A stretch of 64,000 nucleotides of DNA from Patescibacteria group bacterium (GCA_016860985.1 BOKM01000001.1:591462-655461), one strand, 5' to 3'. Positions 1-64,000 are shown, numbered from the stretch's first letter. Notes: generated by a model not told the origin, from the letters alone. Translations and numbers: made by a program.

Positions 1-1
1 T

Positions 2-226
2 ACAAGTATTGGAGATAGGGCAGTTTTTGCAGATGTAAACGGAAAGAAGGTTCAATTGGACGAAGTGTTAAAGAATGGTGACATAGTTGAGATAATTACC
101 GATAACAAGAAGCTTTACCCAACAGAGGAGTGGTTGGAAAGTGCTAAAACTAAAAATGCACAGGCACGGATAAAACTTGGTCTAAGAAAGAAAAAGTTTC
201 AATTGATAGTAAAAGAGAAAAATTAG
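2..226 (+). CDS. C-terminal fragment of RelA/SpoT-family (RSH) protein, TGS region; 5' truncated by window edge
   Basis: Frame-2 translation 'IGDRAVFADVNGKKVQLDEVLKNGDIVEIITDNKKLYPTEEWLESAKTKNAQARIKLGLRKKK' matches the TGS-domain end of RelA/SpoT ('GD.VEI.T ... P..DWL ... AR.KIR'). Stop TAG at 224-226. Confidence 0.45.
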   Translation, partial: TSIGDRAVFADVNGKKVQLDEVLKNGDIVEIITDNKKLYPTEEWLESAKTKNAQARIKLGLRKKKFQLIVKEKN

Positions 227-328
227 AGTATTGTTCCACGACTTGTGAAATAGCATCACGCTTGTCTGTGAGGTCGAATTATATATCAATAATCTGCCAT
301 AAAGTTCAATTTCTGATAATATAATGGA

Positions 329-1639
329 ATGCCTGTAAAAGAGTTTCCTAAACATAACACATCCTTTTTTGCTGGTTTAGGTGCTAGTTTGGTTGCCATT
401 GGGCTAGGAATTGGGAGTGGTGAGTTCATTTTATGGCCATATCTGTCTGCAAAGCATGGTTTTGGCATATTGTGGGCAGCTGTTGTTGGTATAGCTTTTC
501 AAGTGTTTTTGAATATTGAAATACAGCGATACGCAGCGGTAACGGGCAAAAGTGCAGTTGCAGGCTTTCTGAAGGTGAGTAGACTTTTTTCTTTTTGGTT
601 GTTGTTTTCGACTTTGGCGGGATTTGGTTGGCCTGGATTTGCTTCAAGTAGTTCGTTTTTGCTCTCGCATATATATTCAGACAAGCCATTTGTGTGGCTC
701 CCTTATGTGCTACTTATCGCTGCCGTTTTGCTGTTGGTTGTTGGTAGAAACGCCTACGCTAGAATCGAGAGATTTTTTAGGTACGTGCTGCCACTTTCCT
801 TTGCGTTTGTATTCTTTCTTGTGTGGTACTACTTTGATGCGGGAGTTTTTCAAGATCTACTTAAAGGACTTCTTGGGCAGGGAAATGGCTATTTTTGGCT
901 ACCAAAGAACATTGATATCGCTGTCCTACTTGGGGCATTTGCGTATGCAGGGAGTGGGGGAAATCTACTACTCGGACAGGGTTATTACATACTTGCCAAA
1001 AAGCATGGAATGGCAAGCTATGGCGATACTGCAAATCACCTTCCAGCGGAAACCGATAAGAGTGCACGGCATTTTAATGGACTTCGCCGCTTTATAATTA
1101 TCGAAAATATTCTTGTTTTCGGAGCCATGGGGCTTGTTACTATCTTAGGGCTTTCGTACCTTGGTCCAGTATTGCTTGGTACCGCAGAAGGTTTAGGCAA
1201 CAATCTTCAGTTTCTTGTTCTTGAGGCAAACAAAATTGCGCTTGACCTTGGGTGGTGGGGCAGAAGTGCCTTTCTACTTTCTGGCGCAGTTGCTCTCTTT
1301 TCTGTACAACTAGGGGTTTTTGATACGTTAGGGCGAATCTCGACTGATATTGCGTCTACAAAGAAGGAGTTCTGGTACAAGGCAAGTATTATTTTTCAAG
1401 GAGTTTTCGGGGTCGCTGTTTTTGCGCTTGGAATTAGAGAACCATTGTGGTTAATTACGATCGGGGCCGTGTGTAACGCGCTTGCCATGGCTGTGATTTC
1501 TTTTGCTGTTCTTTGGATGAATTCGACACATCTTCCAAAACTTTACAGGCCCAAGATTTGGGAGCAAATCTTTCTTTTTCTTGTAGGAAGCATTTATACT
1601 GTGTTCTTTATTGTTACTGTCGTTACAAAGCTTTCGTGA
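329..1639 (+). CDS. Nramp-like divalent metal transporter / multi-pass membrane protein
   Basis: 436-aa ORF with about 11 hydrophobic segments. N-terminal 'GIGSGEFILWPYLSAKHGFGILWAAVVGIAFQVFLNIEIQRYAAVTGKS' resembles Nramp/MntH TM1-TM3. Confidence 0.5.
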   Translation: MPVKEFPKHNTSFFAGLGASLVAIGLGIGSGEFILWPYLSAKHGFGILWAAVVGIAFQVFLNIEIQRYAAVTGKSAVAGFLKVSRLFSFWLLFSTLAGFGWPGFASSSSFLLSHIYSDKPFVWLPYVLLIAAVLLLVVGRNAYARIERFFRYVLPLSFAFVFFLVWYYFDAGVFQDLLKGLLGQGNGYFWLPKNIDIAVLLGAFAYAGSGGNLLLGQGYYILAKKHGMASYGDTANHLPAETDKSARHFNGLRRFIIIENILVFGAMGLVTILGLSYLGPVLLGTAEGLGNNLQFLVLEANKIALDLGWWGRSAFLLSGAVALFSVQLGVFDTLGRISTDIASTKKEFWYKASIIFQGVFGVAVFALGIREPLWLITIGAVCNALAMAVISFAVLWMNSTHLPKLYRPKIWEQIFLFLVGSIYTVFFIVTVVTKLS

Positions 1640-1703
1640 TACCCTGGGGGGTATACAAAGTATTGAAATGTAGGTATTCTGCTTTCTTGCACGGTGTAAT
1701 ATA

Positions 1704-2474
1704 ATGACTACAATGAAGCAAAGAGATACATCATGGAATAAGGTTGCAGGTTGGTATGGAAAGAAAGTGGGAGATTCCGGTCATTTTTATCACGAACAAA
1801 CCATTTTGCCATTGCTAAAAAAATATTTAGAAGAGAATAATGTCAGAAAACTGCTCGATTTGGGATGTGGTCAAGGTGTAGTAGAGAGAGTATTTGTTGG
1901 AGAAGAGTACGTCGGGGTCGATCTTTCTTCCTCTTTGTTGTCCCAAGCGCAAAGAAGCAAGAAGAATGTAAAATCGAGGTTTGTGCATGCAGACGCCAGT
2001 AAAAGCTTGCCGATAAAGGACACTGATTTTGATTGTGCCGTTAGTGTGCTCGCACTTCAGAATATAGAAAATTATGAGGGTGTAATTAATAACTTTGCAA
2101 AACACGTTAAAAAGGGTGGCTCGCTTGTTCTTGTTTTAAATCATCCATATTATCGAATCCCTCGTGCCTCTGGGTGGATGGTATTGCAAGGGAATAGTAA
2201 GCAAGTTCGTTGGATTAGCGACTACCTTAAAGTTAAGCGCATTCCTATAACTATGAATCCTGGCGCAAAAGGGAGAAGGCAAACAGTTACCTGGAGTTTT
2301 CATGTACCCCTTTCTTATTATATTAAGTGCCTTTCACAAAATGGATTTTATGTTGATGGGCTTGAGGAACTAGTTTCTTCTAAAGAAAGTGTTGGAAAAT
2401 TCGCTAATAGAGAGAATATCGCCCGAGAAGAAATACCCTTATTTATGTTTATTACAGCTAAAAAGGTAAATTAA
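1704..2474 (+). CDS. class I SAM-dependent methyltransferase
   Basis: Motif I 'LLDLGCGQGVV' and post-I acidic residue 'YVGVDLS'; 256 aa. Confidence 0.7.
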   Translation: MTTMKQRDTSWNKVAGWYGKKVGDSGHFYHEQTILPLLKKYLEENNVRKLLDLGCGQGVVERVFVGEEYVGVDLSSSLLSQAQRSKKNVKSRFVHADASKSLPIKDTDFDCAVSVLALQNIENYEGVINNFAKHVKKGGSLVLVLNHPYYRIPRASGWMVLQGNSKQVRWISDYLKVKRIPITMNPGAKGRRQTVTWSFHVPLSYYIKCLSQNGFYVDGLEELVSSKESVGKFANRENIAREEIPLFMFITAKKVN

Positions 2475-2486
2475 GTATTCGACAAT

Positions 2487-3782
2487 ATGCGGTTTGAGCA
2501 AAAAGTTTATACAGAAATCGAGGTCGCGCAGTTACTTACAAAAGTAGTTTCGGAATTATCTGGCGCACTGCAGTCGGTCGATCAAACTGCTACAGAAAAA
2601 AAGATTGAAGCAATGAATCTGTGGGCAGCGAAATATGATGAAGCGTTCGAGGATCTTATTGTAGAAGAGGTCGTTAAGCGCCATGTTCAGGGCATAACAC
2701 TCTGTGTATGGGCTGGTCCTCCTGGGTCCGGAAAGGGGACAAATATAGAGACTGTAAACGTGATTGGAGGGTTATACGCTGAAGTCGCTTCTCAGGGCTG
2801 GGCGCGGCAACTTCCTGAACCTATGCACTCGAGGTTATTGAACTTTTCGCTTGCCCAGTCGATTATCAGTACAGGTACAAAAGGAATGTTTAATAAACCG
2901 GAGGGAGAATATGCTACGTATTTTTCGGCTCTTGTTCCTGAGTTCGGCAGCTTTGTTGCAGCTGGCGGCTTTGTCCCTGACGCTGTTGTATCAATATTGG
3001 TTGAGGCGATGATTTTACTCAGATTAGTGCAGCATTCGCATAAGATTCAAATCGATTTGTGGCCAAGAACCGCAATGCAATTTGTGGCGTTTGATAGGTT
3101 GGTACAAAAAATTCGAGCTAACGGAGGAAAAGTCCAAGAAGAAGTAGTCACAATTAAAGTGCTAAAGAAAGAGAGTATGGAACTTGTAAAACAGCATCTT
3201 GCCGAAAGCGCAAAAATTTCAAAGGTAATTGCAGCAAAAATCAATGAGTATTTGAAATCAGAATGGTATGCCGCTTTGTGCAATAAAGCGGCCTTGGTCG
3301 AAGATATGAAGGAAAGGTATCGTGTTGAAAAAGAAGGCCTAACAGAGGTTTTTTCTCGATTGACTGGAGAATATTCGGATAGCTTGTCACTCGCTGTAAT
3401 TGAAGAGCTAAAAATTGTGTGCGACCGAATGGAATTCCGGTTTAACTTGGTGGTTGAAAAAGGTGGAATCCCACGTCCTGATGAATATCCATTAAGTGTT
3501 ATTCGCCGGTTGGCAGTATATACTGGCGAAACTGCCCCAGTTTTTTTGGAGCAAACAGCAGAAAAGAACGCTAAAAAGGGGTACTACGTCGTTTCATCCG
3601 CCGGTACACCTCAAGAGGTTATTGCAGAGATTCTTACCACGTTAGCTGGTGCAGCTGAAATAACAGATCAATGGGAAAGTATATTGTCTCTCGCAGGTGA
3701 AATTGCCAACTCGATAGTGTACAAAAAAGAGCTTGTAGTAGAAGAACTTTTGAAAAGGGTAGGGGGTATACTGGAGTCCTAA
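2487..3782 (+). CDS. adenylate-kinase-like (NMP kinase fold) P-loop protein with about 200-aa C-terminal extension
   Basis: Walker A 'AGPPGSGKGT' is the Adk signature. 'IISTGTKGMF', 'GGFVPDAVVSILVEAM' and 'IDLWPRTAMQFVAFDRL' align with the Adk NMP-binding, LID and 'DGFPRT..QA' segments. 431 aa against about 215 for Adk. Confidence 0.5.
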   Translation: MRFEQKVYTEIEVAQLLTKVVSELSGALQSVDQTATEKKIEAMNLWAAKYDEAFEDLIVEEVVKRHVQGITLCVWAGPPGSGKGTNIETVNVIGGLYAEVASQGWARQLPEPMHSRLLNFSLAQSIISTGTKGMFNKPEGEYATYFSALVPEFGSFVAAGGFVPDAVVSILVEAMILLRLVQHSHKIQIDLWPRTAMQFVAFDRLVQKIRANGGKVQEEVVTIKVLKKESMELVKQHLAESAKISKVIAAKINEYLKSEWYAALCNKAALVEDMKERYRVEKEGLTEVFSRLTGEYSDSLSLAVIEELKIVCDRMEFRFNLVVEKGGIPRPDEYPLSVIRRLAVYTGETAPVFLEQTAEKNAKKGYYVVSSAGTPQEVIAEILTTLAGAAEITDQWESILSLAGEIANSIVYKKELVVEELLKRVGGILES

Positions 3783-4513
3783 TTGCCAGTGTTTTTGCTT
3801 CTTTGGTGATTGTTGGTAAATAGTCAATTGTATTGTCTGTAGTTTGTGTGAACCATCATTTGAAAGGTTACTATTGCCCAACTGGATGATTCCTATATAC
3901 GTATCCCTTAGGTGTCTGAGTAATAAGTTGGATCGTTTTATAGAGTGGAAATAGAAAAATTATATAAAAGAATAACTATACTGCAAGAATGGGGCAAAAA
4001 TTGTAAGGTAGGCAGAGGAGGATGCATAATAATGTACGATTGTGGAGTCGTTTTCCTTGTGTTGTGTCACAAGAGTGGTCATTCGTTTTTTGAAACAGCC
4101 TCGTAATTAATACCGCGTTTCAGTTCTTGTATCTACCGCAATACAAAAGATTCCAAAATAACGATAAATAAGCAACCTGAAGCTTAAAAGTAATTCGCTT
4201 CAAAACGAATCAGGGGGAAAGAAGGGGTGCTCAAGGGAGACGACGGTGCTCATGTCTGTAGGTAAATTAATGCTAAAAATACTATACGTTTCCCGAAACA
4301 TTACAGACGTGATAGTGGGGGTGAAAAATTGGCTATGGGATTAAAGGCAGATAGGATTTGGTGCTTTGGCGCAAAGCAGAGACCGAGTATAATAATTCAG
4401 CAACGCGAATAAGTTTTGACATATTTCACGGTAGTGAAACTTGATGATGAGGTGTTCCATGCTAAAATTGAGTGTGGAGAACATGGGATAACGTAAAAAA
4501 GGTATAATTATCA

Positions 4514-5125
4514 GTGCGAAATACTTTCTCTCGAAACATTCTTAAATTGGCGGGTATTATTACTGTCATTTTTGCCGTTCTTATAGTTGCTATTCCTCCT
4601 CTTATATATTTTTATTATCGAAGATATATCTACGTTTCGGTTGAGTCGGTAGCTAATAATCCCCGTACTGTGATGGTTTTAGGAGCTGCGGTCTACCCAG
4701 ACGATACCCCAAGTAGTGCGCTTCAAGAGCGTTTAAATATGGCGGTCGAGTTATATAAAAATGGGAAAGTGGACAGAATATTAGTGTCTGGTGCATCAGA
4801 TACTGGCGCATACGATGAGGCAAGGGCAATGAAAAGTGCATTGGTTCAGGCAGGAATTCCTGCCGAATCGATAATTGAGGATAATCAAGGAACAAGAACT
4901 TTTGAATCCTGTAAACGTGCAAAAAGTGAGTTCAAAATTGACTCGTTGCTCGTAGTAAGCCAGGGATTTCATTTACCTCGTGCTTTGTTTTTATGTCGTG
5001 GGGTAAACATTGAGTCATATGGAATTTACGCCCTAGGCAATTTTTCGACATACCACAGTAACTGGTACAACTACCGAGAAATCGGTGCAATGTATCTTGC
5101 TTTTTACGACATTCTTTCTCTGTAA
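4514..5125 (+). CDS. SanA/YdcF (DUF218) family membrane-anchored protein
   Basis: N-terminal TM followed by 'VMVLGAAVYPDDTPSSALQERLNMAVELYKNGKVDRILVSGA', typical of DUF218/SanA; GTG start. Confidence 0.6.
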   Translation: MRNTFSRNILKLAGIITVIFAVLIVAIPPLIYFYYRRYIYVSVESVANNPRTVMVLGAAVYPDDTPSSALQERLNMAVELYKNGKVDRILVSGASDTGAYDEARAMKSALVQAGIPAESIIEDNQGTRTFESCKRAKSEFKIDSLLVVSQGFHLPRALFLCRGVNIESYGIYALGNFSTYHSNWYNYREIGAMYLAFYDILSL

Positions 5126-5164
5126 TAAGTGCTATAATCGAACATTAATTTGTAAGGTCCAATC

Positions 5165-6067
5165 ATGAATGTTTTCTTGGTGATATTTATTCTTGGTGTT
5201 ATTCTGCTGGGTGCAATGATTAAAATTGTGCCACAAAACCACGTCGCAATCGTCGAATTCCTTGGTAAATATGAGAGAACTCTGACTGCGGGTTTTAACT
5301 TAGTTATTCCTGTATTTGAACGCGTTTCGGTTCAGATTAACCTTGCGGTCCGTAACTTCTTGTTTGAATTAGATGCAGTGTCGAAAGACAAAGTTCAGGT
5401 TCGCCTGAAGTCCAACCTAATCTATGCAATTTCTGTCGATAAAGTTACACAATATTGGTACGAATTGAGTGATCCAAAACAGACGATTGCATCTTTTGTT
5501 GAAAACTATGTCAGAAGTTTTGTAGCCACTCAAACACACGAAGAATTGCTAGAAAAACGTGAAGAGATCTCGGCTTATCTTGTGCAACACTTAAACGAGA
5601 AATTCCTCGCATGGGGTATTGTTATTCATGGATACCAGATTATGGATATTGTATTCCCAACCATTATTACCGATGCAATGAGCAAAGTTGTTGCCTCACA
5701 GCGATTAAGAGAAGCTGCCATGAACGAAGCCGAAGCAACAAAGGTACGAGTGGTTAAAGAGGCAGAAGCAGAAAAAGACTCTCGTGTTCTTTTGGGTGAA
5801 GGTGTTGCAGGCGAAAGACAAGCAATTATCGATGGCTTAAAGCGCTCCATCGATGACATGAAAGGTATCCCAGGGCTAAATACTCACGAAGTCATGAATC
5901 TTATCGTTATGTCGCAATACTTCGATACCGTCAAGGCAATTGGAATGTCTCCAAACTCAAAAGTGATGTTTATAGATCCTGCTCCAGAGGGTGCAAACAA
6001 CATGTTGCAGCAGCTCTCGGCAGCACTTGAAGCAAACAAAGTAGAAACCACAACTACAAAGAAGTAG
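5165..6067 (+). CDS. SPFH/band-7 (stomatin/prohibitin-like) membrane protein
   Basis: N-terminal TM helix then 'IVPQNHVAIVEFLGKYERTLTAGFNLVIPVFERV' SPFH core. Ala/Glu-rich coiled-coil tail. Confidence 0.75.
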   Translation: MNVFLVIFILGVILLGAMIKIVPQNHVAIVEFLGKYERTLTAGFNLVIPVFERVSVQINLAVRNFLFELDAVSKDKVQVRLKSNLIYAISVDKVTQYWYELSDPKQTIASFVENYVRSFVATQTHEELLEKREEISAYLVQHLNEKFLAWGIVIHGYQIMDIVFPTIITDAMSKVVASQRLREAAMNEAEATKVRVVKEAEAEKDSRVLLGEGVAGERQAIIDGLKRSIDDMKGIPGLNTHEVMNLIVMSQYFDTVKAIGMSPNSKVMFIDPAPEGANNMLQQLSAALEANKVETTTTKK

Positions 6068-6072
6068 AAATA

Positions 6073-6897
6073 TTGCGCATGGTTTATCTTTTTTCTTCAA
6101 AACCGCGTACGATAGTCGAATATTTTGAGCGCAATAATATTGCGTATCAATTGGTAACGCTCGATAGTTTTGCAGCGATGGTACAGCAGTATGAACCGAT
6201 AAAGGGGGATATTGGTATCGTATATGATTTTGGTAAATTCATACCAGAAAAACTTCTGTCTGCCTTACCCCTTCTTAACATTCACTTTTCGTTGTTACCG
6301 AAATACAGAGGAGCAACACCTGTTGAAGCAGCGCTACTTTCAGGAGATACAGTCACGGGAGTTACTGTTCAAAAGATGGTGAAAGCTATGGACGAAGGCC
6401 CGTTGCTGCTCTCTGTTCCAATAGATATTGAACCTTCTTGGGCTGCGTTTGAACTTCAGGCATATATGGACAGTCGTTTACCAGAAGTGCTCGACGAAAT
6501 CTTTCGTGTTTCTCCGAACGAGTGGCAATTCAAAGAACAGACAGGTGAGCCATCCTATTGTTACGAAAAGGATTTGCAAAGAGAAAACGGGAAGATTGTA
6601 TTTGAAGAATTAACGGCTGACGAGGTTATCAATAAAATTCGTGCCTATAACCCGGAGCCGATGGCTTGGTGCCATATTCAGAAAGGTGCCCACATCTTAG
6701 AAATGAATATGATGAGGGCGAAACTCTTTCACGAGAAACTGAATCAAGGAGATATCGTCTTTGTAAAAAAACAGGGACTCGCTATTGGTTGTAAAACTGG
6801 CTCTGTTCTTATAACCGAGTTGGTGATTTCGGGCAGCAAAAAGCTGGCTAATGGTGATATCGTTGCACTTAAGGGAAGTATCGAATTAGCGGAATAA
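6073..6897 (+). CDS. fmt: formyltransferase-family protein, Fmt-like (methionyl-tRNA formyltransferase)
   Basis: 'LNIHFSLLPKYRGATPVEAALLSGDTVTGVTVQKM' matches the Fmt 'HxSLLPxxRG' catalytic motif; C-terminal Fmt-like beta-barrel region. The N-terminus is shorter than in canonical Fmt. Confidence 0.55.
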   Translation: MRMVYLFSSKPRTIVEYFERNNIAYQLVTLDSFAAMVQQYEPIKGDIGIVYDFGKFIPEKLLSALPLLNIHFSLLPKYRGATPVEAALLSGDTVTGVTVQKMVKAMDEGPLLLSVPIDIEPSWAAFELQAYMDSRLPEVLDEIFRVSPNEWQFKEQTGEPSYCYEKDLQRENGKIVFEELTADEVINKIRAYNPEPMAWCHIQKGAHILEMNMMRAKLFHEKLNQGDIVFVKKQGLAIGCKTGSVLITELVISGSKKLANGDIVALKGSIELAE

Positions 6898-6901
6898 TCT
6901 T

Positions 6902-7504
6902 ATGAATACGCTCACTCCCACCGCAGTCGATTGGCTTTTGCAGCAATCAAGATTTTCTATTGAGTATTTTTTAGAAACTAAGAACCTTTTTCCATTCGAA
7001 AAAGTAACGATACCTGAGCAAATAAAAGAAGAAGTACTCGCTTTATCTGGGGCTTTTATTCTTATTGAATCTTATTTTGGCAATAAGAGGATTGCTTATA
7101 CCAGGGGTGAAAATGGGGTGTTTGAAAGGGTAGAGCCACTCGCGAAAATTGTTCACCAAGTTGCCGTTAACGCCGCTTTTTTTGATCCTCATACTCCTCG
7201 TTTAAAAAACTTTGAATTAAACGAAATGGTATTGCATTTACTCGTACCTTCTGAAAAACAGATAGTAAGTAATGGAAGAATGGGGTTACCTACTGAACTG
7301 GCAGAAAACAGTACAGGTTTGATATTAGAAACCCGTGGGAGAATCGCCTACGACTTACCTCAAATGATTAGCGAGGCCCTTTCTGTTGAACAGCGAGTTC
7401 GAAAACTATTACTTCGCCTCGGTGTTAAAGGTCAAAAAGCAGTCGATTCGGTCGATTTCTACACTTTTACTGTCCAGCATCATTCGGAGGTTAAACGCGA
7501 GTAA
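6902..7504 (+). CDS. hypothetical protein
   Basis: 200-aa ORF, 4 nt after the preceding stop, so likely operonic with the fmt-like gene. No motif recognised. Confidence 0.4.
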   Translation: MNTLTPTAVDWLLQQSRFSIEYFLETKNLFPFEKVTIPEQIKEEVLALSGAFILIESYFGNKRIAYTRGENGVFERVEPLAKIVHQVAVNAAFFDPHTPRLKNFELNEMVLHLLVPSEKQIVSNGRMGLPTELAENSTGLILETRGRIAYDLPQMISEALSVEQRVRKLLLRLGVKGQKAVDSVDFYTFTVQHHSEVKRE

Positions 7505-7516
7505 AGTTAGTGGTTT

Positions 7517-9346
7517 TTATAATTTTTTCTCTTCTTGTTGTACTGCAAATGCCTTGGCGTAGTAGCCATCGAGTGAAAGAAGTTCGTCGTGAGTGCCTTG
7601 TTCAATAATTTTTCCGTCGTTAAATACAAGAATTTTCTGCGCTGCTCGAACTGTATTGTAGCGATGCGATACCACAATAACGGTCTTATCTTTTACGTGC
7701 TCGTAAAGGTTCGTAAATATTTTTGCTTCGGCAATCGGGTCAATCGCGGAAGTTGGCTCATCGAGCACAACGAGTGGTCGATTTGCGTAGAACTGTCGTG
7801 CGACAGCAACTCGCTGCCACTGCCCAGTGGAAAGTTCGGTGCCACCTTCAAGCCTCTTGGTCAAGAAGGTTGAATATTTGTTTGGAAGTTTTTCAATAAA
7901 GGTATTGGCGTCTGCTAGGCTTGCGGCCTTTTTCACCTGTTCCATATTTACTTGTAGTTTTTTATCGTATATAGAAATGTTTTGGGCAACGGTTAATGTA
8001 CCGTAGCGTGCAAAATCTTGCGTTACTACTGATATTTTGCCATTGTATGATTCTGTCGTGTATTCGTGTGAGGGAATTCCATTTACAAGTATTTGGCCCT
8101 TAGTTGGAAGATAAATTCTGTTAAGGAGTTTTAAGAACGTGCTTTTTCCGGCTCCGTTTTCGCCGACAATCGCAATACGCTCGTTATCATAAATCTTGAA
8201 TGACACATCTTTTAATGAATATCTTTTTGACCCAGGGTATTTAAACCATACATTTTTGAATTCTATCTCAATATGCTCCGTGTCTAGTACTTTTGTTCCT
8301 TCTGGGCGATCGTTCTGTTGTTCAAGAAGCGTATGAGCATAAGAAACGTAGCGGTAATATTCAACTGATTGATTTAATCTGGTCACAACTCGATACATGC
8401 TCGAGCCGATTTGGCTGATAAGGTTGGTCGTATATTGAAACGTACCAAGGAGCATTCCTTGAAAGAGAACCTGGGCAAGATAGTAAACATAAATTCCTGA
8501 GTTAATGATGTTTTCGAAGGTAAGTACAAGTAGCCATGGAGTCGCAAGTTTTTTATCTTTCTTTAAATAATATTGTCTGACATTTGCAGCAATATGTTCA
8601 TATTCCTTTTGAAGAAACTTCTGCCCCTGCGATGTTTTTATTTCGAGTAGAGTGGAGAAAGTTCTAAAGTAGTCAAAAATTGTTCCCTTACGAATCCAAT
8701 CGTATTGGGCGTCATCTTCTGCTTTATGATGTAAGCGTGTTCCGTAGGCGGTAAGAATAAGGCTGGGAACTTCTTTCGCAAACGTCAGAAGAATAACCCA
8801 CAACGGCGCTTTTACCAACAAAAAGGTCGAAACAAGTGTAATTCCTGCCACAACAATGTCAACGTGTACGTCGGCAAGTCGGACTATATAATCAGCTGCT
8901 CTGTTAAAGATTCGGTTTATACGTTTTTCCATCTGGGGGTTTTCAATATGTTCCCAGTCTAAATAGATGAGTTTATTTATGAAGGCTTTTTCTACAGCTA
9001 ACTGCATTGCGTAGACCGAAAAATACCAATCGTATCGTCGGTAAAGGTTGGTATAAAGTGAAGAGAAGAGACGCACTCCAATCGTAAGACCGATATACCA
9101 ATAGAGATTATTAAGTGACGTAATCTCTTTTGTAACAAAACGTTGCGTGTCGTTAAGGATAAGTCCAAGCATAAAGGTTTCGAAAACAGGGCGTAATCTT
9201 TCTACAACTGTTGCAGACAAATCAACCCAGTACCACCATCCAAAGGTTTTTATACGAATCTGCTGTACGAAGAGATTGATTCGTACAAATCGTTTGAAAC
9301 GCTGCCAGTTATCGATTTTCTTTTTTACGATATTTTGTTTTTTCAT
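7517..9346 (-). CDS. ABC exporter, fused permease plus ATPase (type I exporter, MsbA-like)
   Basis: C-terminal NBD has Walker A 'GENGAGKST', signature 'LSTGQWQRVAVARQF' and Walker B 'VLDEPTSAIDP'; N-terminal 6-TM domain. Start moved to ATG at 9346 because the longer ORF to 9508 reads through a tRNA gene. Confidence 0.8.
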   Translation of the reverse strand: MKKQNIVKKKIDNWQRFKRFVRINLFVQQIRIKTFGWWYWVDLSATVVERLRPVFETFMLGLILNDTQRFVTKEITSLNNLYWYIGLTIGVRLFSSLYTNLYRRYDWYFSVYAMQLAVEKAFINKLIYLDWEHIENPQMEKRINRIFNRAADYIVRLADVHVDIVVAGITLVSTFLLVKAPLWVILLTFAKEVPSLILTAYGTRLHHKAEDDAQYDWIRKGTIFDYFRTFSTLLEIKTSQGQKFLQKEYEHIAANVRQYYLKKDKKLATPWLLVLTFENIINSGIYVYYLAQVLFQGMLLGTFQYTTNLISQIGSSMYRVVTRLNQSVEYYRYVSYAHTLLEQQNDRPEGTKVLDTEHIEIEFKNVWFKYPGSKRYSLKDVSFKIYDNERIAIVGENGAGKSTFLKLLNRIYLPTKGQILVNGIPSHEYTTESYNGKISVVTQDFARYGTLTVAQNISIYDKKLQVNMEQVKKAASLADANTFIEKLPNKYSTFLTKRLEGGTELSTGQWQRVAVARQFYANRPLVVLDEPTSAIDPIAEAKIFTNLYEHVKDKTVIVVSHRYNTVRAAQKILVFNDGKIIEQGTHDELLSLDGYYAKAFAVQQEEKKL

Positions 9347-9367
9347 GACGATAAGAGATTTTGAAAA

Positions 9368-9438
9368 GCGGACGACGGGATTCGAACCCGCGGTCTTCTG
9401 CTTGGGAAGCAGACATTCTGCCACTGAACTACGTCCGC
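9368..9438 (-). tRNA. tRNA-Gly (anticodon CCC)
   Basis: Reverse complement 'GCGGACGTAGTTCAGTGGCAGAATGTCTGCTTCCCAAGCAGAAGACCGCGGGTTCGAATCCCGTCGTCCGC' folds as a cloverleaf: 7-bp acceptor, anticodon loop TTCCCAA, T-loop GGTTCGAATCC. An extended -10 'TGcTATAAT' lies 11 nt upstream on the minus strand (+ strand coordinates 9450-9458). Confidence 0.85.
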
Positions 9439-9498
9439 GATAATGGTGAATTATAGCACTAAAAGAAAAGGTCAGTCCCCCCAGAGTAGTGTCAGGAA

Positions 9499-11562
9499 CT
9501 ATTGACACTCAGAAGGAGGATTTTTAATTTCTTGTTCGGCTTCCTGTATCTCGTTTTCTGCTGTTGGGATAAAAGCTTCTGCCTTTTTGTACCACTCAAT
9601 CGCTTCTTGCGGTTTGCATTGCTGCCTAGACAATTCACCAAGGTGCATGTAGGCGTACCAGTAGTCTGGTTTAAGTTGAAGGGCTCTTTCGAATGCAGGT
9701 CTGGCGTCACTAAAATTCTTAATAAAGAGATAACGAAGGCCAAGCGAGTCCCATGTTGCAGGTAGAGTCGCATCTACGGATAAAATCTTTTTATATGCAT
9801 CAATAGATGCAGAAACGAAGGTTGGATCGTTTTTTAGCTTGGCGAGAGTGTAGTAGCTATCGGCAGCAATTCGTAAGTCGTCTAAATCTTTGCTTTGTGA
9901 AAGTTGAGTAAGGTATGTTTGTGTAAGGCGGTGCTCAGGATATTGATAGACAAGAAATCGCTTGAGTACATTATTTTGAAGTGGGAGTGCTGCGTATGCT
10001 TCGACGGTTGTTTCTTCGAGAGGAACTGCATTTTGAGTGAGTTTTTCTATAGCAAATTCAGCTTTTGCCTGAGTGAATATCCATAAAAGCAATGTTACAA
10101 AAATAACAAGAAGGAGTGCTTTTTCAGTTGGTATCGGTTTTCTAAGGGTCTCGTCATAATCAAGTGCTCGCGCAGCAATATACGCAAAGGCCAGTATTAC
10201 AAGTATCGTGGTTACGTGAGTAGGGTAATAAAAGACACCTTGCGCAAAGTATGCAACTAAAAGCGCAATGATTGAGATATCAATCTTCATTTTTGTGAAT
10301 ACATAACGGAAGACAAAAAAGAGAAGTATTGCACTTCCTGCTGTTGCTAGAATTCCGAACTGTACTAATGAGTTAATGTAAAGACTTCGAATATAAAAGG
10401 GTTTAGTAGCACTGTCCGTAGGAAAGTTATTAAAAATTGGGTCTCTGTATTTTGGTAGTTCAAAGAAACCTGCATCTGGTCCAACTCCAAAGAAGAAATT
10501 TTTTGGCGTTGCAAGCCATGTTTTTATCCCCCACTTCCACTCAAGCAAACGAATATCTGCGCTAGAGTATTGGGCGGCATTTTGATAGAAAACGAGTCCG
10601 TCTTCTAGACCTTCTCCTCCAATAGATTGCGAAATCGCGGTGAGTGTTTGTTGTGACTCGGCAACGAGATCAGTATTTCTGGCGCTATAATCATTTCGGT
10701 ATTGGTAGCCAATTAGTCCCATGAATGTCGTTAGTACAGTTACTGCAATCACTACTTTTACGCGTTCTTGCCGGGAGGTCTTTTGTATGACAGCAAGAAT
10801 AGTAATAATAACCGCCGTTACTCCTGCCATAAGTAGTGCGCTTCGTGTGAATGTAAGGAGGAGTGCAGTGCTTATTCCTAGATATAAGATGGTCGAACCG
10901 AGTGTTTTAAGTATAGATGCTTTGTTTACAAAATTTGTAAGTGCCTGGCTGAAGTTGTAGCTCCACAGCATTCCTAAAAAGTAAGCTGCAAAAAGTGGGT
11001 TTTTAAATCCAAGGGATAGTCGTGTTACACCTTGAGAAATGTAACCAGTACTTGGCTTCCATAAATAATATTCTCCGAGACTATAGATGATAGTGAGTAC
11101 AATAAGGAGCGAAAGTAGTGTGTGAAACACCATCCGTTCTGAAGAATACTTTCTTAAAAGGAGAAAATACGTCCACCATGAAAAGAAAAGACAGGTATAA
11201 GCGAGCCACATCATCCAGTTGCTCTCCCAGCTTGTAAACATACCGAAAACTGATGCCAATGGAGAAGTAGAGAAAAGTGTTGATAAAACGAACGAAATTA
11301 CGGTGAAACCCGCTGCAGTACTGAGTATTTTTCCTGCTTTTGCGAAAAGCCGTTTGCTTAATGAGGGGACGACTAGTAGCAGTTGAACGACTCCGAAAAG
11401 TGCCGCAATACTAATAAAAATAATCTTGCTTGTGCTATGAAAAGACGAGAACATTGTGAAGTTAACAAAGGGTGCTAAAACGAGTGTGACGAAAAAGAGG
11501 TAGCTACCAGAAAGAAAAACGACTGCAGGGACAAGTTTTGTGGTAGTAGTCTTCGTTGACAT
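9499..11562 (-). CDS. O-antigen ligase-like (Wzy_C-type) polytopic membrane protein with C-terminal TPR repeats
   Basis: At least 12 predicted TM helices in the N-terminal two thirds. C-terminal TPR-like repeats, for example 'ARPAFERALQLKPDYWYAYMHLGELSRQQCKPQEAIEWYKKAEAF'. Confidence 0.55.
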   Translation of the reverse strand: MSTKTTTTKLVPAVVFLSGSYLFFVTLVLAPFVNFTMFSSFHSTSKIIFISIAALFGVVQLLLVVPSLSKRLFAKAGKILSTAAGFTVISFVLSTLFSTSPLASVFGMFTSWESNWMMWLAYTCLFFSWWTYFLLLRKYSSERMVFHTLLSLLIVLTIIYSLGEYYLWKPSTGYISQGVTRLSLGFKNPLFAAYFLGMLWSYNFSQALTNFVNKASILKTLGSTILYLGISTALLLTFTRSALLMAGVTAVIITILAVIQKTSRQERVKVVIAVTVLTTFMGLIGYQYRNDYSARNTDLVAESQQTLTAISQSIGGEGLEDGLVFYQNAAQYSSADIRLLEWKWGIKTWLATPKNFFFGVGPDAGFFELPKYRDPIFNNFPTDSATKPFYIRSLYINSLVQFGILATAGSAILLFFVFRYVFTKMKIDISIIALLVAYFAQGVFYYPTHVTTILVILAFAYIAARALDYDETLRKPIPTEKALLLVIFVTLLLWIFTQAKAEFAIEKLTQNAVPLEETTVEAYAALPLQNNVLKRFLVYQYPEHRLTQTYLTQLSQSKDLDDLRIAADSYYTLAKLKNDPTFVSASIDAYKKILSVDATLPATWDSLGLRYLFIKNFSDARPAFERALQLKPDYWYAYMHLGELSRQQCKPQEAIEWYKKAEAFIPTAENEIQEAEQEIKNPPSECQ

Positions 11563-11590
11563 GATGCTTCAGTATCGCTATTATAATGTA

Positions 11591-12127
11591 ATGTCCTTGA
11601 CCAAGCAAATCATAATTGGAGTAATAGCCACAATATCGTTATTACTCTTTGGAGTTGGGAGTTATTACGCAAGTAAGCAGCTTTTTCCAGATCCAACTTC
11701 CGGATCCTCTGGTAGTGTGACGCCAACTCCTTCTGTTACATCTAATGTTCCAACTGTTAGTGATATGAAACGGTTAGAGCCAAGAAATTTACAAGCAAAA
11801 GTGGAAGGCGATAACGTTGTTGTTACATTCGAGACTGCAGAAAAAGTTGGTACCTTACTTTATGTTACTCCAAGCAAAACCGAAAAAATTGCTCAAGCAA
11901 TGAAAGATTACAATAACGGAGTTGCTATTGCCGGCAAGTGGTTTAATGTGACAGCCGAAGCCGAGGGCGCGGTTAATCATACATCAACGTTTCCTAAAAC
12001 CGTTCTAAATGCTTCTGGCGATTCTTACTACTATGTTGTTGTTAGCTACAAAAAGTATTGGCTCCCGTACGGTTCTGTGACAGATTATCAGAATGGCGTA
12101 GCCGAACCTTATATTATTAAGCTGTAA
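11591..12127 (+). CDS. hypothetical secreted/signal-anchored protein
   Basis: Start moved to ATG 11591, 'MSLTKQIIIGVIATISLLLFGVG...', to avoid overlap with the divergent gene. Ser/Thr-rich linker. Confidence 0.45.
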   Translation: MSLTKQIIIGVIATISLLLFGVGSYYASKQLFPDPTSGSSGSVTPTPSVTSNVPTVSDMKRLEPRNLQAKVEGDNVVVTFETAEKVGTLLYVTPSKTEKIAQAMKDYNNGVAIAGKWFNVTAEAEGAVNHTSTFPKTVLNASGDSYYYVVVSYKKYWLPYGSVTDYQNGVAEPYIIKL

Positions 12128-12141
12128 AAGTTTGCGTTACT

Positions 12142-13908
12142 ATGGCATATAAATACGAAGTGCAACAAAAAGCAAACACCGTAAAGGTGCGTGTGTTGAT
12201 TGCGGTGTATGTAATGTTCGTTGTCTCTTCTATTCTTATTGGTATTGCAGTTCGACTACAGCAGTTGCAAAGTGTTCGTCCAAACAGACCTAGCGCAGAT
12301 ACTGCCGGAAACCCTGCTGCAGCAGCAGTTTCACAAGCAAGTGATCCTACATACTCAGTTAGGCAACTTGGTGCATTGGCGTATTGTGAAGTTGTTGATG
12401 CGAACGGCCAATCAACCGGCACAAAACTCCTCTTGGCAGCGCGTTTCACGTTTAGGCAAATAAAACGAGATGTGGGGCAATACGGTACAGCTCTTGGAAC
12501 GGTTTGTTCTAGCGCAACTACTGGAAACCCACAATGTAATTGGAAAACTGCTACCGATCCAACCAACCGATGTCATGACACTCAAGATGGGCAATGTAAT
12601 CCTGCGGACTTTTATGCCTGTGATGATGGTTCAATTCCAGGTGCAAACTTCTTTTATGATGTAACAAAAGATTCGACCGTTACAAATTATATGGTTACGT
12701 GGCCAGGCAATGTAGTGCTTGGGAATTTGATTTACGATAATAACGAGGTCGATGTCTTTCTAAACCAGAATATGGGGGACTTAGCAGGCAATACGATAAC
12801 AAGGAATGGTGTGACTTATACCATCGACAAATCAACCTTAGCCACAGTCGATACGAATTCAATCTTCCCAATTTACAACTGGCGCTGTAACAATGATGTT
12901 TGTTCTTCTGGATCTTGTCAGAATGGGAGTTTAACGTATCAAGACTCACTATGTTCCTTTAACTCAACTTCCAGAGTATTTAACTGCCCAACAAATAAGT
13001 ATGTCTTTTATTCAGTGTTAACCGATCATAAGGCTTTTTACTACAACCTCTCAAACAAAGCAGGTCAAGTCGCTGGTGATCCTTCTTGGGTAAAAATGGG
13101 GTATGCCTACGAAACCTTGGCAGATGCTTCATACTCAAACGCAATGCCCGGTGCAAATGATAATGCGATAAACTTCAAAGGCAACCTCGCAAAGTTTAAG
13201 TACATCTGTAGATCAAATACTGTTACGACCTTAACCCCAACACCCTCAACAATTATTAGCGCAAGAAAAACAGGGCCGGTATGTGTAGAAAGAGTTGCCC
13301 CAAATAACGAGGCAACCTTTACCATTACGGTTACTAATAATGGGTCAACCCAAGCAACAATCGATAACGTTGAAGACGCGTTACCACAAGGATTTACCTA
13401 CAAAGCAAACTCTACAAGAATTAACGGAAATGTAATGTCTGATTCCTATGTAACGACAGTGAATTCAGGTACATCACAAAAGGTTACGTTTGCACCACCT
13501 TCAGGTCAACCAGCCTGGACATTAAATCAAAATCAGTCATTGACCATTGTATTCACTACTATTGCTTCTACAACTGCTGTGACGGGCATTAATACAAACC
13601 GAGTGGTAGTAACGCCTGAGAATCAAGATGCAATCGATAACATCACTTACCAATTCGAAGTCGCTCAAACGTGTAACCCAGTAACTGGAATCTTTGACGA
13701 GCCACTCGCAGTATTCGCAATGAGCGGTGTAATAATTATCTTCGGAGTATATCTTCTCTATGCCCCAGGTGGTGCGAATGTTATGGCAAAACTTGATGGG
13801 ATTGGTGCAAAGGTACAAAAGAAGGTTACCGCAACCGGAAAGAAACTCGAAGAAAAAGCAGATCCAAAAAAGCAATTCGAAAAAAGAGTTTTGAGTAGGC
13901 GCAAATAG
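12142..13908 (+). CDS. cysteine-rich surface protein with DUF11-like conserved repeat domain and C-terminal TM anchor
   Basis: N-terminal signal anchor and many Cys. 'ATFTITVTNNGSTQATIDNVEDALPQGFTYKANSTRINGNVMSD' resembles the DUF11 'conserved repeat domain'. C-terminal hydrophobic helix 'LAVFAMSGVIIIFGVYLLYA' plus Lys-rich tail. Confidence 0.5.
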   Translation: MAYKYEVQQKANTVKVRVLIAVYVMFVVSSILIGIAVRLQQLQSVRPNRPSADTAGNPAAAAVSQASDPTYSVRQLGALAYCEVVDANGQSTGTKLLLAARFTFRQIKRDVGQYGTALGTVCSSATTGNPQCNWKTATDPTNRCHDTQDGQCNPADFYACDDGSIPGANFFYDVTKDSTVTNYMVTWPGNVVLGNLIYDNNEVDVFLNQNMGDLAGNTITRNGVTYTIDKSTLATVDTNSIFPIYNWRCNNDVCSSGSCQNGSLTYQDSLCSFNSTSRVFNCPTNKYVFYSVLTDHKAFYYNLSNKAGQVAGDPSWVKMGYAYETLADASYSNAMPGANDNAINFKGNLAKFKYICRSNTVTTLTPTPSTIISARKTGPVCVERVAPNNEATFTITVTNNGSTQATIDNVEDALPQGFTYKANSTRINGNVMSDSYVTTVNSGTSQKVTFAPPSGQPAWTLNQNQSLTIVFTTIASTTAVTGINTNRVVVTPENQDAIDNITYQFEVAQTCNPVTGIFDEPLAVFAMSGVIIIFGVYLLYAPGGANVMAKLDGIGAKVQKKVTATGKKLEEKADPKKQFEKRVLSRRK

Positions 13909-13933
13909 CCTGCAATAAAATCATCGGACTCAT

Positions 13934-14641
13934 ATGGAATTTCCAGTAATGATTGGAGATAAAAAGCTTGTATTCGATTCAAACTTGCAAGGGGTAATGG
14001 TAGAGGGTAAGGAGTTCGTCTCAACAAAAGATACTCCTCTTGTTTACGAGCAAGTTAAAGACCTGAGACACGCACATGTACGCACGCAGATGTCTTCAAA
14101 TACCAGTACGCTTATACCTGCACTTCGAGTGTTAGGGGTTCGATATCCGTCATATTTTGATCAGTCAGAAGTTGTCGCTTCACAAAATGATATTTCGTTT
14201 TATTGGAATAAATCGAAGTTGGCAGCCTACTACAACCGATATTCAACTGATAACCTTACCTATGAGGTTCGAAAAGAAACAATTAAGCAAGCGGTCGAGT
14301 TTCTTGCAAATCGTGACACTATTGATCTTCCCGAAGAGTACCTCAAAGAAATGGATGAGCCGTGTGCCTTCTTAGGAATATTTAGGGGATTCCCCATATT
14401 TGATAGCAAAACGGGAGTGGCTAAACTGCTTTGCCGTATAGGTATTCATATTGATCCCGAAGTCGTTATGATCTCGACACCTTTGGATGAGCATTCCAGC
14501 TTGGTCTACGAACTCGCGACTCAAATCGGCAGTGAGCTTGGCATTCAAGGGGTATATAAAAAGAATAGAGTATCTTTTAGTCAGAAGGAGCAAGTCGTTG
14601 ATTTCATTCTAAAAGAGGCAAGAGGCAAACCTATAACTTGA
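13934..14641 (+). CDS. hypothetical protein
   Basis: 235-aa ORF, no recognised motif. Confidence 0.4.
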   Translation: MEFPVMIGDKKLVFDSNLQGVMVEGKEFVSTKDTPLVYEQVKDLRHAHVRTQMSSNTSTLIPALRVLGVRYPSYFDQSEVVASQNDISFYWNKSKLAAYYNRYSTDNLTYEVRKETIKQAVEFLANRDTIDLPEEYLKEMDEPCAFLGIFRGFPIFDSKTGVAKLLCRIGIHIDPEVVMISTPLDEHSSLVYELATQIGSELGIQGVYKKNRVSFSQKEQVVDFILKEARGKPIT

Positions 14642-15473
14642 AGTGATCAAGAGCGGCGATTATGCCGTTCTCGTCAACTGAATGAGACGAGATATAACCC
14701 TGTTCTCCTTTTGCTTTCACGAGTTCTTTTAGCTCGGGGCTTCCGTTATCTAGGGTTGCAACCGAACCGCAAAGTTCCATAAACGTCCAGTCGTTGGTAC
14801 TATCACCCATCGCTAGTGTGTTGGTCAGTGAAATTTTTTGCAATGCCGAGAGCTTTTGTACGCCGGTTCGCTTGGTAGCTTGTGGATTCGTAAAGAAAGC
14901 TGCCATTTTAGGTACAAGAGAGGGGTTGATTCCCCAATGCATTGCTGCATGTTTTGTATAGTGCTGTGCAATTTCTTTTAGTTGACTGGTTTGCCATTCG
15001 TCTGTTGGTAGCGTAATAATTTTTGAAATGTTGTTTTGGGTTGCTTCTGAGAGCATTGTTGCTTGTTTTCCTAAAAGTTTTGTTCTGCCGTCGAGAATTA
15101 TTCGGTCAGAATGTGGGAGTGCAAAATATTCGTTTCCGCAGTACCACTCTGTAAAAATATTCGTTTGTCTGAGTTCTTCGATGAGTGCCTTCGCAGAGGT
15201 TGTTTTTATGAGAGAGGTCTCTATCTTTTCTGTCTTTCCGTGGATTATGGTTGCTCCTGCATCGGTAACATGGTAATTATCTTCGATGCCGCATGCCTCT
15301 AAGATTGGTTTTACTGCAAAGTACGCCTTTACAGTGCATAGCGAAATTGCCACACCATTCTTTGACAAATTTTGTAAACGCTCTTGAACCTCAGGGGTAG
15401 GTAGGGGGAAATTAGTACCTTCTTTGTGACCGAGTATTACTCCGTCGATGTCTAGTATAAGTGCTTTAATCAT
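14631..15473 (-). CDS. HAD-superfamily hydrolase, Cof-type (subfamily IIB)
   Basis: Motif I 'LILDIDGVIL' and C-terminal 'AMGDSTNDWTFMELCG' motif IV. Start moved to ATG 15473, 'MIKALILDIDG'. Confidence 0.7.
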   Translation of the reverse strand: MIKALILDIDGVILGHKEGTNFPLPTPEVQERLQNLSKNGVAISLCTVKAYFAVKPILEACGIEDNYHVTDAGATIIHGKTEKIETSLIKTTSAKALIEELRQTNIFTEWYCGNEYFALPHSDRIILDGRTKLLGKQATMLSEATQNNISKIITLPTDEWQTSQLKEIAQHYTKHAAMHWGINPSLVPKMAAFFTNPQATKRTGVQKLSALQKISLTNTLAMGDSTNDWTFMELCGSVATLDNGSPELKELVKAKGEQGYISSHSVDENGIIAALDHFKL

Positions 15474-15553
15474 GTACAAGTATACCTCAATATGTGCAAG
15501 TGACACAAAATTAGCTATAATCCACGACAAAGATAAATTATTGGGTAACCGGT

Positions 15554-18142
15554 ATGCCGACTCATAGCGCGTACGACTTCGCAGCAGTGCAAAAAAAATG
15601 GAATGAGAAATGGGAAACCCTTGGACTTGCTCGCGCAGAAGATTTTTCTAAGAAACCTAAAAAGTACGCTCTTGTAGAACTACCGTATCCCAGTGCGGCA
15701 GGTCTTCACATGGGGCATTGCTGGAATTACACGTTGTTTGATGCCTACTCACGATTTTATCGACTCCGCGGTTATAACGTACTTTACCCTATGGGGTGGG
15801 ATTCTTTTGGGCTTCCAACCTATAATCACGCGGTAAAAGTTGGCAGAGATCCACACGAAGTTTCGACTGAAAATGTTCAAATCTTTAAAAGACAATTGAA
15901 GGAACTTGGATTGGGTTTTGATTGGGAGCGAGAAATTGATACCTCTTCTCCAGAATACTACAGATGGACGCAATGGATATTTATACAAATGTATGAACAT
16001 TGGTACGACTCCAATTTTGCTCGAAGAGATGGCGGAATAGGGCAGGCTCGTCCAATTTCAGATTTACCGATTCCTGCGGAGATTAAAAAAGCAGGATTAA
16101 AGGCGATTAAAGCTTACCAAGATAATTTCCGACTTGCCTTTAAGGCAAAAATGCCGGTCGCTTGGTGCCCCAAATGCAAAACGGGTTTGGCAAACGAAGA
16201 GGTATTAGGAGATAACACTCACGAGCGATGCGGCACTGTTGTAGAAGAACGTGAACTGGAGCAGTGGATGCTACGAATCACCGCGTATGCAGAGCGGTTG
16301 CTCGCAGATTTAGATACAGTAGATTTTCCTAATGGGGTAAAAGCAGCGCAGCGAAACTGGATAGGTAAAAAAACGGGAGTGAATATTACCTACCAAATAG
16401 TAACCGATAAAAATGAGGAAGTAGGAAGCATTACCTGTTTTACCACAAGGCCCGATACAAACTTCGGTGCAACCTTTGTAGTCGTTGCCCCAGAAAATCC
16501 TGTGCTCAAAACCATTGCTTCTTATATGGACAAAGAGACGTTACTTGCGGTTGAGGAATATAAAAAGAAGGCACAGTCAAAGACTAAATTAGAGCGTGAA
16601 GCAGAAGGCAAAAAGAAAACGGGAGTAGCTACTGGACTCTACTGTTTGAACCAACTTACAGGTACCAAAATGCCACTCTGCGTGTCTGATTTTGTGTTAA
16701 TGGACTTTGGTACGGGTGCTGTTGTAGGCGTTCCGGGGCATGATAAACGTGATTTCCAATTTGCAGAAGTGATGGGATTGCCTGTGATTCGAGTCGTCAA
16801 AAACGAAGATGGAGATATTTCTGAAATCACGTCACTCTCACAAGTACAAGAAGCAAAGGGAACAATGATTAACTCAGGTTTCTTGGATGGACTTGATATT
16901 CACGAAGCAACAAAAGTGATTACTGATTATTTAGAAGAGAAAGGTTGGGGTAAGAAAATTACGATGTATAAATTCCACGATTGGGTCTTCTCCCGTCAGC
17001 ATTATTGGGGTGAACCTACTCCAATGGTCTATTGTGAAGATTGCGGATGGAACCCAGTTCCAATGAAGGAGTTGCCTGTTACATTGCCAAAGCTTGACGA
17101 TTATAAAATGGGAGAAGATGGAAGTTCTCCATTGGAAAAAGCGACCTCGTGGATTGCCGCAAAGTGTCCAAATTGTCAAAAAGACGCTAAAAGAGAAACA
17201 GATGTAATGCCTAACTGGGCTGGCTCAAACTGGTACTATTTGCGCTACTTGGATCCACACAACAAAGAGAAGCTAGTCGATTTCAATATTGCAAAATACT
17301 GGATGCCACTTGATATCTATTACGGGGGGCAAGAACATGTAACCTTGCACTTGCTGTACTCTAGGTTCGTATACAAGTTCTTGTATGATCTTGGTTCAGT
17401 TCCTGGAGCGGAACCTTATCAAATGAGAAGGAATCACGGCATTATTCTTGGTCCAGATAATCGAAAGATGAGCAAGTCATGGGGAAATGTAGTCAATCCA
17501 GACCAAGTAGTGGAAAAATTCGGCGCAGATGCGGTACGTTTGTATATGATGTTCATTGGTCCCTACGATTCAGTTACACCATGGAGCGAAAAGTCTGTAA
17601 TTGGTGTAGCTAGATTCGTCGCAAGGCTGCATAAAAACCTATCCTCTAAGATTCGAATGGTGAAGGATGCTTCTGGCGAGGTTGGTAATGGTGACACAGT
17701 AGGCCTCGGTAAGCTTAAAAATAAGATTGCTTATGATGTCGAAAACCTCAAATTCAATACGGTAGTTTCTTCCTTGATGGAATTCTTCAATAAAAATGAA
17801 AAGGCAAACTGGACCGAAAAAAATATTGAGCAATTCTTGATACTCATCTCTCCGTTCACGCCATATTTGGCTGAAGAGTTGTGGGAAAGTTTAGGCAAAA
17901 CAGGTAGTGTTCATGCGCAATCACTTGAAATACAAGAAGAGAGCGGACAGGGAGTTGAGATAGTAGAAATTCCTGTAATGGTCAACGGTAAGGTGAGAGC
18001 TCGCCTTTCAGTCTCTATCGACGAACAGGAGCAAAAGGTGGTAGATGTTGCAATGACAATAACCGAGATTAAGAAATTCTTACCTGACGGGCACAAAAAA
18101 GTAGTATATGTACCTGGTAAAGCTGTAAACTTTGTAGGTTAA
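15554..18142 (+). CDS. leuS: leucyl-tRNA synthetase
   Basis: HIGH motif 'HMGHCWNYTLFDAYSRFYRLRGYNVLYPMGWDSFGLP', KMSKS 'RKMSKSWGNVVNP' and LeuRS editing-domain insertion; 862 aa. Confidence 0.95.
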   Translation: MPTHSAYDFAAVQKKWNEKWETLGLARAEDFSKKPKKYALVELPYPSAAGLHMGHCWNYTLFDAYSRFYRLRGYNVLYPMGWDSFGLPTYNHAVKVGRDPHEVSTENVQIFKRQLKELGLGFDWEREIDTSSPEYYRWTQWIFIQMYEHWYDSNFARRDGGIGQARPISDLPIPAEIKKAGLKAIKAYQDNFRLAFKAKMPVAWCPKCKTGLANEEVLGDNTHERCGTVVEERELEQWMLRITAYAERLLADLDTVDFPNGVKAAQRNWIGKKTGVNITYQIVTDKNEEVGSITCFTTRPDTNFGATFVVVAPENPVLKTIASYMDKETLLAVEEYKKKAQSKTKLEREAEGKKKTGVATGLYCLNQLTGTKMPLCVSDFVLMDFGTGAVVGVPGHDKRDFQFAEVMGLPVIRVVKNEDGDISEITSLSQVQEAKGTMINSGFLDGLDIHEATKVITDYLEEKGWGKKITMYKFHDWVFSRQHYWGEPTPMVYCEDCGWNPVPMKELPVTLPKLDDYKMGEDGSSPLEKATSWIAAKCPNCQKDAKRETDVMPNWAGSNWYYLRYLDPHNKEKLVDFNIAKYWMPLDIYYGGQEHVTLHLLYSRFVYKFLYDLGSVPGAEPYQMRRNHGIILGPDNRKMSKSWGNVVNPDQVVEKFGADAVRLYMMFIGPYDSVTPWSEKSVIGVARFVARLHKNLSSKIRMVKDASGEVGNGDTVGLGKLKNKIAYDVENLKFNTVVSSLMEFFNKNEKANWTEKNIEQFLILISPFTPYLAEELWESLGKTGSVHAQSLEIQEESGQGVEIVEIPVMVNGKVRARLSVSIDEQEQKVVDVAMTITEIKKFLPDGHKKVVYVPGKAVNFVG

Positions 18143-19014
18143 GCTGCCCACTGTAGCAATTTATTTACGTCGAGTTTTGCTTCTTCGATGTTTTTCATGC
18201 GAGGTGTTTCGAGAACCATAGGGATATGTGTAAGCTTCGGGTGTGTGACGATGCGTTTAAGTGCATCCTCTCCGATTAGGCCTTCGCCTAGGTTTTCATG
18301 ACGATCTTTTTTGGAGCCACATTCAACTTTTGAGTCGTTAAGATGTATTACTTTCACTAGTTCTAGTGAGATCAGGCTCTCAATTTCTGTAATTACCTCT
18401 TCTGTGTTAATCCAGTTGTAGCCCGAGGCGAACATGTGTTCGGTATCGAGGGCGATGCCAACACGGTCTTTTTGTTCAGTTTGTTCTCTTAGCCAGTTAA
18501 GATCCTCTAATTTTTCGCCAATAACTTGCCCTGCTCCTGCGCTAGATTCAAGAAGGAGTCGGCTTTTTCCTGGTGCATTCTCTAAAATCCAGTTAATCCC
18601 GTACACCGCACGGTCAAGTGCCTCTTGTTTGGTTGAATAGTGAATTGCCGAACCTACGTGTACGACAACGCCTCCTGCTTCAAAGTCCTGATCGTTCTTT
18701 TTCGCGCTGTTTTGGAGATATTCCATGAAGTTTAGGTAGTGGACCAACGAAAGCTTGCCCAAGTGGAATTTCTGTTTGTCTGGTTGCGCAAGGTTAATAA
18801 GGTAAATCGCGTGTGCAAATACTCTTTCTACCTGAGATTGCTGGAGTGCTTCGCACATTGAAAGTATTGAATCTTCGGTAATTGCCTTAGAGGTCCATCT
18901 TTGAGGTGGAGTAGGATGAATTTGAATTGTGTTTATTCCTAACTCTTTTGCCGCTGAAATGCCGTTGGCAAGTCCGCCAGCGACTGAAACATGTGCTCCT
19001 AAGTATCTCTTCAT
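18139..19014 (-). CDS. nfo: endonuclease IV (AP endonuclease family 2, TIM barrel)
   Basis: 'LGAHVSVAGGLANGISAAKELGINTIQIH' N-terminus and His/Glu metal-ligand pattern typical of Nfo. Overlaps the leuS stop by 4 nt (convergent). Confidence 0.8.
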   Translation of the reverse strand: MKRYLGAHVSVAGGLANGISAAKELGINTIQIHPTPPQRWTSKAITEDSILSMCEALQQSQVERVFAHAIYLINLAQPDKQKFHLGKLSLVHYLNFMEYLQNSAKKNDQDFEAGGVVVHVGSAIHYSTKQEALDRAVYGINWILENAPGKSRLLLESSAGAGQVIGEKLEDLNWLREQTEQKDRVGIALDTEHMFASGYNWINTEEVITEIESLISLELVKVIHLNDSKVECGSKKDRHENLGEGLIGEDALKRIVTHPKLTHIPMVLETPRMKNIEEAKLDVNKLLQWAA

Positions 19015-19053
19015 GCAATAAACTATATCACAAAGGAGGTGTTGTAATAGCGC

Positions 19054-20307
19054 ATGCCTTATTTGTTATGTTTTTTGGGAGTTTTGCTCGGGACCGTTCT
19101 TGCAACGTTTGGCTATTATTTCGTTCTCTTTGTGCTGATATGTACAAGTGTGTGGGTTTCTATTAAATATCGCCCTATATATGCAAAGCTTGTGTGGCTT
19201 GTACTTTTTGCTTTTGGGCTTATTGTGTCAGGAATGCGTGCGAGCGGTAGGGCAACTGTAGTTTGGTATTTGGGCGACACCTGCAGTGGAAGAGTTGTAA
19301 AAAATTACGACAGAAATCTGTCAGTTAGGGTTGACAATTGTTTGAAATCGAGCGGGAAAGGGGCGTATATCTACACTAAGTGTTTGGGGTGGTGTCCGAT
19401 GACATATCAGAAGGTAAATTTTCGGCTTACGTCGTTAAAAAGTTTTGGGAAATTTCAGGGAGAGGGGATTGTGGTGACTGTGCTGTCTGATGAGCAGAAA
19501 TCGTCACCACAAGATGTTTATTATAGGTTGTTGCGGAGATTTTCTTACGTTAAGTTGGTGTATTTCAGTAGATTGCGGGAAATGACTTCCAGCGATGTAG
19601 CATCGCTAGTTACCAGTATGTTGTTTGGCGAAACTAATATTTCAAATGATCTTAAGGATGTGATGAAGGGGGTTGGAATGATGCATGTTGTCGCGATTTC
19701 GGGGGTGAATATCTCCTATTTGCTTAAATTCTACAATCTTATTAGTAAAAGGTTCTCGTACACAACTCGAAAAGTGGGTGAGTGGGTGTTGCTCTTAGTG
19801 CTGTATCTTGTTGTTGGAGAGGTACTTTCACTAGTAAGAGCGCTTTTAACTCTTTTTTGGGCCGTTTTTATAAAGAGAGTCGGTGTTGTCGTGGGTGAGA
19901 ATGTGTACTGGCTAAGTATGTCAGCTTTGCTGGTTCTGGAACCGTGGAATTATATGGATGTAGGGTATTGGCTTGTTTTTTCAGCATGTTTTGGGGTGTT
20001 CATCGTTGTACCATTTATAACAAAAAAGTGGAGAATCTCTGGAGTAAGAAAATTATTAGTAGAAAATCTTGTTGTTTGGGGATGTGTGGTACCTGCGCAA
20101 ATTATTGTGTTTAGACAAATTTCTGTTGGAAGTCTGGTTCTGATGCCCGTAATTGGGCCACTTGTTGAGTATGTATCAATACTGGGATATCTCGGAGTAG
20201 TGCTGCTAAGGGTACCAATAGTATCGGAGGTCGTCTCCATAGTTCTCGGCTCACTTACCGCCGTAATACTATTTGCTATAAACATGTTCCACGCACTCGC
20301 GTCTTGA
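19054..20307 (+). CDS. comEC: ComEC/Rec2-family competence membrane protein
   Basis: Polytopic membrane protein with 'MHVVAISGVNISYL', the ComEC 'H..AISG.H' competence-domain motif. Confidence 0.65.
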   Translation: MPYLLCFLGVLLGTVLATFGYYFVLFVLICTSVWVSIKYRPIYAKLVWLVLFAFGLIVSGMRASGRATVVWYLGDTCSGRVVKNYDRNLSVRVDNCLKSSGKGAYIYTKCLGWCPMTYQKVNFRLTSLKSFGKFQGEGIVVTVLSDEQKSSPQDVYYRLLRRFSYVKLVYFSRLREMTSSDVASLVTSMLFGETNISNDLKDVMKGVGMMHVVAISGVNISYLLKFYNLISKRFSYTTRKVGEWVLLLVLYLVVGEVLSLVRALLTLFWAVFIKRVGVVVGENVYWLSMSALLVLEPWNYMDVGYWLVFSACFGVFIVVPFITKKWRISGVRKLLVENLVVWGCVVPAQIIVFRQISVGSLVLMPVIGPLVEYVSILGYLGVVLLRVPIVSEVVSIVLGSLTAVILFAINMFHALAS

Positions 20308-20436
20308 CTGGTATTTTGTCCCCGCTGCCTGCTTCTGTTTCATGGTGTGGATTTTCATAGTCACACAAAATAGTCTGTGCAAGTTGATAGTATCCATATT
20401 CAGAGGAGTCATTATTGTCCGGCTAGAGTAAGACAA

Positions 20437-22407
20437 ATGAGTCGCAATAATGTTTCGATAAAGTTCGCACTATTTACGGTAGTGGTCCTGGAGTATTTGT
20501 TGTTAGTGTTTACATTTTTAGGAAACAGGGTGAAAGCTGATTCCTTCTACCCTGAAGCAGACAATTTTGTTTCGGAGGTGGATTTCTATTATGGATTATC
20601 TTTCTCGCCACGAGCTCTTCCTCTTGTGACATATGATCTCGAACAAGCTGTTGGAAGAAATAGGTCTGATGTTACCGCAGAGGCAATGTATGCAGAAATA
20701 AGTAACCCATCTTCCAGTTGGAGCGAGAGAAGGTTGGTGCTCCCCCCAAGTTCAGATGTTTATCTCGATATTTTAGGCATAAACAAAACCTCTCATATGG
20801 TTGGGGTAAGTAAGTTTTGGTTATTTGTCCAGCGGTATGGGGTGGAGGGAGTAGATGTACTTCTTGAGTCGAGTAATTCAATAATTTACAGAAATATTGC
20901 GTTGAACTACCAAGGTAGTTTAATTACAAAAGGTGGAAGGAGTATTGAATTCCAAGGTTTGGGGAATATAGCAGCGGTTGATGGTGCTGGTAACGTAGGC
21001 AAAAAGCGGAAAGAGGTATATGTAGGCCGTGTTCTTCAACCGATTGAGGTGCGTCTTGATTCGGTGTCGTGTGGAGTGCAATCACGGGACGTGGTGTTTG
21101 AAGTAAAAAATAACGGCAATGCAAAAGCAACAATACGATATAAGAATACGATTTTAGGGGTGAAAGAACAAACCCTTGAGTCATCAACTGTGACTTCGGA
21201 GGTCATGCTCGAAACAGAATACGATCTTCAAGAAGCTATGTTTGTAGTTGAAGTTGAGGAAAGTGAGAATTATTGTTTTGAGGACTTGGGCAGGGGCTTG
21301 TTTGAGTCACCGCTTGATGCTCATGCTGTACTTGTTGCGCGTAATGACGAAGGAAAGCCTTTATGGGGAGGTATTGTCGCGAGTAAACAGATAGAAGGTA
21401 ATTCGCCACGTTTCTGCATTAAGAGGATGGGTTACTCAATTGAAATACCGCTGGAAGAATGCTCGTTGCCAACAAATTACCAAATAGAAGTCTCACAAGC
21501 CTTTGTGACTCTTCCAGCTAACACAGAAATTAGGATTCCGTTTCGTATTCTTAATGTAGGGGGAGAGTCCAAAAATCCTATTTCTTTGACCCTTGCAGCC
21601 CCTGAGGAATGGAAGGAGTGGCTTCAATTAAAGCTTCAAGAATCACCATCTATTGTTAAAGAAGGGGATGAGTTTGGATTGTTGTTAGATAAAAACACTT
21701 TTATTACTGGCGAGATAATAGTTACTTCCCCTGTATTGTTTAGCCATGCTCAAAGTGATGACTTTGCTTTTCGACTTGAAACCCAAGGAAAGTCGGTAAG
21801 TATTGGACTTCACCCAGAAATTAGCGGGACATTTAAGGTTGTTACTTTTGAACAAGATTGTAGTAATGAAAACTTATTTCGGCTTGCCACCTACTTTGAT
21901 TCAGTAGGATTGGTAGTTAACCCAACGATATATCTTTCTATGGTGGGGGATTCGTCTCAGGCTGAAGGAGTGGAGGTTGTTGTTGTAAAAAAAAGAGGTG
22001 AGGTCGTCTTTGAAGGAGGAATTCCTGCTGAGGGTGTTGAAGTAGAGTTTAAGGGAAAATATTACAAGGGATCGGTTGAGTTTGAAATTTTACACAAACC
22101 GCCTGTGACTGGTGGTTTGCGTGCATCACCGGCAGTCAGTGGAGTTACTGCTAAGGTTAGGAGGTGCATTAAACGTACGGCAAAAAAACCAGCAGTAGGG
22201 GCGATACGTGAGGTGTTTGTTTCGAGTGCTCCGGTTTTGGGTGTGCGTTTTCCTGCTTTGCGAAACGCAGTACAAATATCAGAAAGTATTGATAAACTTG
22301 AACCTACACAGTCTGTGGAAATATCGTTGTTTTCGTGGATACTTCTATTATTGATTATCTTACTTGCGAGCGTTGGTTTTTTGATGCTTAAGAGGCTATT
22401 TTCCTAA
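20437..22407 (+). CDS. large hypothetical surface protein (signal anchor, C-terminal TM anchor)
   Basis: Start set at ATG 20437, 'MSRNNVSIKFALFTVVVLEYLLLVF'. C-terminal 'FSWILLLLIILLASVGFLMLKRLFS'. Confidence 0.5.
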   Translation: MSRNNVSIKFALFTVVVLEYLLLVFTFLGNRVKADSFYPEADNFVSEVDFYYGLSFSPRALPLVTYDLEQAVGRNRSDVTAEAMYAEISNPSSSWSERRLVLPPSSDVYLDILGINKTSHMVGVSKFWLFVQRYGVEGVDVLLESSNSIIYRNIALNYQGSLITKGGRSIEFQGLGNIAAVDGAGNVGKKRKEVYVGRVLQPIEVRLDSVSCGVQSRDVVFEVKNNGNAKATIRYKNTILGVKEQTLESSTVTSEVMLETEYDLQEAMFVVEVEESENYCFEDLGRGLFESPLDAHAVLVARNDEGKPLWGGIVASKQIEGNSPRFCIKRMGYSIEIPLEECSLPTNYQIEVSQAFVTLPANTEIRIPFRILNVGGESKNPISLTLAAPEEWKEWLQLKLQESPSIVKEGDEFGLLLDKNTFITGEIIVTSPVLFSHAQSDDFAFRLETQGKSVSIGLHPEISGTFKVVTFEQDCSNENLFRLATYFDSVGLVVNPTIYLSMVGDSSQAEGVEVVVVKKRGEVVFEGGIPAEGVEVEFKGKYYKGSVEFEILHKPPVTGGLRASPAVSGVTAKVRRCIKRTAKKPAVGAIREVFVSSAPVLGVRFPALRNAVQISESIDKLEPTQSVEISLFSWILLLLIILLASVGFLMLKRLFS

Positions 22408-23409
22408 GAATAGTGGTCTTAGCTTCTCCCAATTTGCTTTTGTTACCGCACCAGCCTTTAAATAGTTCTCGATATCATGTAACTCGAATTTTTCAATTTT
22501 TTCTGCCAGTTCATGCTCAAATACTCGTTGGTCTGGGGTGAGCGGAAGCGCGAGGTAATCGAGGCCTATAGATTTCGCGTGACTAGCTCTTGATGCTCTC
22601 AGTACGGTAATTTTCATGTCCTGTCGACTGGTTGGGCAGGGCTTATATTGCAAGTCGCTCGTGAGTATCTCTTCAATGAATAATTGGGTCGCAGGCAGAA
22701 GGGTTGAATCGGCTTTTAGAAGCCGTAGGGCATCTAATACCGAATCGGGTGGGGTTGACCTGTTTTCGTACGCTAATGCTATCTCTTTGCAGTATTCGGT
22801 TAACTTTTTGATTGCAAGGGCGTCTCTTTTTGGGTAGTTCTCCTCTAAAGCTGGGTTAAGTTTCTCAAAAAGTAATGCATCGAGTGACTGTTTGTTTGGA
22901 AAGAGCACAAATTGTTGCTGTCTTCCAATAAAGCGGAAACCTGTGGCAAAGTTAAGTTTGATTGTCGCGAGGTTGTTTTCGTAGGTTCTTCCGTAAATTT
23001 TCATAAATCCTAATGAGAATAAGTAGTCAAAAAAACTTTCGTAACAGGCTTTGGCATATCCTTTCCCTCTGTACTTTGTGTCAGTGTCAATTGCTATTGA
23101 GATATAGCAACTCTTAACGTCCCAGTCGATAAGTTTGATCTTTACGTATCCAATGTATTTTTCTGATAGGAGTTTCTTAATTGTAAGTACATACGTAATC
23201 TCTTTTGGTGGATTCGCGTACATTTTCTCCAAGGATTTTAACTGCTTTTCTTTTGAAATCTTTGTTTTTGTCCTAAATAGTGTCTTTTGAATATCAGAAT
23301 TAGAGAGAAGTTCAACAATAAAGTTAAGATGCTTATGTTGCAAAGGCTGAAGCTGAAGTTCCTTAACTTTTGTTTTGAGAGTTGGAAAGTTTTGCATGTT
23401 TTTCTTCAA
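22396..23409 (-). CDS. GNAT (acetyltransferase-fold) domain protein, first (distal) gene of the ATP-grasp operon
   Basis: Central region 'IAIDTDTKYRGKGYAKACYESFFDYLFSLGFMKIYGRTYENNLATIKLNFATGFRF' matches GNAT motifs A/B. Overlaps the upstream ATP-grasp gene by 47 nt. Confidence 0.5.
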   Translation of the reverse strand: MKKNMQNFPTLKTKVKELQLQPLQHKHLNFIVELLSNSDIQKTLFRTKTKISKEKQLKSLEKMYANPPKEITYVLTIKKLLSEKYIGYVKIKLIDWDVKSCYISIAIDTDTKYRGKGYAKACYESFFDYLFSLGFMKIYGRTYENNLATIKLNFATGFRFIGRQQQFVLFPNKQSLDALLFEKLNPALEENYPKRDALAIKKLTEYCKEIALAYENRSTPPDSVLDALRLLKADSTLLPATQLFIEEILTSDLQYKPCPTSRQDMKITVLRASRASHAKSIGLDYLALPLTPDQRVFEHELAEKIEKFELHDIENYLKAGAVTKANWEKLRPLFLGK

Positions 23410-24403
23410 TGTACTGCACTATTTCTGCTGCGACGTTAACGCCGGTAGAGGATTCAAACCCTCTAAATTGAGGAGCACTATTAGTTTCAATAAGTACTGG
23501 ACCACTTTTGGGCAACATAATATCTACGCCTCTTATCTCTGCATTCTGAAGTCTTACTACGTCAAGTGCAAGTTTTTGAACCTCGGGGGTTATGTCTATG
23601 GGGTACGCATTGGCGCCTTGTGCCACGTTGCCTTTCCACTGTCCCTCTTGTGGTTCTCTTCGCATTGCGCCGAGTATCTTTTGACCAACAACGAACACTC
23701 TCACGTCCCCCATGTAGTCGATACATTCCTGAAAGAGCAGGTCGCCTACTTTTAATTCTTCTGTTCTTAGTAGTTCAAGAACGTCTTTCTTTGATGAACA
23801 CTTAAATACACCTTTGCCCTTTGAACTTTCGGACTTTTTAACGATTAGTGGATACTTCATGTAGTCAAGAAGTTGCAATAGCGACAATTCTGAGGTCACG
23901 GCAAATGTTTTTGCGTAAGGATATCCATCGCTGCTAGTTTTGTAAAAGGTTCCGTGTTTGGACTTATAGTACATCTCCTTCCCGATTTTCTCGTCGACAA
24001 GAGTTTTGTTATGGGACAGGAGGTAGTGGGCGAGAATTGTTGACCATTCTAATGTCTTTGAGATCTCTCTGAATAAAAATGCATCAAAGTAATTTATGTC
24101 AAAGTGATTTTTTACAGAGACCATTTTTTTTCCAAGCATACCTTTCTGCTCAATCTCTGCTTGAAACTCCTTTGGTGGGGTAATTAGAAGTGGTTGTTTG
24201 TCTGTAAACACTTCTGGGAACTTTATTTGCTCCTCTGTTGTTGGCGGCGTAAAGTAAATACCGAATTTTCCACCGTTAAAGAAGTTAGTCTCCACAATTC
24301 GTCGTTTTGAAAGGAAAACGGCCTCGTGGCCTTTCTTTAGTGCTTCGTATAGAATCCGATCACTCTCGTAATATGGATTCATTCCGATGATTGCAATCTT
24401 CAT
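23363..24403 (-). CDS. RimK-like ATP-grasp ligase
   Basis: 'YPLIVKKSESSKGKGVFK', 'VRVFVVGQKILGAMRREPQEGQWKGNVAQGANAYPIDITPEVQKLALDV' and 'RGVDIMLPKSGPVLIETNSAPQFRGFE' match the RimK ATP-grasp core. Confidence 0.7.
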   Translation of the reverse strand: MKIAIIGMNPYYESDRILYEALKKGHEAVFLSKRRIVETNFFNGGKFGIYFTPPTTEEQIKFPEVFTDKQPLLITPPKEFQAEIEQKGMLGKKMVSVKNHFDINYFDAFLFREISKTLEWSTILAHYLLSHNKTLVDEKIGKEMYYKSKHGTFYKTSSDGYPYAKTFAVTSELSLLQLLDYMKYPLIVKKSESSKGKGVFKCSSKKDVLELLRTEELKVGDLLFQECIDYMGDVRVFVVGQKILGAMRREPQEGQWKGNVAQGANAYPIDITPEVQKLALDVVRLQNAEIRGVDIMLPKSGPVLIETNSAPQFRGFESSTGVNVAAEIVQYIEEKHAKLSNSQNKS

Positions 24404-24405
24404 GG

Positions 24406-25314
24406 TTAATTGTGCTGTAATTTTTCAATATAGTCAACGAACATTTTTGCAACATTGATACCATGTGCTTGTGTAAATCCTTGGAATCCAGGGGTTCGAT
24501 TGACTTCGAGTAGGTATGGTTTTCCTTCCTTAGTGTAAACAACGTCTACACCGCCAAAGTTACAGTTAGTTGCTTTTGCTGCTTTTGCTGCAAGGTCTTT
24601 TAACTCACCTGTAAGCTCTGCTGGCTGTACTGTTCCACCGAGAGAGAAATTCGCACGAAAATCGCCCTTTTTAGGAATTCGAAGCATAGCACCGACCACT
24701 TGGTCTGCAACAACAAGAACTCGATAGTCAGCTGCAAGAGGTAAAAACTCTTGTATGTAGAATCTTCCAAGTTTGTTTTCTTCGTTTAGTTCGCTTAACA
24801 AGTTTTCAAGGTCAAGTCGATCATCGACTTTGTAGATTTTTGCTCCTTTACCACTCGATCGATGCTTAACAACCAATGGGTAGCCACATTCTTTTTCTAT
24901 TCGCGGGATGAGTTTCAGGTAGTTTGAAAGTGTGTGTGCATGGTATGTTTTTGGGAAAGGAAGCGCTGCTTGTACAATGCGTTGTCCATCAATGAGTTTG
25001 TTTATCATCATTTTCTCTTCTGCCAGATTGTTATCAACGACTAATTTCCCTTTGTTTTTCATGTAGGAGATTATGTTAAGTGCATATTTGAAGTAAGCAA
25101 ATACCTCGCGTACTAACAAAGCATCATATTGTGCAATATCTCCATGCTCACTGTGGGCAAAAAAGTCACCTTCTGGTCCATAATGCGCATAAACATCTTC
25201 AATTGTGATAATGTCGGCCTTCCATCCGGCTTTTGTAAAAGATTGTTGCAAAGCTTGTGGCTCGAACTTGTTTTTAAATCCTTTTTGGATAAGGATGGCA
25301 ATACTTTTTGACAT
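24406..25314 (-). CDS. RimK-family ATP-grasp ligase (alpha-L-glutamate ligase-like)
   Basis: 'YPLVVKHRSSGKGAKIYKV', 'YRVLVVADQVVGAMLRIPKKGDFRANFSLGGTVQPAELT' and 'GGVDVVYTKEGKPYLLEVNRTPGFQGF' give a close RimK pattern. 2-nt gap to the next gene. Confidence 0.8.
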   Translation of the reverse strand: MSKSIAILIQKGFKNKFEPQALQQSFTKAGWKADIITIEDVYAHYGPEGDFFAHSEHGDIAQYDALLVREVFAYFKYALNIISYMKNKGKLVVDNNLAEEKMMINKLIDGQRIVQAALPFPKTYHAHTLSNYLKLIPRIEKECGYPLVVKHRSSGKGAKIYKVDDRLDLENLLSELNEENKLGRFYIQEFLPLAADYRVLVVADQVVGAMLRIPKKGDFRANFSLGGTVQPAELTGELKDLAAKAAKATNCNFGGVDVVYTKEGKPYLLEVNRTPGFQGFTQAHGINVAKMFVDYIEKLQHN

Positions 25315-25330
25315 TGCTAGCTCAATGAAA

Positions 25331-26836
25331 TTATTGTTGCCTCATGGCAAAAACCCGTGTAGGGTCTATAAGAAATTCCTTTAAATCTTTTCGTCCAATT
25401 ATCACAGGGTAGAGTAAGTCAGATCTGTTGCTTACATTCAAGTTATACGTTTTTGTAACTGCGCCAAGTGTGATAACTGCTTCTATAACTGGTCTAACTG
25501 TATAACCGTTTGTTGACTTTACCACGACAAAATCTTTAATTGTCTCAAATTGTCGTTGTCGTACTTTTTCATCATATTCTTCTCGAATCTCGTGTGCTTC
25601 TTCGAGTGTGTGATATCGCTTGGTAATGATGTTTTGGATGCCAATGAGCTCTTTGTACCCGAGGGCAATGGCTAGGTTGTAATCTATGGCAGATTTAAGC
25701 GCTCCAGTGTCAATCTTTGACTTTACTGACTCTTTTGGAGGTGTCATATTCTTTTTCTTACTCTTTTTTAGAAGATCAAGAACGGCTGGTGTGGGAGATA
25801 CAGAGACTCTTTCAACTAATCCAATGATTTCTCGTCCTGTAAGGTTTTCAACTTGTTCTTCAATCTCTCCACCAAATAGATTCCTTGCGATTGCAACGTA
25901 TTTTTCTACTGTTTTTTTCTTCTTGTAGCGCTGCACTTGATTCATTCTGAGTAAAAGACCTTCTTGATTGGCCAGTTGAATTGCAAGTCCTGGGCGTGCG
26001 TTTAACTCAAGAATCATAGGTCCCTTTTCTTTATCTATAACAATATCTACTCCTGCAAGTCCCAGTTTTGAAATCTGCTGACTTTTAACTGCGAGCTCAA
26101 GTACTTTTTCCCAGTAAGGAATTTTGATTCCTCGGAGGAGAAGCTTTGGCTCATCTAATGTTTCTTCTATTAAGTCGTAGCGATCTCCAATGAGGTCGAA
26201 GCCTTTTCTGTGTATCGCTGTAGTAGTTACCCCAGAACCAATATCAATTCCGACACCAATGCCCCCTGCGTGCAAGTTTGCTGTACCTCTTGATTCTCGT
26301 GTAGGAAGTCGTAATTCTGCCATAATTGGAAAAGAATTGTAGACTATAACGCGAATATCTGGGATTCCTCTGTAGGAGTAGGGCTTAAGTGTTGGGTGAT
26401 TACTAACTCGTTCTTCGAAAAAGGCAACATCTGCCTTTCCATCAATTGAATATTTTCCGTCGATTATGTCGGATACGTGCTGTTTTATCGATTCGACGTT
26501 CATCGTCTCCATGTTTGGCATAATCCACTCCAACTTTCCTTTCTTTTTTCCGTAGAAAACGATAATACCTGACCCGTGAGTCCCCTTGTTGGGTTTAATC
26601 ACAAAGCTGTTTGGAAGTGCTGCCCAGTTGATGTATTCGAGCTGTTGTTTGCTGCGGATAATTTTGAATAGTTCAGGAGTTTTAATCTTTTTCTTCCCTA
26701 GGATACGTTTTGTCAAAAGCTTGTCATCAGCGTAGCGCTTATACTTTGGCGGATTGAGTCTTCGTATAAACCCTAAATTTCGCTGGTTAATTCCCAGTAT
26801 TGATCTTGAGAATTCAGAAAGTGAAAAGCCAAACAT
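25331..26836 (-). CDS. RimK-like ATP-grasp ligase with RLAN N-terminal domain and C-terminal retropepsin-like domain (PF05618, 'putative ATP-dependent zinc protease')
   Basis: N-terminal 'LGINQRNLGFIRRLNPPKYKRYADDKLLTKRIL' is RLAN-like. The ATP-grasp core is 'GIDIGSGVTTTAIHRKGFDLIGDRYD ... LELNARPGLAIQ'. C-terminal 'SKIDTGALKSAIDY ... VIIGRKDLKEFLIDP' has the D-T-G aspartyl-protease-like signature of PF05618. Confidence 0.65.
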   Translation of the reverse strand: MFGFSLSEFSRSILGINQRNLGFIRRLNPPKYKRYADDKLLTKRILGKKKIKTPELFKIIRSKQQLEYINWAALPNSFVIKPNKGTHGSGIIVFYGKKKGKLEWIMPNMETMNVESIKQHVSDIIDGKYSIDGKADVAFFEERVSNHPTLKPYSYRGIPDIRVIVYNSFPIMAELRLPTRESRGTANLHAGGIGVGIDIGSGVTTTAIHRKGFDLIGDRYDLIEETLDEPKLLLRGIKIPYWEKVLELAVKSQQISKLGLAGVDIVIDKEKGPMILELNARPGLAIQLANQEGLLLRMNQVQRYKKKKTVEKYVAIARNLFGGEIEEQVENLTGREIIGLVERVSVSPTPAVLDLLKKSKKKNMTPPKESVKSKIDTGALKSAIDYNLAIALGYKELIGIQNIITKRYHTLEEAHEIREEYDEKVRQRQFETIKDFVVVKSTNGYTVRPVIEAVITLGAVTKTYNLNVSNRSDLLYPVIIGRKDLKEFLIDPTRVFAMRQQ

Positions 26837-26839
26837 GAT

Positions 26840-27484
26840 TTATTGGTTTTTTAATATAGAACCAAAACGAAGTAACTCTGTAAACCTAACTGCAGACCAA
26901 AAGGCAACAATTGCGTCAACAATCAATACGAATATGAGTACCTCGTGATGTGCCGCGAGAAAGGTATTCCAGGTACTCCAGGTAATAAGAAGGCCAGCAA
27001 ATAGTGAAAGTACAACGGTGGTCGCAAGTCTGCGAATAAACTCTTGACTGTCTTTTTTGAATAGTAACGTTGCCAGCTCGTCGATTGTCGTTGCAATAAG
27101 GAAAACACCAATACCAAAAAAGTGGTCACTTACTATTGAGGCATAGGAAGTCTGCGCAATTACGGCCATTGCGATAAGAGAAAAGAAGGTCGCGCCCAAG
27201 TACATAACTGCGACACGTGCGTAGTAGTTAATTTTAAATCTCCTGATGAGATATCTTGTTGCGACAGCAGTACCGATAGTTAGGAGTGAAAAGAGGAGCC
27301 AAAGAACAACTGCAAACAGTGCTGAGTCGAGTAACTGGTAAAAGAAGTAATACGCTAGAGATAGCGCAATGACGGGATAATTCTTCCATGTTTTAAAACC
27401 AATCATATAACGAGTAATAGCAACAAGAGATACGATTATCGGAATATTGAGGAGGATGGCCGGGACGTCTGGTAAGAAAACCAT
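26840..27484 (-). CDS. multi-pass (about 7 TM) membrane protein, promoter-proximal gene of the ATP-grasp operon
   Basis: 214 aa and almost entirely hydrophobic helices. 3-nt gap to the RLAN/ATP-grasp gene. Resembles the 7TM partners of RimK-like ligases. Confidence 0.5.
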   Translation of the reverse strand: MVFLPDVPAILLNIPIIVSLVAITRYMIGFKTWKNYPVIALSLAYYFFYQLLDSALFAVVLWLLFSLLTIGTAVATRYLIRRFKINYYARVAVMYLGATFFSLIAMAVIAQTSYASIVSDHFFGIGVFLIATTIDELATLLFKKDSQEFIRRLATTVVLSLFAGLLITWSTWNTFLAAHHEVLIFVLIVDAIVAFWSAVRFTELLRFGSILKNQ

Positions 27485-27593
27485 GAGACGTTGTATTAAT
27501 TTAACTCTGTATTATATCAAAAACGTGTAGGAGAAGCCATTTTTTCGGGGCTGTTTAGTTGCTTGTTCGTGATAAAAAGAATACAATCTGGGC

Positions 27594-28151
27594 ATGATTG
27601 AAGTAGAATCTAAAATTTTGAATATAGATTGTGAATTAGTGAGAACCAGACTCAAAAGTATTGGTGCGCAGTTTATTTCGGAGAAGTTATTTCATACATT
27701 GTTATTCCGATTGCCAAAAGATCTAAGCAAGGCGACATTGAGATTAAGAAAAGAGGGAGAAAGAGCAGTTCTAACCTTTAAGACGATTGTTAAAAGCCCA
27801 GACGATTCAGTGAAAGTGAGAAATGAAATGGAAACTGAAGTGGAAAATTTTGAGATAATGAAAGGAGTGCTGCTTTCTTTAGGATATCCGGTGTCGCAAG
27901 AGTTTGAAAAGATTCGTGAAGAGTACCGGTTGGATGACGCAGTTATTGTTATTGACCAATTTCAAGGAAGGTATGCAGTTATTCCTCCTCTTCTGGAAAT
28001 TGAAGCTATTGATGCCATCGAGGTGATTCGAATAGCTGAATTGTTGGGGTATGAAAAATCGCAGCTTTCAAGTGCTGGATTGCGTGATTTTGTTGTGCAG
28101 TACAATCTAGGTGAACTTGATAGCGATACTGACAAGAGTGGAGGTTCTTGA
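27594..28151 (+). CDS. CYTH-domain protein (CyaB/ThTPase-like triphosphate tunnel metalloenzyme)
   Basis: 'MIEVESKILNID' has the EXEXK motif at the N-terminus, with 'LRLRKEG..AVLTFK' and an acidic 'E.E.E' strand later; 185 aa. Confidence 0.7.
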   Translation: MIEVESKILNIDCELVRTRLKSIGAQFISEKLFHTLLFRLPKDLSKATLRLRKEGERAVLTFKTIVKSPDDSVKVRNEMETEVENFEIMKGVLLSLGYPVSQEFEKIREEYRLDDAVIVIDQFQGRYAVIPPLLEIEAIDAIEVIRIAELLGYEKSQLSSAGLRDFVVQYNLGELDSDTDKSGGS

Positions 28152-28157
28152 TATAAT
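28129..28157 (+). promoter_or_regulatory. sigma70-like promoter for tRNA-Arg (CTGACA-17-TATAAT)
   Basis: -35 CTGACA 28129-28134, 17-nt spacer, -10 TATAAT 28152-28157. tRNA 5' end 9 nt downstream. Confidence 0.4.
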
Positions 28158-28165
28158 TACGAAGT

Positions 28166-28238
28166 GCGCCTGTAGCTCAACGGATAGAGCAACAGACTTC
28201 TAATCTGTGGGTTGTGGGTTCGATTCCCGCCGGGCGCA
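28166..28238 (+). tRNA. tRNA-Arg (anticodon TCT)
   Basis: Cloverleaf: acceptor GCGCCTG/CGGGCGC, anticodon stem-loop CAGAC-TTCTAAT-CTGTG, T-arm GTGGG-TTCGATT-CCCGC, discriminator A. Confidence 0.85.
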
Positions 28239-28239
28239 G

Positions 28240-28276
28240 GTGAGTGACCACGCTGTTGCGTGGGCAGTCACCTGAG
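28240..28276 (+). terminator. long imperfect hairpin immediately 3' of tRNA-Arg
   Basis: 'AGGTGAGTGACCACGC TGTT GCGTGGGCAGTCACCT' forms an approximately 14-bp stem. No T-run follows, so it may be a processing or structural element rather than an intrinsic terminator. Confidence 0.3.
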
Positions 28277-28376
28277 TATTCGGATTCGACCTTTACTCAG
28301 TTATCTCAAATCTTCAGTGTGTGAAGGAATCGATTGCGTAGCAATATAGACGCCGCTTTATTGTGATGTAGGACAT

Positions 28377-28392
28377 ATTCCCGCCGGGCGCA
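28377..28392 (+). repeat. 16-nt direct repeat of the tRNA-Arg 3' end (ATTCCCGCCGGGCGCA), 138 nt downstream of the tRNA
   Basis: Exact copy of tRNA positions 28223-28238. The copy is flanked by the inverted repeat GGACATAT...ATATGTCC and followed by a T-run. Confidence 0.6.
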
Positions 28393-28683
28393 TTTTTATA
28401 TGTCCTCTAATCCAGTAAATCGTAAAATTTCCCGTTGTTGAATGGATGTGGTCGCGCGGTGTGTTTCCCAAGGGTTCTTTTGCTAGTTATCTAATGCGTA
28501 AATTGGAGTGGTTTTGAATTCGTTCTATTACCCAAACATGAAAAAAGTGAAAATGTAGAACAGGTGCACTGTGAAACACTCTGAGTTGTAAACAGAGGAG
28601 CTGTTTCACAATGCAGACGAAAGTGGCAAAAAGTACCGAATTATCCACTTGTTTTGTGTGTATAAGTCTTGTATATTTAATCA

Positions 28684-31600
28684 ATGAGAAACAGAAGCGG
28701 GCAGAGCCCCTCCGCTTTCCTTCGGGTAACGCTTTTTGCGTTGCTTTTGACGACTTTTTCATTCTTGGGGCAAGTTCGTGCAGCGACGACTGACACAATT
28801 TCTTTTCAAAGCAAGCTTACAAATACCGATGGTACAAACATTTCGAACGGTACGTACAACTTCCGTTTTCGAATGTACTCCGTGTCTTCCGGTGGCACTT
28901 CCCACTGGACTGAAGATAGATCGTTAGTCGTGAATGCTGGCGTTGTGTCTGTTGATTTGGGGGCGGTTCAAAGTTTTCCATCGGATCTATTTGATTATTC
29001 TGATCTCTATCTTCAGGTCTGTTTCGATGCAAATGGAACTGACTTGGATAGCTCTGATGCGAATTGTGGAAGCGGTTCACATCGCTATGAAGAGGTATTT
29101 TCGACAAGAAAAGCAATTACTGCTGTCCCTGTGGCATTTAGAGCAAAATACCTAACGGATGGTGCAGGTAATGCCTACGGGTTTAACGATTTCTTTATCC
29201 AAGGAGGCAATGCCTTTGGGGCGGTTGGGGTTATCGGAACTACTGATAATTATGGTCTTGAATTTAGAACTAACAATTCAGTAGTAGGCTCTTTTGATAC
29301 TTCTGGTACCTTTGAAATGGCAGGGCTAGCAAAAATAGGTGCGGTTGCCATCGATGATGCGCCGTCGAACACTTATGGTCCAGCGCTCTGGGGCGGCACT
29401 TTTAACAATGGATTAACAATTAAACGGGACCTTGTAGACCTTTCAATGCAGGTAGTAACAGGGAGTCTTACGGAATTAAATATTAACCCATCTGCAACTC
29501 CGATAGCAGATTCAGTTGGTTCACTAACGTTAGTGTATAGCAATGCTGCAAATTCTGAGAATCTATCAAGCCTGTATGGTGTTTATGGAGAGACGATACA
29601 TAGTAGTTCAGGTACGGCAGATTATTTATACGGTGGTCATTTTTCAGCTTCGAGGGATACTAGTACCGGAGGGGCAGTGGGTACAACTTATGGAATTAGC
29701 GCATATGCCGCTGATGGCGATAATATAATTGCTGGAAGTTTTGTAGCTAATAGACAATTGGGCGCAACAAATGTAGACACCAAAGGCGTTAGCTCATTCG
29801 TTTCCAATCAATATGCACAGTCTTCTGGTGTCGACAATACATATGGGTCCTATGTGAGTGTATCAAGACAAAATGCAACAGGTGGCACTGTAAATACGTA
29901 TGGTATTTATGCCGAACTTGGTGGCGATAATGCTGGGTCTGGGGTGCATACAACCTACGGTTTATATCTCGAAAATTTTGGAGGTGGCGATACAAACTAT
30001 GCGATTTATACAAATGGTACAACGCCTAGCAGATTCGGTGGAAGTATTACGACCGAAGGTATTCTTGGCATCAAAGAAACCGGTACGACACCTACGTACT
30101 ACACATACTTTCAAGGTGGGGACCAAGCAGGTGATATTACCTATACTTTGCCTACGGCTTCGAGTAACGGGGTACTTACCAACACGGGTGGCGTACTGAG
30201 CTGGGCAGCAGGTGGCGGTGGAATTAGCCAAGTTGGTTCAATGACTAGTTCTGTGGTTTTTGGTGATGTAACTGCAGACGATGACTGGCTTGGTTTGGGT
30301 GCTTCGGCGGGGAGGATTGAATTTGATGATTTAACCATCGATGAAATAAACATTCTTGGTGCGAGAGTTGGTATTGGAACTTCGACGCCTACTGACGCAC
30401 TGTCGTTAGTTGTGAATGAAACAGATAATGCGATTTGGGGTGGCGGTGTATCTGTATTTTATGATTATGCTCCAGCAACAGCAGGCACTGGGTATCCAAT
30501 TGGAATAATAAATTCAGTGAGTGTGGGCGTCGGGAATGCCAATGGAATGAGCGGTTTAATTGGTATACAAAACGAAGTCTCAAATGACGGAAGTGGAGAT
30601 ATAGATAATCTCATTGGTATGATCACTTCTGCTTACAATTCAGGGTCGAATCAGGTCACTTCGATTATGGGTGCATCAATCTCTGCTGGGGCTTCTGGGG
30701 GCGGTGCAACAAATCTAATTGGATTGAATGTTTCTGCTAATGACACTATTCCAGGCGTTACTAACCTGTATGGAATCTATGTCGGAGCATTCAACGATGG
30801 AATCGGAGATACACAAAATCGTTACACTCTCTATCTTGCAGAAGATGAAGATGGAAGCACGGCAGTGAATGATTTTGGCCTGTATTCAGCTGACCCAAAT
30901 GTAGTGAACTACTTTGCAGGAAATGTTGGTATTGGAACTGTTTCACCAACAAGTTTTGTACTGCAGGTGGCTGGAGACATTGGCCCTGACGCTGACGATA
31001 CATACGATTTAGGATCTTCTTCTTTGAGATTTAGGGATTTGTATTTAGGTGGAAACACATTGCATATTGGAAGCTCCTTAACAGACGAAGGTACCATATC
31101 TTATAACACCACGACCAACGTTTTAGGAATCTCTACAGACTCAACGACTAATGGTGATATTGCGTTCTTTACTAATCAACTCTTCTTGGATAAGTCGAGT
31201 GGCAATGTCGGAATTGGAACAACTGCACCACTTTCAACACTAAATATTGCAGATAACACTGGCCCTGTAACGCTTACCTCAACGTTATTGGGTGATCCAG
31301 GAACAACAGGGGCGCTAGGAAGGTATGCATTTAGAGCGGAAACAACGGAAGCCCCAAGTTGGACAACAGTTTACAACACACCAGAGGTAACGGTATCAGC
31401 CTTTGCGTATGATTATGAGAATGGAGTTATGTACGCGGCTGCAGGTGGCGGAAATGGTGTAATTTATCGTTGTGTAGTATCTTCTGGTTGTGATGTTTCA
31501 GGCGATTGGACGGAAGTGTACGATGCAGCTAGTTTGTGGGATCAACCTGCCATTGTGTTTGATGCTGCAACAAATACGGTCTTCTCTACATCTGATGGAG

Positions 31601-34600
31601 TGGTGTCGCGTTGTGATACGAGTACTGGTTGTGACGCACCTGGTGATTGGGCAAATGTATTCACGAGTGGTGATGATGATGTACTTTCACTCGGAGTTGA
31701 TACCGCTAATAGTGTTCTTTACGTTGGTTCAGCATGGACACAAGGAATAATTTACCGATGTGATATTGCAGCAACTAGTTGTGATGCTTCTGGCGACTTT
31801 ACTACAAGTTTTGACACTCCAGACGATGGTCTTACCTCAATGGTCTATGATGCTACAAATGGCACGATGTACGCGGGCAGTGAATGGGGAGGTGAAGTGT
31901 ATCGTTGTGACACAGCAACGGATTGTGACGCCGGAACTGACTGGACTGTATCAGGAGATCTTCCTGGTTCCGGAAATCTAATTCACGCACTTGCAATCGA
32001 TACCGCAAACGATATTTTATATGCATCGTCAGATGATGTCATTTATCGGTGTCCTTTGAGCAGTGGTTGTGATGCTCTTACCGACTGGTCAATCTCGTAT
32101 GATACGAATCTCTCTGGTGTCTACAGTTTAGGGTACGATACTGTACACGAAAGAATGTTTGCAGGAACAGGAAACACCGGAATTGTATATCAATGTGCGA
32201 CTTCTACCGGTTGTGACAGCTCGAGCGATTGGTCAGTATCTTATGATTCGACACAAACCTCGATATTAAGTATTGGTGTAGTGAATGGAGTTGTGTATGC
32301 GGGTAGTGGAAATGGCGGTTTTATCTATCGATTTGATGATAATACTTCTCCGACCTACGCAAACTACGCAGCGATAGAAGCTTATGCAGTTGATACAGTT
32401 ACAGGCTCAGAAGATGGCCGACTATCGTTTAAAACAATGCTTGGTGGAACTGAATATGAGTCACTTCGAGTTTCCGGTAATGCTTCTACGTTTTATAGCT
32501 CACTTTCTTTGGGTACTTCTTCGGCTGGATATGATGCGACATTTAATGCTTCTGGTGTAAATCGTTCTCTTTTCTGGGAATCCTCGACGGGGAGATTGAT
32601 AGGTAGAGATGGTACAAATCCGATGGTTATGTTTACTACTCAACCAAGCACCGCGGATGGTGTCTTTACCTCCTTTAACGCTACCGGCACTTCGAAGGTG
32701 GTCCAGTTCGGTAATGCTGCAATGAATATTGGTGGTGGAGGTAAGTTCCGACTGTTTAATCAGCCAACGTGGGCAGTTGGAGAAGATCCAGGAGCAATGA
32801 GTGCGGTAGAAACACTCGAAATGAACTCGGCAACAGGTTCAATTGGCATTAATCCAAGTGGAAACGCTTCTGCACCTACAACTGAGAATATCCGGATAAC
32901 AACTAATGTAAGTGTGGCAGCAGATATTACCGGACTGTATATTACCGGAAGTAATCCAGGAGGAAGTTGGACCGCAGGGTATTTTGGGGGAAATGTAGGA
33001 ATAGGTGCGACTGGTGTTCCAAATGCCACGCTAAATGTTAGGGGAAGTGCAAATCAAGTGCAGTTTGCAGTAAGAAATAATGGTACGCAAAGTGCAAATA
33101 TGGTTGAGTTTCAGAATTCTTCTGGTACTGCTTTAACTTCCATAAACTCAAGTGGTCATCTTGATTTGTCGGGCAATGCAATTCCAAATGCATGGAATAC
33201 GGTATTAAAATTTAATAATGACACATTAGGGGCTACTGAACTCGCTGGTGGTTTTACGAATGGTTTTATCCGTTCCTCTACAGGCAGATTGCTTGTTAAC
33301 TATATTACTGATAATGCAGCAAACTCACTTTTTGGCGGTGGAGTTAATGGTGATGCCTATAGGCGTTTCACGATGGGTGGTGACGGAAAATGGAGTGTTG
33401 GAGATGGAACAGGGCTTCAAGATACGAACTTATACCGATCTGCTGCAAATCAGTGGACTACAGATGATTCTTTTAGAATAAAGGGAACGCTTGGAGTGAT
33501 GGAAGGCACTGGGGCTACATACTACACTATTTTCCAGGGTGGAGACCAAGCTGGAGATATTACCTATACTTTGCCAACCGCCTCGTCAAATGGCTTCTTG
33601 CAAAATACAGGCGGGTTACTCAGTTGGGCAGCCGGAAGTAGTAGCGTAACTGTCGGTTCAATGACAGGGGGAACCTTGTTTGCCGATGCCACCGCAGATG
33701 ATGATTGGCTAGGTTTAGGGGCAAGTGCAGGTCGCATAGCCTTTGATGATCAAACAACTGACTACGTGAACATTTTAGATGCGAATGTCGGTATCGGAAT
33801 TGCAGCACCAACAGAACGACTTCATATAGCAAACAATGGGGACACGTACTTAAATATCAACGCAACTAATGGATCTGGACAGATAAGCGGCCTTAAACTG
33901 CAACGGGGAACGTGGTTAACCGATACGTATACTGATTACAGTCTCTACGTTTCTAACGGTGATTTTATGATTGACACGCTTGATGACAACGTGACAACGA
34001 ACGTTTTTCATATAGACGGAGCAACCGGCTATACCGGTATTGGAATGTCAACGACAGCAAATCGATTGGCTGTAAAAGGTGGGCAATCAGTAGCCACTAT
34101 TGGTGTGAGTAATTTGATTACGGCAGACGGCACCTTTGCTACTTCGAGTGGGTGGACAGCAGGTTCAGGGTGGAGTATTGGTTCCGGAGTCGTGACTCAC
34201 ACAACAGGTAACACTGCGACATTGTCCGGAACGACTGGTGCAACCGACGATGATCTCGTTTATCAGGTTAATTTTACGGTTGCGGTGACAACTGCGGGTG
34301 ATGGGTTTACGGTATCGCTTGGCGGGAACGATGCGGGAACAACAATAACTACGGCTGGTGCAAAGGTATTGTATATTCGCCCAACTGATTTAACTGGTAC
34401 CCTCGTCTTTACCCCAGGACCTGCTGGAACTTTTGTTGGAACGATTGATGACGTAACAGTATATGCAATAAGTCAATCTAATGCTGATGTTTTGGTCCAA
34501 AACAGCAACGGAACTACTAATCCTCTCGAGTTACGCGCAGGAGGTAGTGGAGCGCTAAGCACATTTATCGGTACTAACGCAGGTCGTTACAATACGACAA

Positions 34601-37600
34601 CAGGTGGTGGTGGAAATGGTTTGTACAACACCTTTGTTGGTTATAACTCCGGAAGGTTTAACGCAACAGGAAATAGTAATACAACCCTTGGGCACTACGC
34701 TTTGGCACGAAATACAACTGGTTACTCTAATACTGCAATCGGTACGTGGGCAATGGAATATAACATCTCTGGCTATCGAAATAGCGCTTTTGGAGATGGC
34801 GCTTTAGGTCTGAACACCACGGGCTACGAAAATAGTGGTTTTGGCATGTACTCGCTTGCAGAAAATACAACAGGTAATCGTAATGTTGCACTTGGTTACG
34901 CCGCACTTGAAGAAAACACAACGGGACATAGCAACATTTCAGTGGGTAGTCGTTCAGGTCGTTATTTGGCAGATGGGTCTACTCCCAATACGAATTCAAT
35001 CGAGTCAATTTTCATTGGAACTGATACAGAAGCACTCGCGGCCAGTGGAACAAACGAGATTGTGATTGGCTATGCAGCAGAAGGGTTAGGAAGTAACTCT
35101 GTGGTTCTTGGAAATGATTCCATTATAAAAACACTTTTGCGAGGTAATGTGGGTATCGGTGCAAGTTCAAGCAACCAATTGTATGTTTACGATGGGCAAT
35201 GGGCCGATACCGTCAACCCACAAGTATTGATTTATGGAGTAGATAATGAAACCCAAGTAAAGGCACTTTCGATTGTAGATGAAAACGATAATGAGTACTT
35301 TTATGTACGTTCGACGACCGATGATCGTGGAGAAACATACTTCTTAGGAGATGTTGGAATAGGTGTCGAATCTCCTGCCTATGCACTCTCGGTTCAGGCG
35401 GCAGCCGGACAAGATGCAATAAACTGGAGAAACCCGACATACGAATTAGGTCGGTTAGGATATTCGACGGATAATGACAGTGGTTGGTTAGGTCTTTATC
35501 GTAATGGTTCAAGTGAGGTTGAAATTAAAGCAAATGGTGATTCTTATTTTAATGGTGGGGATGTTGGTATTGGTTTAGATTATGCAAATACTCGATTGCA
35601 CGTGAAAGGATCTAGTTCCCTCGCAAGTGTAGGGGTGACCAATTTAGTCACCGCAGACGGTACTTTTGCGACATCCTCAGGATGGACAGAGGGAACAGGT
35701 TGGACAATTGGTTCTGGTGTTGCAACGCACGCAACAGGGAATACAGGAATACTTTCAGGTACAACTACAGCAACAAATACATCAACCGTTTATCAAGTAA
35801 ACTTTACAACAACAGTTACAACAGCAGGTGATGGATTAACAGTATCCCTCGGTGGGCAAGACGCAGGTGAAACAATTACAACTGCTGGTGCAAAAACACT
35901 ATATATCGTTCCGTCAGCAGGCACAGGAACACTTGAGTTTAAACTCGGAGCACTTGGTACGTTTGTCGGTACTATTGATGATGTAACAGTGTATGCGTTA
36001 ACGGGTTCCACAGCAGATGCAACATTCGAAAGTAGCAATGGTACGAGCAGCCCGATTGAGTTACGAGCAGGAAGAAGCTCAAGCAACAATACCTTTATTG
36101 GAACGAATGCAGGTAGCTTTAGTACAATAAGCGGTGGGGGAACTTACAACACCTTTATTGGTTATGATTCTGGGCGATACACTACAACAGCTAGTAGAAA
36201 TACTGCACTTGGCACTTGGTCCTTTGCCCAAAACACAACTGGTTATCGAAGCACCGCAATTGGATATTCTGCGTTGAGTGAAAATACAACTGGTTACAGA
36301 AACACTGCACTTGGTTCGAACGCCTTAGAACTAAATACAACAGGGTATGATAACGCAGCCGTTGGAACGTACGCGCTTAATGTGAACACAACGGGTTACG
36401 AAAATGCTTCTTTGGGCATCTACTCACTTGAGGCAAATACAACAGGAAACCGAAATGTTGCAATTGGTTTTGCTGCATTGGAGAATAACACCACAGGGTA
36501 TCGCAATACCGCAATCGGTAGCCGTTCGGGGCGCTACCTTGCCGATGGGGTGACGTCAAATACAAACTCAATATCATCCATTTTCATTGGTTCGGATACA
36601 GAGGCACTTGCAGCAAGTGGCACAAATGAAATTGTGATTGGTTACGGAGCAGAAGGGTTAGGAAGTAACTCGGTAGTACTCGGTAACGACTCCATAACAA
36701 AAACATTACTGCAAGGTAACGTAGGAATTGGTGCGAGTTCAAACAATCAATTATATGTGTACGACTCACAATGGGCAGATATTACGAATCCACAAGTATT
36801 GATTTATGGAGTAGACAACGAAACACAGGTTAAGGCACTTTCGATTGTCGATGAAAATGATAATGAATATTTCTACGTAAGGTCTTCACCCGATGATAAA
36901 GGCGAAACTTATTTTAATGGTGACGTTGGAATTGGAGTAGAATCTCCTGCCTACAAACTAGCGGTTGGTGGAACGCTCGGTATTCTTGAAGGTGGGAGTA
37001 CACCAAGCTTTTATACAATCTTCCAAGGTGGTGATCAGTCGGCAAATCTTACCTACACGTTGCCAACGACTTCTACAAACGGTGTATTGACCAATACTGC
37101 AGGCGTTTTGAGTTGGGTTGCCGGTGGTGGTGGCGGTATTGGGCAGGTTGGTTCGATGACGGGCACTCCGGCTTTTGGCGATGCAACCGCAGACGATGAT
37201 TGGTTAGGTTTAGGTGCGAGTGCGGGAAGAATAGCGTTTGATGACCAAGCAATAGACTACGTCAATATTCTTGATGCGAATGTTGGAATTGGATACGCTA
37301 CGCCAACTGCGAGATTAGATATTCAAGGTACTGTGACCGAAGCTTCGCTCGGAGCTGAAATGATTACTGCAACTGCAGACCGTGATTTCTCTTCTTGGAC
37401 TGGAAATTGGTCGGGCACTGATTGGGCACCAAGTGGTGACGGAAGAGCAAGGCACTTAATTTCAGTTGGCTTTTCGCATCCATTTTCTTTAAGTAATGCT
37501 GCGTTGTCTGCGGCACCAGCTTCCGGGAATGTTTATAAAATTACATTTACGGTAGAAACTTCTACCGTGGGCTCTCTCCTTGTTAGTATCGGGGGTGCAA

Positions 37601-40600
37601 ACTCGGGTGTTTTAGTTGGAAAACAATTGAATACTGAAACTCATACAGTAGTCATCACTGCAACAGGCACAGGTGCACTAACATTTACACCTAACACAGG
37701 TGGATGGGAAGGTTACCTGGATGATATCTCTGTGGTTCAGGTTACACCTACCAATGCTGTAGAAATATTAAGAAATGCAGATGGAACAATTGGGTCAGAA
37801 TTACGTGCCGGTGGTTCAGCTCTATATAATACTTTTGTAGGTAACTCAAGTGGCCAAGCCAATACAACAGGGTACAACAATGCAGCTTTAGGACGTCAGG
37901 CTTTAGGGCACAATATTGCCGGATATCGGAATAGTGCAGTCGGGTACAACGCCCTCTATGAGAATACGATTGGTCATGATAACGTTGCATTTGGTACATT
38001 CGCTTCTCGTTGGAATAACATTGGAAATTACAATACTTCGGTCGGTGTATATGCACTTGGAAGTTCAACAAGCGGCTCTTATAACACAAGTATTGGTTAT
38101 CAATCACTTTACAATGTAACAAGTGGCAATAATAACACCGCGTTTGGTAGTTCTGTGGGGTATTCTTTGAGTACTGGAGCGAATAATGTATTGTTTGGCT
38201 ATCAGGCAGGAGACAATCTTACCTCTGGCTCCAACAATATCGTTATCGGTTACAATGTTGATGCGCCATCTGCTACGGCTTCGAACCAACTCAATATTGG
38301 CAACTTTATTTTTGGAACAGGAATCGATGGTACGGGTACAACAGTATCGAACGGCAGGATTGGTATTGGGACAACTGCGCCACAAACTACTTTTGACGTA
38401 GCTGGTTCCGGAGCATTTAGCGCGCTTGGTGTGAAGTATATTACAGGCTCTATTGATCCAACTGCTTCAACTACCGTTACCGGTACAGGCACGCTCTTCT
38501 TAAGTGAAGTTGATCCAGGAGACAGAATCGCACTAGATGGCACAGCTACTATTACAGGTTCCATTGACCCTACTGCGTCAACTGCAGTAACTGGAGTTGG
38601 AACGCTCTTCCTTACTGAGCTTAAGGTTGGTGATCAAATTACCGTTAATTCCGAGACTCGAACTGTTATCGCAATTGCCTCGAACACTGCTTTGACCGTT
38701 GGTGTTGCTTTTACTGACACAGCAAACGACACATCAATAGTGCGAACGTCAACCGAAATAAGAACGGTTGTTTCTATTGCTTCCAACACTTCCTTAACAG
38801 TCGACAGGGCATACCTCGATAATAGTGCAGATAGCCAAATTACAGTGTATCGAGATACCTTTGATGTGACAGGTGCAGCCCTATTTAAAGGTGGTGCTTT
38901 GTTTACGGGACTTGGAACTCCAGGTGCGCCAACAGTCACTCCTCAAGGCACTACTGGCGCTGCAACATGGACATATAAAATTTCAGCGGTCAATGCAACA
39001 GGCAATGAAACAGTGCTGTCTGCAGATGGTTCAACCACCTCAGGTAATGCCACTTTGTCAGGGACAAATTTCAATAGAATTACATGGTCCGAAACTCCAG
39101 GTGCCGCTGCGTATAGAATTTATCGCGTCGCAACGGGTACTTCTCCAAACACCTCGGGGTACATTGGAACAGTTGATGCACACAGTACATTGCAGTTTGA
39201 TGACACGGGTATTGGTATCATGGGTGGTTACTCAGGGAGTGTATTCGATGAAACAAGTAACGTAGGAATTGGCACACTTAAAACACCACCACGAGACACA
39301 CTCACGGTAGACGGAAGGATTAATCAGACATGGCACTATATGTTTGAGGATTTCTTTGGAGGCAGAGCAAACCAGACGGCAAACGCAGTAATCAACGCAG
39401 GCAATGCAATGAGTTTTGCAAGAATCGGAACATCGGGTTGTACAGCTTCTTATCCGAGTGTCGCAAACGGAGTATATAGAATGACATCTGGTGCTACGGC
39501 GGCCTTAGGTTGTTTGCTTTCTCAGGCTGGTACTGCAGGGTTACCAAATATTAAGCAAGTTGATGTCTCACTCGCGCCAGTGCTTGAAGTGGTCCTTAAC
39601 CCAGGAGCGACTTCGGCAAAAACAATGATTGTTGGTTTTTCTAACCAGACAACCGCAACGGTTGCCGAACCTACTGCAGGCTTGTATTTCTATGCCAGCA
39701 CGGCAGGTACTCCTTCTGATCAATGGATAGCGGTTGCCCGTAACGCATCTGTTTCAACCACACAGGCCACAGGAGTCACAACAAACACAAATACGTATCA
39801 AGTTCTGAGGATTGAAGCATCAGCTACTCATGCACGCTACTATATTAACGATGTACTTGTTGCAGATTTGAGAACAAATATTCCTGCGTCAGGTGCAACC
39901 CTCGAATTCGTAGTCGGTCACGCGACAACGGCAGCAGCAGCTAAAACGGTGGACATTGATTCAATTGAGTTCTGGCAAGATGATCCAGTGGTTTCAGGTA
40001 TGCCTGGACAGTTGCCCGCAGGCTTTGATGGTTCAAACTTACTTCAGAATCACATGCTTTACAGTGATACAACCTACGCGAAAGGTGCAAGCGAAGAAAC
40101 GATTCCAGAAGGCTACGTCGTCTCGTTTACTGATAGCACAGAATTCGATGATAACGGAAAGAATAGATTAGTGTACAACATTGAAAAATCAAAAGCTGGA
40201 GATTCGACCGTTCTTGGTATTGGTTCAGGACTTATTGATCCAAATGCACCTTTTGAAATTGGATTAAATCCATATGCTGTTGCACTCTACGGTCCAACCT
40301 ATGCGTGGGTAGAAGAGGGTGGAGAAACAAATATTACCCTTGGACAAGAGCTAAGACTTTCGAGTAAATCAGAAGGTGTTCTGTCGGTTGAAGGTGGACA
40401 GATAATTGCACGTTCACTAGAAGTCGTAGACTGGAATGTCATTGATGGAGTCGAAGGGCAATCAAAGCGAAAACTCATTAAGGTCTTTGCAATGAATGGT
40501 GGCTCACAAAATGCTGCTCTGGTTGCAGGTGGGGTAAGTAACTACTTTACGGCAGTTGATGATTCCTCGATCCAGACACCATACAGACTTATTGCCAATT

Positions 40601-41091
40601 CATTAGTTGCAACAACAGCAGAAGTAAATGTACTGAAAGCCAGAACACTCAATGTAAACGATAACTTCCTTGTAGACGACGAAGGGAATGTTTCTACAAG
40701 CGGAGAACTTTTTGCCGGAGCGATAGAAACGCCAGTAATAAAAGGTGTCGCCGGTGGGTTGAATATAAATATTGGAGAGCAAGAAACCTTTACCGTTTCG
40801 GTTGGTGATACAAAGGCAATTGAGGCAAGCGTGAAAGGAGTTAAAGTCAATAACTTATTAGTAAGCGAGCAGCAGGCAGGCAAAGTAACTCTCCCAGCTG
40901 GTCAAACAACCACAACCGTACAAAGCGAATTGGTTGCTCCTGAATCCGTAGTTGTTGTGACTCCAAATATTCCAGTGGTAACAGCTGTCAAGACAAATAA
41001 TGGCTATTTTGTTATTTCGATAGCAACTGCGAGTTCGCAGGATATCGAACTCGCATGGTATGTCGTAAATGTGGATAGAGGAGAAGATTAA
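28684..41091 (+). CDS. giant (4135-aa) secreted mosaic surface protein
   Basis: Single uninterrupted ORF with signal peptide 'MRNRSGQSPSAFLRVTLFALLLTTFSFLGQVRAATTD'. Internal module repeats, YadA-head-like/tail-fibre-like repeats, FN3-like and ConA/LamG-like C-terminal regions; Thr/Gly/Ser-rich. Confidence 0.8.
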   Translation: MRNRSGQSPSAFLRVTLFALLLTTFSFLGQVRAATTDTISFQSKLTNTDGTNISNGTYNFRFRMYSVSSGGTSHWTEDRSLVVNAGVVSVDLGAVQSFPSDLFDYSDLYLQVCFDANGTDLDSSDANCGSGSHRYEEVFSTRKAITAVPVAFRAKYLTDGAGNAYGFNDFFIQGGNAFGAVGVIGTTDNYGLEFRTNNSVVGSFDTSGTFEMAGLAKIGAVAIDDAPSNTYGPALWGGTFNNGLTIKRDLVDLSMQVVTGSLTELNINPSATPIADSVGSLTLVYSNAANSENLSSLYGVYGETIHSSSGTADYLYGGHFSASRDTSTGGAVGTTYGISAYAADGDNIIAGSFVANRQLGATNVDTKGVSSFVSNQYAQSSGVDNTYGSYVSVSRQNATGGTVNTYGIYAELGGDNAGSGVHTTYGLYLENFGGGDTNYAIYTNGTTPSRFGGSITTEGILGIKETGTTPTYYTYFQGGDQAGDITYTLPTASSNGVLTNTGGVLSWAAGGGGISQVGSMTSSVVFGDVTADDDWLGLGASAGRIEFDDLTIDEINILGARVGIGTSTPTDALSLVVNETDNAIWGGGVSVFYDYAPATAGTGYPIGIINSVSVGVGNANGMSGLIGIQNEVSNDGSGDIDNLIGMITSAYNSGSNQVTSIMGASISAGASGGGATNLIGLNVSANDTIPGVTNLYGIYVGAFNDGIGDTQNRYTLYLAEDEDGSTAVNDFGLYSADPNVVNYFAGNVGIGTVSPTSFVLQVAGDIGPDADDTYDLGSSSLRFRDLYLGGNTLHIGSSLTDEGTISYNTTTNVLGISTDSTTNGDIAFFTNQLFLDKSSGNVGIGTTAPLSTLNIADNTGPVTLTSTLLGDPGTTGALGRYAFRAETTEAPSWTTVYNTPEVTVSAFAYDYENGVMYAAAGGGNGVIYRCVVSSGCDVSGDWTEVYDAASLWDQPAIVFDAATNTVFSTSDGVVSRCDTSTGCDAPGDWANVFTSGDDDVLSLGVDTANSVLYVGSAWTQGIIYRCDIAATSCDASGDFTTSFDTPDDGLTSMVYDATNGTMYAGSEWGGEVYRCDTATDCDAGTDWTVSGDLPGSGNLIHALAIDTANDILYASSDDVIYRCPLSSGCDALTDWSISYDTNLSGVYSLGYDTVHERMFAGTGNTGIVYQCATSTGCDSSSDWSVSYDSTQTSILSIGVVNGVVYAGSGNGGFIYRFDDNTSPTYANYAAIEAYAVDTVTGSEDGRLSFKTMLGGTEYESLRVSGNASTFYSSLSLGTSSAGYDATFNASGVNRSLFWESSTGRLIGRDGTNPMVMFTTQPSTADGVFTSFNATGTSKVVQFGNAAMNIGGGGKFRLFNQPTWAVGEDPGAMSAVETLEMNSATGSIGINPSGNASAPTTENIRITTNVSVAADITGLYITGSNPGGSWTAGYFGGNVGIGATGVPNATLNVRGSANQVQFAVRNNGTQSANMVEFQNSSGTALTSINSSGHLDLSGNAIPNAWNTVLKFNNDTLGATELAGGFTNGFIRSSTGRLLVNYITDNAANSLFGGGVNGDAYRRFTMGGDGKWSVGDGTGLQDTNLYRSAANQWTTDDSFRIKGTLGVMEGTGATYYTIFQGGDQAGDITYTLPTASSNGFLQNTGGLLSWAAGSSSVTVGSMTGGTLFADATADDDWLGLGASAGRIAFDDQTTDYVNILDANVGIGIAAPTERLHIANNGDTYLNINATNGSGQISGLKLQRGTWLTDTYTDYSLYVSNGDFMIDTLDDNVTTNVFHIDGATGYTGIGMSTTANRLAVKGGQSVATIGVSNLITADGTFATSSGWTAGSGWSIGSGVVTHTTGNTATLSGTTGATDDDLVYQVNFTVAVTTAGDGFTVSLGGNDAGTTITTAGAKVLYIRPTDLTGTLVFTPGPAGTFVGTIDDVTVYAISQSNADVLVQNSNGTTNPLELRAGGSGALSTFIGTNAGRYNTTTGGGGNGLYNTFVGYNSGRFNATGNSNTTLGHYALARNTTGYSNTAIGTWAMEYNISGYRNSAFGDGALGLNTTGYENSGFGMYSLAENTTGNRNVALGYAALEENTTGHSNISVGSRSGRYLADGSTPNTNSIESIFIGTDTEALAASGTNEIVIGYAAEGLGSNSVVLGNDSIIKTLLRGNVGIGASSSNQLYVYDGQWADTVNPQVLIYGVDNETQVKALSIVDENDNEYFYVRSTTDDRGETYFLGDVGIGVESPAYALSVQAAAGQDAINWRNPTYELGRLGYSTDNDSGWLGLYRNGSSEVEIKANGDSYFNGGDVGIGLDYANTRLHVKGSSSLASVGVTNLVTADGTFATSSGWTEGTGWTIGSGVATHATGNTGILSGTTTATNTSTVYQVNFTTTVTTAGDGLTVSLGGQDAGETITTAGAKTLYIVPSAGTGTLEFKLGALGTFVGTIDDVTVYALTGSTADATFESSNGTSSPIELRAGRSSSNNTFIGTNAGSFSTISGGGTYNTFIGYDSGRYTTTASRNTALGTWSFAQNTTGYRSTAIGYSALSENTTGYRNTALGSNALELNTTGYDNAAVGTYALNVNTTGYENASLGIYSLEANTTGNRNVAIGFAALENNTTGYRNTAIGSRSGRYLADGVTSNTNSISSIFIGSDTEALAASGTNEIVIGYGAEGLGSNSVVLGNDSITKTLLQGNVGIGASSNNQLYVYDSQWADITNPQVLIYGVDNETQVKALSIVDENDNEYFYVRSSPDDKGETYFNGDVGIGVESPAYKLAVGGTLGILEGGSTPSFYTIFQGGDQSANLTYTLPTTSTNGVLTNTAGVLSWVAGGGGGIGQVGSMTGTPAFGDATADDDWLGLGASAGRIAFDDQAIDYVNILDANVGIGYATPTARLDIQGTVTEASLGAEMITATADRDFSSWTGNWSGTDWAPSGDGRARHLISVGFSHPFSLSNAALSAAPASGNVYKITFTVETSTVGSLLVSIGGANSGVLVGKQLNTETHTVVITATGTGALTFTPNTGGWEGYLDDISVVQVTPTNAVEILRNADGTIGSELRAGGSALYNTFVGNSSGQANTTGYNNAALGRQALGHNIAGYRNSAVGYNALYENTIGHDNVAFGTFASRWNNIGNYNTSVGVYALGSSTSGSYNTSIGYQSLYNVTSGNNNTAFGSSVGYSLSTGANNVLFGYQAGDNLTSGSNNIVIGYNVDAPSATASNQLNIGNFIFGTGIDGTGTTVSNGRIGIGTTAPQTTFDVAGSGAFSALGVKYITGSIDPTASTTVTGTGTLFLSEVDPGDRIALDGTATITGSIDPTASTAVTGVGTLFLTELKVGDQITVNSETRTVIAIASNTALTVGVAFTDTANDTSIVRTSTEIRTVVSIASNTSLTVDRAYLDNSADSQITVYRDTFDVTGAALFKGGALFTGLGTPGAPTVTPQGTTGAATWTYKISAVNATGNETVLSADGSTTSGNATLSGTNFNRITWSETPGAAAYRIYRVATGTSPNTSGYIGTVDAHSTLQFDDTGIGIMGGYSGSVFDETSNVGIGTLKTPPRDTLTVDGRINQTWHYMFEDFFGGRANQTANAVINAGNAMSFARIGTSGCTASYPSVANGVYRMTSGATAALGCLLSQAGTAGLPNIKQVDVSLAPVLEVVLNPGATSAKTMIVGFSNQTTATVAEPTAGLYFYASTAGTPSDQWIAVARNASVSTTQATGVTTNTNTYQVLRIEASATHARYYINDVLVADLRTNIPASGATLEFVVGHATTAAAAKTVDIDSIEFWQDDPVVSGMPGQLPAGFDGSNLLQNHMLYSDTTYAKGASEETIPEGYVVSFTDSTEFDDNGKNRLVYNIEKSKAGDSTVLGIGSGLIDPNAPFEIGLNPYAVALYGPTYAWVEEGGETNITLGQELRLSSKSEGVLSVEGGQIIARSLEVVDWNVIDGVEGQSKRKLIKVFAMNGGSQNAALVAGGVSNYFTAVDDSSIQTPYRLIANSLVATTAEVNVLKARTLNVNDNFLVDDEGNVSTSGELFAGAIETPVIKGVAGGLNINIGEQETFTVSVGDTKAIEASVKGVKVNNLLVSEQQAGKVTLPAGQTTTTVQSELVAPESVVVVTPNIPVVTAVKTNNGYFVISIATASSQDIELAWYVVNVDRGED
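34084..36960 (+). repeat. intragenic tandem duplication (two diverged copies of about 1.45 kb each) within the giant gene
   Basis: Encoded blocks 'TADGTFATSSGWTAGSGWSIGSGVVTHTTGNTATLSGTTGATDDDLVYQVNFTVAVTTAGDGFTVSLGG ... VESPAYAL' and 'TADGTFATSSGWTEGTGWTIGSGVATHATGNTGILSGTTTATNTSTVYQVNFTTTVTTAGDGLTVSLGG ... VESPAYKL' are collinear over about 480 aa, with about 80% DNA identity in long stretches. Confidence 0.8.
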
Positions 41092-41107
41092 TATAAGAAA
41101 GGTAAGG

Positions 41108-43516
41108 ATGAACAAGTTATTAAAAGGTATGAGGGCGATGTCGTTAAGCTTCTTGGTGTTAATCGCTTCTTTTGGTGTTGTTCATGCTGCTAATTATGTA
41201 GAAACTACCTCCTATGACCTTGGGTATCCAGGGATTGATCTTGCCGAAGATTCGAGTGGAAACATCTTTATTGTAGATACAAATAATCAGAAAATTAAAA
41301 AATACGACCAAAACGGCAACTACTTATTACAATTTGGTGCCGAAGGAACAGGTAACGGGGAGTTCTCCTATGTTTCTAGTATGGCTATTGACTCTGCAGG
41401 TAATGTGTTTGTTGCAGACGAAGTTCGCGTTCAGAAGTTTTCAAATAATGGAGCCTTTCTCTCCGTATTTGCTAATACAGGTGAGGTAAAAGGAATGGCT
41501 ATTGATGCTGCTGACAATGTATATGTTTCGCTGCCTGTTGATTCGCAGATTGCAAAATACTCCTCTGCCGGTGCATTGCTTGGGTCTTTTGGAACTTTAG
41601 GTGACCAACCAGAAGAGTTTGATTCTCCAGGGAGCCTCACTATTGACGCAGCAGGGAATATTTATGTTGCAGATGAAGCCAATAAACGAATGCAGGTGTT
41701 CTCCTCGGGCTTTGAATACTTGTATGAGGTGACAGGTTTTGGCCCTGCAGAATCATGGTACATTATGCCTTTTGATATTGATGTAAGCCCATCTGGTGAA
41801 ACTTTTGTTGCTGATACCTACAATAATATTGTAAAGGTTTACGATAACACTGGATTGTTTTTGTCCAGTATTGATGTGCCGGGAAATCCGTACGGTATTA
41901 TTGCCAAAAGTAATGTGATTCTTGTAAGCGTTGCCGGAGATACAACGTTACGCAGGTTTACGTTGGATGATTTAGCGCCAACTATAAATGTAACACCGTT
42001 TGATAGTCATACGGTTGCGACAGGTCGACCCACTTTTGAAGGTTTGGCTGTCGATACCATGAGTCCGGTTACTTCAGTTGATTTCAAGGTAGAGGGTGGT
42101 GCGTATACAGGTGATTGGGCCAATTGTTCCCCTTCTGATGATTCGTACGATTCATTATCTGAAGCATTTACATGTATACCAGCCGACAGTATCCCCGTTG
42201 GGAGCTACACACTAACAGTACGGGCGACTGATAATGTTGCAAACACCAACCGTCAAGAAGACGATAATTTATTTACTTATACGTTTTCAATTATTGATGA
42301 TGCTCCTGCTAGTATAGATAACGAAGCGTTTCCGGAGGACAAAACGTTTGATACCACACCATTATTAACGGGAACAGTTGTTGATCTTGTTTCAGGAATT
42401 GTGAGTGTTGAGTACGAGTTAACCTCTGAAGCATCGGGAGTGTGGCACGCCTGTACCTCTGAAGATGGTGCATTTGATGAGCTTGCAGAAGTATATCAAT
42501 GTCAATTAGTTGATGCCTTAAGTGCAGGTATACATATAGTAACGATTCGTTCGACTGATGCTTCAGGTTTTACTAATGAACCATATCCTGATGGAAATGC
42601 GTGGGAATATACCTTTGAAGTAAGAGCGCTGACGACCCCAACTGTGGCAACAGGTACAGCGAGTTCAATTACTTCCAGCTCTGCAGTGATTGGCGGGACT
42701 GTTTCAAGCAATGGAGGGAGTGTTGTAACTGAGCGGGGTATTGTGTATTCAGCAACAGTAAGTACCCCTACGGTTTCTGATATAAAAGTAGCAAGTGGTA
42801 TGGGGGTAGGAGTATACACAGCGAGCCTAAGTAGTCTTGCTGCATCAACTCATTACTACGCGCGTTCATATGCAATAAACGCACAAGGAACATCGTACGG
42901 CTCCGTTCTCGAATTCACTACGCTTGCAGCTGCACCTACAACACCTGCCTCGCTACAGAATGTGTATGTCACGTTTGCAAAGTTTAAATATAATAAATAT
43001 GTATCTCCTTCTGCTCTTCGCACGGGGGATACGGCGTATATAAAGAATTTCAATACGAGTAAGTTGAAATTGTTACAGGTTTTTCTTTATGACTATGCAA
43101 AAAAAGGGAATCAAGGGTTTACCAAGTCAAAGGTGACAACATCGTCAATGTTTCTTAGAACAACTAGCCTTCTACCGACGGGTAAGCGCTACGCGTATGT
43201 CTTTAAATTCCAAGATAAAGCAACAGGGATCATCGCAACCAAATATTTTGTTGTATATACAACAAAAGTATGGCAGGGAAAGTCGGTTTTAGGAGTTACA
43301 ACGACAACGGAAACTGGAGTGCAGAATAAGCCGGGGCCTGACCCAAGTGAAGTTGCGCCGAATTATGTTGCCAATCCACTTCCACAGTATAGTGGAGATT
43401 GGAATAGAATATGGTCTAACGTTGTTGATTCAGGCGTGCTACCTTATATTGCTGTTGCTATTTGTATTGGAGGAGTTGTGATTGTCTTTCTAAGAAATAT
43501 AAAGCATGAATCCTGA
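41108..43516 (+). CDS. NHL-repeat (six-bladed beta-propeller) surface protein with Ig-like domains and C-terminal TM anchor
   Basis: Start at ATG 41108 with RBS-like AAGAAAGGTAAGG upstream; signal peptide 'MNKLLKGMRAMSLSFLVLIASFGVVHA'. Repeated 'GN.F.VAD..N.R.Q.F' NHL blades, e.g. 'SGNIFIVDTNNQKIKKYDQNG' and 'AGNVFVADEVRVQKFSNNG'. C-terminal 'VLPYIAVAICIGGVVIVFLRNIKHES'. Confidence 0.75.
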   Translation: MNKLLKGMRAMSLSFLVLIASFGVVHAANYVETTSYDLGYPGIDLAEDSSGNIFIVDTNNQKIKKYDQNGNYLLQFGAEGTGNGEFSYVSSMAIDSAGNVFVADEVRVQKFSNNGAFLSVFANTGEVKGMAIDAADNVYVSLPVDSQIAKYSSAGALLGSFGTLGDQPEEFDSPGSLTIDAAGNIYVADEANKRMQVFSSGFEYLYEVTGFGPAESWYIMPFDIDVSPSGETFVADTYNNIVKVYDNTGLFLSSIDVPGNPYGIIAKSNVILVSVAGDTTLRRFTLDDLAPTINVTPFDSHTVATGRPTFEGLAVDTMSPVTSVDFKVEGGAYTGDWANCSPSDDSYDSLSEAFTCIPADSIPVGSYTLTVRATDNVANTNRQEDDNLFTYTFSIIDDAPASIDNEAFPEDKTFDTTPLLTGTVVDLVSGIVSVEYELTSEASGVWHACTSEDGAFDELAEVYQCQLVDALSAGIHIVTIRSTDASGFTNEPYPDGNAWEYTFEVRALTTPTVATGTASSITSSSAVIGGTVSSNGGSVVTERGIVYSATVSTPTVSDIKVASGMGVGVYTASLSSLAASTHYYARSYAINAQGTSYGSVLEFTTLAAAPTTPASLQNVYVTFAKFKYNKYVSPSALRTGDTAYIKNFNTSKLKLLQVFLYDYAKKGNQGFTKSKVTTSSMFLRTTSLLPTGKRYAYVFKFQDKATGIIATKYFVVYTTKVWQGKSVLGVTTTTETGVQNKPGPDPSEVAPNYVANPLPQYSGDWNRIWSNVVDSGVLPYIAVAICIGGVVIVFLRNIKHES

Positions 43517-43817
43517 GGAATCATTTAGTAAAGCCGACGCATTATGTGGGGATCAAGATTTTACCTTCCAATATGAGCCAGATAGAACTGACCTGCTTGT
43601 TGCTGCAACCTTACCTGCTGTAAATGCAAAAGCGAGAAAAGGTGACGTCAAATTAGATACTGATGCACTCATTTTGCGTAAAGCGCAGTGCCGTTTGTGT
43701 AAATTGAATGCTGCAAACCAGCGACATGGTGGAAATGTATCTTGCCTGCCCCGACTGCAATCGACCCTAGATATGGTCACTTTCAAGGTTATTCCTCAGA
43801 TCAAAGAGAAGAGATAG
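43506..43817 (+). CDS. small hypothetical ORF (doubtful)
   Basis: 103-aa ORF overlapping the NHL gene stop. No motifs, and an antisense ORF covers the same span. Confidence 0.2.
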   Translation: MNPEESFSKADALCGDQDFTFQYEPDRTDLLVAATLPAVNAKARKGDVKLDTDALILRKAQCRLCKLNAANQRHGGNVSCLPRLQSTLDMVTFKVIPQIKEKR

Positions 43818-43826
43818 TTACGGCTC

Positions 43827-43856
43827 TTGACTTGCTGGTTTTGTTTTGTGTATAAT
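43827..43856 (+). promoter_or_regulatory. rRNA operon promoter, sigma70 consensus (TTGACT-18-TATAAT)
   Basis: TTGACT at 43827-43832 and TATAAT at 43851-43856, about 290 nt upstream of the 16S 5' end. Confidence 0.55.
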
Positions 43857-44146
43857 ACCCCTGCTCTTAAGAAAAAAAGTAAGAAGAGTTGTATCCCAAA
43901 AGATTAATAAAGCGCAATTTGACACTGCATTCGTTTGTGTTACAATTACGAACATTTAATCCGAAAGGATTTGCTCCTTGACAATCGAGGTGTGGCGGGA
44001 AACCGCACCAATTCAGTAGAAATACTACAAAAAACAAAATTAGGGTTGCGAGGCGACTTCGGTCAAATCGGAACGCTAGTTCAATAAATCGAAAACGCGA
44101 AAGAATTCAAAAGCAATCGCAGGTTCGATCATGAGTCAATGACTCC

Positions 44147-45698
<1,552 letters not shown>

Positions 45699-45739
45699 TA
45701 GGAGATGAGCGGTTTTCTCGCCACACCAGGATTGTTAAG

Positions 45740-45811
45740 GGGCATGTAGCTCAGTGGTAGAGCACTGTACTGATAATGCAGTGGTCCTTGGTTCGACCCC
45801 AAGCATGCCCA
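45740..45811 (+). tRNA. tRNA-Ile (anticodon GAT) in the 16S-23S spacer
   Basis: 'GGGCATGTAGCTCAGTGGTAGAGCACTGTACTGATAATGCAGTGGTCCTTGGTTCGACCCCAAGCATGCCCA' forms a cloverleaf. Confidence 0.9.
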
Positions 45812-45824
45812 TTTCTAGGGACCC

Positions 45825-45897
45825 GGGCCTGTAGCTCAGTTGGTAGAGCACTCGCTTTGCATGCGAGTTGTCAGGGGTTCGAATCCCCTCAGGTCCA
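45825..45897 (+). tRNA. tRNA-Ala (anticodon TGC) in the 16S-23S spacer
   Basis: 'GGGCCTGTAGCTCAGTTGGTAGAGCACTCGCTTTGCATGCGAGTTGTCAGGGGTTCGAATCCCCTCAGGTCCA' with the G3:U70 alanine identity pair. Confidence 0.9.
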
Positions 45898-46239
45898 AGA
45901 ATCTTTAAAAGGTTCTGAGTCTGAGGAAATGGAAAAATTGCATTATCATAATTAGTCAATGTCGGCTTCCAATATAAACGGAGCCAAAAAGCATTGCATA
46001 CACCTCGGTTCTTTGATAAAATCTGCTTACGCTCGTAAAGAAAGCAGAAGAGAGTGAAGGAATTATGGAGTTTTTCGCAAGGAAAATTCCCAGTTCTTTT
46101 ACTGAAAGGAGGTTCGCCTCTGATAAAGGATGTGCGTTGGTTTTCTTCGGAATTCTGACCTCTCTCATTTGCGCAAGCAAATGAGGGAAAACACATTTGA
46201 ACATTGACAATTGAATTAGGTTTTGTGACCGTACAAAAA

Positions 46240-49370
<3,131 letters not shown>

Positions 49371-49588
49371 TTGTTTGGTCACATACCTATTCAGTTGCTT
49401 TTACATTAGACTCTGTCTAGTACGAAAGCAACTGAAAACACGAATTTCAGACTTGTCTGTGTATAACTTGTTATACAACCTACTTGTAGGTAAAGGAGTG
49501 TTATTCAATTGTCAGTGTTTGCATTTTTCTGTAAACACTTTTCAACTCTATCTAATAAAAATAGACAATGCTCTGTTTTTTATATGCG

Positions 49589-49613
49589 TAACCGACGTGC
49601 TCGGTTGTTTTTT
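49589..49613 (+). terminator. rho-independent terminator after the rRNA operon
   Basis: Hairpin AACCGA-CGTGC-TCGGTT followed by a T-rich run (TGTTTTTT). Confidence 0.5.
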
Positions 49614-49638
49614 ACGACCTATTGAGTAAAATGTAGCT

Positions 49639-50211
49639 ATGCCAGAAGTAGAGTTGAGAAAAAAATTTTCAGAACTACATGCGATGGATCAAAAATATCG
49701 CACTAATATCGAAACTTTCGATGCCAACTTACGGGAACAGAAAGTGCTTGACGAGCAAAATCTATTAATGTTGGAGGAAATAGTTGGAAAATTTGGCTGG
49801 CCAACAATTGCTGTATTAGGTGAAGATTTGGCTCGTGTACCGATACTAATTGCTCAACATTCGAGCTTTTTGGATCGCTCGGAACGTCTTTATGAGATAG
49901 CGTTTTCTGCATATAAACAAGATTCACGTGCATTGAAGCCAGAATGGCTAACAAATTGGATTGATTCGATTAGAGTGCAAAGTCAAAGGCCACTCGTTTA
50001 CGGTCAATATTTTTTACGAAGAAATGGAGAGCATTGGGTAATACCTCAAATTGAAGATGTAGAACGCTTAGAGCAAAGGCGACGAAGTATGGGACTTGAG
50101 CCGTTTCCTGTATTTTTCGCGCAGCGTTTGAGGGATTTTCCAGATAAGGCAGATAGAGAATCTCTTCTTAATTCTTATGAGACTATTTTTGGAGCAAGGT
50201 TTAGGGAATAA
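49639..50211 (+). CDS. hypothetical protein
   Basis: 190-aa ORF directly after the rRNA terminator. No recognised motif. Confidence 0.45.
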   Translation: MPEVELRKKFSELHAMDQKYRTNIETFDANLREQKVLDEQNLLMLEEIVGKFGWPTIAVLGEDLARVPILIAQHSSFLDRSERLYEIAFSAYKQDSRALKPEWLTNWIDSIRVQSQRPLVYGQYFLRRNGEHWVIPQIEDVERLEQRRRSMGLEPFPVFFAQRLRDFPDKADRESLLNSYETIFGARFRE

Positions 50212-50261
50212 TTTTTTGTCAGAAAGTTGAATTTATCGGTGTTTTGTTTTACTATGAAGAG

Positions 50262-51914
50262 ATGAATCGACGTGTCGTTGCCTTTCTAAAAAAATTACCC
50301 GGACTCGCAGTTATAGTTGTTGCAGGAACCATTTCATATTCGGTCGTCGCTGACTCTATCAATACACAAGTTACGGTTTCAAACTCGTCACCTACGTTTT
50401 CAGTCGCACCTGCAGAATCACCTGTGTCTGATACAACAACTCCAACCAACGTTGGAAATGTTGTCACGTTTCAGGCAACTGCCACCGATGCAAATAATGA
50501 TTCGTATCGGCTTGCAATCTGCAAAACAAATGCAGTAACCCCAAATGGTGTAGGTGCTCCCACATGTGATGGCGGAAGTTGGTGTGTTTCTTCTACAGCT
50601 GCCTCAGGTGCGCAAGCCTCCTGTACCTATACAGCTTTGTCAGGGGATGCCGAATCAAATGATTGGTTTGCTTTTGTTTGTGATTCAACAACCGGAAGTA
50701 CGTGTTCGTCGTCAAGCCAAGGGAGTGGGAGCGCAGGCTCTCCTTTTGCAGTTAATCACGCGCCTGCCTTTACTGCAATGAACTCTACCGCGGGGGATCC
50801 AGGAGCAACAATAACCTTCACCGCAACGGCCAGCGATGCTGATACAAGTGGAAGTGCAGATACCGTTCTCCTTGTTGTTTGTTCAGTATCTGGAGCAACT
50901 GCCAGTGGATGTACTATACCTGCAAATCAACTTTGTATTTCGACAGCGGTATCGAGCAATCCTACCTGTGATTACACCCTACCCGCGGTAAAAAATAGCG
51001 GTACAACGAGCTATTATTCCTATGTTTATGATAGTCACAATTTAGGGGCAACCAACAATCCTTTTCCTTCAAAATCCTACACAACTAATAATGTTTCGCC
51101 CTCAGTGTCAAATGTTGTCGTAAATGGTGCGGCAGACATTACGCTGACGGCAGGTACAACAACTAACGTTACGGTTACGGGCACAATTACCGATGCTAAC
51201 TCTTGTCAAAATATAAGTTCGGTGAAAACAAGCCTTTACCGTTCTGGAGTGGGCTATTCTGCGTGTGATACCGTTGGTGAGTTAAATTATAACTACTGTT
51301 ATTCACTCGTTACCTGTTCAGTTTCTGGAGGTTCCTGTACTGGTGGGACTGACGCATCTGCTGACTACTCTTGTACCGTAACGATGCAATATCATACAGA
51401 TCCAACCGATGTGTCGACTGTATATTCTGCCGAAAACTGGCTTGGAACGATTTTGGTAACCGATTCAGGTGCGTTAACTGCAACTGCTGAGTCGAGTACT
51501 CCCATAGAAGTTGCAAGTCTTACTGCACTCAGCCTTGACGCGCTTGTTTCCTATGGCAACATAGGCTTAGGGCAAGATTCTGGAGCGACTAATGCCACAA
51601 CAACCGTAACGGCACTTGGTAATGTCGGGATTGATACTGAATTGTCCGGTACATCAATGACAAATGGAACCGATACCATTCCTGTCGCCAACCAAAAATA
51701 TGGAACAACGGCTTTCACCTATTCGTCGGGGGGGACTGCGCTAAGCACAACACCCGTTGAAATCGAACTAAATGTGCTTAAGACAACGAGTGTGGGAACT
51801 CCGGCAACGAAGAGCCTGTATTGGGGTATTGCAATTCCAGGCAGTATAAGTTTTGGTACGTATACAGGGACAAATAACATCACAGCCATAAAAGGTGAAT
51901 CAAATGAATGGTAA
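50262..51914 (+). CDS. Cys-rich secreted surface protein sharing a C-terminal domain with the 1597-aa Gly-rich protein
   Basis: ATG 50262 preceded by GAAGAG, signal peptide 'MNRRVVAFLKKLPGLAVIVVAGTISYSVVA', many Cys pairs. The C-terminal half ('NVTVTGTITDANSCQNISSVKTSLYRSGVG ... SLYWGIAIPGSISFGTYTGTNNITAIK') parallels the C-terminus of the 52835-57604 product. Confidence 0.55.
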   Translation: MNRRVVAFLKKLPGLAVIVVAGTISYSVVADSINTQVTVSNSSPTFSVAPAESPVSDTTTPTNVGNVVTFQATATDANNDSYRLAICKTNAVTPNGVGAPTCDGGSWCVSSTAASGAQASCTYTALSGDAESNDWFAFVCDSTTGSTCSSSSQGSGSAGSPFAVNHAPAFTAMNSTAGDPGATITFTATASDADTSGSADTVLLVVCSVSGATASGCTIPANQLCISTAVSSNPTCDYTLPAVKNSGTTSYYSYVYDSHNLGATNNPFPSKSYTTNNVSPSVSNVVVNGAADITLTAGTTTNVTVTGTITDANSCQNISSVKTSLYRSGVGYSACDTVGELNYNYCYSLVTCSVSGGSCTGGTDASADYSCTVTMQYHTDPTDVSTVYSAENWLGTILVTDSGALTATAESSTPIEVASLTALSLDALVSYGNIGLGQDSGATNATTTVTALGNVGIDTELSGTSMTNGTDTIPVANQKYGTTAFTYSSGGTALSTTPVEIELNVLKTTSVGTPATKSLYWGIAIPGSISFGTYTGTNNITAIKGESNEW

Positions 51915-52851
51915 GATAAATCTTTATATTGCTGTCGCGTTATTCATCTTTTTTGCGGGGGTACAGCTGGTTTTCTTTCCTGATTATGCGCATGCTGCAT
52001 CATCAAGTATCGGAGTTTCCCCGTCACAGATTACGAACGATATTCTTACCCCTGGGGCAGAGTATGAAACAAAATTGACGATTTCACGTGCATCAGCAAC
52101 TATTGAAGTTGTTGCAAAGATTGAAATAAGTGGACAGGAAATCTCAAACTGGGTAACTTTTCCCGCTGGAGACAGTGTTGTAATCGCTAAGGGCGAACAA
52201 CGAAAAGAGATAACGGTCAAAATCAAGGTACCGCAAGACGCAGCCTACAGAAAATACGAAGGAAGTCTCCGTTTTACGGTAACACAGCAAACACAAGGGC
52301 AAGTTAACATTGTTCCAGGTGTTCGTGTTGATGTTAAACTCACGGTCACTGATAAAATAACGGAATCCATTAAGGTTTTGTACGTACAAGCCAAAGATTC
52401 TCCGTTTCTTGCACCATATCATGTGATGGTAAAAGTCAAGAATTTAGGAAACGCCGAAGCTTCACCTACAAAGCTAAACTTGGTAATCTTAGACATTAAT
52501 GAGAAGGAGCTGAGAACTTTATCCGCCCAGTTTAATGAAAAAGTAGCGGCGTTTAGTGAAAAAGATTATGATATTTACCTGCAAGATCCAACGCCACTTT
52601 CAATAGGAGAGTACTGGGCAAGAGTTACCGTATTTGGGGGAGAGAAAGAATTGTATTCAGATAAATTCTCCTTTAGAATTACGGAATCGACTCCATCAGT
52701 CAGTGTATCACCTTCAGTAGATAAAGGTTCAATTTTTGCAAGCAATATTTTGATGATTACCTTAGTTTTTGTGGGCATACTTACACTGGTTGGATCAATC
52801 GCGATAATCGTTGTATTTAGGCGCAAAAACAAAGATGAAGAAGGTACCTAA
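51895..52851 (+). CDS. bitopic membrane-anchored protein (N-terminal signal, C-terminal TM) in the surface-protein operon
   Basis: 'MNQMNGKINLYIAVALFIFFAGVQLVFFPDYAHA' signal and C-terminal 'ILMITLVFVGILTLVGSIAIIVVFRRKNKDEE'. Overlaps both neighbours, by 20 nt upstream and 17 nt downstream. Confidence 0.5.
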   Translation: MNQMNGKINLYIAVALFIFFAGVQLVFFPDYAHAASSSIGVSPSQITNDILTPGAEYETKLTISRASATIEVVAKIEISGQEISNWVTFPAGDSVVIAKGEQRKEITVKIKVPQDAAYRKYEGSLRFTVTQQTQGQVNIVPGVRVDVKLTVTDKITESIKVLYVQAKDSPFLAPYHVMVKVKNLGNAEASPTKLNLVILDINEKELRTLSAQFNEKVAAFSEKDYDIYLQDPTPLSIGEYWARVTVFGGEKELYSDKFSFRITESTPSVSVSPSVDKGSIFASNILMITLVFVGILTLVGSIAIIVVFRRKNKDEEGT

Positions 52852-55800
52852 ATGGCTTGCTGTTAGTTATTCCGTTGCCTCGATTGTGGTTTTTCTTGTT
52901 ATTTCTACATTTATTCATTTTTATCCCTCACCTCCTAAATCAAATGCATGGACAGAAACCTGCACGTGGACTGGAGCAACCGGTGGTGCATGGGAAACAA
53001 GTACCAACTGGGATTGCAATAGTGTTAATAGAGTACCAACTGCAACTGATCGCGTAGTTATAGATTCTAATGTAACAGTAAATATCAACGCCACCACAAC
53101 TATAGATGATTTGGTAATTGGAAACTCAGGAGGTACAACTTCACCGATTTTAAACTTTAATTATGATGCAATTACAAACGGAGCACTTATTGTTGATGAT
53201 TCAAATGCAGTTATTTATTCAAATGCACAAGTAACGCATACGTTGGGCGCAACAGCCGAGACAGCAAAGGTCAATATAACGGTGACGAATGGTGACATGA
53301 CGGTTACTGGGAGTATAAATGTAAACGAAAAAGGGTTTCGTCCTGGATATGGAACAGGAAAGGGGAATAATGGAAATGGTGCAGGTGGTGGCGCATATGG
53401 AGGAGGTGGTGGAAGTGGTGCAAGTGCAACTGGGGGAATTCCGTATGGCTCAGCAGCGCAACCTGTTAATTATGGAAGTGGTGGTGGAACAGATGGGACA
53501 GGGCTAAACAAAGGGGCGGGAGGTGCCGCAAAAATAACGATTGGAGGAACACTAACCGTTAATGGTTCTATTACTGCAACGGGGGGAATATCAATTACTG
53601 GAACTTCAGATGTAGGGAGTGGCGCTGGCGGCAGTATTTGGATTACTGCAACAACTATAACAGGTGCGGGCTCAATAACTGCAAACGGAGGCAATGGTGG
53701 AACAGGTGGTCAGTTAGCGGGTGCGGGCGGTGGTGGTCGTGTTGCCCTTTACTACACAACCGACAGTATGAGTGGAACAGTTTCCGCAAAATCAGGAGGA
53801 ACCACAAGTGGTACTTCAGTAATTGGAGCTGCTGGGACTATATATCGAGAAGTAAATGGAGGAATCAAAACAATTTTTATAGACAATGTTGGGCAGAATA
53901 ACAACGATACCTATTCTAAAATTGAAACAGGACTGACGCTCGATACGCTGACGGTCGCGAGTTACGGGTATTTATGGCTTGACGTAACACTCACCACTAC
54001 GACACTTACGTTAGAAAATAACACAAGGCTAACTGTTGATGCCGCTGCAAACTGTACATACACCACCTTTAATCTTGGTACGCCAACAACGATTATGGAT
54101 AGGGGTGGCACATTTGCATTACTTAGCGATGGTGGTTCACTTACTGTTGCTGCCTCAAACACACTGATTGCAGATTATCCTCGTACTTATACGAGTGTCA
54201 CGATAAACGGAACACTTACCACAAGTCAGAACTCAAGTGCCGAAACTTATAAGCTTTCTCACACTACATCAGGTGACTACACAATTTCTTCAACTGGTGT
54301 AATCAACGTTAGCGAGAAAGGTTACACGCCAGGTTACGGCCCAGGCAAGGGGGTTAACGGAAATGGAGCAGGCGGTGCAGGGCATGGCGGAGGGGGCGGA
54401 AGAGGAACTAGTGCAGTTGGTGGGACAACATACGGCTCTACAACGCAACCAAATAATATAGGGAGTGGTGGCGGTACTGATGGTCTAGGGCTAAACAAAG
54501 GTGGAGGAGGGGCGGTTAAATTGGACGTTGGGGGTACGTTAACAATAAACGGTAGTATTACAGCAAATGGTGGAGCATCACTAACAGGAACAAGCGATGT
54601 TGGTGGCGGAAGTGGCGGAAGCATATGGCTTATTGCATCTACATTATCTGGTTCTGGAGCTCTTTCTGCAAATGGAGGAAATGGGGGGCCTTCAGGGCAA
54701 AACTCAGGTGCAGGTGGTGGTGGGAGAATTGCTATCTATTACACAACTGACACCTCGACGCTGACAGTGTCTGCAAAGAGTGGAACAACTGGTGGAGGAA
54801 CATGGGTTATTGGTGCTGCAGGTACAATCTACAAAGAGTCTACAGGTGGCACAAAGAGTGTGACTATAGATAATGGAAATTTAGAGAACAACGATAATTA
54901 CGCAACAATTCAATCTGGTTTAAACCTTACCACCTTGACCGTAACGAATAAGGGATCGTTATGGGCAGATAATTCAACTACAGCAACGACAGTTAATCTA
55001 ACTAACTCAGGAAAACTTGCAATAGCGTCAACTGGTAGTATCTCTTATACAAACCTAAACTGGTCAACATCTGGAATTTTAATAGATAGAGGAGGGACGT
55101 TCTCATTACTAAGTGGAGGAGCTGTACTTACTGTTCCGACAAGTACAGTGCTTTTTGCTGATACTGCAAGAACATACACGTCTGTTACTGTTGATGGAAC
55201 AGTGACGCATACAGCAAATGGTACAGCTGAAACGTATAAAACTAATCATACAACATCAGGTGACTACACAATATCGGCAACTGGATCGATTGACGTAACG
55301 GGAAAGGGGTTTGCAGGTGGGTACGGTACGGGCAAGGGAACCAACGGTAACGGTGCTGGTGGCGCTGGATATGGTGGAGAAGGTGGAAACGATGCATATG
55401 CAAATATCGCTGGAGGAACAACATATGGTTCGCTCACAAATCCACTCGATTCCGGGAGTGGTGGCGGAATTAACGAAGGTGCACAAAATTATGGAGGAGG
55501 AGTTGTGAAATTATCGATTGGGGGAACGTTGACAGTCGATGGCCCGATTTACTCTAACGGACAAGCAAATCAAGGCGGTGGGACTGACGATGTTGGTGGC
55601 GGGTCCGGCGGGTCCATCAACATTACGGCGTCAACACTTGCTGGAAATTCAACAGTCGCCGCTAATGGTACGAATGCGTATAGGTATGGAGGAGCAGGCG
55701 GTGGGGGAAGAATTGCAGTGTACTATACAAACAACACTTCTTCGATTTCCTATCAGGCATACGGAGGAACTCAGGGTGGTTCGGGGGGGAACATCGGCGC

Positions 55801-57604
55801 AGCAGGAACAATTTACCAAAAACCAGATTCTAGCAACGGAACTGTTATTGTGAACAATGGAAATCGCAATGCCGGGGCAAAAAAAACAGCGAGCTTACCA
55901 GCTAGCCTTTCCATAGCAACGCTTGATATTCTAAATTACGGGAGGTTGCACTTTACGACATCGATTACGGCAACAACAATTAATCTCTCTGCAAACGCTA
56001 CATTAGTGAATGAGGCAACGGGGACAACCGCAAATACGGAATTTAACTGGACCGGGCCTTCAATTTTATATGACAGAGGTGGTACTTTTGGGACTTTAAG
56101 TGGTGGTGGTGCGTTAAATGTTCCCACAAATACAACGCTTTATGCTGACGTGGCAAGAAGTTACAGTTCAGTAACAGTCGATGGTACTATCACTCACTCA
56201 AGCAATACGACTGCTGAGACTTATAAAATTGCGTATACCGTTACAAACAACGTGACAGTAGCCGCAGGAGGTAAAATTGATGTATCAAGCCGCGGGTATG
56301 CTTCTTCAGAAGGTACAGGGCAAGGAGTTGATCATGCTTCGGGTTCAGGTGGTGGAGGTTATGGAGGGAACGGAGGCGCAGGGCTTTCAGGTGCAGGTGG
56401 TTCATCCTATGGTTCTGCTACAGCACCTGCAAATATTGGTTCTGGAGGTGGAGCAGATGGTGCAGGAAATGGAGGGCTCGGTGGTGGAAATGTCACAATC
56501 AATGCAGGAGGAACAGTAACCATTACGGGCAGTATTCTTGCTGATGGTGGGAGTTACGTTGCAAACGACTCAGGAGGTGGAGCAGGTGGTACGATTAGTA
56601 TTAACGCCGGTACCTTTACTGGAGCTGGAACTGTGTATGCACGTGGAGGAGCTGGAAGACCCGGTACTGGAGGTGGTGGTAGCGGCGGAAGAATTGCCAT
56701 TTTTTACGCTGGTTGGGGCTGGACTGGCAATACAATGACTGATGCAGTAGCCACAAGCGGCGGAAGTGGTTATGCTACTGGTTCGGTTGGAACTGTTTAC
56801 CTAGAATCATCAAATAACTTACCTTCAGTTTCCGGTGTTGCCATAAATTCAGGGGCTGCTGCAATTGACTTAACCGCTGGGAGTTCCTTAAATGTGAGTT
56901 GTACGGGAACAGTATCAGACCTTGATGGATATTTGGATATTACCTCAGTAACGGCGGTGCTTTATCGATCAGGAGTTGGGGCTGGTGCAGCAGATAACGA
57001 CAACAATCACTATTCAAGTACCTGTTCGGGAGGAGCCGGAAGCGGGACAACGCAACCATTTACCTGTACGTTCCCCGTGTGGTTTATTGCAGATCCTACG
57101 GACGTTGGTTCAAATAATGCAGCGGACGACTGGACCTGTAAAATAACTCCATATGATGGCGATGGCACTGGAAGCGATGGAACCGATACCATTGAAATGA
57201 ACTCACTATCTGCAATATCTGTTACTCCAAGTAGTATTGATTTTAATGGAGCACTCTCCGCAGGGGGAAACTCAGGGAGTAATAACGATACGACTGAATT
57301 TTATAATATTGGCAATGTGGCCATAGACGTTGAGGTTTCTGGATCAAACTTGTGTACAGATTATCCAACTTGCGCAACTAATGTAATTAGTACGGGGAAT
57401 ATTGAGTATAAGGATACGGCGTTCACATATGGAGCAGGGATCGACCTCACAAACTCTCCTGTATTTAATGGGTACAACATTGCTAAATCGACGGTTCGAC
57501 CTTCAAACCAGTCAAGAACAACCTATTGGGGAATTGGGATACCATTATCTGTTACCTCTGGAACATATACTGGGGTTGCGACTTTTACGGCGTTACAGCA
57601 CTAA
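52835..57604 (+). CDS. giant glycine-rich repeat protein (1590 aa), predicted beta-helical surface fibre
   Basis: ATG 52835 with signal anchor 'MKKVPKWLAVSYSVASIVVFLVISTFIHF'. Four copies of an approximately 330-aa unit beginning 'TAETYK' with 'EKGFxPGYGTGKGxNGNGAGG.GYGG.GG', 'GSGGGTDG.GLNKG.GGA.K' and 'GGSGGSIW.TA.T..G.G...ANGGNGG' up to 'GAGGGGR.A.YYT'. C-terminal domain shared with the 50262-51914 product. Confidence 0.7.
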   Translation: MKKVPKWLAVSYSVASIVVFLVISTFIHFYPSPPKSNAWTETCTWTGATGGAWETSTNWDCNSVNRVPTATDRVVIDSNVTVNINATTTIDDLVIGNSGGTTSPILNFNYDAITNGALIVDDSNAVIYSNAQVTHTLGATAETAKVNITVTNGDMTVTGSINVNEKGFRPGYGTGKGNNGNGAGGGAYGGGGGSGASATGGIPYGSAAQPVNYGSGGGTDGTGLNKGAGGAAKITIGGTLTVNGSITATGGISITGTSDVGSGAGGSIWITATTITGAGSITANGGNGGTGGQLAGAGGGGRVALYYTTDSMSGTVSAKSGGTTSGTSVIGAAGTIYREVNGGIKTIFIDNVGQNNNDTYSKIETGLTLDTLTVASYGYLWLDVTLTTTTLTLENNTRLTVDAAANCTYTTFNLGTPTTIMDRGGTFALLSDGGSLTVAASNTLIADYPRTYTSVTINGTLTTSQNSSAETYKLSHTTSGDYTISSTGVINVSEKGYTPGYGPGKGVNGNGAGGAGHGGGGGRGTSAVGGTTYGSTTQPNNIGSGGGTDGLGLNKGGGGAVKLDVGGTLTINGSITANGGASLTGTSDVGGGSGGSIWLIASTLSGSGALSANGGNGGPSGQNSGAGGGGRIAIYYTTDTSTLTVSAKSGTTGGGTWVIGAAGTIYKESTGGTKSVTIDNGNLENNDNYATIQSGLNLTTLTVTNKGSLWADNSTTATTVNLTNSGKLAIASTGSISYTNLNWSTSGILIDRGGTFSLLSGGAVLTVPTSTVLFADTARTYTSVTVDGTVTHTANGTAETYKTNHTTSGDYTISATGSIDVTGKGFAGGYGTGKGTNGNGAGGAGYGGEGGNDAYANIAGGTTYGSLTNPLDSGSGGGINEGAQNYGGGVVKLSIGGTLTVDGPIYSNGQANQGGGTDDVGGGSGGSINITASTLAGNSTVAANGTNAYRYGGAGGGGRIAVYYTNNTSSISYQAYGGTQGGSGGNIGAAGTIYQKPDSSNGTVIVNNGNRNAGAKKTASLPASLSIATLDILNYGRLHFTTSITATTINLSANATLVNEATGTTANTEFNWTGPSILYDRGGTFGTLSGGGALNVPTNTTLYADVARSYSSVTVDGTITHSSNTTAETYKIAYTVTNNVTVAAGGKIDVSSRGYASSEGTGQGVDHASGSGGGGYGGNGGAGLSGAGGSSYGSATAPANIGSGGGADGAGNGGLGGGNVTINAGGTVTITGSILADGGSYVANDSGGGAGGTISINAGTFTGAGTVYARGGAGRPGTGGGGSGGRIAIFYAGWGWTGNTMTDAVATSGGSGYATGSVGTVYLESSNNLPSVSGVAINSGAAAIDLTAGSSLNVSCTGTVSDLDGYLDITSVTAVLYRSGVGAGAADNDNNHYSSTCSGGAGSGTTQPFTCTFPVWFIADPTDVGSNNAADDWTCKITPYDGDGTGSDGTDTIEMNSLSAISVTPSSIDFNGALSAGGNSGSNNDTTEFYNIGNVAIDVEVSGSNLCTDYPTCATNVISTGNIEYKDTAFTYGAGIDLTNSPVFNGYNIAKSTVRPSNQSRTTYWGIGIPLSVTSGTYTGVATFTALQH

Positions 57605-59511
57605 AGTTTTTCTCCTCCGATTCTCCAGTAGCAAATGCCTTTAATGCCGTAGTTTTGGGCAAGCTTGAGCCTATTATCTATTGCCTGCTTGTTAAGATAA
57701 TACATTACCCGTTCAACTCCGTTATACTTAAACTCTGCTCGCACTTCTTTTATCGTGCTGTCATAGGTTTCTCGATAATACGTGCTGTGGTTCTTTATGT
57801 ATGCAATATTGTCATGTTGCGGAGATATGGTGTTTTTTTGTTCGCCCGAAGAAAGTGACTGGTCGTTATTAGTTCCAGCTAGGTTTTTACTCTTTGGCTT
57901 CGGCCATCCATGTGCATACAAAGGGAGTGCAAGTACCACTTTTTCTGCGGGCATTTGGCTTAATGCGTAGCGTATCAATGTTTCGTTCCATCCGTAGGGA
58001 GAGAGAGGTCCAGGCTGTTTACTACCTTGCCCAGTAAAATCATAGGCCATGATTCTGAACTCATCTACGATTGCGCCGATTGCTTTCCAGTCCTGAGCCT
58101 CATGTGTTTGTGGGAGAAATGAGTAAATTTTTCGGTCATCAATTTTTGGGAGTGCGGTGAATACAAGCTTTTTGTTGTTTTTGTGAAGTTCATCGGCAAG
58201 TTTTGACAGAAATTGGAGGAGCTCGTCTTTATCGGAAGCATAGGTACTTTCATAGTCAAGGTCAATTCCATCGTAGCCGTTTTTGGTCACAACACTCACT
58301 ATTTCCTTGATATGCGCGTCCATGTGTTTGTTTAGTATACTGCTGAGAATGTCAGCGTCGAAGAGTGAAATTGTGGGAATTAACGTTATGTTGTTGCGCT
58401 GTACAAGATCAAGCAACACTCTGTTGTTAAGCGTCGGCTCAACATTTAAAGAACCGTTGGCTTTTGGTGTAAACCAAACAGGAGAGAGTGTACGGTACTT
58501 CTTTGGATTAGCTCTTATTGAGGTGAGTGCTGGTGTCATTCCCCAATCGGGAATCCATGACATTTCTTCCGGAATATTCGGGGAACCGTTATACGAGACA
58601 GCGTTTTCAGTGGGTAAGTCGGAGTTAAACTGGACTCTAGATTCAAAGAAGGTACTAAATATAGTGCTACCGATCTTTGGCCAAATCCTAAGTATCAATG
58701 TCAGTTGCTGTGAAGCTAAGGGAACTGTAGGTTGAAAATAGTCGCCTTTTTGGGATGTTGCAAGTTTTCCAGTGGCGAAAATTCTTGCTCCTTTCTCGTC
58801 AAGTACCTCTATGCTGTAGGCAGCTTGTGACAACAATGAGTTATCTAGTAGTGTTGAAGAACTCCAATCAAAAACAAATGTTCCGTAGGGATTTGAAACG
58901 GAGGGTAATGCTACTCCATAATAAGCCAAGAACGGGTTGAGAGCATTGTAGTAATAATCGCCGTGAGTAGTCGCTATAAGATAATCACTCTGGCATTTTT
59001 GATTTTTGATATCACAGCTAGTCTTGAAGATTTCTCGAGATTTTATGTCTCCGTTACATGTATATAATAATCCATCTGGGGTGTGTATTGATAATTCGCT
59101 GGCAGACTCAGAGTTTACTGCTTGCTCGAATATTTCACATAAATTGTCTGTGAGCTTGTCTTGGCGCGAGGTGACTTCTAGGGCAGGATACTTTTTTTGT
59201 ATGGAGAGTAAATAGTCTTCCGAAGGGGAGTCTAATAGCAGTGTGGTTATTCCTGTTGATAGCAATATCACTTCCTCAGTATTATTCGGCCAGTAGTTGT
59301 TGGGTAGGATAATTGCCTTTTTGATACTATCCTTGTTTTGCGCATTAGGAGTAGGAGTAACTATCCCGTTTTGTGATACAGGAATACTCCCTATTTGTTC
59401 GATTTGTTTTAGTTTGCCGTGCCAAAGTTTTAAATCTCCATAAACTCCGAGTGATAGCACGATCGCAAACAATAGCAGAATGCTGAAAATCTGAGCTCTT
59501 TGAGTGTTCAT
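57601..59511 (-). CDS. glycoside hydrolase family 18 (chitinase-like) secreted/anchored enzyme
   Basis: N-terminal signal anchor 'MNTQRAQIFSILLLFAIVLSLGVYG'. GH18 catalytic motif 'YDGIDLDYE' (DxxDxDxE) with surrounding TIM-barrel pattern. Confidence 0.75.
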   Translation of the reverse strand: MNTQRAQIFSILLLFAIVLSLGVYGDLKLWHGKLKQIEQIGSIPVSQNGIVTPTPNAQNKDSIKKAIILPNNYWPNNTEEVILLSTGITTLLLDSPSEDYLLSIQKKYPALEVTSRQDKLTDNLCEIFEQAVNSESASELSIHTPDGLLYTCNGDIKSREIFKTSCDIKNQKCQSDYLIATTHGDYYYNALNPFLAYYGVALPSVSNPYGTFVFDWSSSTLLDNSLLSQAAYSIEVLDEKGARIFATGKLATSQKGDYFQPTVPLASQQLTLILRIWPKIGSTIFSTFFESRVQFNSDLPTENAVSYNGSPNIPEEMSWIPDWGMTPALTSIRANPKKYRTLSPVWFTPKANGSLNVEPTLNNRVLLDLVQRNNITLIPTISLFDADILSSILNKHMDAHIKEIVSVVTKNGYDGIDLDYESTYASDKDELLQFLSKLADELHKNNKKLVFTALPKIDDRKIYSFLPQTHEAQDWKAIGAIVDEFRIMAYDFTGQGSKQPGPLSPYGWNETLIRYALSQMPAEKVVLALPLYAHGWPKPKSKNLAGTNNDQSLSSGEQKNTISPQHDNIAYIKNHSTYYRETYDSTIKEVRAEFKYNGVERVMYYLNKQAIDNRLKLAQNYGIKGICYWRIGGEKL

Positions 59512-59543
59512 ATCGTATTATAACTGATTCCTCTTTTATGGTA

Positions 59544-59572
59544 TTGCCAACACGTTTTTGGCGTGTTATAAT
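59544..59572 (+). promoter_or_regulatory. sigma70-like promoter for the unlinked 5S rRNA (TTGCCA-17-TATAAT)
   Basis: -35 TTGCCA 59544-59549, -10 TATAAT 59567-59572, 5 nt before the 5S 5' end. Confidence 0.5.
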
Positions 59573-59577
59573 TCTTT

Positions 59578-59693
59578 GCTTGGTGACTAGAGCGGAGTGG
59601 CACCACCCGATCCCTTTCCGAACTCGGAAGTGAAACACTCCAGCGCCGAAGATACTTGGATATTTCTCCTGGGAAAATAGGTCGTTGCCAAGC
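59578..59693 (+). rRNA. rrf: 5S rRNA, unlinked from the 16S-23S operon
   Basis: 'GCTTGGTGACTAGAGCGGAGTGGCACCACCCGATCCCTTTCCGAACTCGGAAGTGAAACACTCCAGCGCCGAAGATACTTGGATATTTCTCCTGGGAAAATAGGTCGTTGCCAAGC'. The conserved 'CCGAACTCGGAAGTGAAAC' loop C/helix III is present, helix I pairs the termini, and a T9 run follows. Confidence 0.8.
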
Positions 59694-59784
59694 TTTTTTT
59701 TGGCCTACAAGATTTGCCGCAATGTAATGCAATCACTAAGCTTTAAAGCGGTCGCGTCTTGATGCTTTCTATACTGTTTGCCCG

Positions 59785-60969
59785 TTATGCCTGTGAAAGG
59801 ATTTCCTCTGCTTTTTCTGGTGTTTTTGCCATTCTATCGAAAAGGAGAAGTGCCTTTGCTGGATCTTTTATCTTCTTAAGGACCTTTTCAAATGGGATAT
59901 CGTGTATTTTTACCGAAAGTGTTTTAATGTGGTCAAATTCTCCGAGCTCATCGGCAAGAAAGTTGATACTCTGTGAGAGTCTAAGTAGTTTTGCTGCCGT
60001 TGGTTCAGCATCTGCATTGCTGTATGCATATTTATTTTTTAGCACGGTAACGAGCTTTTTTGAGAGTTTCTTGTCATGTAAATACTTAACGAGTAGTTGC
60101 TGTACAGTGGAGATGATGTTTTGAGCAATCATGTAGACGGAAACGATACTTGGAAGGGGAGTCATGCTAAGTGTGAGCATTACAGGCATCACGTATAGCG
60201 TTGAGGTATTTAGTGAAGAAGAAAACGCTTCTTGCATTGTTTCTGCGTCGGTTTTGGCTTCGTTTTTCTTTACTTTTGGCACTTGAGTATTCATAAGCTT
60301 CATGGATACAAGAGTTGGGAGCATGTTAGAAAGCCCAAGAATAAGGAGAAGTATTAGATATGGAATTGCGGGCGATGCGAATAATCCATTTGAAAATATG
60401 CTTCCAGGAGAGAGTAGCAGTTGTATACCAAATAAATCGGTTGCGAATGACGACTGTCCAGTTCCTTTTAATATCTGCTCAATAAATGGATATAAACCGG
60501 GCATATTTTGCGGGGTAACTCCACTTTTCGTAAAGGCAAGTACAGATTGGTATAAAGCAATAAGTACTGGAATTTGAATCAAAAAGTTAGTGAAGCAACC
60601 AAGTGGGTTGTAGTTAATTTCTTTGTACACTGCCTGTTGTGCTTGAGCCATACCTGTTGGATCGTTTTTGTACTTTTCTTTTAGCTCATCAAGACGTGGC
60701 TGAATTGATCGAATTTTTTTAGTGTCTCTATATTGTTTGGCAACCATTGGCCATAGGACTATACGAATAACAATGATGAGTATAAAGGTACTTAATCCAA
60801 GGCTCCCTGTTATCACATAAAGATAGGTAAGAAGGTTATGAATCGGTCCATAAATAAGAAAATTCCAAATGTTTCCAAGCATAGGTGTTATTTTAGGAGG
60901 TTTATGCTTTTTTAGCAAGCAGTGGCTTGACACAAAATAGAGGTGTGCTACTATGACCCTATTCGGCAC
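59785..60969 (-). CDS. yidC: membrane protein insertase YidC (Oxa1 family) with C-terminal extension
   Basis: 'IVIRIVLWPMVAKQYRDTKKIRSIQPRLDELKEKYKNDPTGMAQAQQAVYKEINYNPLGCFTNFLIQIPVLIALYQSV' is the YidC core (TM2/TM3). Gene order is rnpA-yidD-yidC. Confidence 0.8.
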   Translation of the reverse strand: MPNRVIVAHLYFVSSHCLLKKHKPPKITPMLGNIWNFLIYGPIHNLLTYLYVITGSLGLSTFILIIVIRIVLWPMVAKQYRDTKKIRSIQPRLDELKEKYKNDPTGMAQAQQAVYKEINYNPLGCFTNFLIQIPVLIALYQSVLAFTKSGVTPQNMPGLYPFIEQILKGTGQSSFATDLFGIQLLLSPGSIFSNGLFASPAIPYLILLLILGLSNMLPTLVSMKLMNTQVPKVKKNEAKTDAETMQEAFSSSLNTSTLYVMPVMLTLSMTPLPSIVSVYMIAQNIISTVQQLLVKYLHDKKLSKKLVTVLKNKYAYSNADAEPTAAKLLRLSQSINFLADELGEFDHIKTLSVKIHDIPFEKVLKKIKDPAKALLLFDRMAKTPEKAEEILSQA

Positions 60970-61002
60970 TGCCCCGCTGAATATTTTTTCCCATTCAGTG
61001 AG

Positions 61003-61227
61003 TTACGGAACAGAATCAACTGTTCCGGCTTTTGTCATTATCGGATTGCAGCGAATTACTCTCCAAATTGTTAAAAAGATTCCCCAATAACTATGCTTTT
61101 TTATAGCTTCTGCACCGTATTCAGAGCAAGTAGGAATAAAACGGCATGTAGCTCTGTGGTTAACGCCGTGGTCGGGGGATAGAGTCTTTTGGTATATGGT
61201 AATGAGTTTAAGAAGAATTTTTGTCAT
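61003..61227 (-). CDS. yidD: membrane protein insertion efficiency factor YidD
   Basis: 'LITIYQKTLSPDHGVNHRATCRFIPTCSEYGAEAIKKHSYWGIFLTIWRVIRCNP' with conserved Cys pattern; 74 aa. Confidence 0.8.
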   Translation of the reverse strand: MTKILLKLITIYQKTLSPDHGVNHRATCRFIPTCSEYGAEAIKKHSYWGIFLTIWRVIRCNPIMTKAGTVDSVP

Positions 61228-61564
61228 GTGCAGTGTCGTTAAAGGTGTGTTTTATTAGTTCACTGAGTTGCAACCGAGTCTCTTTTGTTATGGCAGGGGC
61301 TTTGCAAATCCACATCCAATCATATGCCTTTAATGTCTCCTTAGTTAATGATATTCGGAGTAATGCTCGGAGCACTCGCTTTATATAATTTCGTGCGACT
61401 GCCTTTGGAACAATTTTTTTTGGCACACTTACAATTATTGTGGGCTTCGCTCCGGTAGCTGTTGCGGCAGTGGGAGTGTACAATAAAAGAATTTTTTCGT
61501 GTGAAAGTTTCGTGTTATTGGCAAGAATTCTTTGTCCAACTTTTTGTTTCTCAGAGAGTTTCAT
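61208..61564 (-). CDS. rnpA: RNase P protein component
   Basis: 118-aa basic protein. The RNR-like motif 'ARNYIKRVLRALLR' is typical of RnpA. Position upstream of yidD-yidC. Confidence 0.7.
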   Translation of the reverse strand: MKLSEKQKVGQRILANNTKLSHEKILLLYTPTAATATGAKPTIIVSVPKKIVPKAVARNYIKRVLRALLRISLTKETLKAYDWMWICKAPAITKETRLQLSELIKHTFNDTAHDKNSS

Positions 61565-61603
61565 TACGTTTGTATTTTACCATGTATCTGTTACAATTAC
61601 CGC

Positions 61604-61906
61604 ATGTTCGGACTAGAAAAATTCGGTAAAATGGCTGAAACCGTAAAGCAAGCCAAGCAACAGCAAGATAAAATGAAAGCAATTCAGGTATTCGGCGAAT
61701 CAAGGAATCACTTGGTAAAAATTCACCTGAATGGGCTGCAAGAACTTGTCAGTATTAGTATTGATGAGTCACTTTTGTCTCCAGCTAAAGCGAAAGATTT
61801 GAAAAACGATATTATGGCCGCGTATAAGGATGCCCAACAAAAACTTCAAAAAGAGTTAATGAAGGGATTAGACCTTGAGCAGATGAAAAAAATGTTAGGT
61901 ATGTAA
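61604..61906 (+). CDS. ybaB: nucleoid-associated protein YbaB/EbfC
   Basis: Start at ATG 61604. 'MFGLEKFGKMAETVKQAKQQQDKMKAIQ ... HLVKIHLNGLQELVSISIDESLL ... DIMAAYKDAQQKLQKELMKGL' matches YbaB. Directly upstream of recR. Confidence 0.8.
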   Translation: MFGLEKFGKMAETVKQAKQQQDKMKAIQVFGESRNHLVKIHLNGLQELVSISIDESLLSPAKAKDLKNDIMAAYKDAQQKLQKELMKGLDLEQMKKMLGM

Positions 61907-61909
61907 TCC

Positions 61910-62539
61910 ATGGGTGTTATACCTAAAACGCTCAAGACCCTTACACTAGAGTTACAGCGACTTCCTGGAATTGGTCCAAAATCTGCCAGAAGAATTGCAT
62001 ATTTTCTTTTTACGCTCCCACAAGATCGGTTGAGTTTTTTGGGCGAGTCGTTTCATAACCTGAAAAAAAATGTCACGGTTTGTACGTTTTGTCATATGCT
62101 TGCAGACACAAACCCTTGTGATATCTGTGGCGATGCAACAAGAGAAGTAAAAACACTGTGTGTTGTTGCAGATCATATGGATGTGTATGCAATTGAACGA
62201 ACTGCAGGATATAAAGGTATGTATTATGTATTGGGTGGCTTACTTTCTCCTGTAAAAGGTCACGGACCAGAAGAGGTTGATACAAAAGGGCTGCTTAAAA
62301 GAATTGCACAGTTAAAAAAACTTCAGCGTGGTGGTGAAAAGTTAGAAGTTATCTTTGCTTTAAGTCCAACGACCGAGGGGCAAACCACATCCCTATATAT
62401 GCGGGAAGAAATTCGAAATGAATTTGGTGAGGATGTCTCGCTTTCCAAGGTAGCAGTTGGTATTTCTGTCGGCACTGATATCGATTATGTCGATACGTAC
62501 ACACTTCAAGAGGCATTGAAAGGAAGAGGCTCCCTGTAA
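61910..62539 (+). CDS. recR: recombination protein RecR
   Basis: HhH 'LQRLPGIGPKSARRIAYFL', C4 zinc finger 'CTFCHMLADTNPCDICGD', Toprim and C-terminal regions. Confidence 0.9.
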   Translation: MGVIPKTLKTLTLELQRLPGIGPKSARRIAYFLFTLPQDRLSFLGESFHNLKKNVTVCTFCHMLADTNPCDICGDATREVKTLCVVADHMDVYAIERTAGYKGMYYVLGGLLSPVKGHGPEEVDTKGLLKRIAQLKKLQRGGEKLEVIFALSPTTEGQTTSLYMREEIRNEFGEDVSLSKVAVGISVGTDIDYVDTYTLQEALKGRGSL

Positions 62540-62611
62540 TATTTAGCAATCTTATTTGAGGCTGCTTTTACTTGCGTGAATTGTCGTATGTTGTTATACT
62601 GAAAACGAAAT

Positions 62612-63544
62612 ATGACACTGCTCACCCCCGCCGTGCTTCACTGCTCGGCTTTAGAATATGTAAAGTCCCAAGATAAGGCCTTTCACAGGCGATATATTGT
62701 CCAGTTCGCACTGATGCAGGGGCTTTGGGGGGTTATCCTTTGGATACTTGCAATGGTGTTTATTGCTTTTCCCATGGCGAATGAACTTCGTCAGACGTCT
62801 GAAAAAATCCTTACTAACGCCAATTTCTCAAGTGTCACCATAAAAGATGGAAAAGCGACAGTGGATATTAAGCCTTTGATCTGGCCATTTACCATCAGTG
62901 ATTCAGAAAGAGAACGTGTAGAGTTTGTGGTCGATACAACAGGCCATATGAATAAATTTTACTGGGATGACAGAGTCGAGAAGGGCCAAATCAAGCAAAT
63001 CAACGGAGTAGGTATTACACCAGAGTATATCTTTGCCAAAAAAGGAACGTGGATGAAGAAGATGTACTTTAAGAATATGTGCGCGGGATGCGAGGTGACG
63101 TTTACAAAACAACAGGCATATGAAAAATCGATGAATATGTTGTCTTCTGGGACAATGTTGCGTATCGCACTTTATGCTATACCTTTAGTTTTTGCAGTGT
63201 TCACACTAATCGGAGCGATTTTGCACATTATATTTATTCTCGTTGTTGGTGCTATATTAAAAGTGCTCACGAGGAATTTTGTTGCTACCAAAGGTGGTCG
63301 ATACAAAATCGCCTCTGCTTTGTATGTTGGGTGGGCGTATGTGATGGTGCTTTCGCTTATTAGTCAGAAAATACTATTGTTAACGCTTGGAGATGCCTCT
63401 CGCTTCTTTATGGTTGTTGAGACGGTTATATTTATGACGCTCGTTTTTATTGGGTACCTTTGCATCGGTTCATTTGAAAAGAATATTCATGAGTTGCCAA
63501 TTACTAAAGTGAGACGAATGGGGTATGACAAAAAGAGACGCTAG
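62612..63544 (+). CDS. hypothetical polytopic membrane protein
   Basis: 310-aa ORF with two hydrophobic clusters at the N-terminus and four at the C-terminus, and a soluble loop between them. Confidence 0.45.
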   Translation: MTLLTPAVLHCSALEYVKSQDKAFHRRYIVQFALMQGLWGVILWILAMVFIAFPMANELRQTSEKILTNANFSSVTIKDGKATVDIKPLIWPFTISDSERERVEFVVDTTGHMNKFYWDDRVEKGQIKQINGVGITPEYIFAKKGTWMKKMYFKNMCAGCEVTFTKQQAYEKSMNMLSSGTMLRIALYAIPLVFAVFTLIGAILHIIFILVVGAILKVLTRNFVATKGGRYKIASALYVGWAYVMVLSLISQKILLLTLGDASRFFMVVETVIFMTLVFIGYLCIGSFEKNIHELPITKVRRMGYDKKRR

Positions 63545-63545
63545 A

Positions 63546-64000
63546 ATGTGGGAGAAAAGGGCATCAGTTATGAATGTGCTCGGAACGGTATACACAGTTT
63601 CTTTGAGCTTTTTTGTTGTACTCTCAATGATGTTCGTTACGCTTGCCAAACAATTGCAAGAGCCGCAATACACAGAGGCAGCAGCTTGTTCTCTTCCAGC
63701 AACAATTACAACAACAATTGAATTAACACCTGAAAGCTCAGACAATATAATTGATTGTTCGGGGCAAGATATCACAGTTACTTCAACCGGAAAATTAATC
63801 ATTAAAAGTTATACTGCTGCAGATTCAAGCACCTCAAATGATGTTGGTGTTGTGCTAAAAGTTGCCAATCTTACCATCGATGCAGGTGGAGAGGTTTCTG
63901 CAGATGGCCAAGGATATATTCCAAGTGCGGTTGATGGTGGAAGCGCTGTCGCATCGACAGGAGTGGCTGCAGGTTCTGGTGGTGGTCATGGTGGTGCAGG
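63546..64000 (+). CDS. glycine-rich repeat protein, partial (3' truncated by window edge); paralogue of the 1597-aa protein
   Basis: ORF open to the window end. 'MWEKRASVMNVLGTVYTVSLSFFVVLSMMFVTLA' signal anchor, then 'TSTGKLIIKS ... DAGGEVSADGQGYIPSAVDGGSAVASTGVAAGSGGGHGGAG' has the same motif as 'EKGF.PGYGTGKG..GNGAGGG.YGGGGG' in the 52835-57604 product. Confidence 0.5.
   Translation, partial: MWEKRASVMNVLGTVYTVSLSFFVVLSMMFVTLAKQLQEPQYTEAAACSLPATITTTIELTPESSDNIIDCSGQDITVTSTGKLIIKSYTAADSSTSNDVGVVLKVANLTIDAGGEVSADGQGYIPSAVDGGSAVASTGVAAGSGGGHGGA

What the first reader, a model, noticed from the sequence alone, without database searches (positions are those of the whole stretch)
52835..57604. 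1590-aa glycine-rich protein built from four copies of an approximately 330-aa unit, with a second paralogue beginning at the window edge
The units begin at nt about 53250, 54243, 55230 and 56211. Each carries 'EKGF.PGYGTGKG.NGNGAGG.GYGGGGG', 'YGS...P.N.GSGGGTDG.GLNKG.GGA.K...GGTLT.NG.I.A.GG', 'GGSGGSIW..A.T..G.G...ANGGNGG' and 'GAGGGGR.A.YYT'. The low complexity, Gly/Asn/Thr-rich periodic pattern and the flanking 'T.T..N.T' strands suggest a parallel beta-helix or beta-solenoid, as in autotransporter passengers and some phage fibres. I do not recognise it as a named family. A paralogue with the same 'GQGY...GSGGGHGGAG' signature begins at 63546 and runs off the window. This is a multigene family of fibre-like surface proteins.
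Basis: seen in the sequence. Interest (0 to 1): 0.6.

Follow-up and report, generated by a model that had tools for sequence, protein, structure and literature searches.

The report
Giant glycine-rich beta-solenoid surface protein
This is a real 1589-residue secreted protein of a Patescibacteria (CPR) bacterium, built from four copies of a glycine-rich beta-solenoid module that is very common in metagenomes but has no Pfam or NCBIfam model, and it ends in a domain shared with its neighbouring genes, which suggests how these tiny bacteria mount long fibres on their surface.

Summary
The fourth copy keeps only the ~200-aa Gly-rich part.

AlphaFold2 folds one unit with high confidence (pLDDT 93.9, pTM 0.93). 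It is an ordered beta-solenoid, not a disordered region: 33-36-residue coils in the Gly-rich part, 18-21-residue coils in the Thr/Asn-rich part. No PDB structure matches significantly; the best weak hits are all beta-helices.

No Pfam, NCBIfam or PHROG model matches the module. A profile nevertheless finds 14,126 protein clusters, in proteins up to 7134 aa with up to 13 copies, in Patescibacteria, Verrucomicrobiota and Planctomycetota.

The ORF at the window edge is a true paralogue: its 88%-identical orthologue is 3980 aa with 7 modules.

One part is new. The last 269 aa form two beta-sandwiches, also found in the upstream 556-aa gene and in stand-alone ~310-aa proteins. In six independent loci these genes sit beside a p318-like membrane-anchored protein. 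This layout mirrors the WxL surface clusters of Firmicutes, but homology is unproven.

Best reading: a wall-attached surface fibre or adhesin. It is not an autotransporter or a phage fibre.

The parts
52835..57604 (+). Gene for the 1589-aa Gly/Thr/Ser/Asn-rich protein (p1589). Its start overlaps the end of the upstream gene by 17 nt.
   Evidence: collinear orthologues P0001-P0005 at 56-97% identity
52835..52948 (+). N-terminal signal peptide or signal anchor: MKKVPK, then a hydrophobic stretch at aa 8-28, then a possible cleavage site SNA|W.
   Evidence: Kyte-Doolittle 19-residue mean up to 2.23. Cleavage is inferred, not shown.
52949..53251 (+). N-terminal cap (aa 39-139). It is Thr/Asn-rich and beta-strand-like, and ends in '...VTHTLGATAETAK', like the end of each unit's spacer.
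   Evidence: sequence read directly; weak Amnionless-like hit, E 0.21
53252..54238 (+). Unit 1 (aa 140-468): Gly-rich wide solenoid segment of ~195 aa, followed by a Thr/Asn-rich narrow segment of ~135 aa.
54239..55225 (+). Unit 2 (aa 469-797); this is the unit that was modelled.
   Evidence: (pLDDT 93.9, pTM 0.93)
55226..56209 (+). Unit 3 (aa 798-1125).
56210..56794 (+). Fourth Gly-rich module only (aa 1126-1320); it has no spacer segment.
56795..57601 (+). C-terminal domain (CTD, aa 1321-1589): two tandem beta-sandwiches with near-invariant Trp residues (W113 and the 'YWG[IL]xxP' motif at W245).
50244..51914 (+). Upstream gene p556 (probable start at the ATG at 50262). It has a signal peptide and Ig-like repeats, and its last ~260 aa (aa 295-550) are the same CTD at 38% identity to p1589.
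   Evidence: L001 orthologue of 550 aa
51895..52851 (+). p318 (probable start at 51904): signal peptide, beta-sandwich-sized ectodomain, C-terminal transmembrane helix and basic tail. It is the conserved partner of CTD genes.
63546..64000 (+). Start of the paralogue, which runs off the window. It has an N-terminal hydrophobic segment and the first module begins near aa 107.
   Evidence: orthologue P0270: 3980 aa, 7 modules

Best explanation
p1589 is an exported cell-surface fibre protein of a Patescibacteria bacterium. After export through its N-terminal signal sequence, about 1280 residues fold into a beta-solenoid. Four wide, glycine-rich segments have coils of 33-36 residues: a long strand, a short strand and a ~19-residue Gly-rich arc. 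These alternate with narrow Thr/Asn-rich segments whose coils are 18-21 residues. By inference this gives a stiff rod roughly 15-20 nm long. The C-terminal 269 residues form two beta-sandwich domains (the CTD). The CTD is the common module of a conserved three-part cassette: a large CTD-bearing protein, small proteins that are only signal peptide plus CTD, and a membrane-anchored two-domain partner (p318). By analogy with the WxL/WxLIP clusters of Firmicutes, I propose that the CTD holds the protein non-covalently at the cell wall together with p318, and that the solenoid projects outward as a spacer or adhesin towards a host cell or substrate. Shown here: the repeat anatomy, the confident ordered fold, the family size, the paralogue, the shared CTD, and the gene-order conservation. 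Inferred: signal-peptide cleavage, rod continuity between units, the CTD-p318 interaction, wall binding, and the adhesive role.
For: Repeats and conservation: 15 invariant positions, mostly Gly plus R163 and P71; units are mostly positionally orthologous across species, so the duplication is old. Ordered solenoid: pLDDT 93.9, pTM 0.93; coil lengths of 36, 35, 33, 32, 18 and 21 residues. The weak PDB neighbours are all beta-helices, including tapirins, autotransporters and ice-binding proteins. Extracellular context: the hydrophobic N-terminus, and relatives carrying FN3, Calx-beta, Laminin_G_3, Ig, PA14-type and CarboxypepD_reg domains with no enzymatic domain. CTD: two beta-sandwiches at pLDDT 91.7, with generic Ig-like PDB hits. 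The CTD also occurs in p556, in P0040, and in 37 mostly ~300-aa stand-alone proteins. Cassette: a CTD gene or genes plus a p318-like gene lie adjacent in the window/L001, L002, L003, L005, L006 and L007. In the window the three genes overlap by 17-20 nt, consistent with one operon. WxL analogy: the published cluster definition is large WxL + small WxL + WxLIP, where WxLIP is a signal peptide, two Ig-like domains and a TM helix, 320-380 aa in all (PMC9772566, PMC10599100). Two of 16 p318-family members hit Pfam WxLIP_HBD below threshold, in the domain just before the TM helix (E 2.4e-4 and 3.6e-3). Epibiotic Patescibacteria need several adhesins (PMC10633639).
Against: There is no functional or localisation data. 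Homology of the cassette to WxL clusters is not established: 23 CTD sequences gave no PF13731 (WxL) hit even at E<=10, there was no PF06030 hit, the PF11797 hits are below the gathering score and occur in only 2 of 16 members, and NCBIfam gave nothing. The window cassette has no small CTD-only gene; p556 takes that position. The 21-residue hydrophobic N-terminus could be an uncleaved anchor, which would reverse the proposed polarity. Packing between units was not modelled. pTM of 0.69 for module 4 plus CTD shows that the junction is not rigidly defined.
Confidence: 0.6

Rival explanations
1. It is a structural envelope or S-layer-type component, with the beta-solenoid acting as a lattice or stalk element, rather than an adhesin that contacts another cell.
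For: S-layers are reported in Patescibacteria and Verrucomicrobiota, and beta-helix S-layer proteins are common (bioRxiv 10.1101/2024.05.28.596244). The cassette has small abundant-looking CTD-only subunits in other loci. The module occurs mainly in the same phyla.
Against: The exact protein has orthologues only in a few close relatives. The N-terminal parts of CTD proteins vary freely between lineages, which is more typical of ligand-binding passengers than of lattice formers. No symmetry or oligomer evidence was obtainable.
Confidence: 0.15
2. The CTD is a polymerising (pilin-like, donor-strand) module and p318 is an anchor or chaperone. On this view p1589 is the tip subunit of a new non-sortase fibre of monoderm CPR bacteria.
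For: The small, large and anchored gene trio resembles pilus operons. Foldseek hits include the CFA/I pilin CfaB and the CfaE-chaperone complex (E 2-3e-4). A conserved beta-strand motif follows the signal peptide of small CTD proteins and p556 (read from the sequences).
Against: The pilin hits sit among many equally good generic Ig-like hits such as Vps26, integrins and RbmA. Both CTD sandwiches are predicted complete in the monomer at high pLDDT. No multimer test was possible.
Confidence: 0.12
3. The solenoid is an enzyme scaffold, such as a polysaccharide lyase or hydrolase like pectate lyases and tailspikes, or an ice- or mineral-binding surface.
For: Weak Foldseek neighbours include pectinase-like proteins, a PL6 lyase and ice-binding proteins. 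The spacer strands are Thr/Asn-rich. A GH18 gene lies next door on the other strand.
Against: All those hits have E>1 and TM<0.2. The invariant positions are almost all Gly, with no conserved acidic or catalytic constellation. No enzyme family matched.
Confidence: 0.06
4. It is a low-complexity, intrinsically disordered Gly-rich region, or an autotransporter passenger, PE-PGRS protein or phage fibre in disguise.
Against: The fold is confident and ordered and the Gly columns are position-specific and invariant. There is no Pfam hit to Pertactin, Autotransporter, PE, HemolysinCabind, Chlamydia_PMP or Gly_rich models. No phage match was found. The C-terminus is two beta-sandwiches, not a barrel.
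Confidence: 0.02

Closest known systems
WxL surface-protein clusters of Firmicutes (large WxL protein + small WxL protein + WxLIP = DUF916-DUF3324-TM helix; Csc clusters of Lactiplantibacillus, Listeria and Enterococcus)
   Same: The cassette logic is the same. Several secreted proteins share one C-terminal domain: some are only signal peptide plus domain, and one is large with variable N-terminal domains. Next to them lies a ~300-340-aa protein with a signal peptide, two Ig-like-sized domains and a C-terminal TM helix (PMC9772566, PMC10599100). The CTD has two conserved Trp motifs, the second being W-G-[I/L]. There are sub-threshold WxLIP_HBD hits in 2 of 16 p318 relatives.
   Different: No WxL (PF13731) or DUF916 (PF06030) match was found. 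The CTD is ~260 aa and forms two sandwiches, whereas the WxL domain is 160-190 aa. No LPxTG gene is present. The phylum is Patescibacteria, whereas >91% of known WxL proteins are in Firmicutes. The passenger here is a giant Gly-rich solenoid.
Tapirins of Caldicellulosiruptor (beta-helix adhesins of a monoderm; PDB 6n2b, 4wa0, 6n2c)
   Same: Tapirins are the best, though weak, structural neighbours of the unit. Both are extracellular beta-helix adhesin domains in bacteria without an outer membrane.
   Different: The match is E 6.9e-3, TM 0.28 and 8% identity, so the fold class is shared at most. Tapirins are not tandem-modular and have no Gly-rich arcs.
Autotransporter passenger beta-helices (pertactin, Hbp, TibA, Ag43, IcsA) and chlamydial Pmp GGA(I/L/V)/FxxN solenoids
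   Same: Both are long Gly/Thr/Asn-rich beta-solenoid stalks on a cell surface, and the 'GGxI/V' strand starts are similar (PMC11166332).
   Different: There is no beta-barrel translocator and no Pfam match. The coils in the Gly-rich part are 33-36 residues long. The host lineage lacks an outer membrane (established knowledge of Patescibacteria).
Giant RTX adhesins (MpIBP, LapA, FrhA) and RTX beta-rolls
   Same: Both are very large repetitive surface proteins with Gly-rich turns, ordered extender regions and terminal binding domains.
   Different: There is no GGxGxDxUx nonapeptide, no HemolysinCabind hit and no T1SS-type C-terminal signal. The periodicity differs.
Ordered glycine-rich domains built from polyglycine-II helices (ALK/LTK glycine-rich domain, phage S16 gp38, snow-flea antifreeze). 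This comparison is recalled from memory and is only a lead.
   Same: Segments with 43% Gly are predicted ordered at pLDDT >90 without DSSP helix or strand, for example residues 24-91 of the unit.
   Different: There is no Pfam Gly_rich hit and no PDB profile hit to ALK or LTK. The conformation of the arcs could not be inspected because no coordinates were available.

Membership tests
Autotransporter (type Va) passenger | C-terminal 12-stranded beta-barrel translocator (Pfam Autotransporter PF03797) and a diderm host | tested here: not met
   No Pfam hit at E<=1. The C-terminus is modelled as two beta-sandwiches. Relatives are named Patescibacteria.
Autotransporter (type Va) passenger | Pertactin-like or PATR passenger repeats (PF03212, PF12951/TIGR02601) | tested here: not met
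   No Pfam or NCBIfam hit for the protein or for 47 units.
PE-PGRS (Mycobacterium) | N-terminal PE domain followed by GGA/GGN repeats | tested here: not met
   No PE domain hit. The repeats are 330-aa structured units, not short GGX tandems.
RTX beta-roll | Tandem GGxGxDxUx nonapeptides (PF00353) | tested here: not met
   No hit. Coil lengths are 33-36 and 18-21 residues.
Phage tail fibre / tailspike | Sequence relatives in phage genomes or PHROG families | tested here: not met
   No PHROG hit. tblastn against 50,697 phage records gave no match. BFVD gave only partial weak matches, best E 6e-4 with TM 0.23.
ALK/LTK-type glycine-rich domain (PF12810 and relatives) | Match to the Gly_rich models or to solved ALK/LTK chains | tested here: not met
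   No Pfam hit. The profile search of PDB sequences found nothing relevant at E<=10.
Beta-solenoid / parallel beta-helix fold class | Stacked coils of short parallel strands with regular spacing, predicted with confidence | tested here: met
   AF2 gives pLDDT 93.9 and pTM 0.93, with strand pairs recurring every 18-36 residues. All weak structural neighbours are beta-helices.
Beta-solenoid / parallel beta-helix fold class | Right-handed three-sided pectate-lyase-like geometry (PbH1, PF13229) | not testable with these tools
WxL cluster (Firmicutes) | Gene cluster with at least one WxLIP-type protein (signal peptide, two Ig-like domains, TM helix) and at least two proteins sharing one C-terminal domain | tested here: met
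   The architecture is met in the window (p556, p318, p1589) and in five further loci. The definition is taken from PMC10599100.
WxL cluster (Firmicutes) | The shared domain is the WxL domain (PF13731; 160-190 aa with two W-x-L motifs) | tested here: not met
   None of 23 CTD sequences hit PF13731 at E<=10. The CTD is ~260 aa. It has two near-invariant Trp residues, but only the second fits W-x-[L/I].
WxL cluster (Firmicutes) | The partner matches DUF916 (PF06030) and DUF3324 (PF11797) | tested here: inconclusive
   There is no PF06030 hit. PF11797 was hit by 2 of 16 members at E 2.4e-4 and 3.6e-3 (17.7 bits against a cut-off of 28.9), in the expected position.
Uncurated 'Gly-rich solenoid module' family (defined here by alignment A1) | ~200-aa core with the motifs KG[FY]..G.G.G, YGS...P...GSGGG, GGG[SA]GGS[IV] and GGGGR[IV]A.YY, repeated in tandem | tested here: met
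   All four copies in p1589 match at E<=1e-123. 14,126 clusters match the profile at E<=1e-3 and 5,057 at E<=1e-30.

The most novel reading that the evidence does not exclude
Patescibacteria have their own WxL-like or pilus-like display system, distantly related to or convergent with the Firmicutes one. In it, a two-sandwich C-terminal domain plus a membrane-anchored partner (p318) mounts interchangeable giant passengers on the wall. The passenger here belongs to a previously undescribed beta-solenoid class whose wide coils are closed by ordered glycine-rich arcs. This would make the cassette a general handle for finding the host-contact proteins of uncultured CPR bacteria.
Probability: 0.25. 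Interest if true: 0.75.

Novelty: new variant of a known kind. Interest (0 to 1): 0.52.

Why it matters
Three points matter.

1. The ~200-aa Gly-rich module is a large piece of protein 'dark matter'. More than 14,000 clusters at 50% identity contain it, in proteins up to 7,000 aa, yet it matches no model in the Pfam, NCBIfam or PHROG copies searched and has no solved relative. It folds with high confidence into an ordered solenoid, so it is a good candidate for a new curated family and for structure determination.

2. Most Patescibacteria are thought to live attached to other cells, and how they make contact is largely unknown beyond type IV pili. Giant surface fibres are obvious candidates for this role.

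3. The shared C-terminal domain and its conserved membrane-anchored neighbour give a concrete, testable model for how such proteins are held on a wall that has no sortase signal or outer membrane. They also give a search handle (CTD plus p318) for cataloguing the variable passengers across the phylum.

Tried and rejected
- Pfam, NCBIfam and PHROG scans of the whole protein, its neighbours and 47 individual units gave no family for the module.
- Profile searches of PDB sequences with the unit, the module-4-plus-CTD alignment and the p318 alignment found only noise or TM helices.
- Foldseek against the PDB with the unit model found nothing at E<=1e-3. BFVD gave weak partial matches to uncharacterised phage and giant-virus Gly-rich proteins.
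- tblastn of a unit against GenBank phages gave no match. tblastn of a p318 relative against plasmids gave no match.
- The search for related loci with alignment A1 failed because the alignment has no conserved 7-10-column stretch. With the whole protein it returned only one CTD locus, so the source genome is not among the GTDB representatives.
- hhalign of the p318 family against the CTD shows they are unrelated, with probability 0.8%. p318 is therefore not a divergent CTD.
- The 4135-aa ORF and the 815-aa NHL protein in the window are not members of the module family.
- Promoter and terminator scans around the cassette were not above shuffled expectation.
- The first attempt at the second alignment (A2) misplaced the signal peptides of the small proteins. 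It was discarded and rebuilt as A3.
Full report

The + strand is open from 52835 (ATG; an in-frame TTG lies at 52811) to the stop at 57602-57604, giving 1589 residues. The composition is 19.8% Gly, 14.8% Thr, 10% Ser and 7.9% Asn.

An HMM built from these units places them at aa 140-468, 469-797, 797-1126 and 1126-1452. Domain E-values run from 6e-152 to 1e-123. The quoted motifs are present.

Two corrections are needed:
- The fourth copy shares only the first ~200 residues.
- The repeat is old and visible only at protein level. Gly-rich cores are 46-68% identical within the protein. Each unit is usually closer to the same-numbered unit of an orthologue than to its neighbours (for example, unit 4 is 68-69% identical across species against 46-48% within the protein). 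Tandem Repeats Finder finds nothing in the DNA.

The gene is real. Collinear orthologues of 1586-1597 aa at 56-97% identity have the same four units.

**2. Where the window comes from**

The window carries a 16S-tRNA-tRNA-23S operon (44147-49375) and housekeeping genes such as YidC, RnpA, YbaB and RecR. Named relatives of the proteins studied here come from Patescibacteria, including Paceibacterota, Falkowbacteria and Dojkabacteria. The source genome itself is not among the GTDB representative genomes.

**3. What a unit is**

I collected 47 units from the window and from Patescibacteria homologues (alignment A1). There are 15 invariant positions: 13 Gly, plus Pro71 and Arg163 in the GGGGR[IV]A motif.

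AlphaFold2 on unit 2 with this alignment gives mean pLDDT 93.9 and pTM 0.93, with all five models at or above 92.5. The finding's own refutation criterion, intrinsic disorder, is therefore not met.

The DSSP string shows strand pairs recurring regularly:
- In residues 92-227 the coils are 36, 35, 33 and 32 residues long. Each has a 9-12-residue strand, a 3-residue strand and a ~19-residue Gly-rich arc.
- Residues 228-330 have shorter coils of 18-21 residues, rich in Thr and Asn.
- Residues 24-91 are 43% Gly. They are predicted ordered (pLDDT ~95) but are neither helix nor strand.

A unit is therefore a wide Gly-rich solenoid segment followed by a narrow Thr/Asn-rich one. The N-terminal region (aa 39-139) ends like a spacer ('VTHTLGATAETAK'). 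The overall plan is signal sequence, cap, (Gly module + spacer) x3, Gly module, then C-terminal domain.

With about ten coils per unit and the usual 4.8 Å rise per coil (textbook value), the solenoid part would be roughly 15-20 nm long. This length, and the continuity between units, are inferences, because only one unit was modelled.

**4. Is the unit a known fold or family?**

- Foldseek against 350,542 PDB chains gives no hit at E<=1e-3. The best is a tapirin C-terminal beta-helix (6n2b, E 6.9e-3, TM 0.28, 8% identity). The rest of the list (E>0.1) is made of other beta-helices: autotransporter passengers, ice-binding proteins, LpxA-type proteins and pectinase-like proteins.
- BFVD gives only partial weak matches to uncharacterised phage, prasinovirus and pandoravirus Gly-rich proteins.
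- By sequence there is no Pfam, NCBIfam or PHROG match for the protein, and no Pfam match for any of the 47 units scanned singly at E<=10 beyond noise.
- There is no PDB sequence relative and no tblastn match in 50,697 phage records.

Yet the family is very large. The A1 profile finds 14,126 cluster representatives at E<=1e-3, 9,692 at 1e-10 and 5,057 at 1e-30 among 1.84 billion. These proteins reach 7134 aa and carry up to 13 copies.

Among the 120 best word-index hits, two architectures stand out:
- Patescibacteria proteins have 3-6 copies with a 300-360-aa period, usually ending with a spacer-less module as here.
- Verrucomicrobiota and Planctomycetota proteins have 6-9 copies with a ~260-aa period; only the ~210-aa Gly-rich core is shared.

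NCBI calls these proteins 'hypothetical' or 'beta strand repeat-containing protein'. Accompanying Pfam domains are FN3, Calx-beta, Laminin_G_3, Ig, and CarboxypepD_reg. All are extracellular and none is enzymatic.

**5. The paralogue**

The 151 codons at 63546-64000 match the module start only weakly on their own (E 0.05 in a 7-sequence search). A contig carrying the 83%-identical orthologue of p1589 has the same gene order, and there the corresponding gene is 3980 aa. The first 1379 aa of that gene contain three modules at E 1e-35 to 5e-38. The full protein (P0270) is 88% identical to the window fragment and has 7 modules.

The 4135-aa ORF at 28684-41091 is not a member. A genome-wide paralogue count was not possible.

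**6. The C-terminal domain and its neighbours**

Residues 1340-1588 of p1589 are 38% identical to residues 295-550 of the upstream 556-aa protein (E 8e-23).

A database search with the last 269 aa finds 37 proteins, all unnamed or from Patescibacteria. Most are ~300-340 aa, that is, a signal peptide plus this domain only.

AF2 on module 4 plus the CTD gives pLDDT 91.7 and pTM 0.69. The CTD is two seven-stranded beta-sandwiches. PDB neighbours are generic tandem Ig-like pairs at 7-13% identity: Vps26/arrestin, integrin alpha legs, RbmA, the CfaB pilin and transglutaminase barrels.

I looked up five unrelated contigs carrying small CTD proteins. In every case the order is the same: a large CTD-bearing protein (973-1735 aa, with unrelated N-terminal parts), one to three small CTD proteins, and then a homologue of the window's 318-aa gene. 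The p318 family HMM scores E 4e-73 to 5e-87 on three of these neighbours (L005-L007), and BLASTP of p318 itself gives 8e-26 and 1e-27 on the other two (L002, L003).

In the window the order is p556 (CTD), p318, p1589 (CTD), with 17-20-nt overlaps between the genes.

p318 and its relatives have a signal peptide, about 250 residues of beta-sandwich-like sequence (weak NEW3, LapA and LacZ_4 hits), a C-terminal TM helix and a basic tail. They are not related to the CTD (hhalign probability 0.8%).

**7. Comparison with WxL clusters**

The layout is that of the WxL clusters of Firmicutes, as defined in PMC9772566 and PMC10599100:
- a small WxL protein (signal peptide plus domain);
- a large WxL protein (N-terminal host-binding domains plus a C-terminal WxL domain);
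- WxLIP (signal peptide, DUF916, DUF3324 and a TM helix; 320-380 aa).

There, the shared domain binds peptidoglycan non-covalently and WxLIP is proposed to stabilise it.

Testing for membership gave the following:
- The architecture criterion is met.
- The WxL domain criterion is not met. No PF13731 hit was found in 23 CTD sequences at E<=10, and the CTD is larger and two-domain. It does have two near-invariant Trp residues, the second in 'YWG[I/L]xxP'.
- The WxLIP criterion is inconclusive. Two of 16 p318-family members hit PF11797 below threshold, at the expected position (E 2.4e-4 and 3.6e-3). There were no PF06030 hits, and NCBIfam was uninformative.

I therefore use the WxL system as the working analogy for mechanism, not as a family assignment.

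**8. Mechanism proposed**

The steps and their basis are:
1. Export through the N-terminal signal-like segment (aa 1-38). The hydrophobic stretch is shown; cleavage at SNA|W is inferred.
2. Folding into the modular solenoid (predicted with high confidence for one unit).
3. Retention at the wall through the CTD, together with membrane-anchored p318. This is inferred from gene-order conservation and the WxL analogy.
4. The solenoid projects outward as a spacer or adhesin. This is inferred from the family's domain partners and from the epibiotic lifestyle of cultivated Patescibacteria, which need multiple adhesins (PMC10633639).

Rival readings are an S-layer or structural role, a polymerising pilus-like CTD, and an enzymatic or ice-binding solenoid. 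They are listed with their evidence in the rival-explanations section. The disorder, autotransporter, PE-PGRS and phage-fibre readings are rejected.

**9. Verdict**

The thing itself, a beta-solenoid surface protein, is a known kind. The module is an uncurated, very large family with an unusual Gly-rich wide-coil design and no solved relative. The CTD/p318 cassette is, as far as the libraries and papers searched here show, undescribed in Patescibacteria.

I rate it a new variant of a known kind, with interest about 0.5.

Noticed in passing
window 59579-59693 (+), with 59544-59572: The 5S rRNA gene is unlinked from the 16S-23S operon (44147-49375). It lies about 10.2 kb downstream, behind five protein-coding genes on both strands. 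It has its own strong sigma-70-like site directly upstream (TTGCCA-17-TATAAT, 11 of 12 matches, with TG).
   Followed up: partly
window 46234-49375 (+): The 23S rRNA match spans 3142 nt for a 2925-position model. About 200 nt of extra sequence (insertions or an intervening sequence) must therefore be present. A 23S_rRNA_IVP gene was seen in the related locus L003.
   Followed up: no
window 28684-41091 (+) and 41069-43516 (+): A 4135-aa ORF has a signal-like N-terminus and no Pfam hit at all. It is not related to the Gly-rich module family. It is followed, with an overlap, by an 815-aa NHL-repeat/Big_13 protein. This is another giant surface-protein candidate just upstream of the rRNA operon.
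   Followed up: partly
L002 9879-12972; L003 11722-15864; L005 7034-10939: In three other Patescibacteria loci the CTD/p318 cassette continues with genes that carry dockerin-like and cohesin-like sequences. Pfam Dockerin_1 (weak) and Cohesin hits occur in L005. Some of these genes also have C-terminal TM helices. This hints at a larger surface-assembly locus. These genes are absent from the window (tblastn).
   Followed up: partly
window 50244-51125 (+), N-terminal half of p556: Before its CTD, p556 appears to contain two further copies of the first CTD sandwich, with the pattern 'N..P......(I/V)TF.ATA.DA(D/N)'. It may therefore be a chain of related Ig-like domains. The likely true start is the ATG at 50262, because the orthologue is 550 aa.
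   Followed up: no
window 57601-59511 (-): A 636-aa protein with an N-terminal membrane segment and a C-terminal GH18 (chitinase-like) domain (E 3e-25) converges on p1589; the two stop codons overlap. The pairing is conserved in L001. A role in wall or host-wall glycan processing is possible but was not examined.
   Followed up: no
P0005 (orthologue) units 1-3: In the 56%-identical orthologue P0005, unit 1 is most similar to the window's unit 3 (62%), and unit 3 is most similar to the window's unit 2 (62%). Some unit shuffling or replacement has therefore occurred, although the overall count of four is conserved.
   Followed up: partly
window 52835-53251; aa 39-70 of p1589: The mature N-terminus carries a 'W.G....W....NW......P...D.V.I' pattern with a weak Amnionless-like Pfam hit (E 0.21). 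As I recall, this resembles the N-terminal caps of many Planctomycetota and Verrucomicrobiota beta-helix proteins. This was not tested.
   Followed up: no
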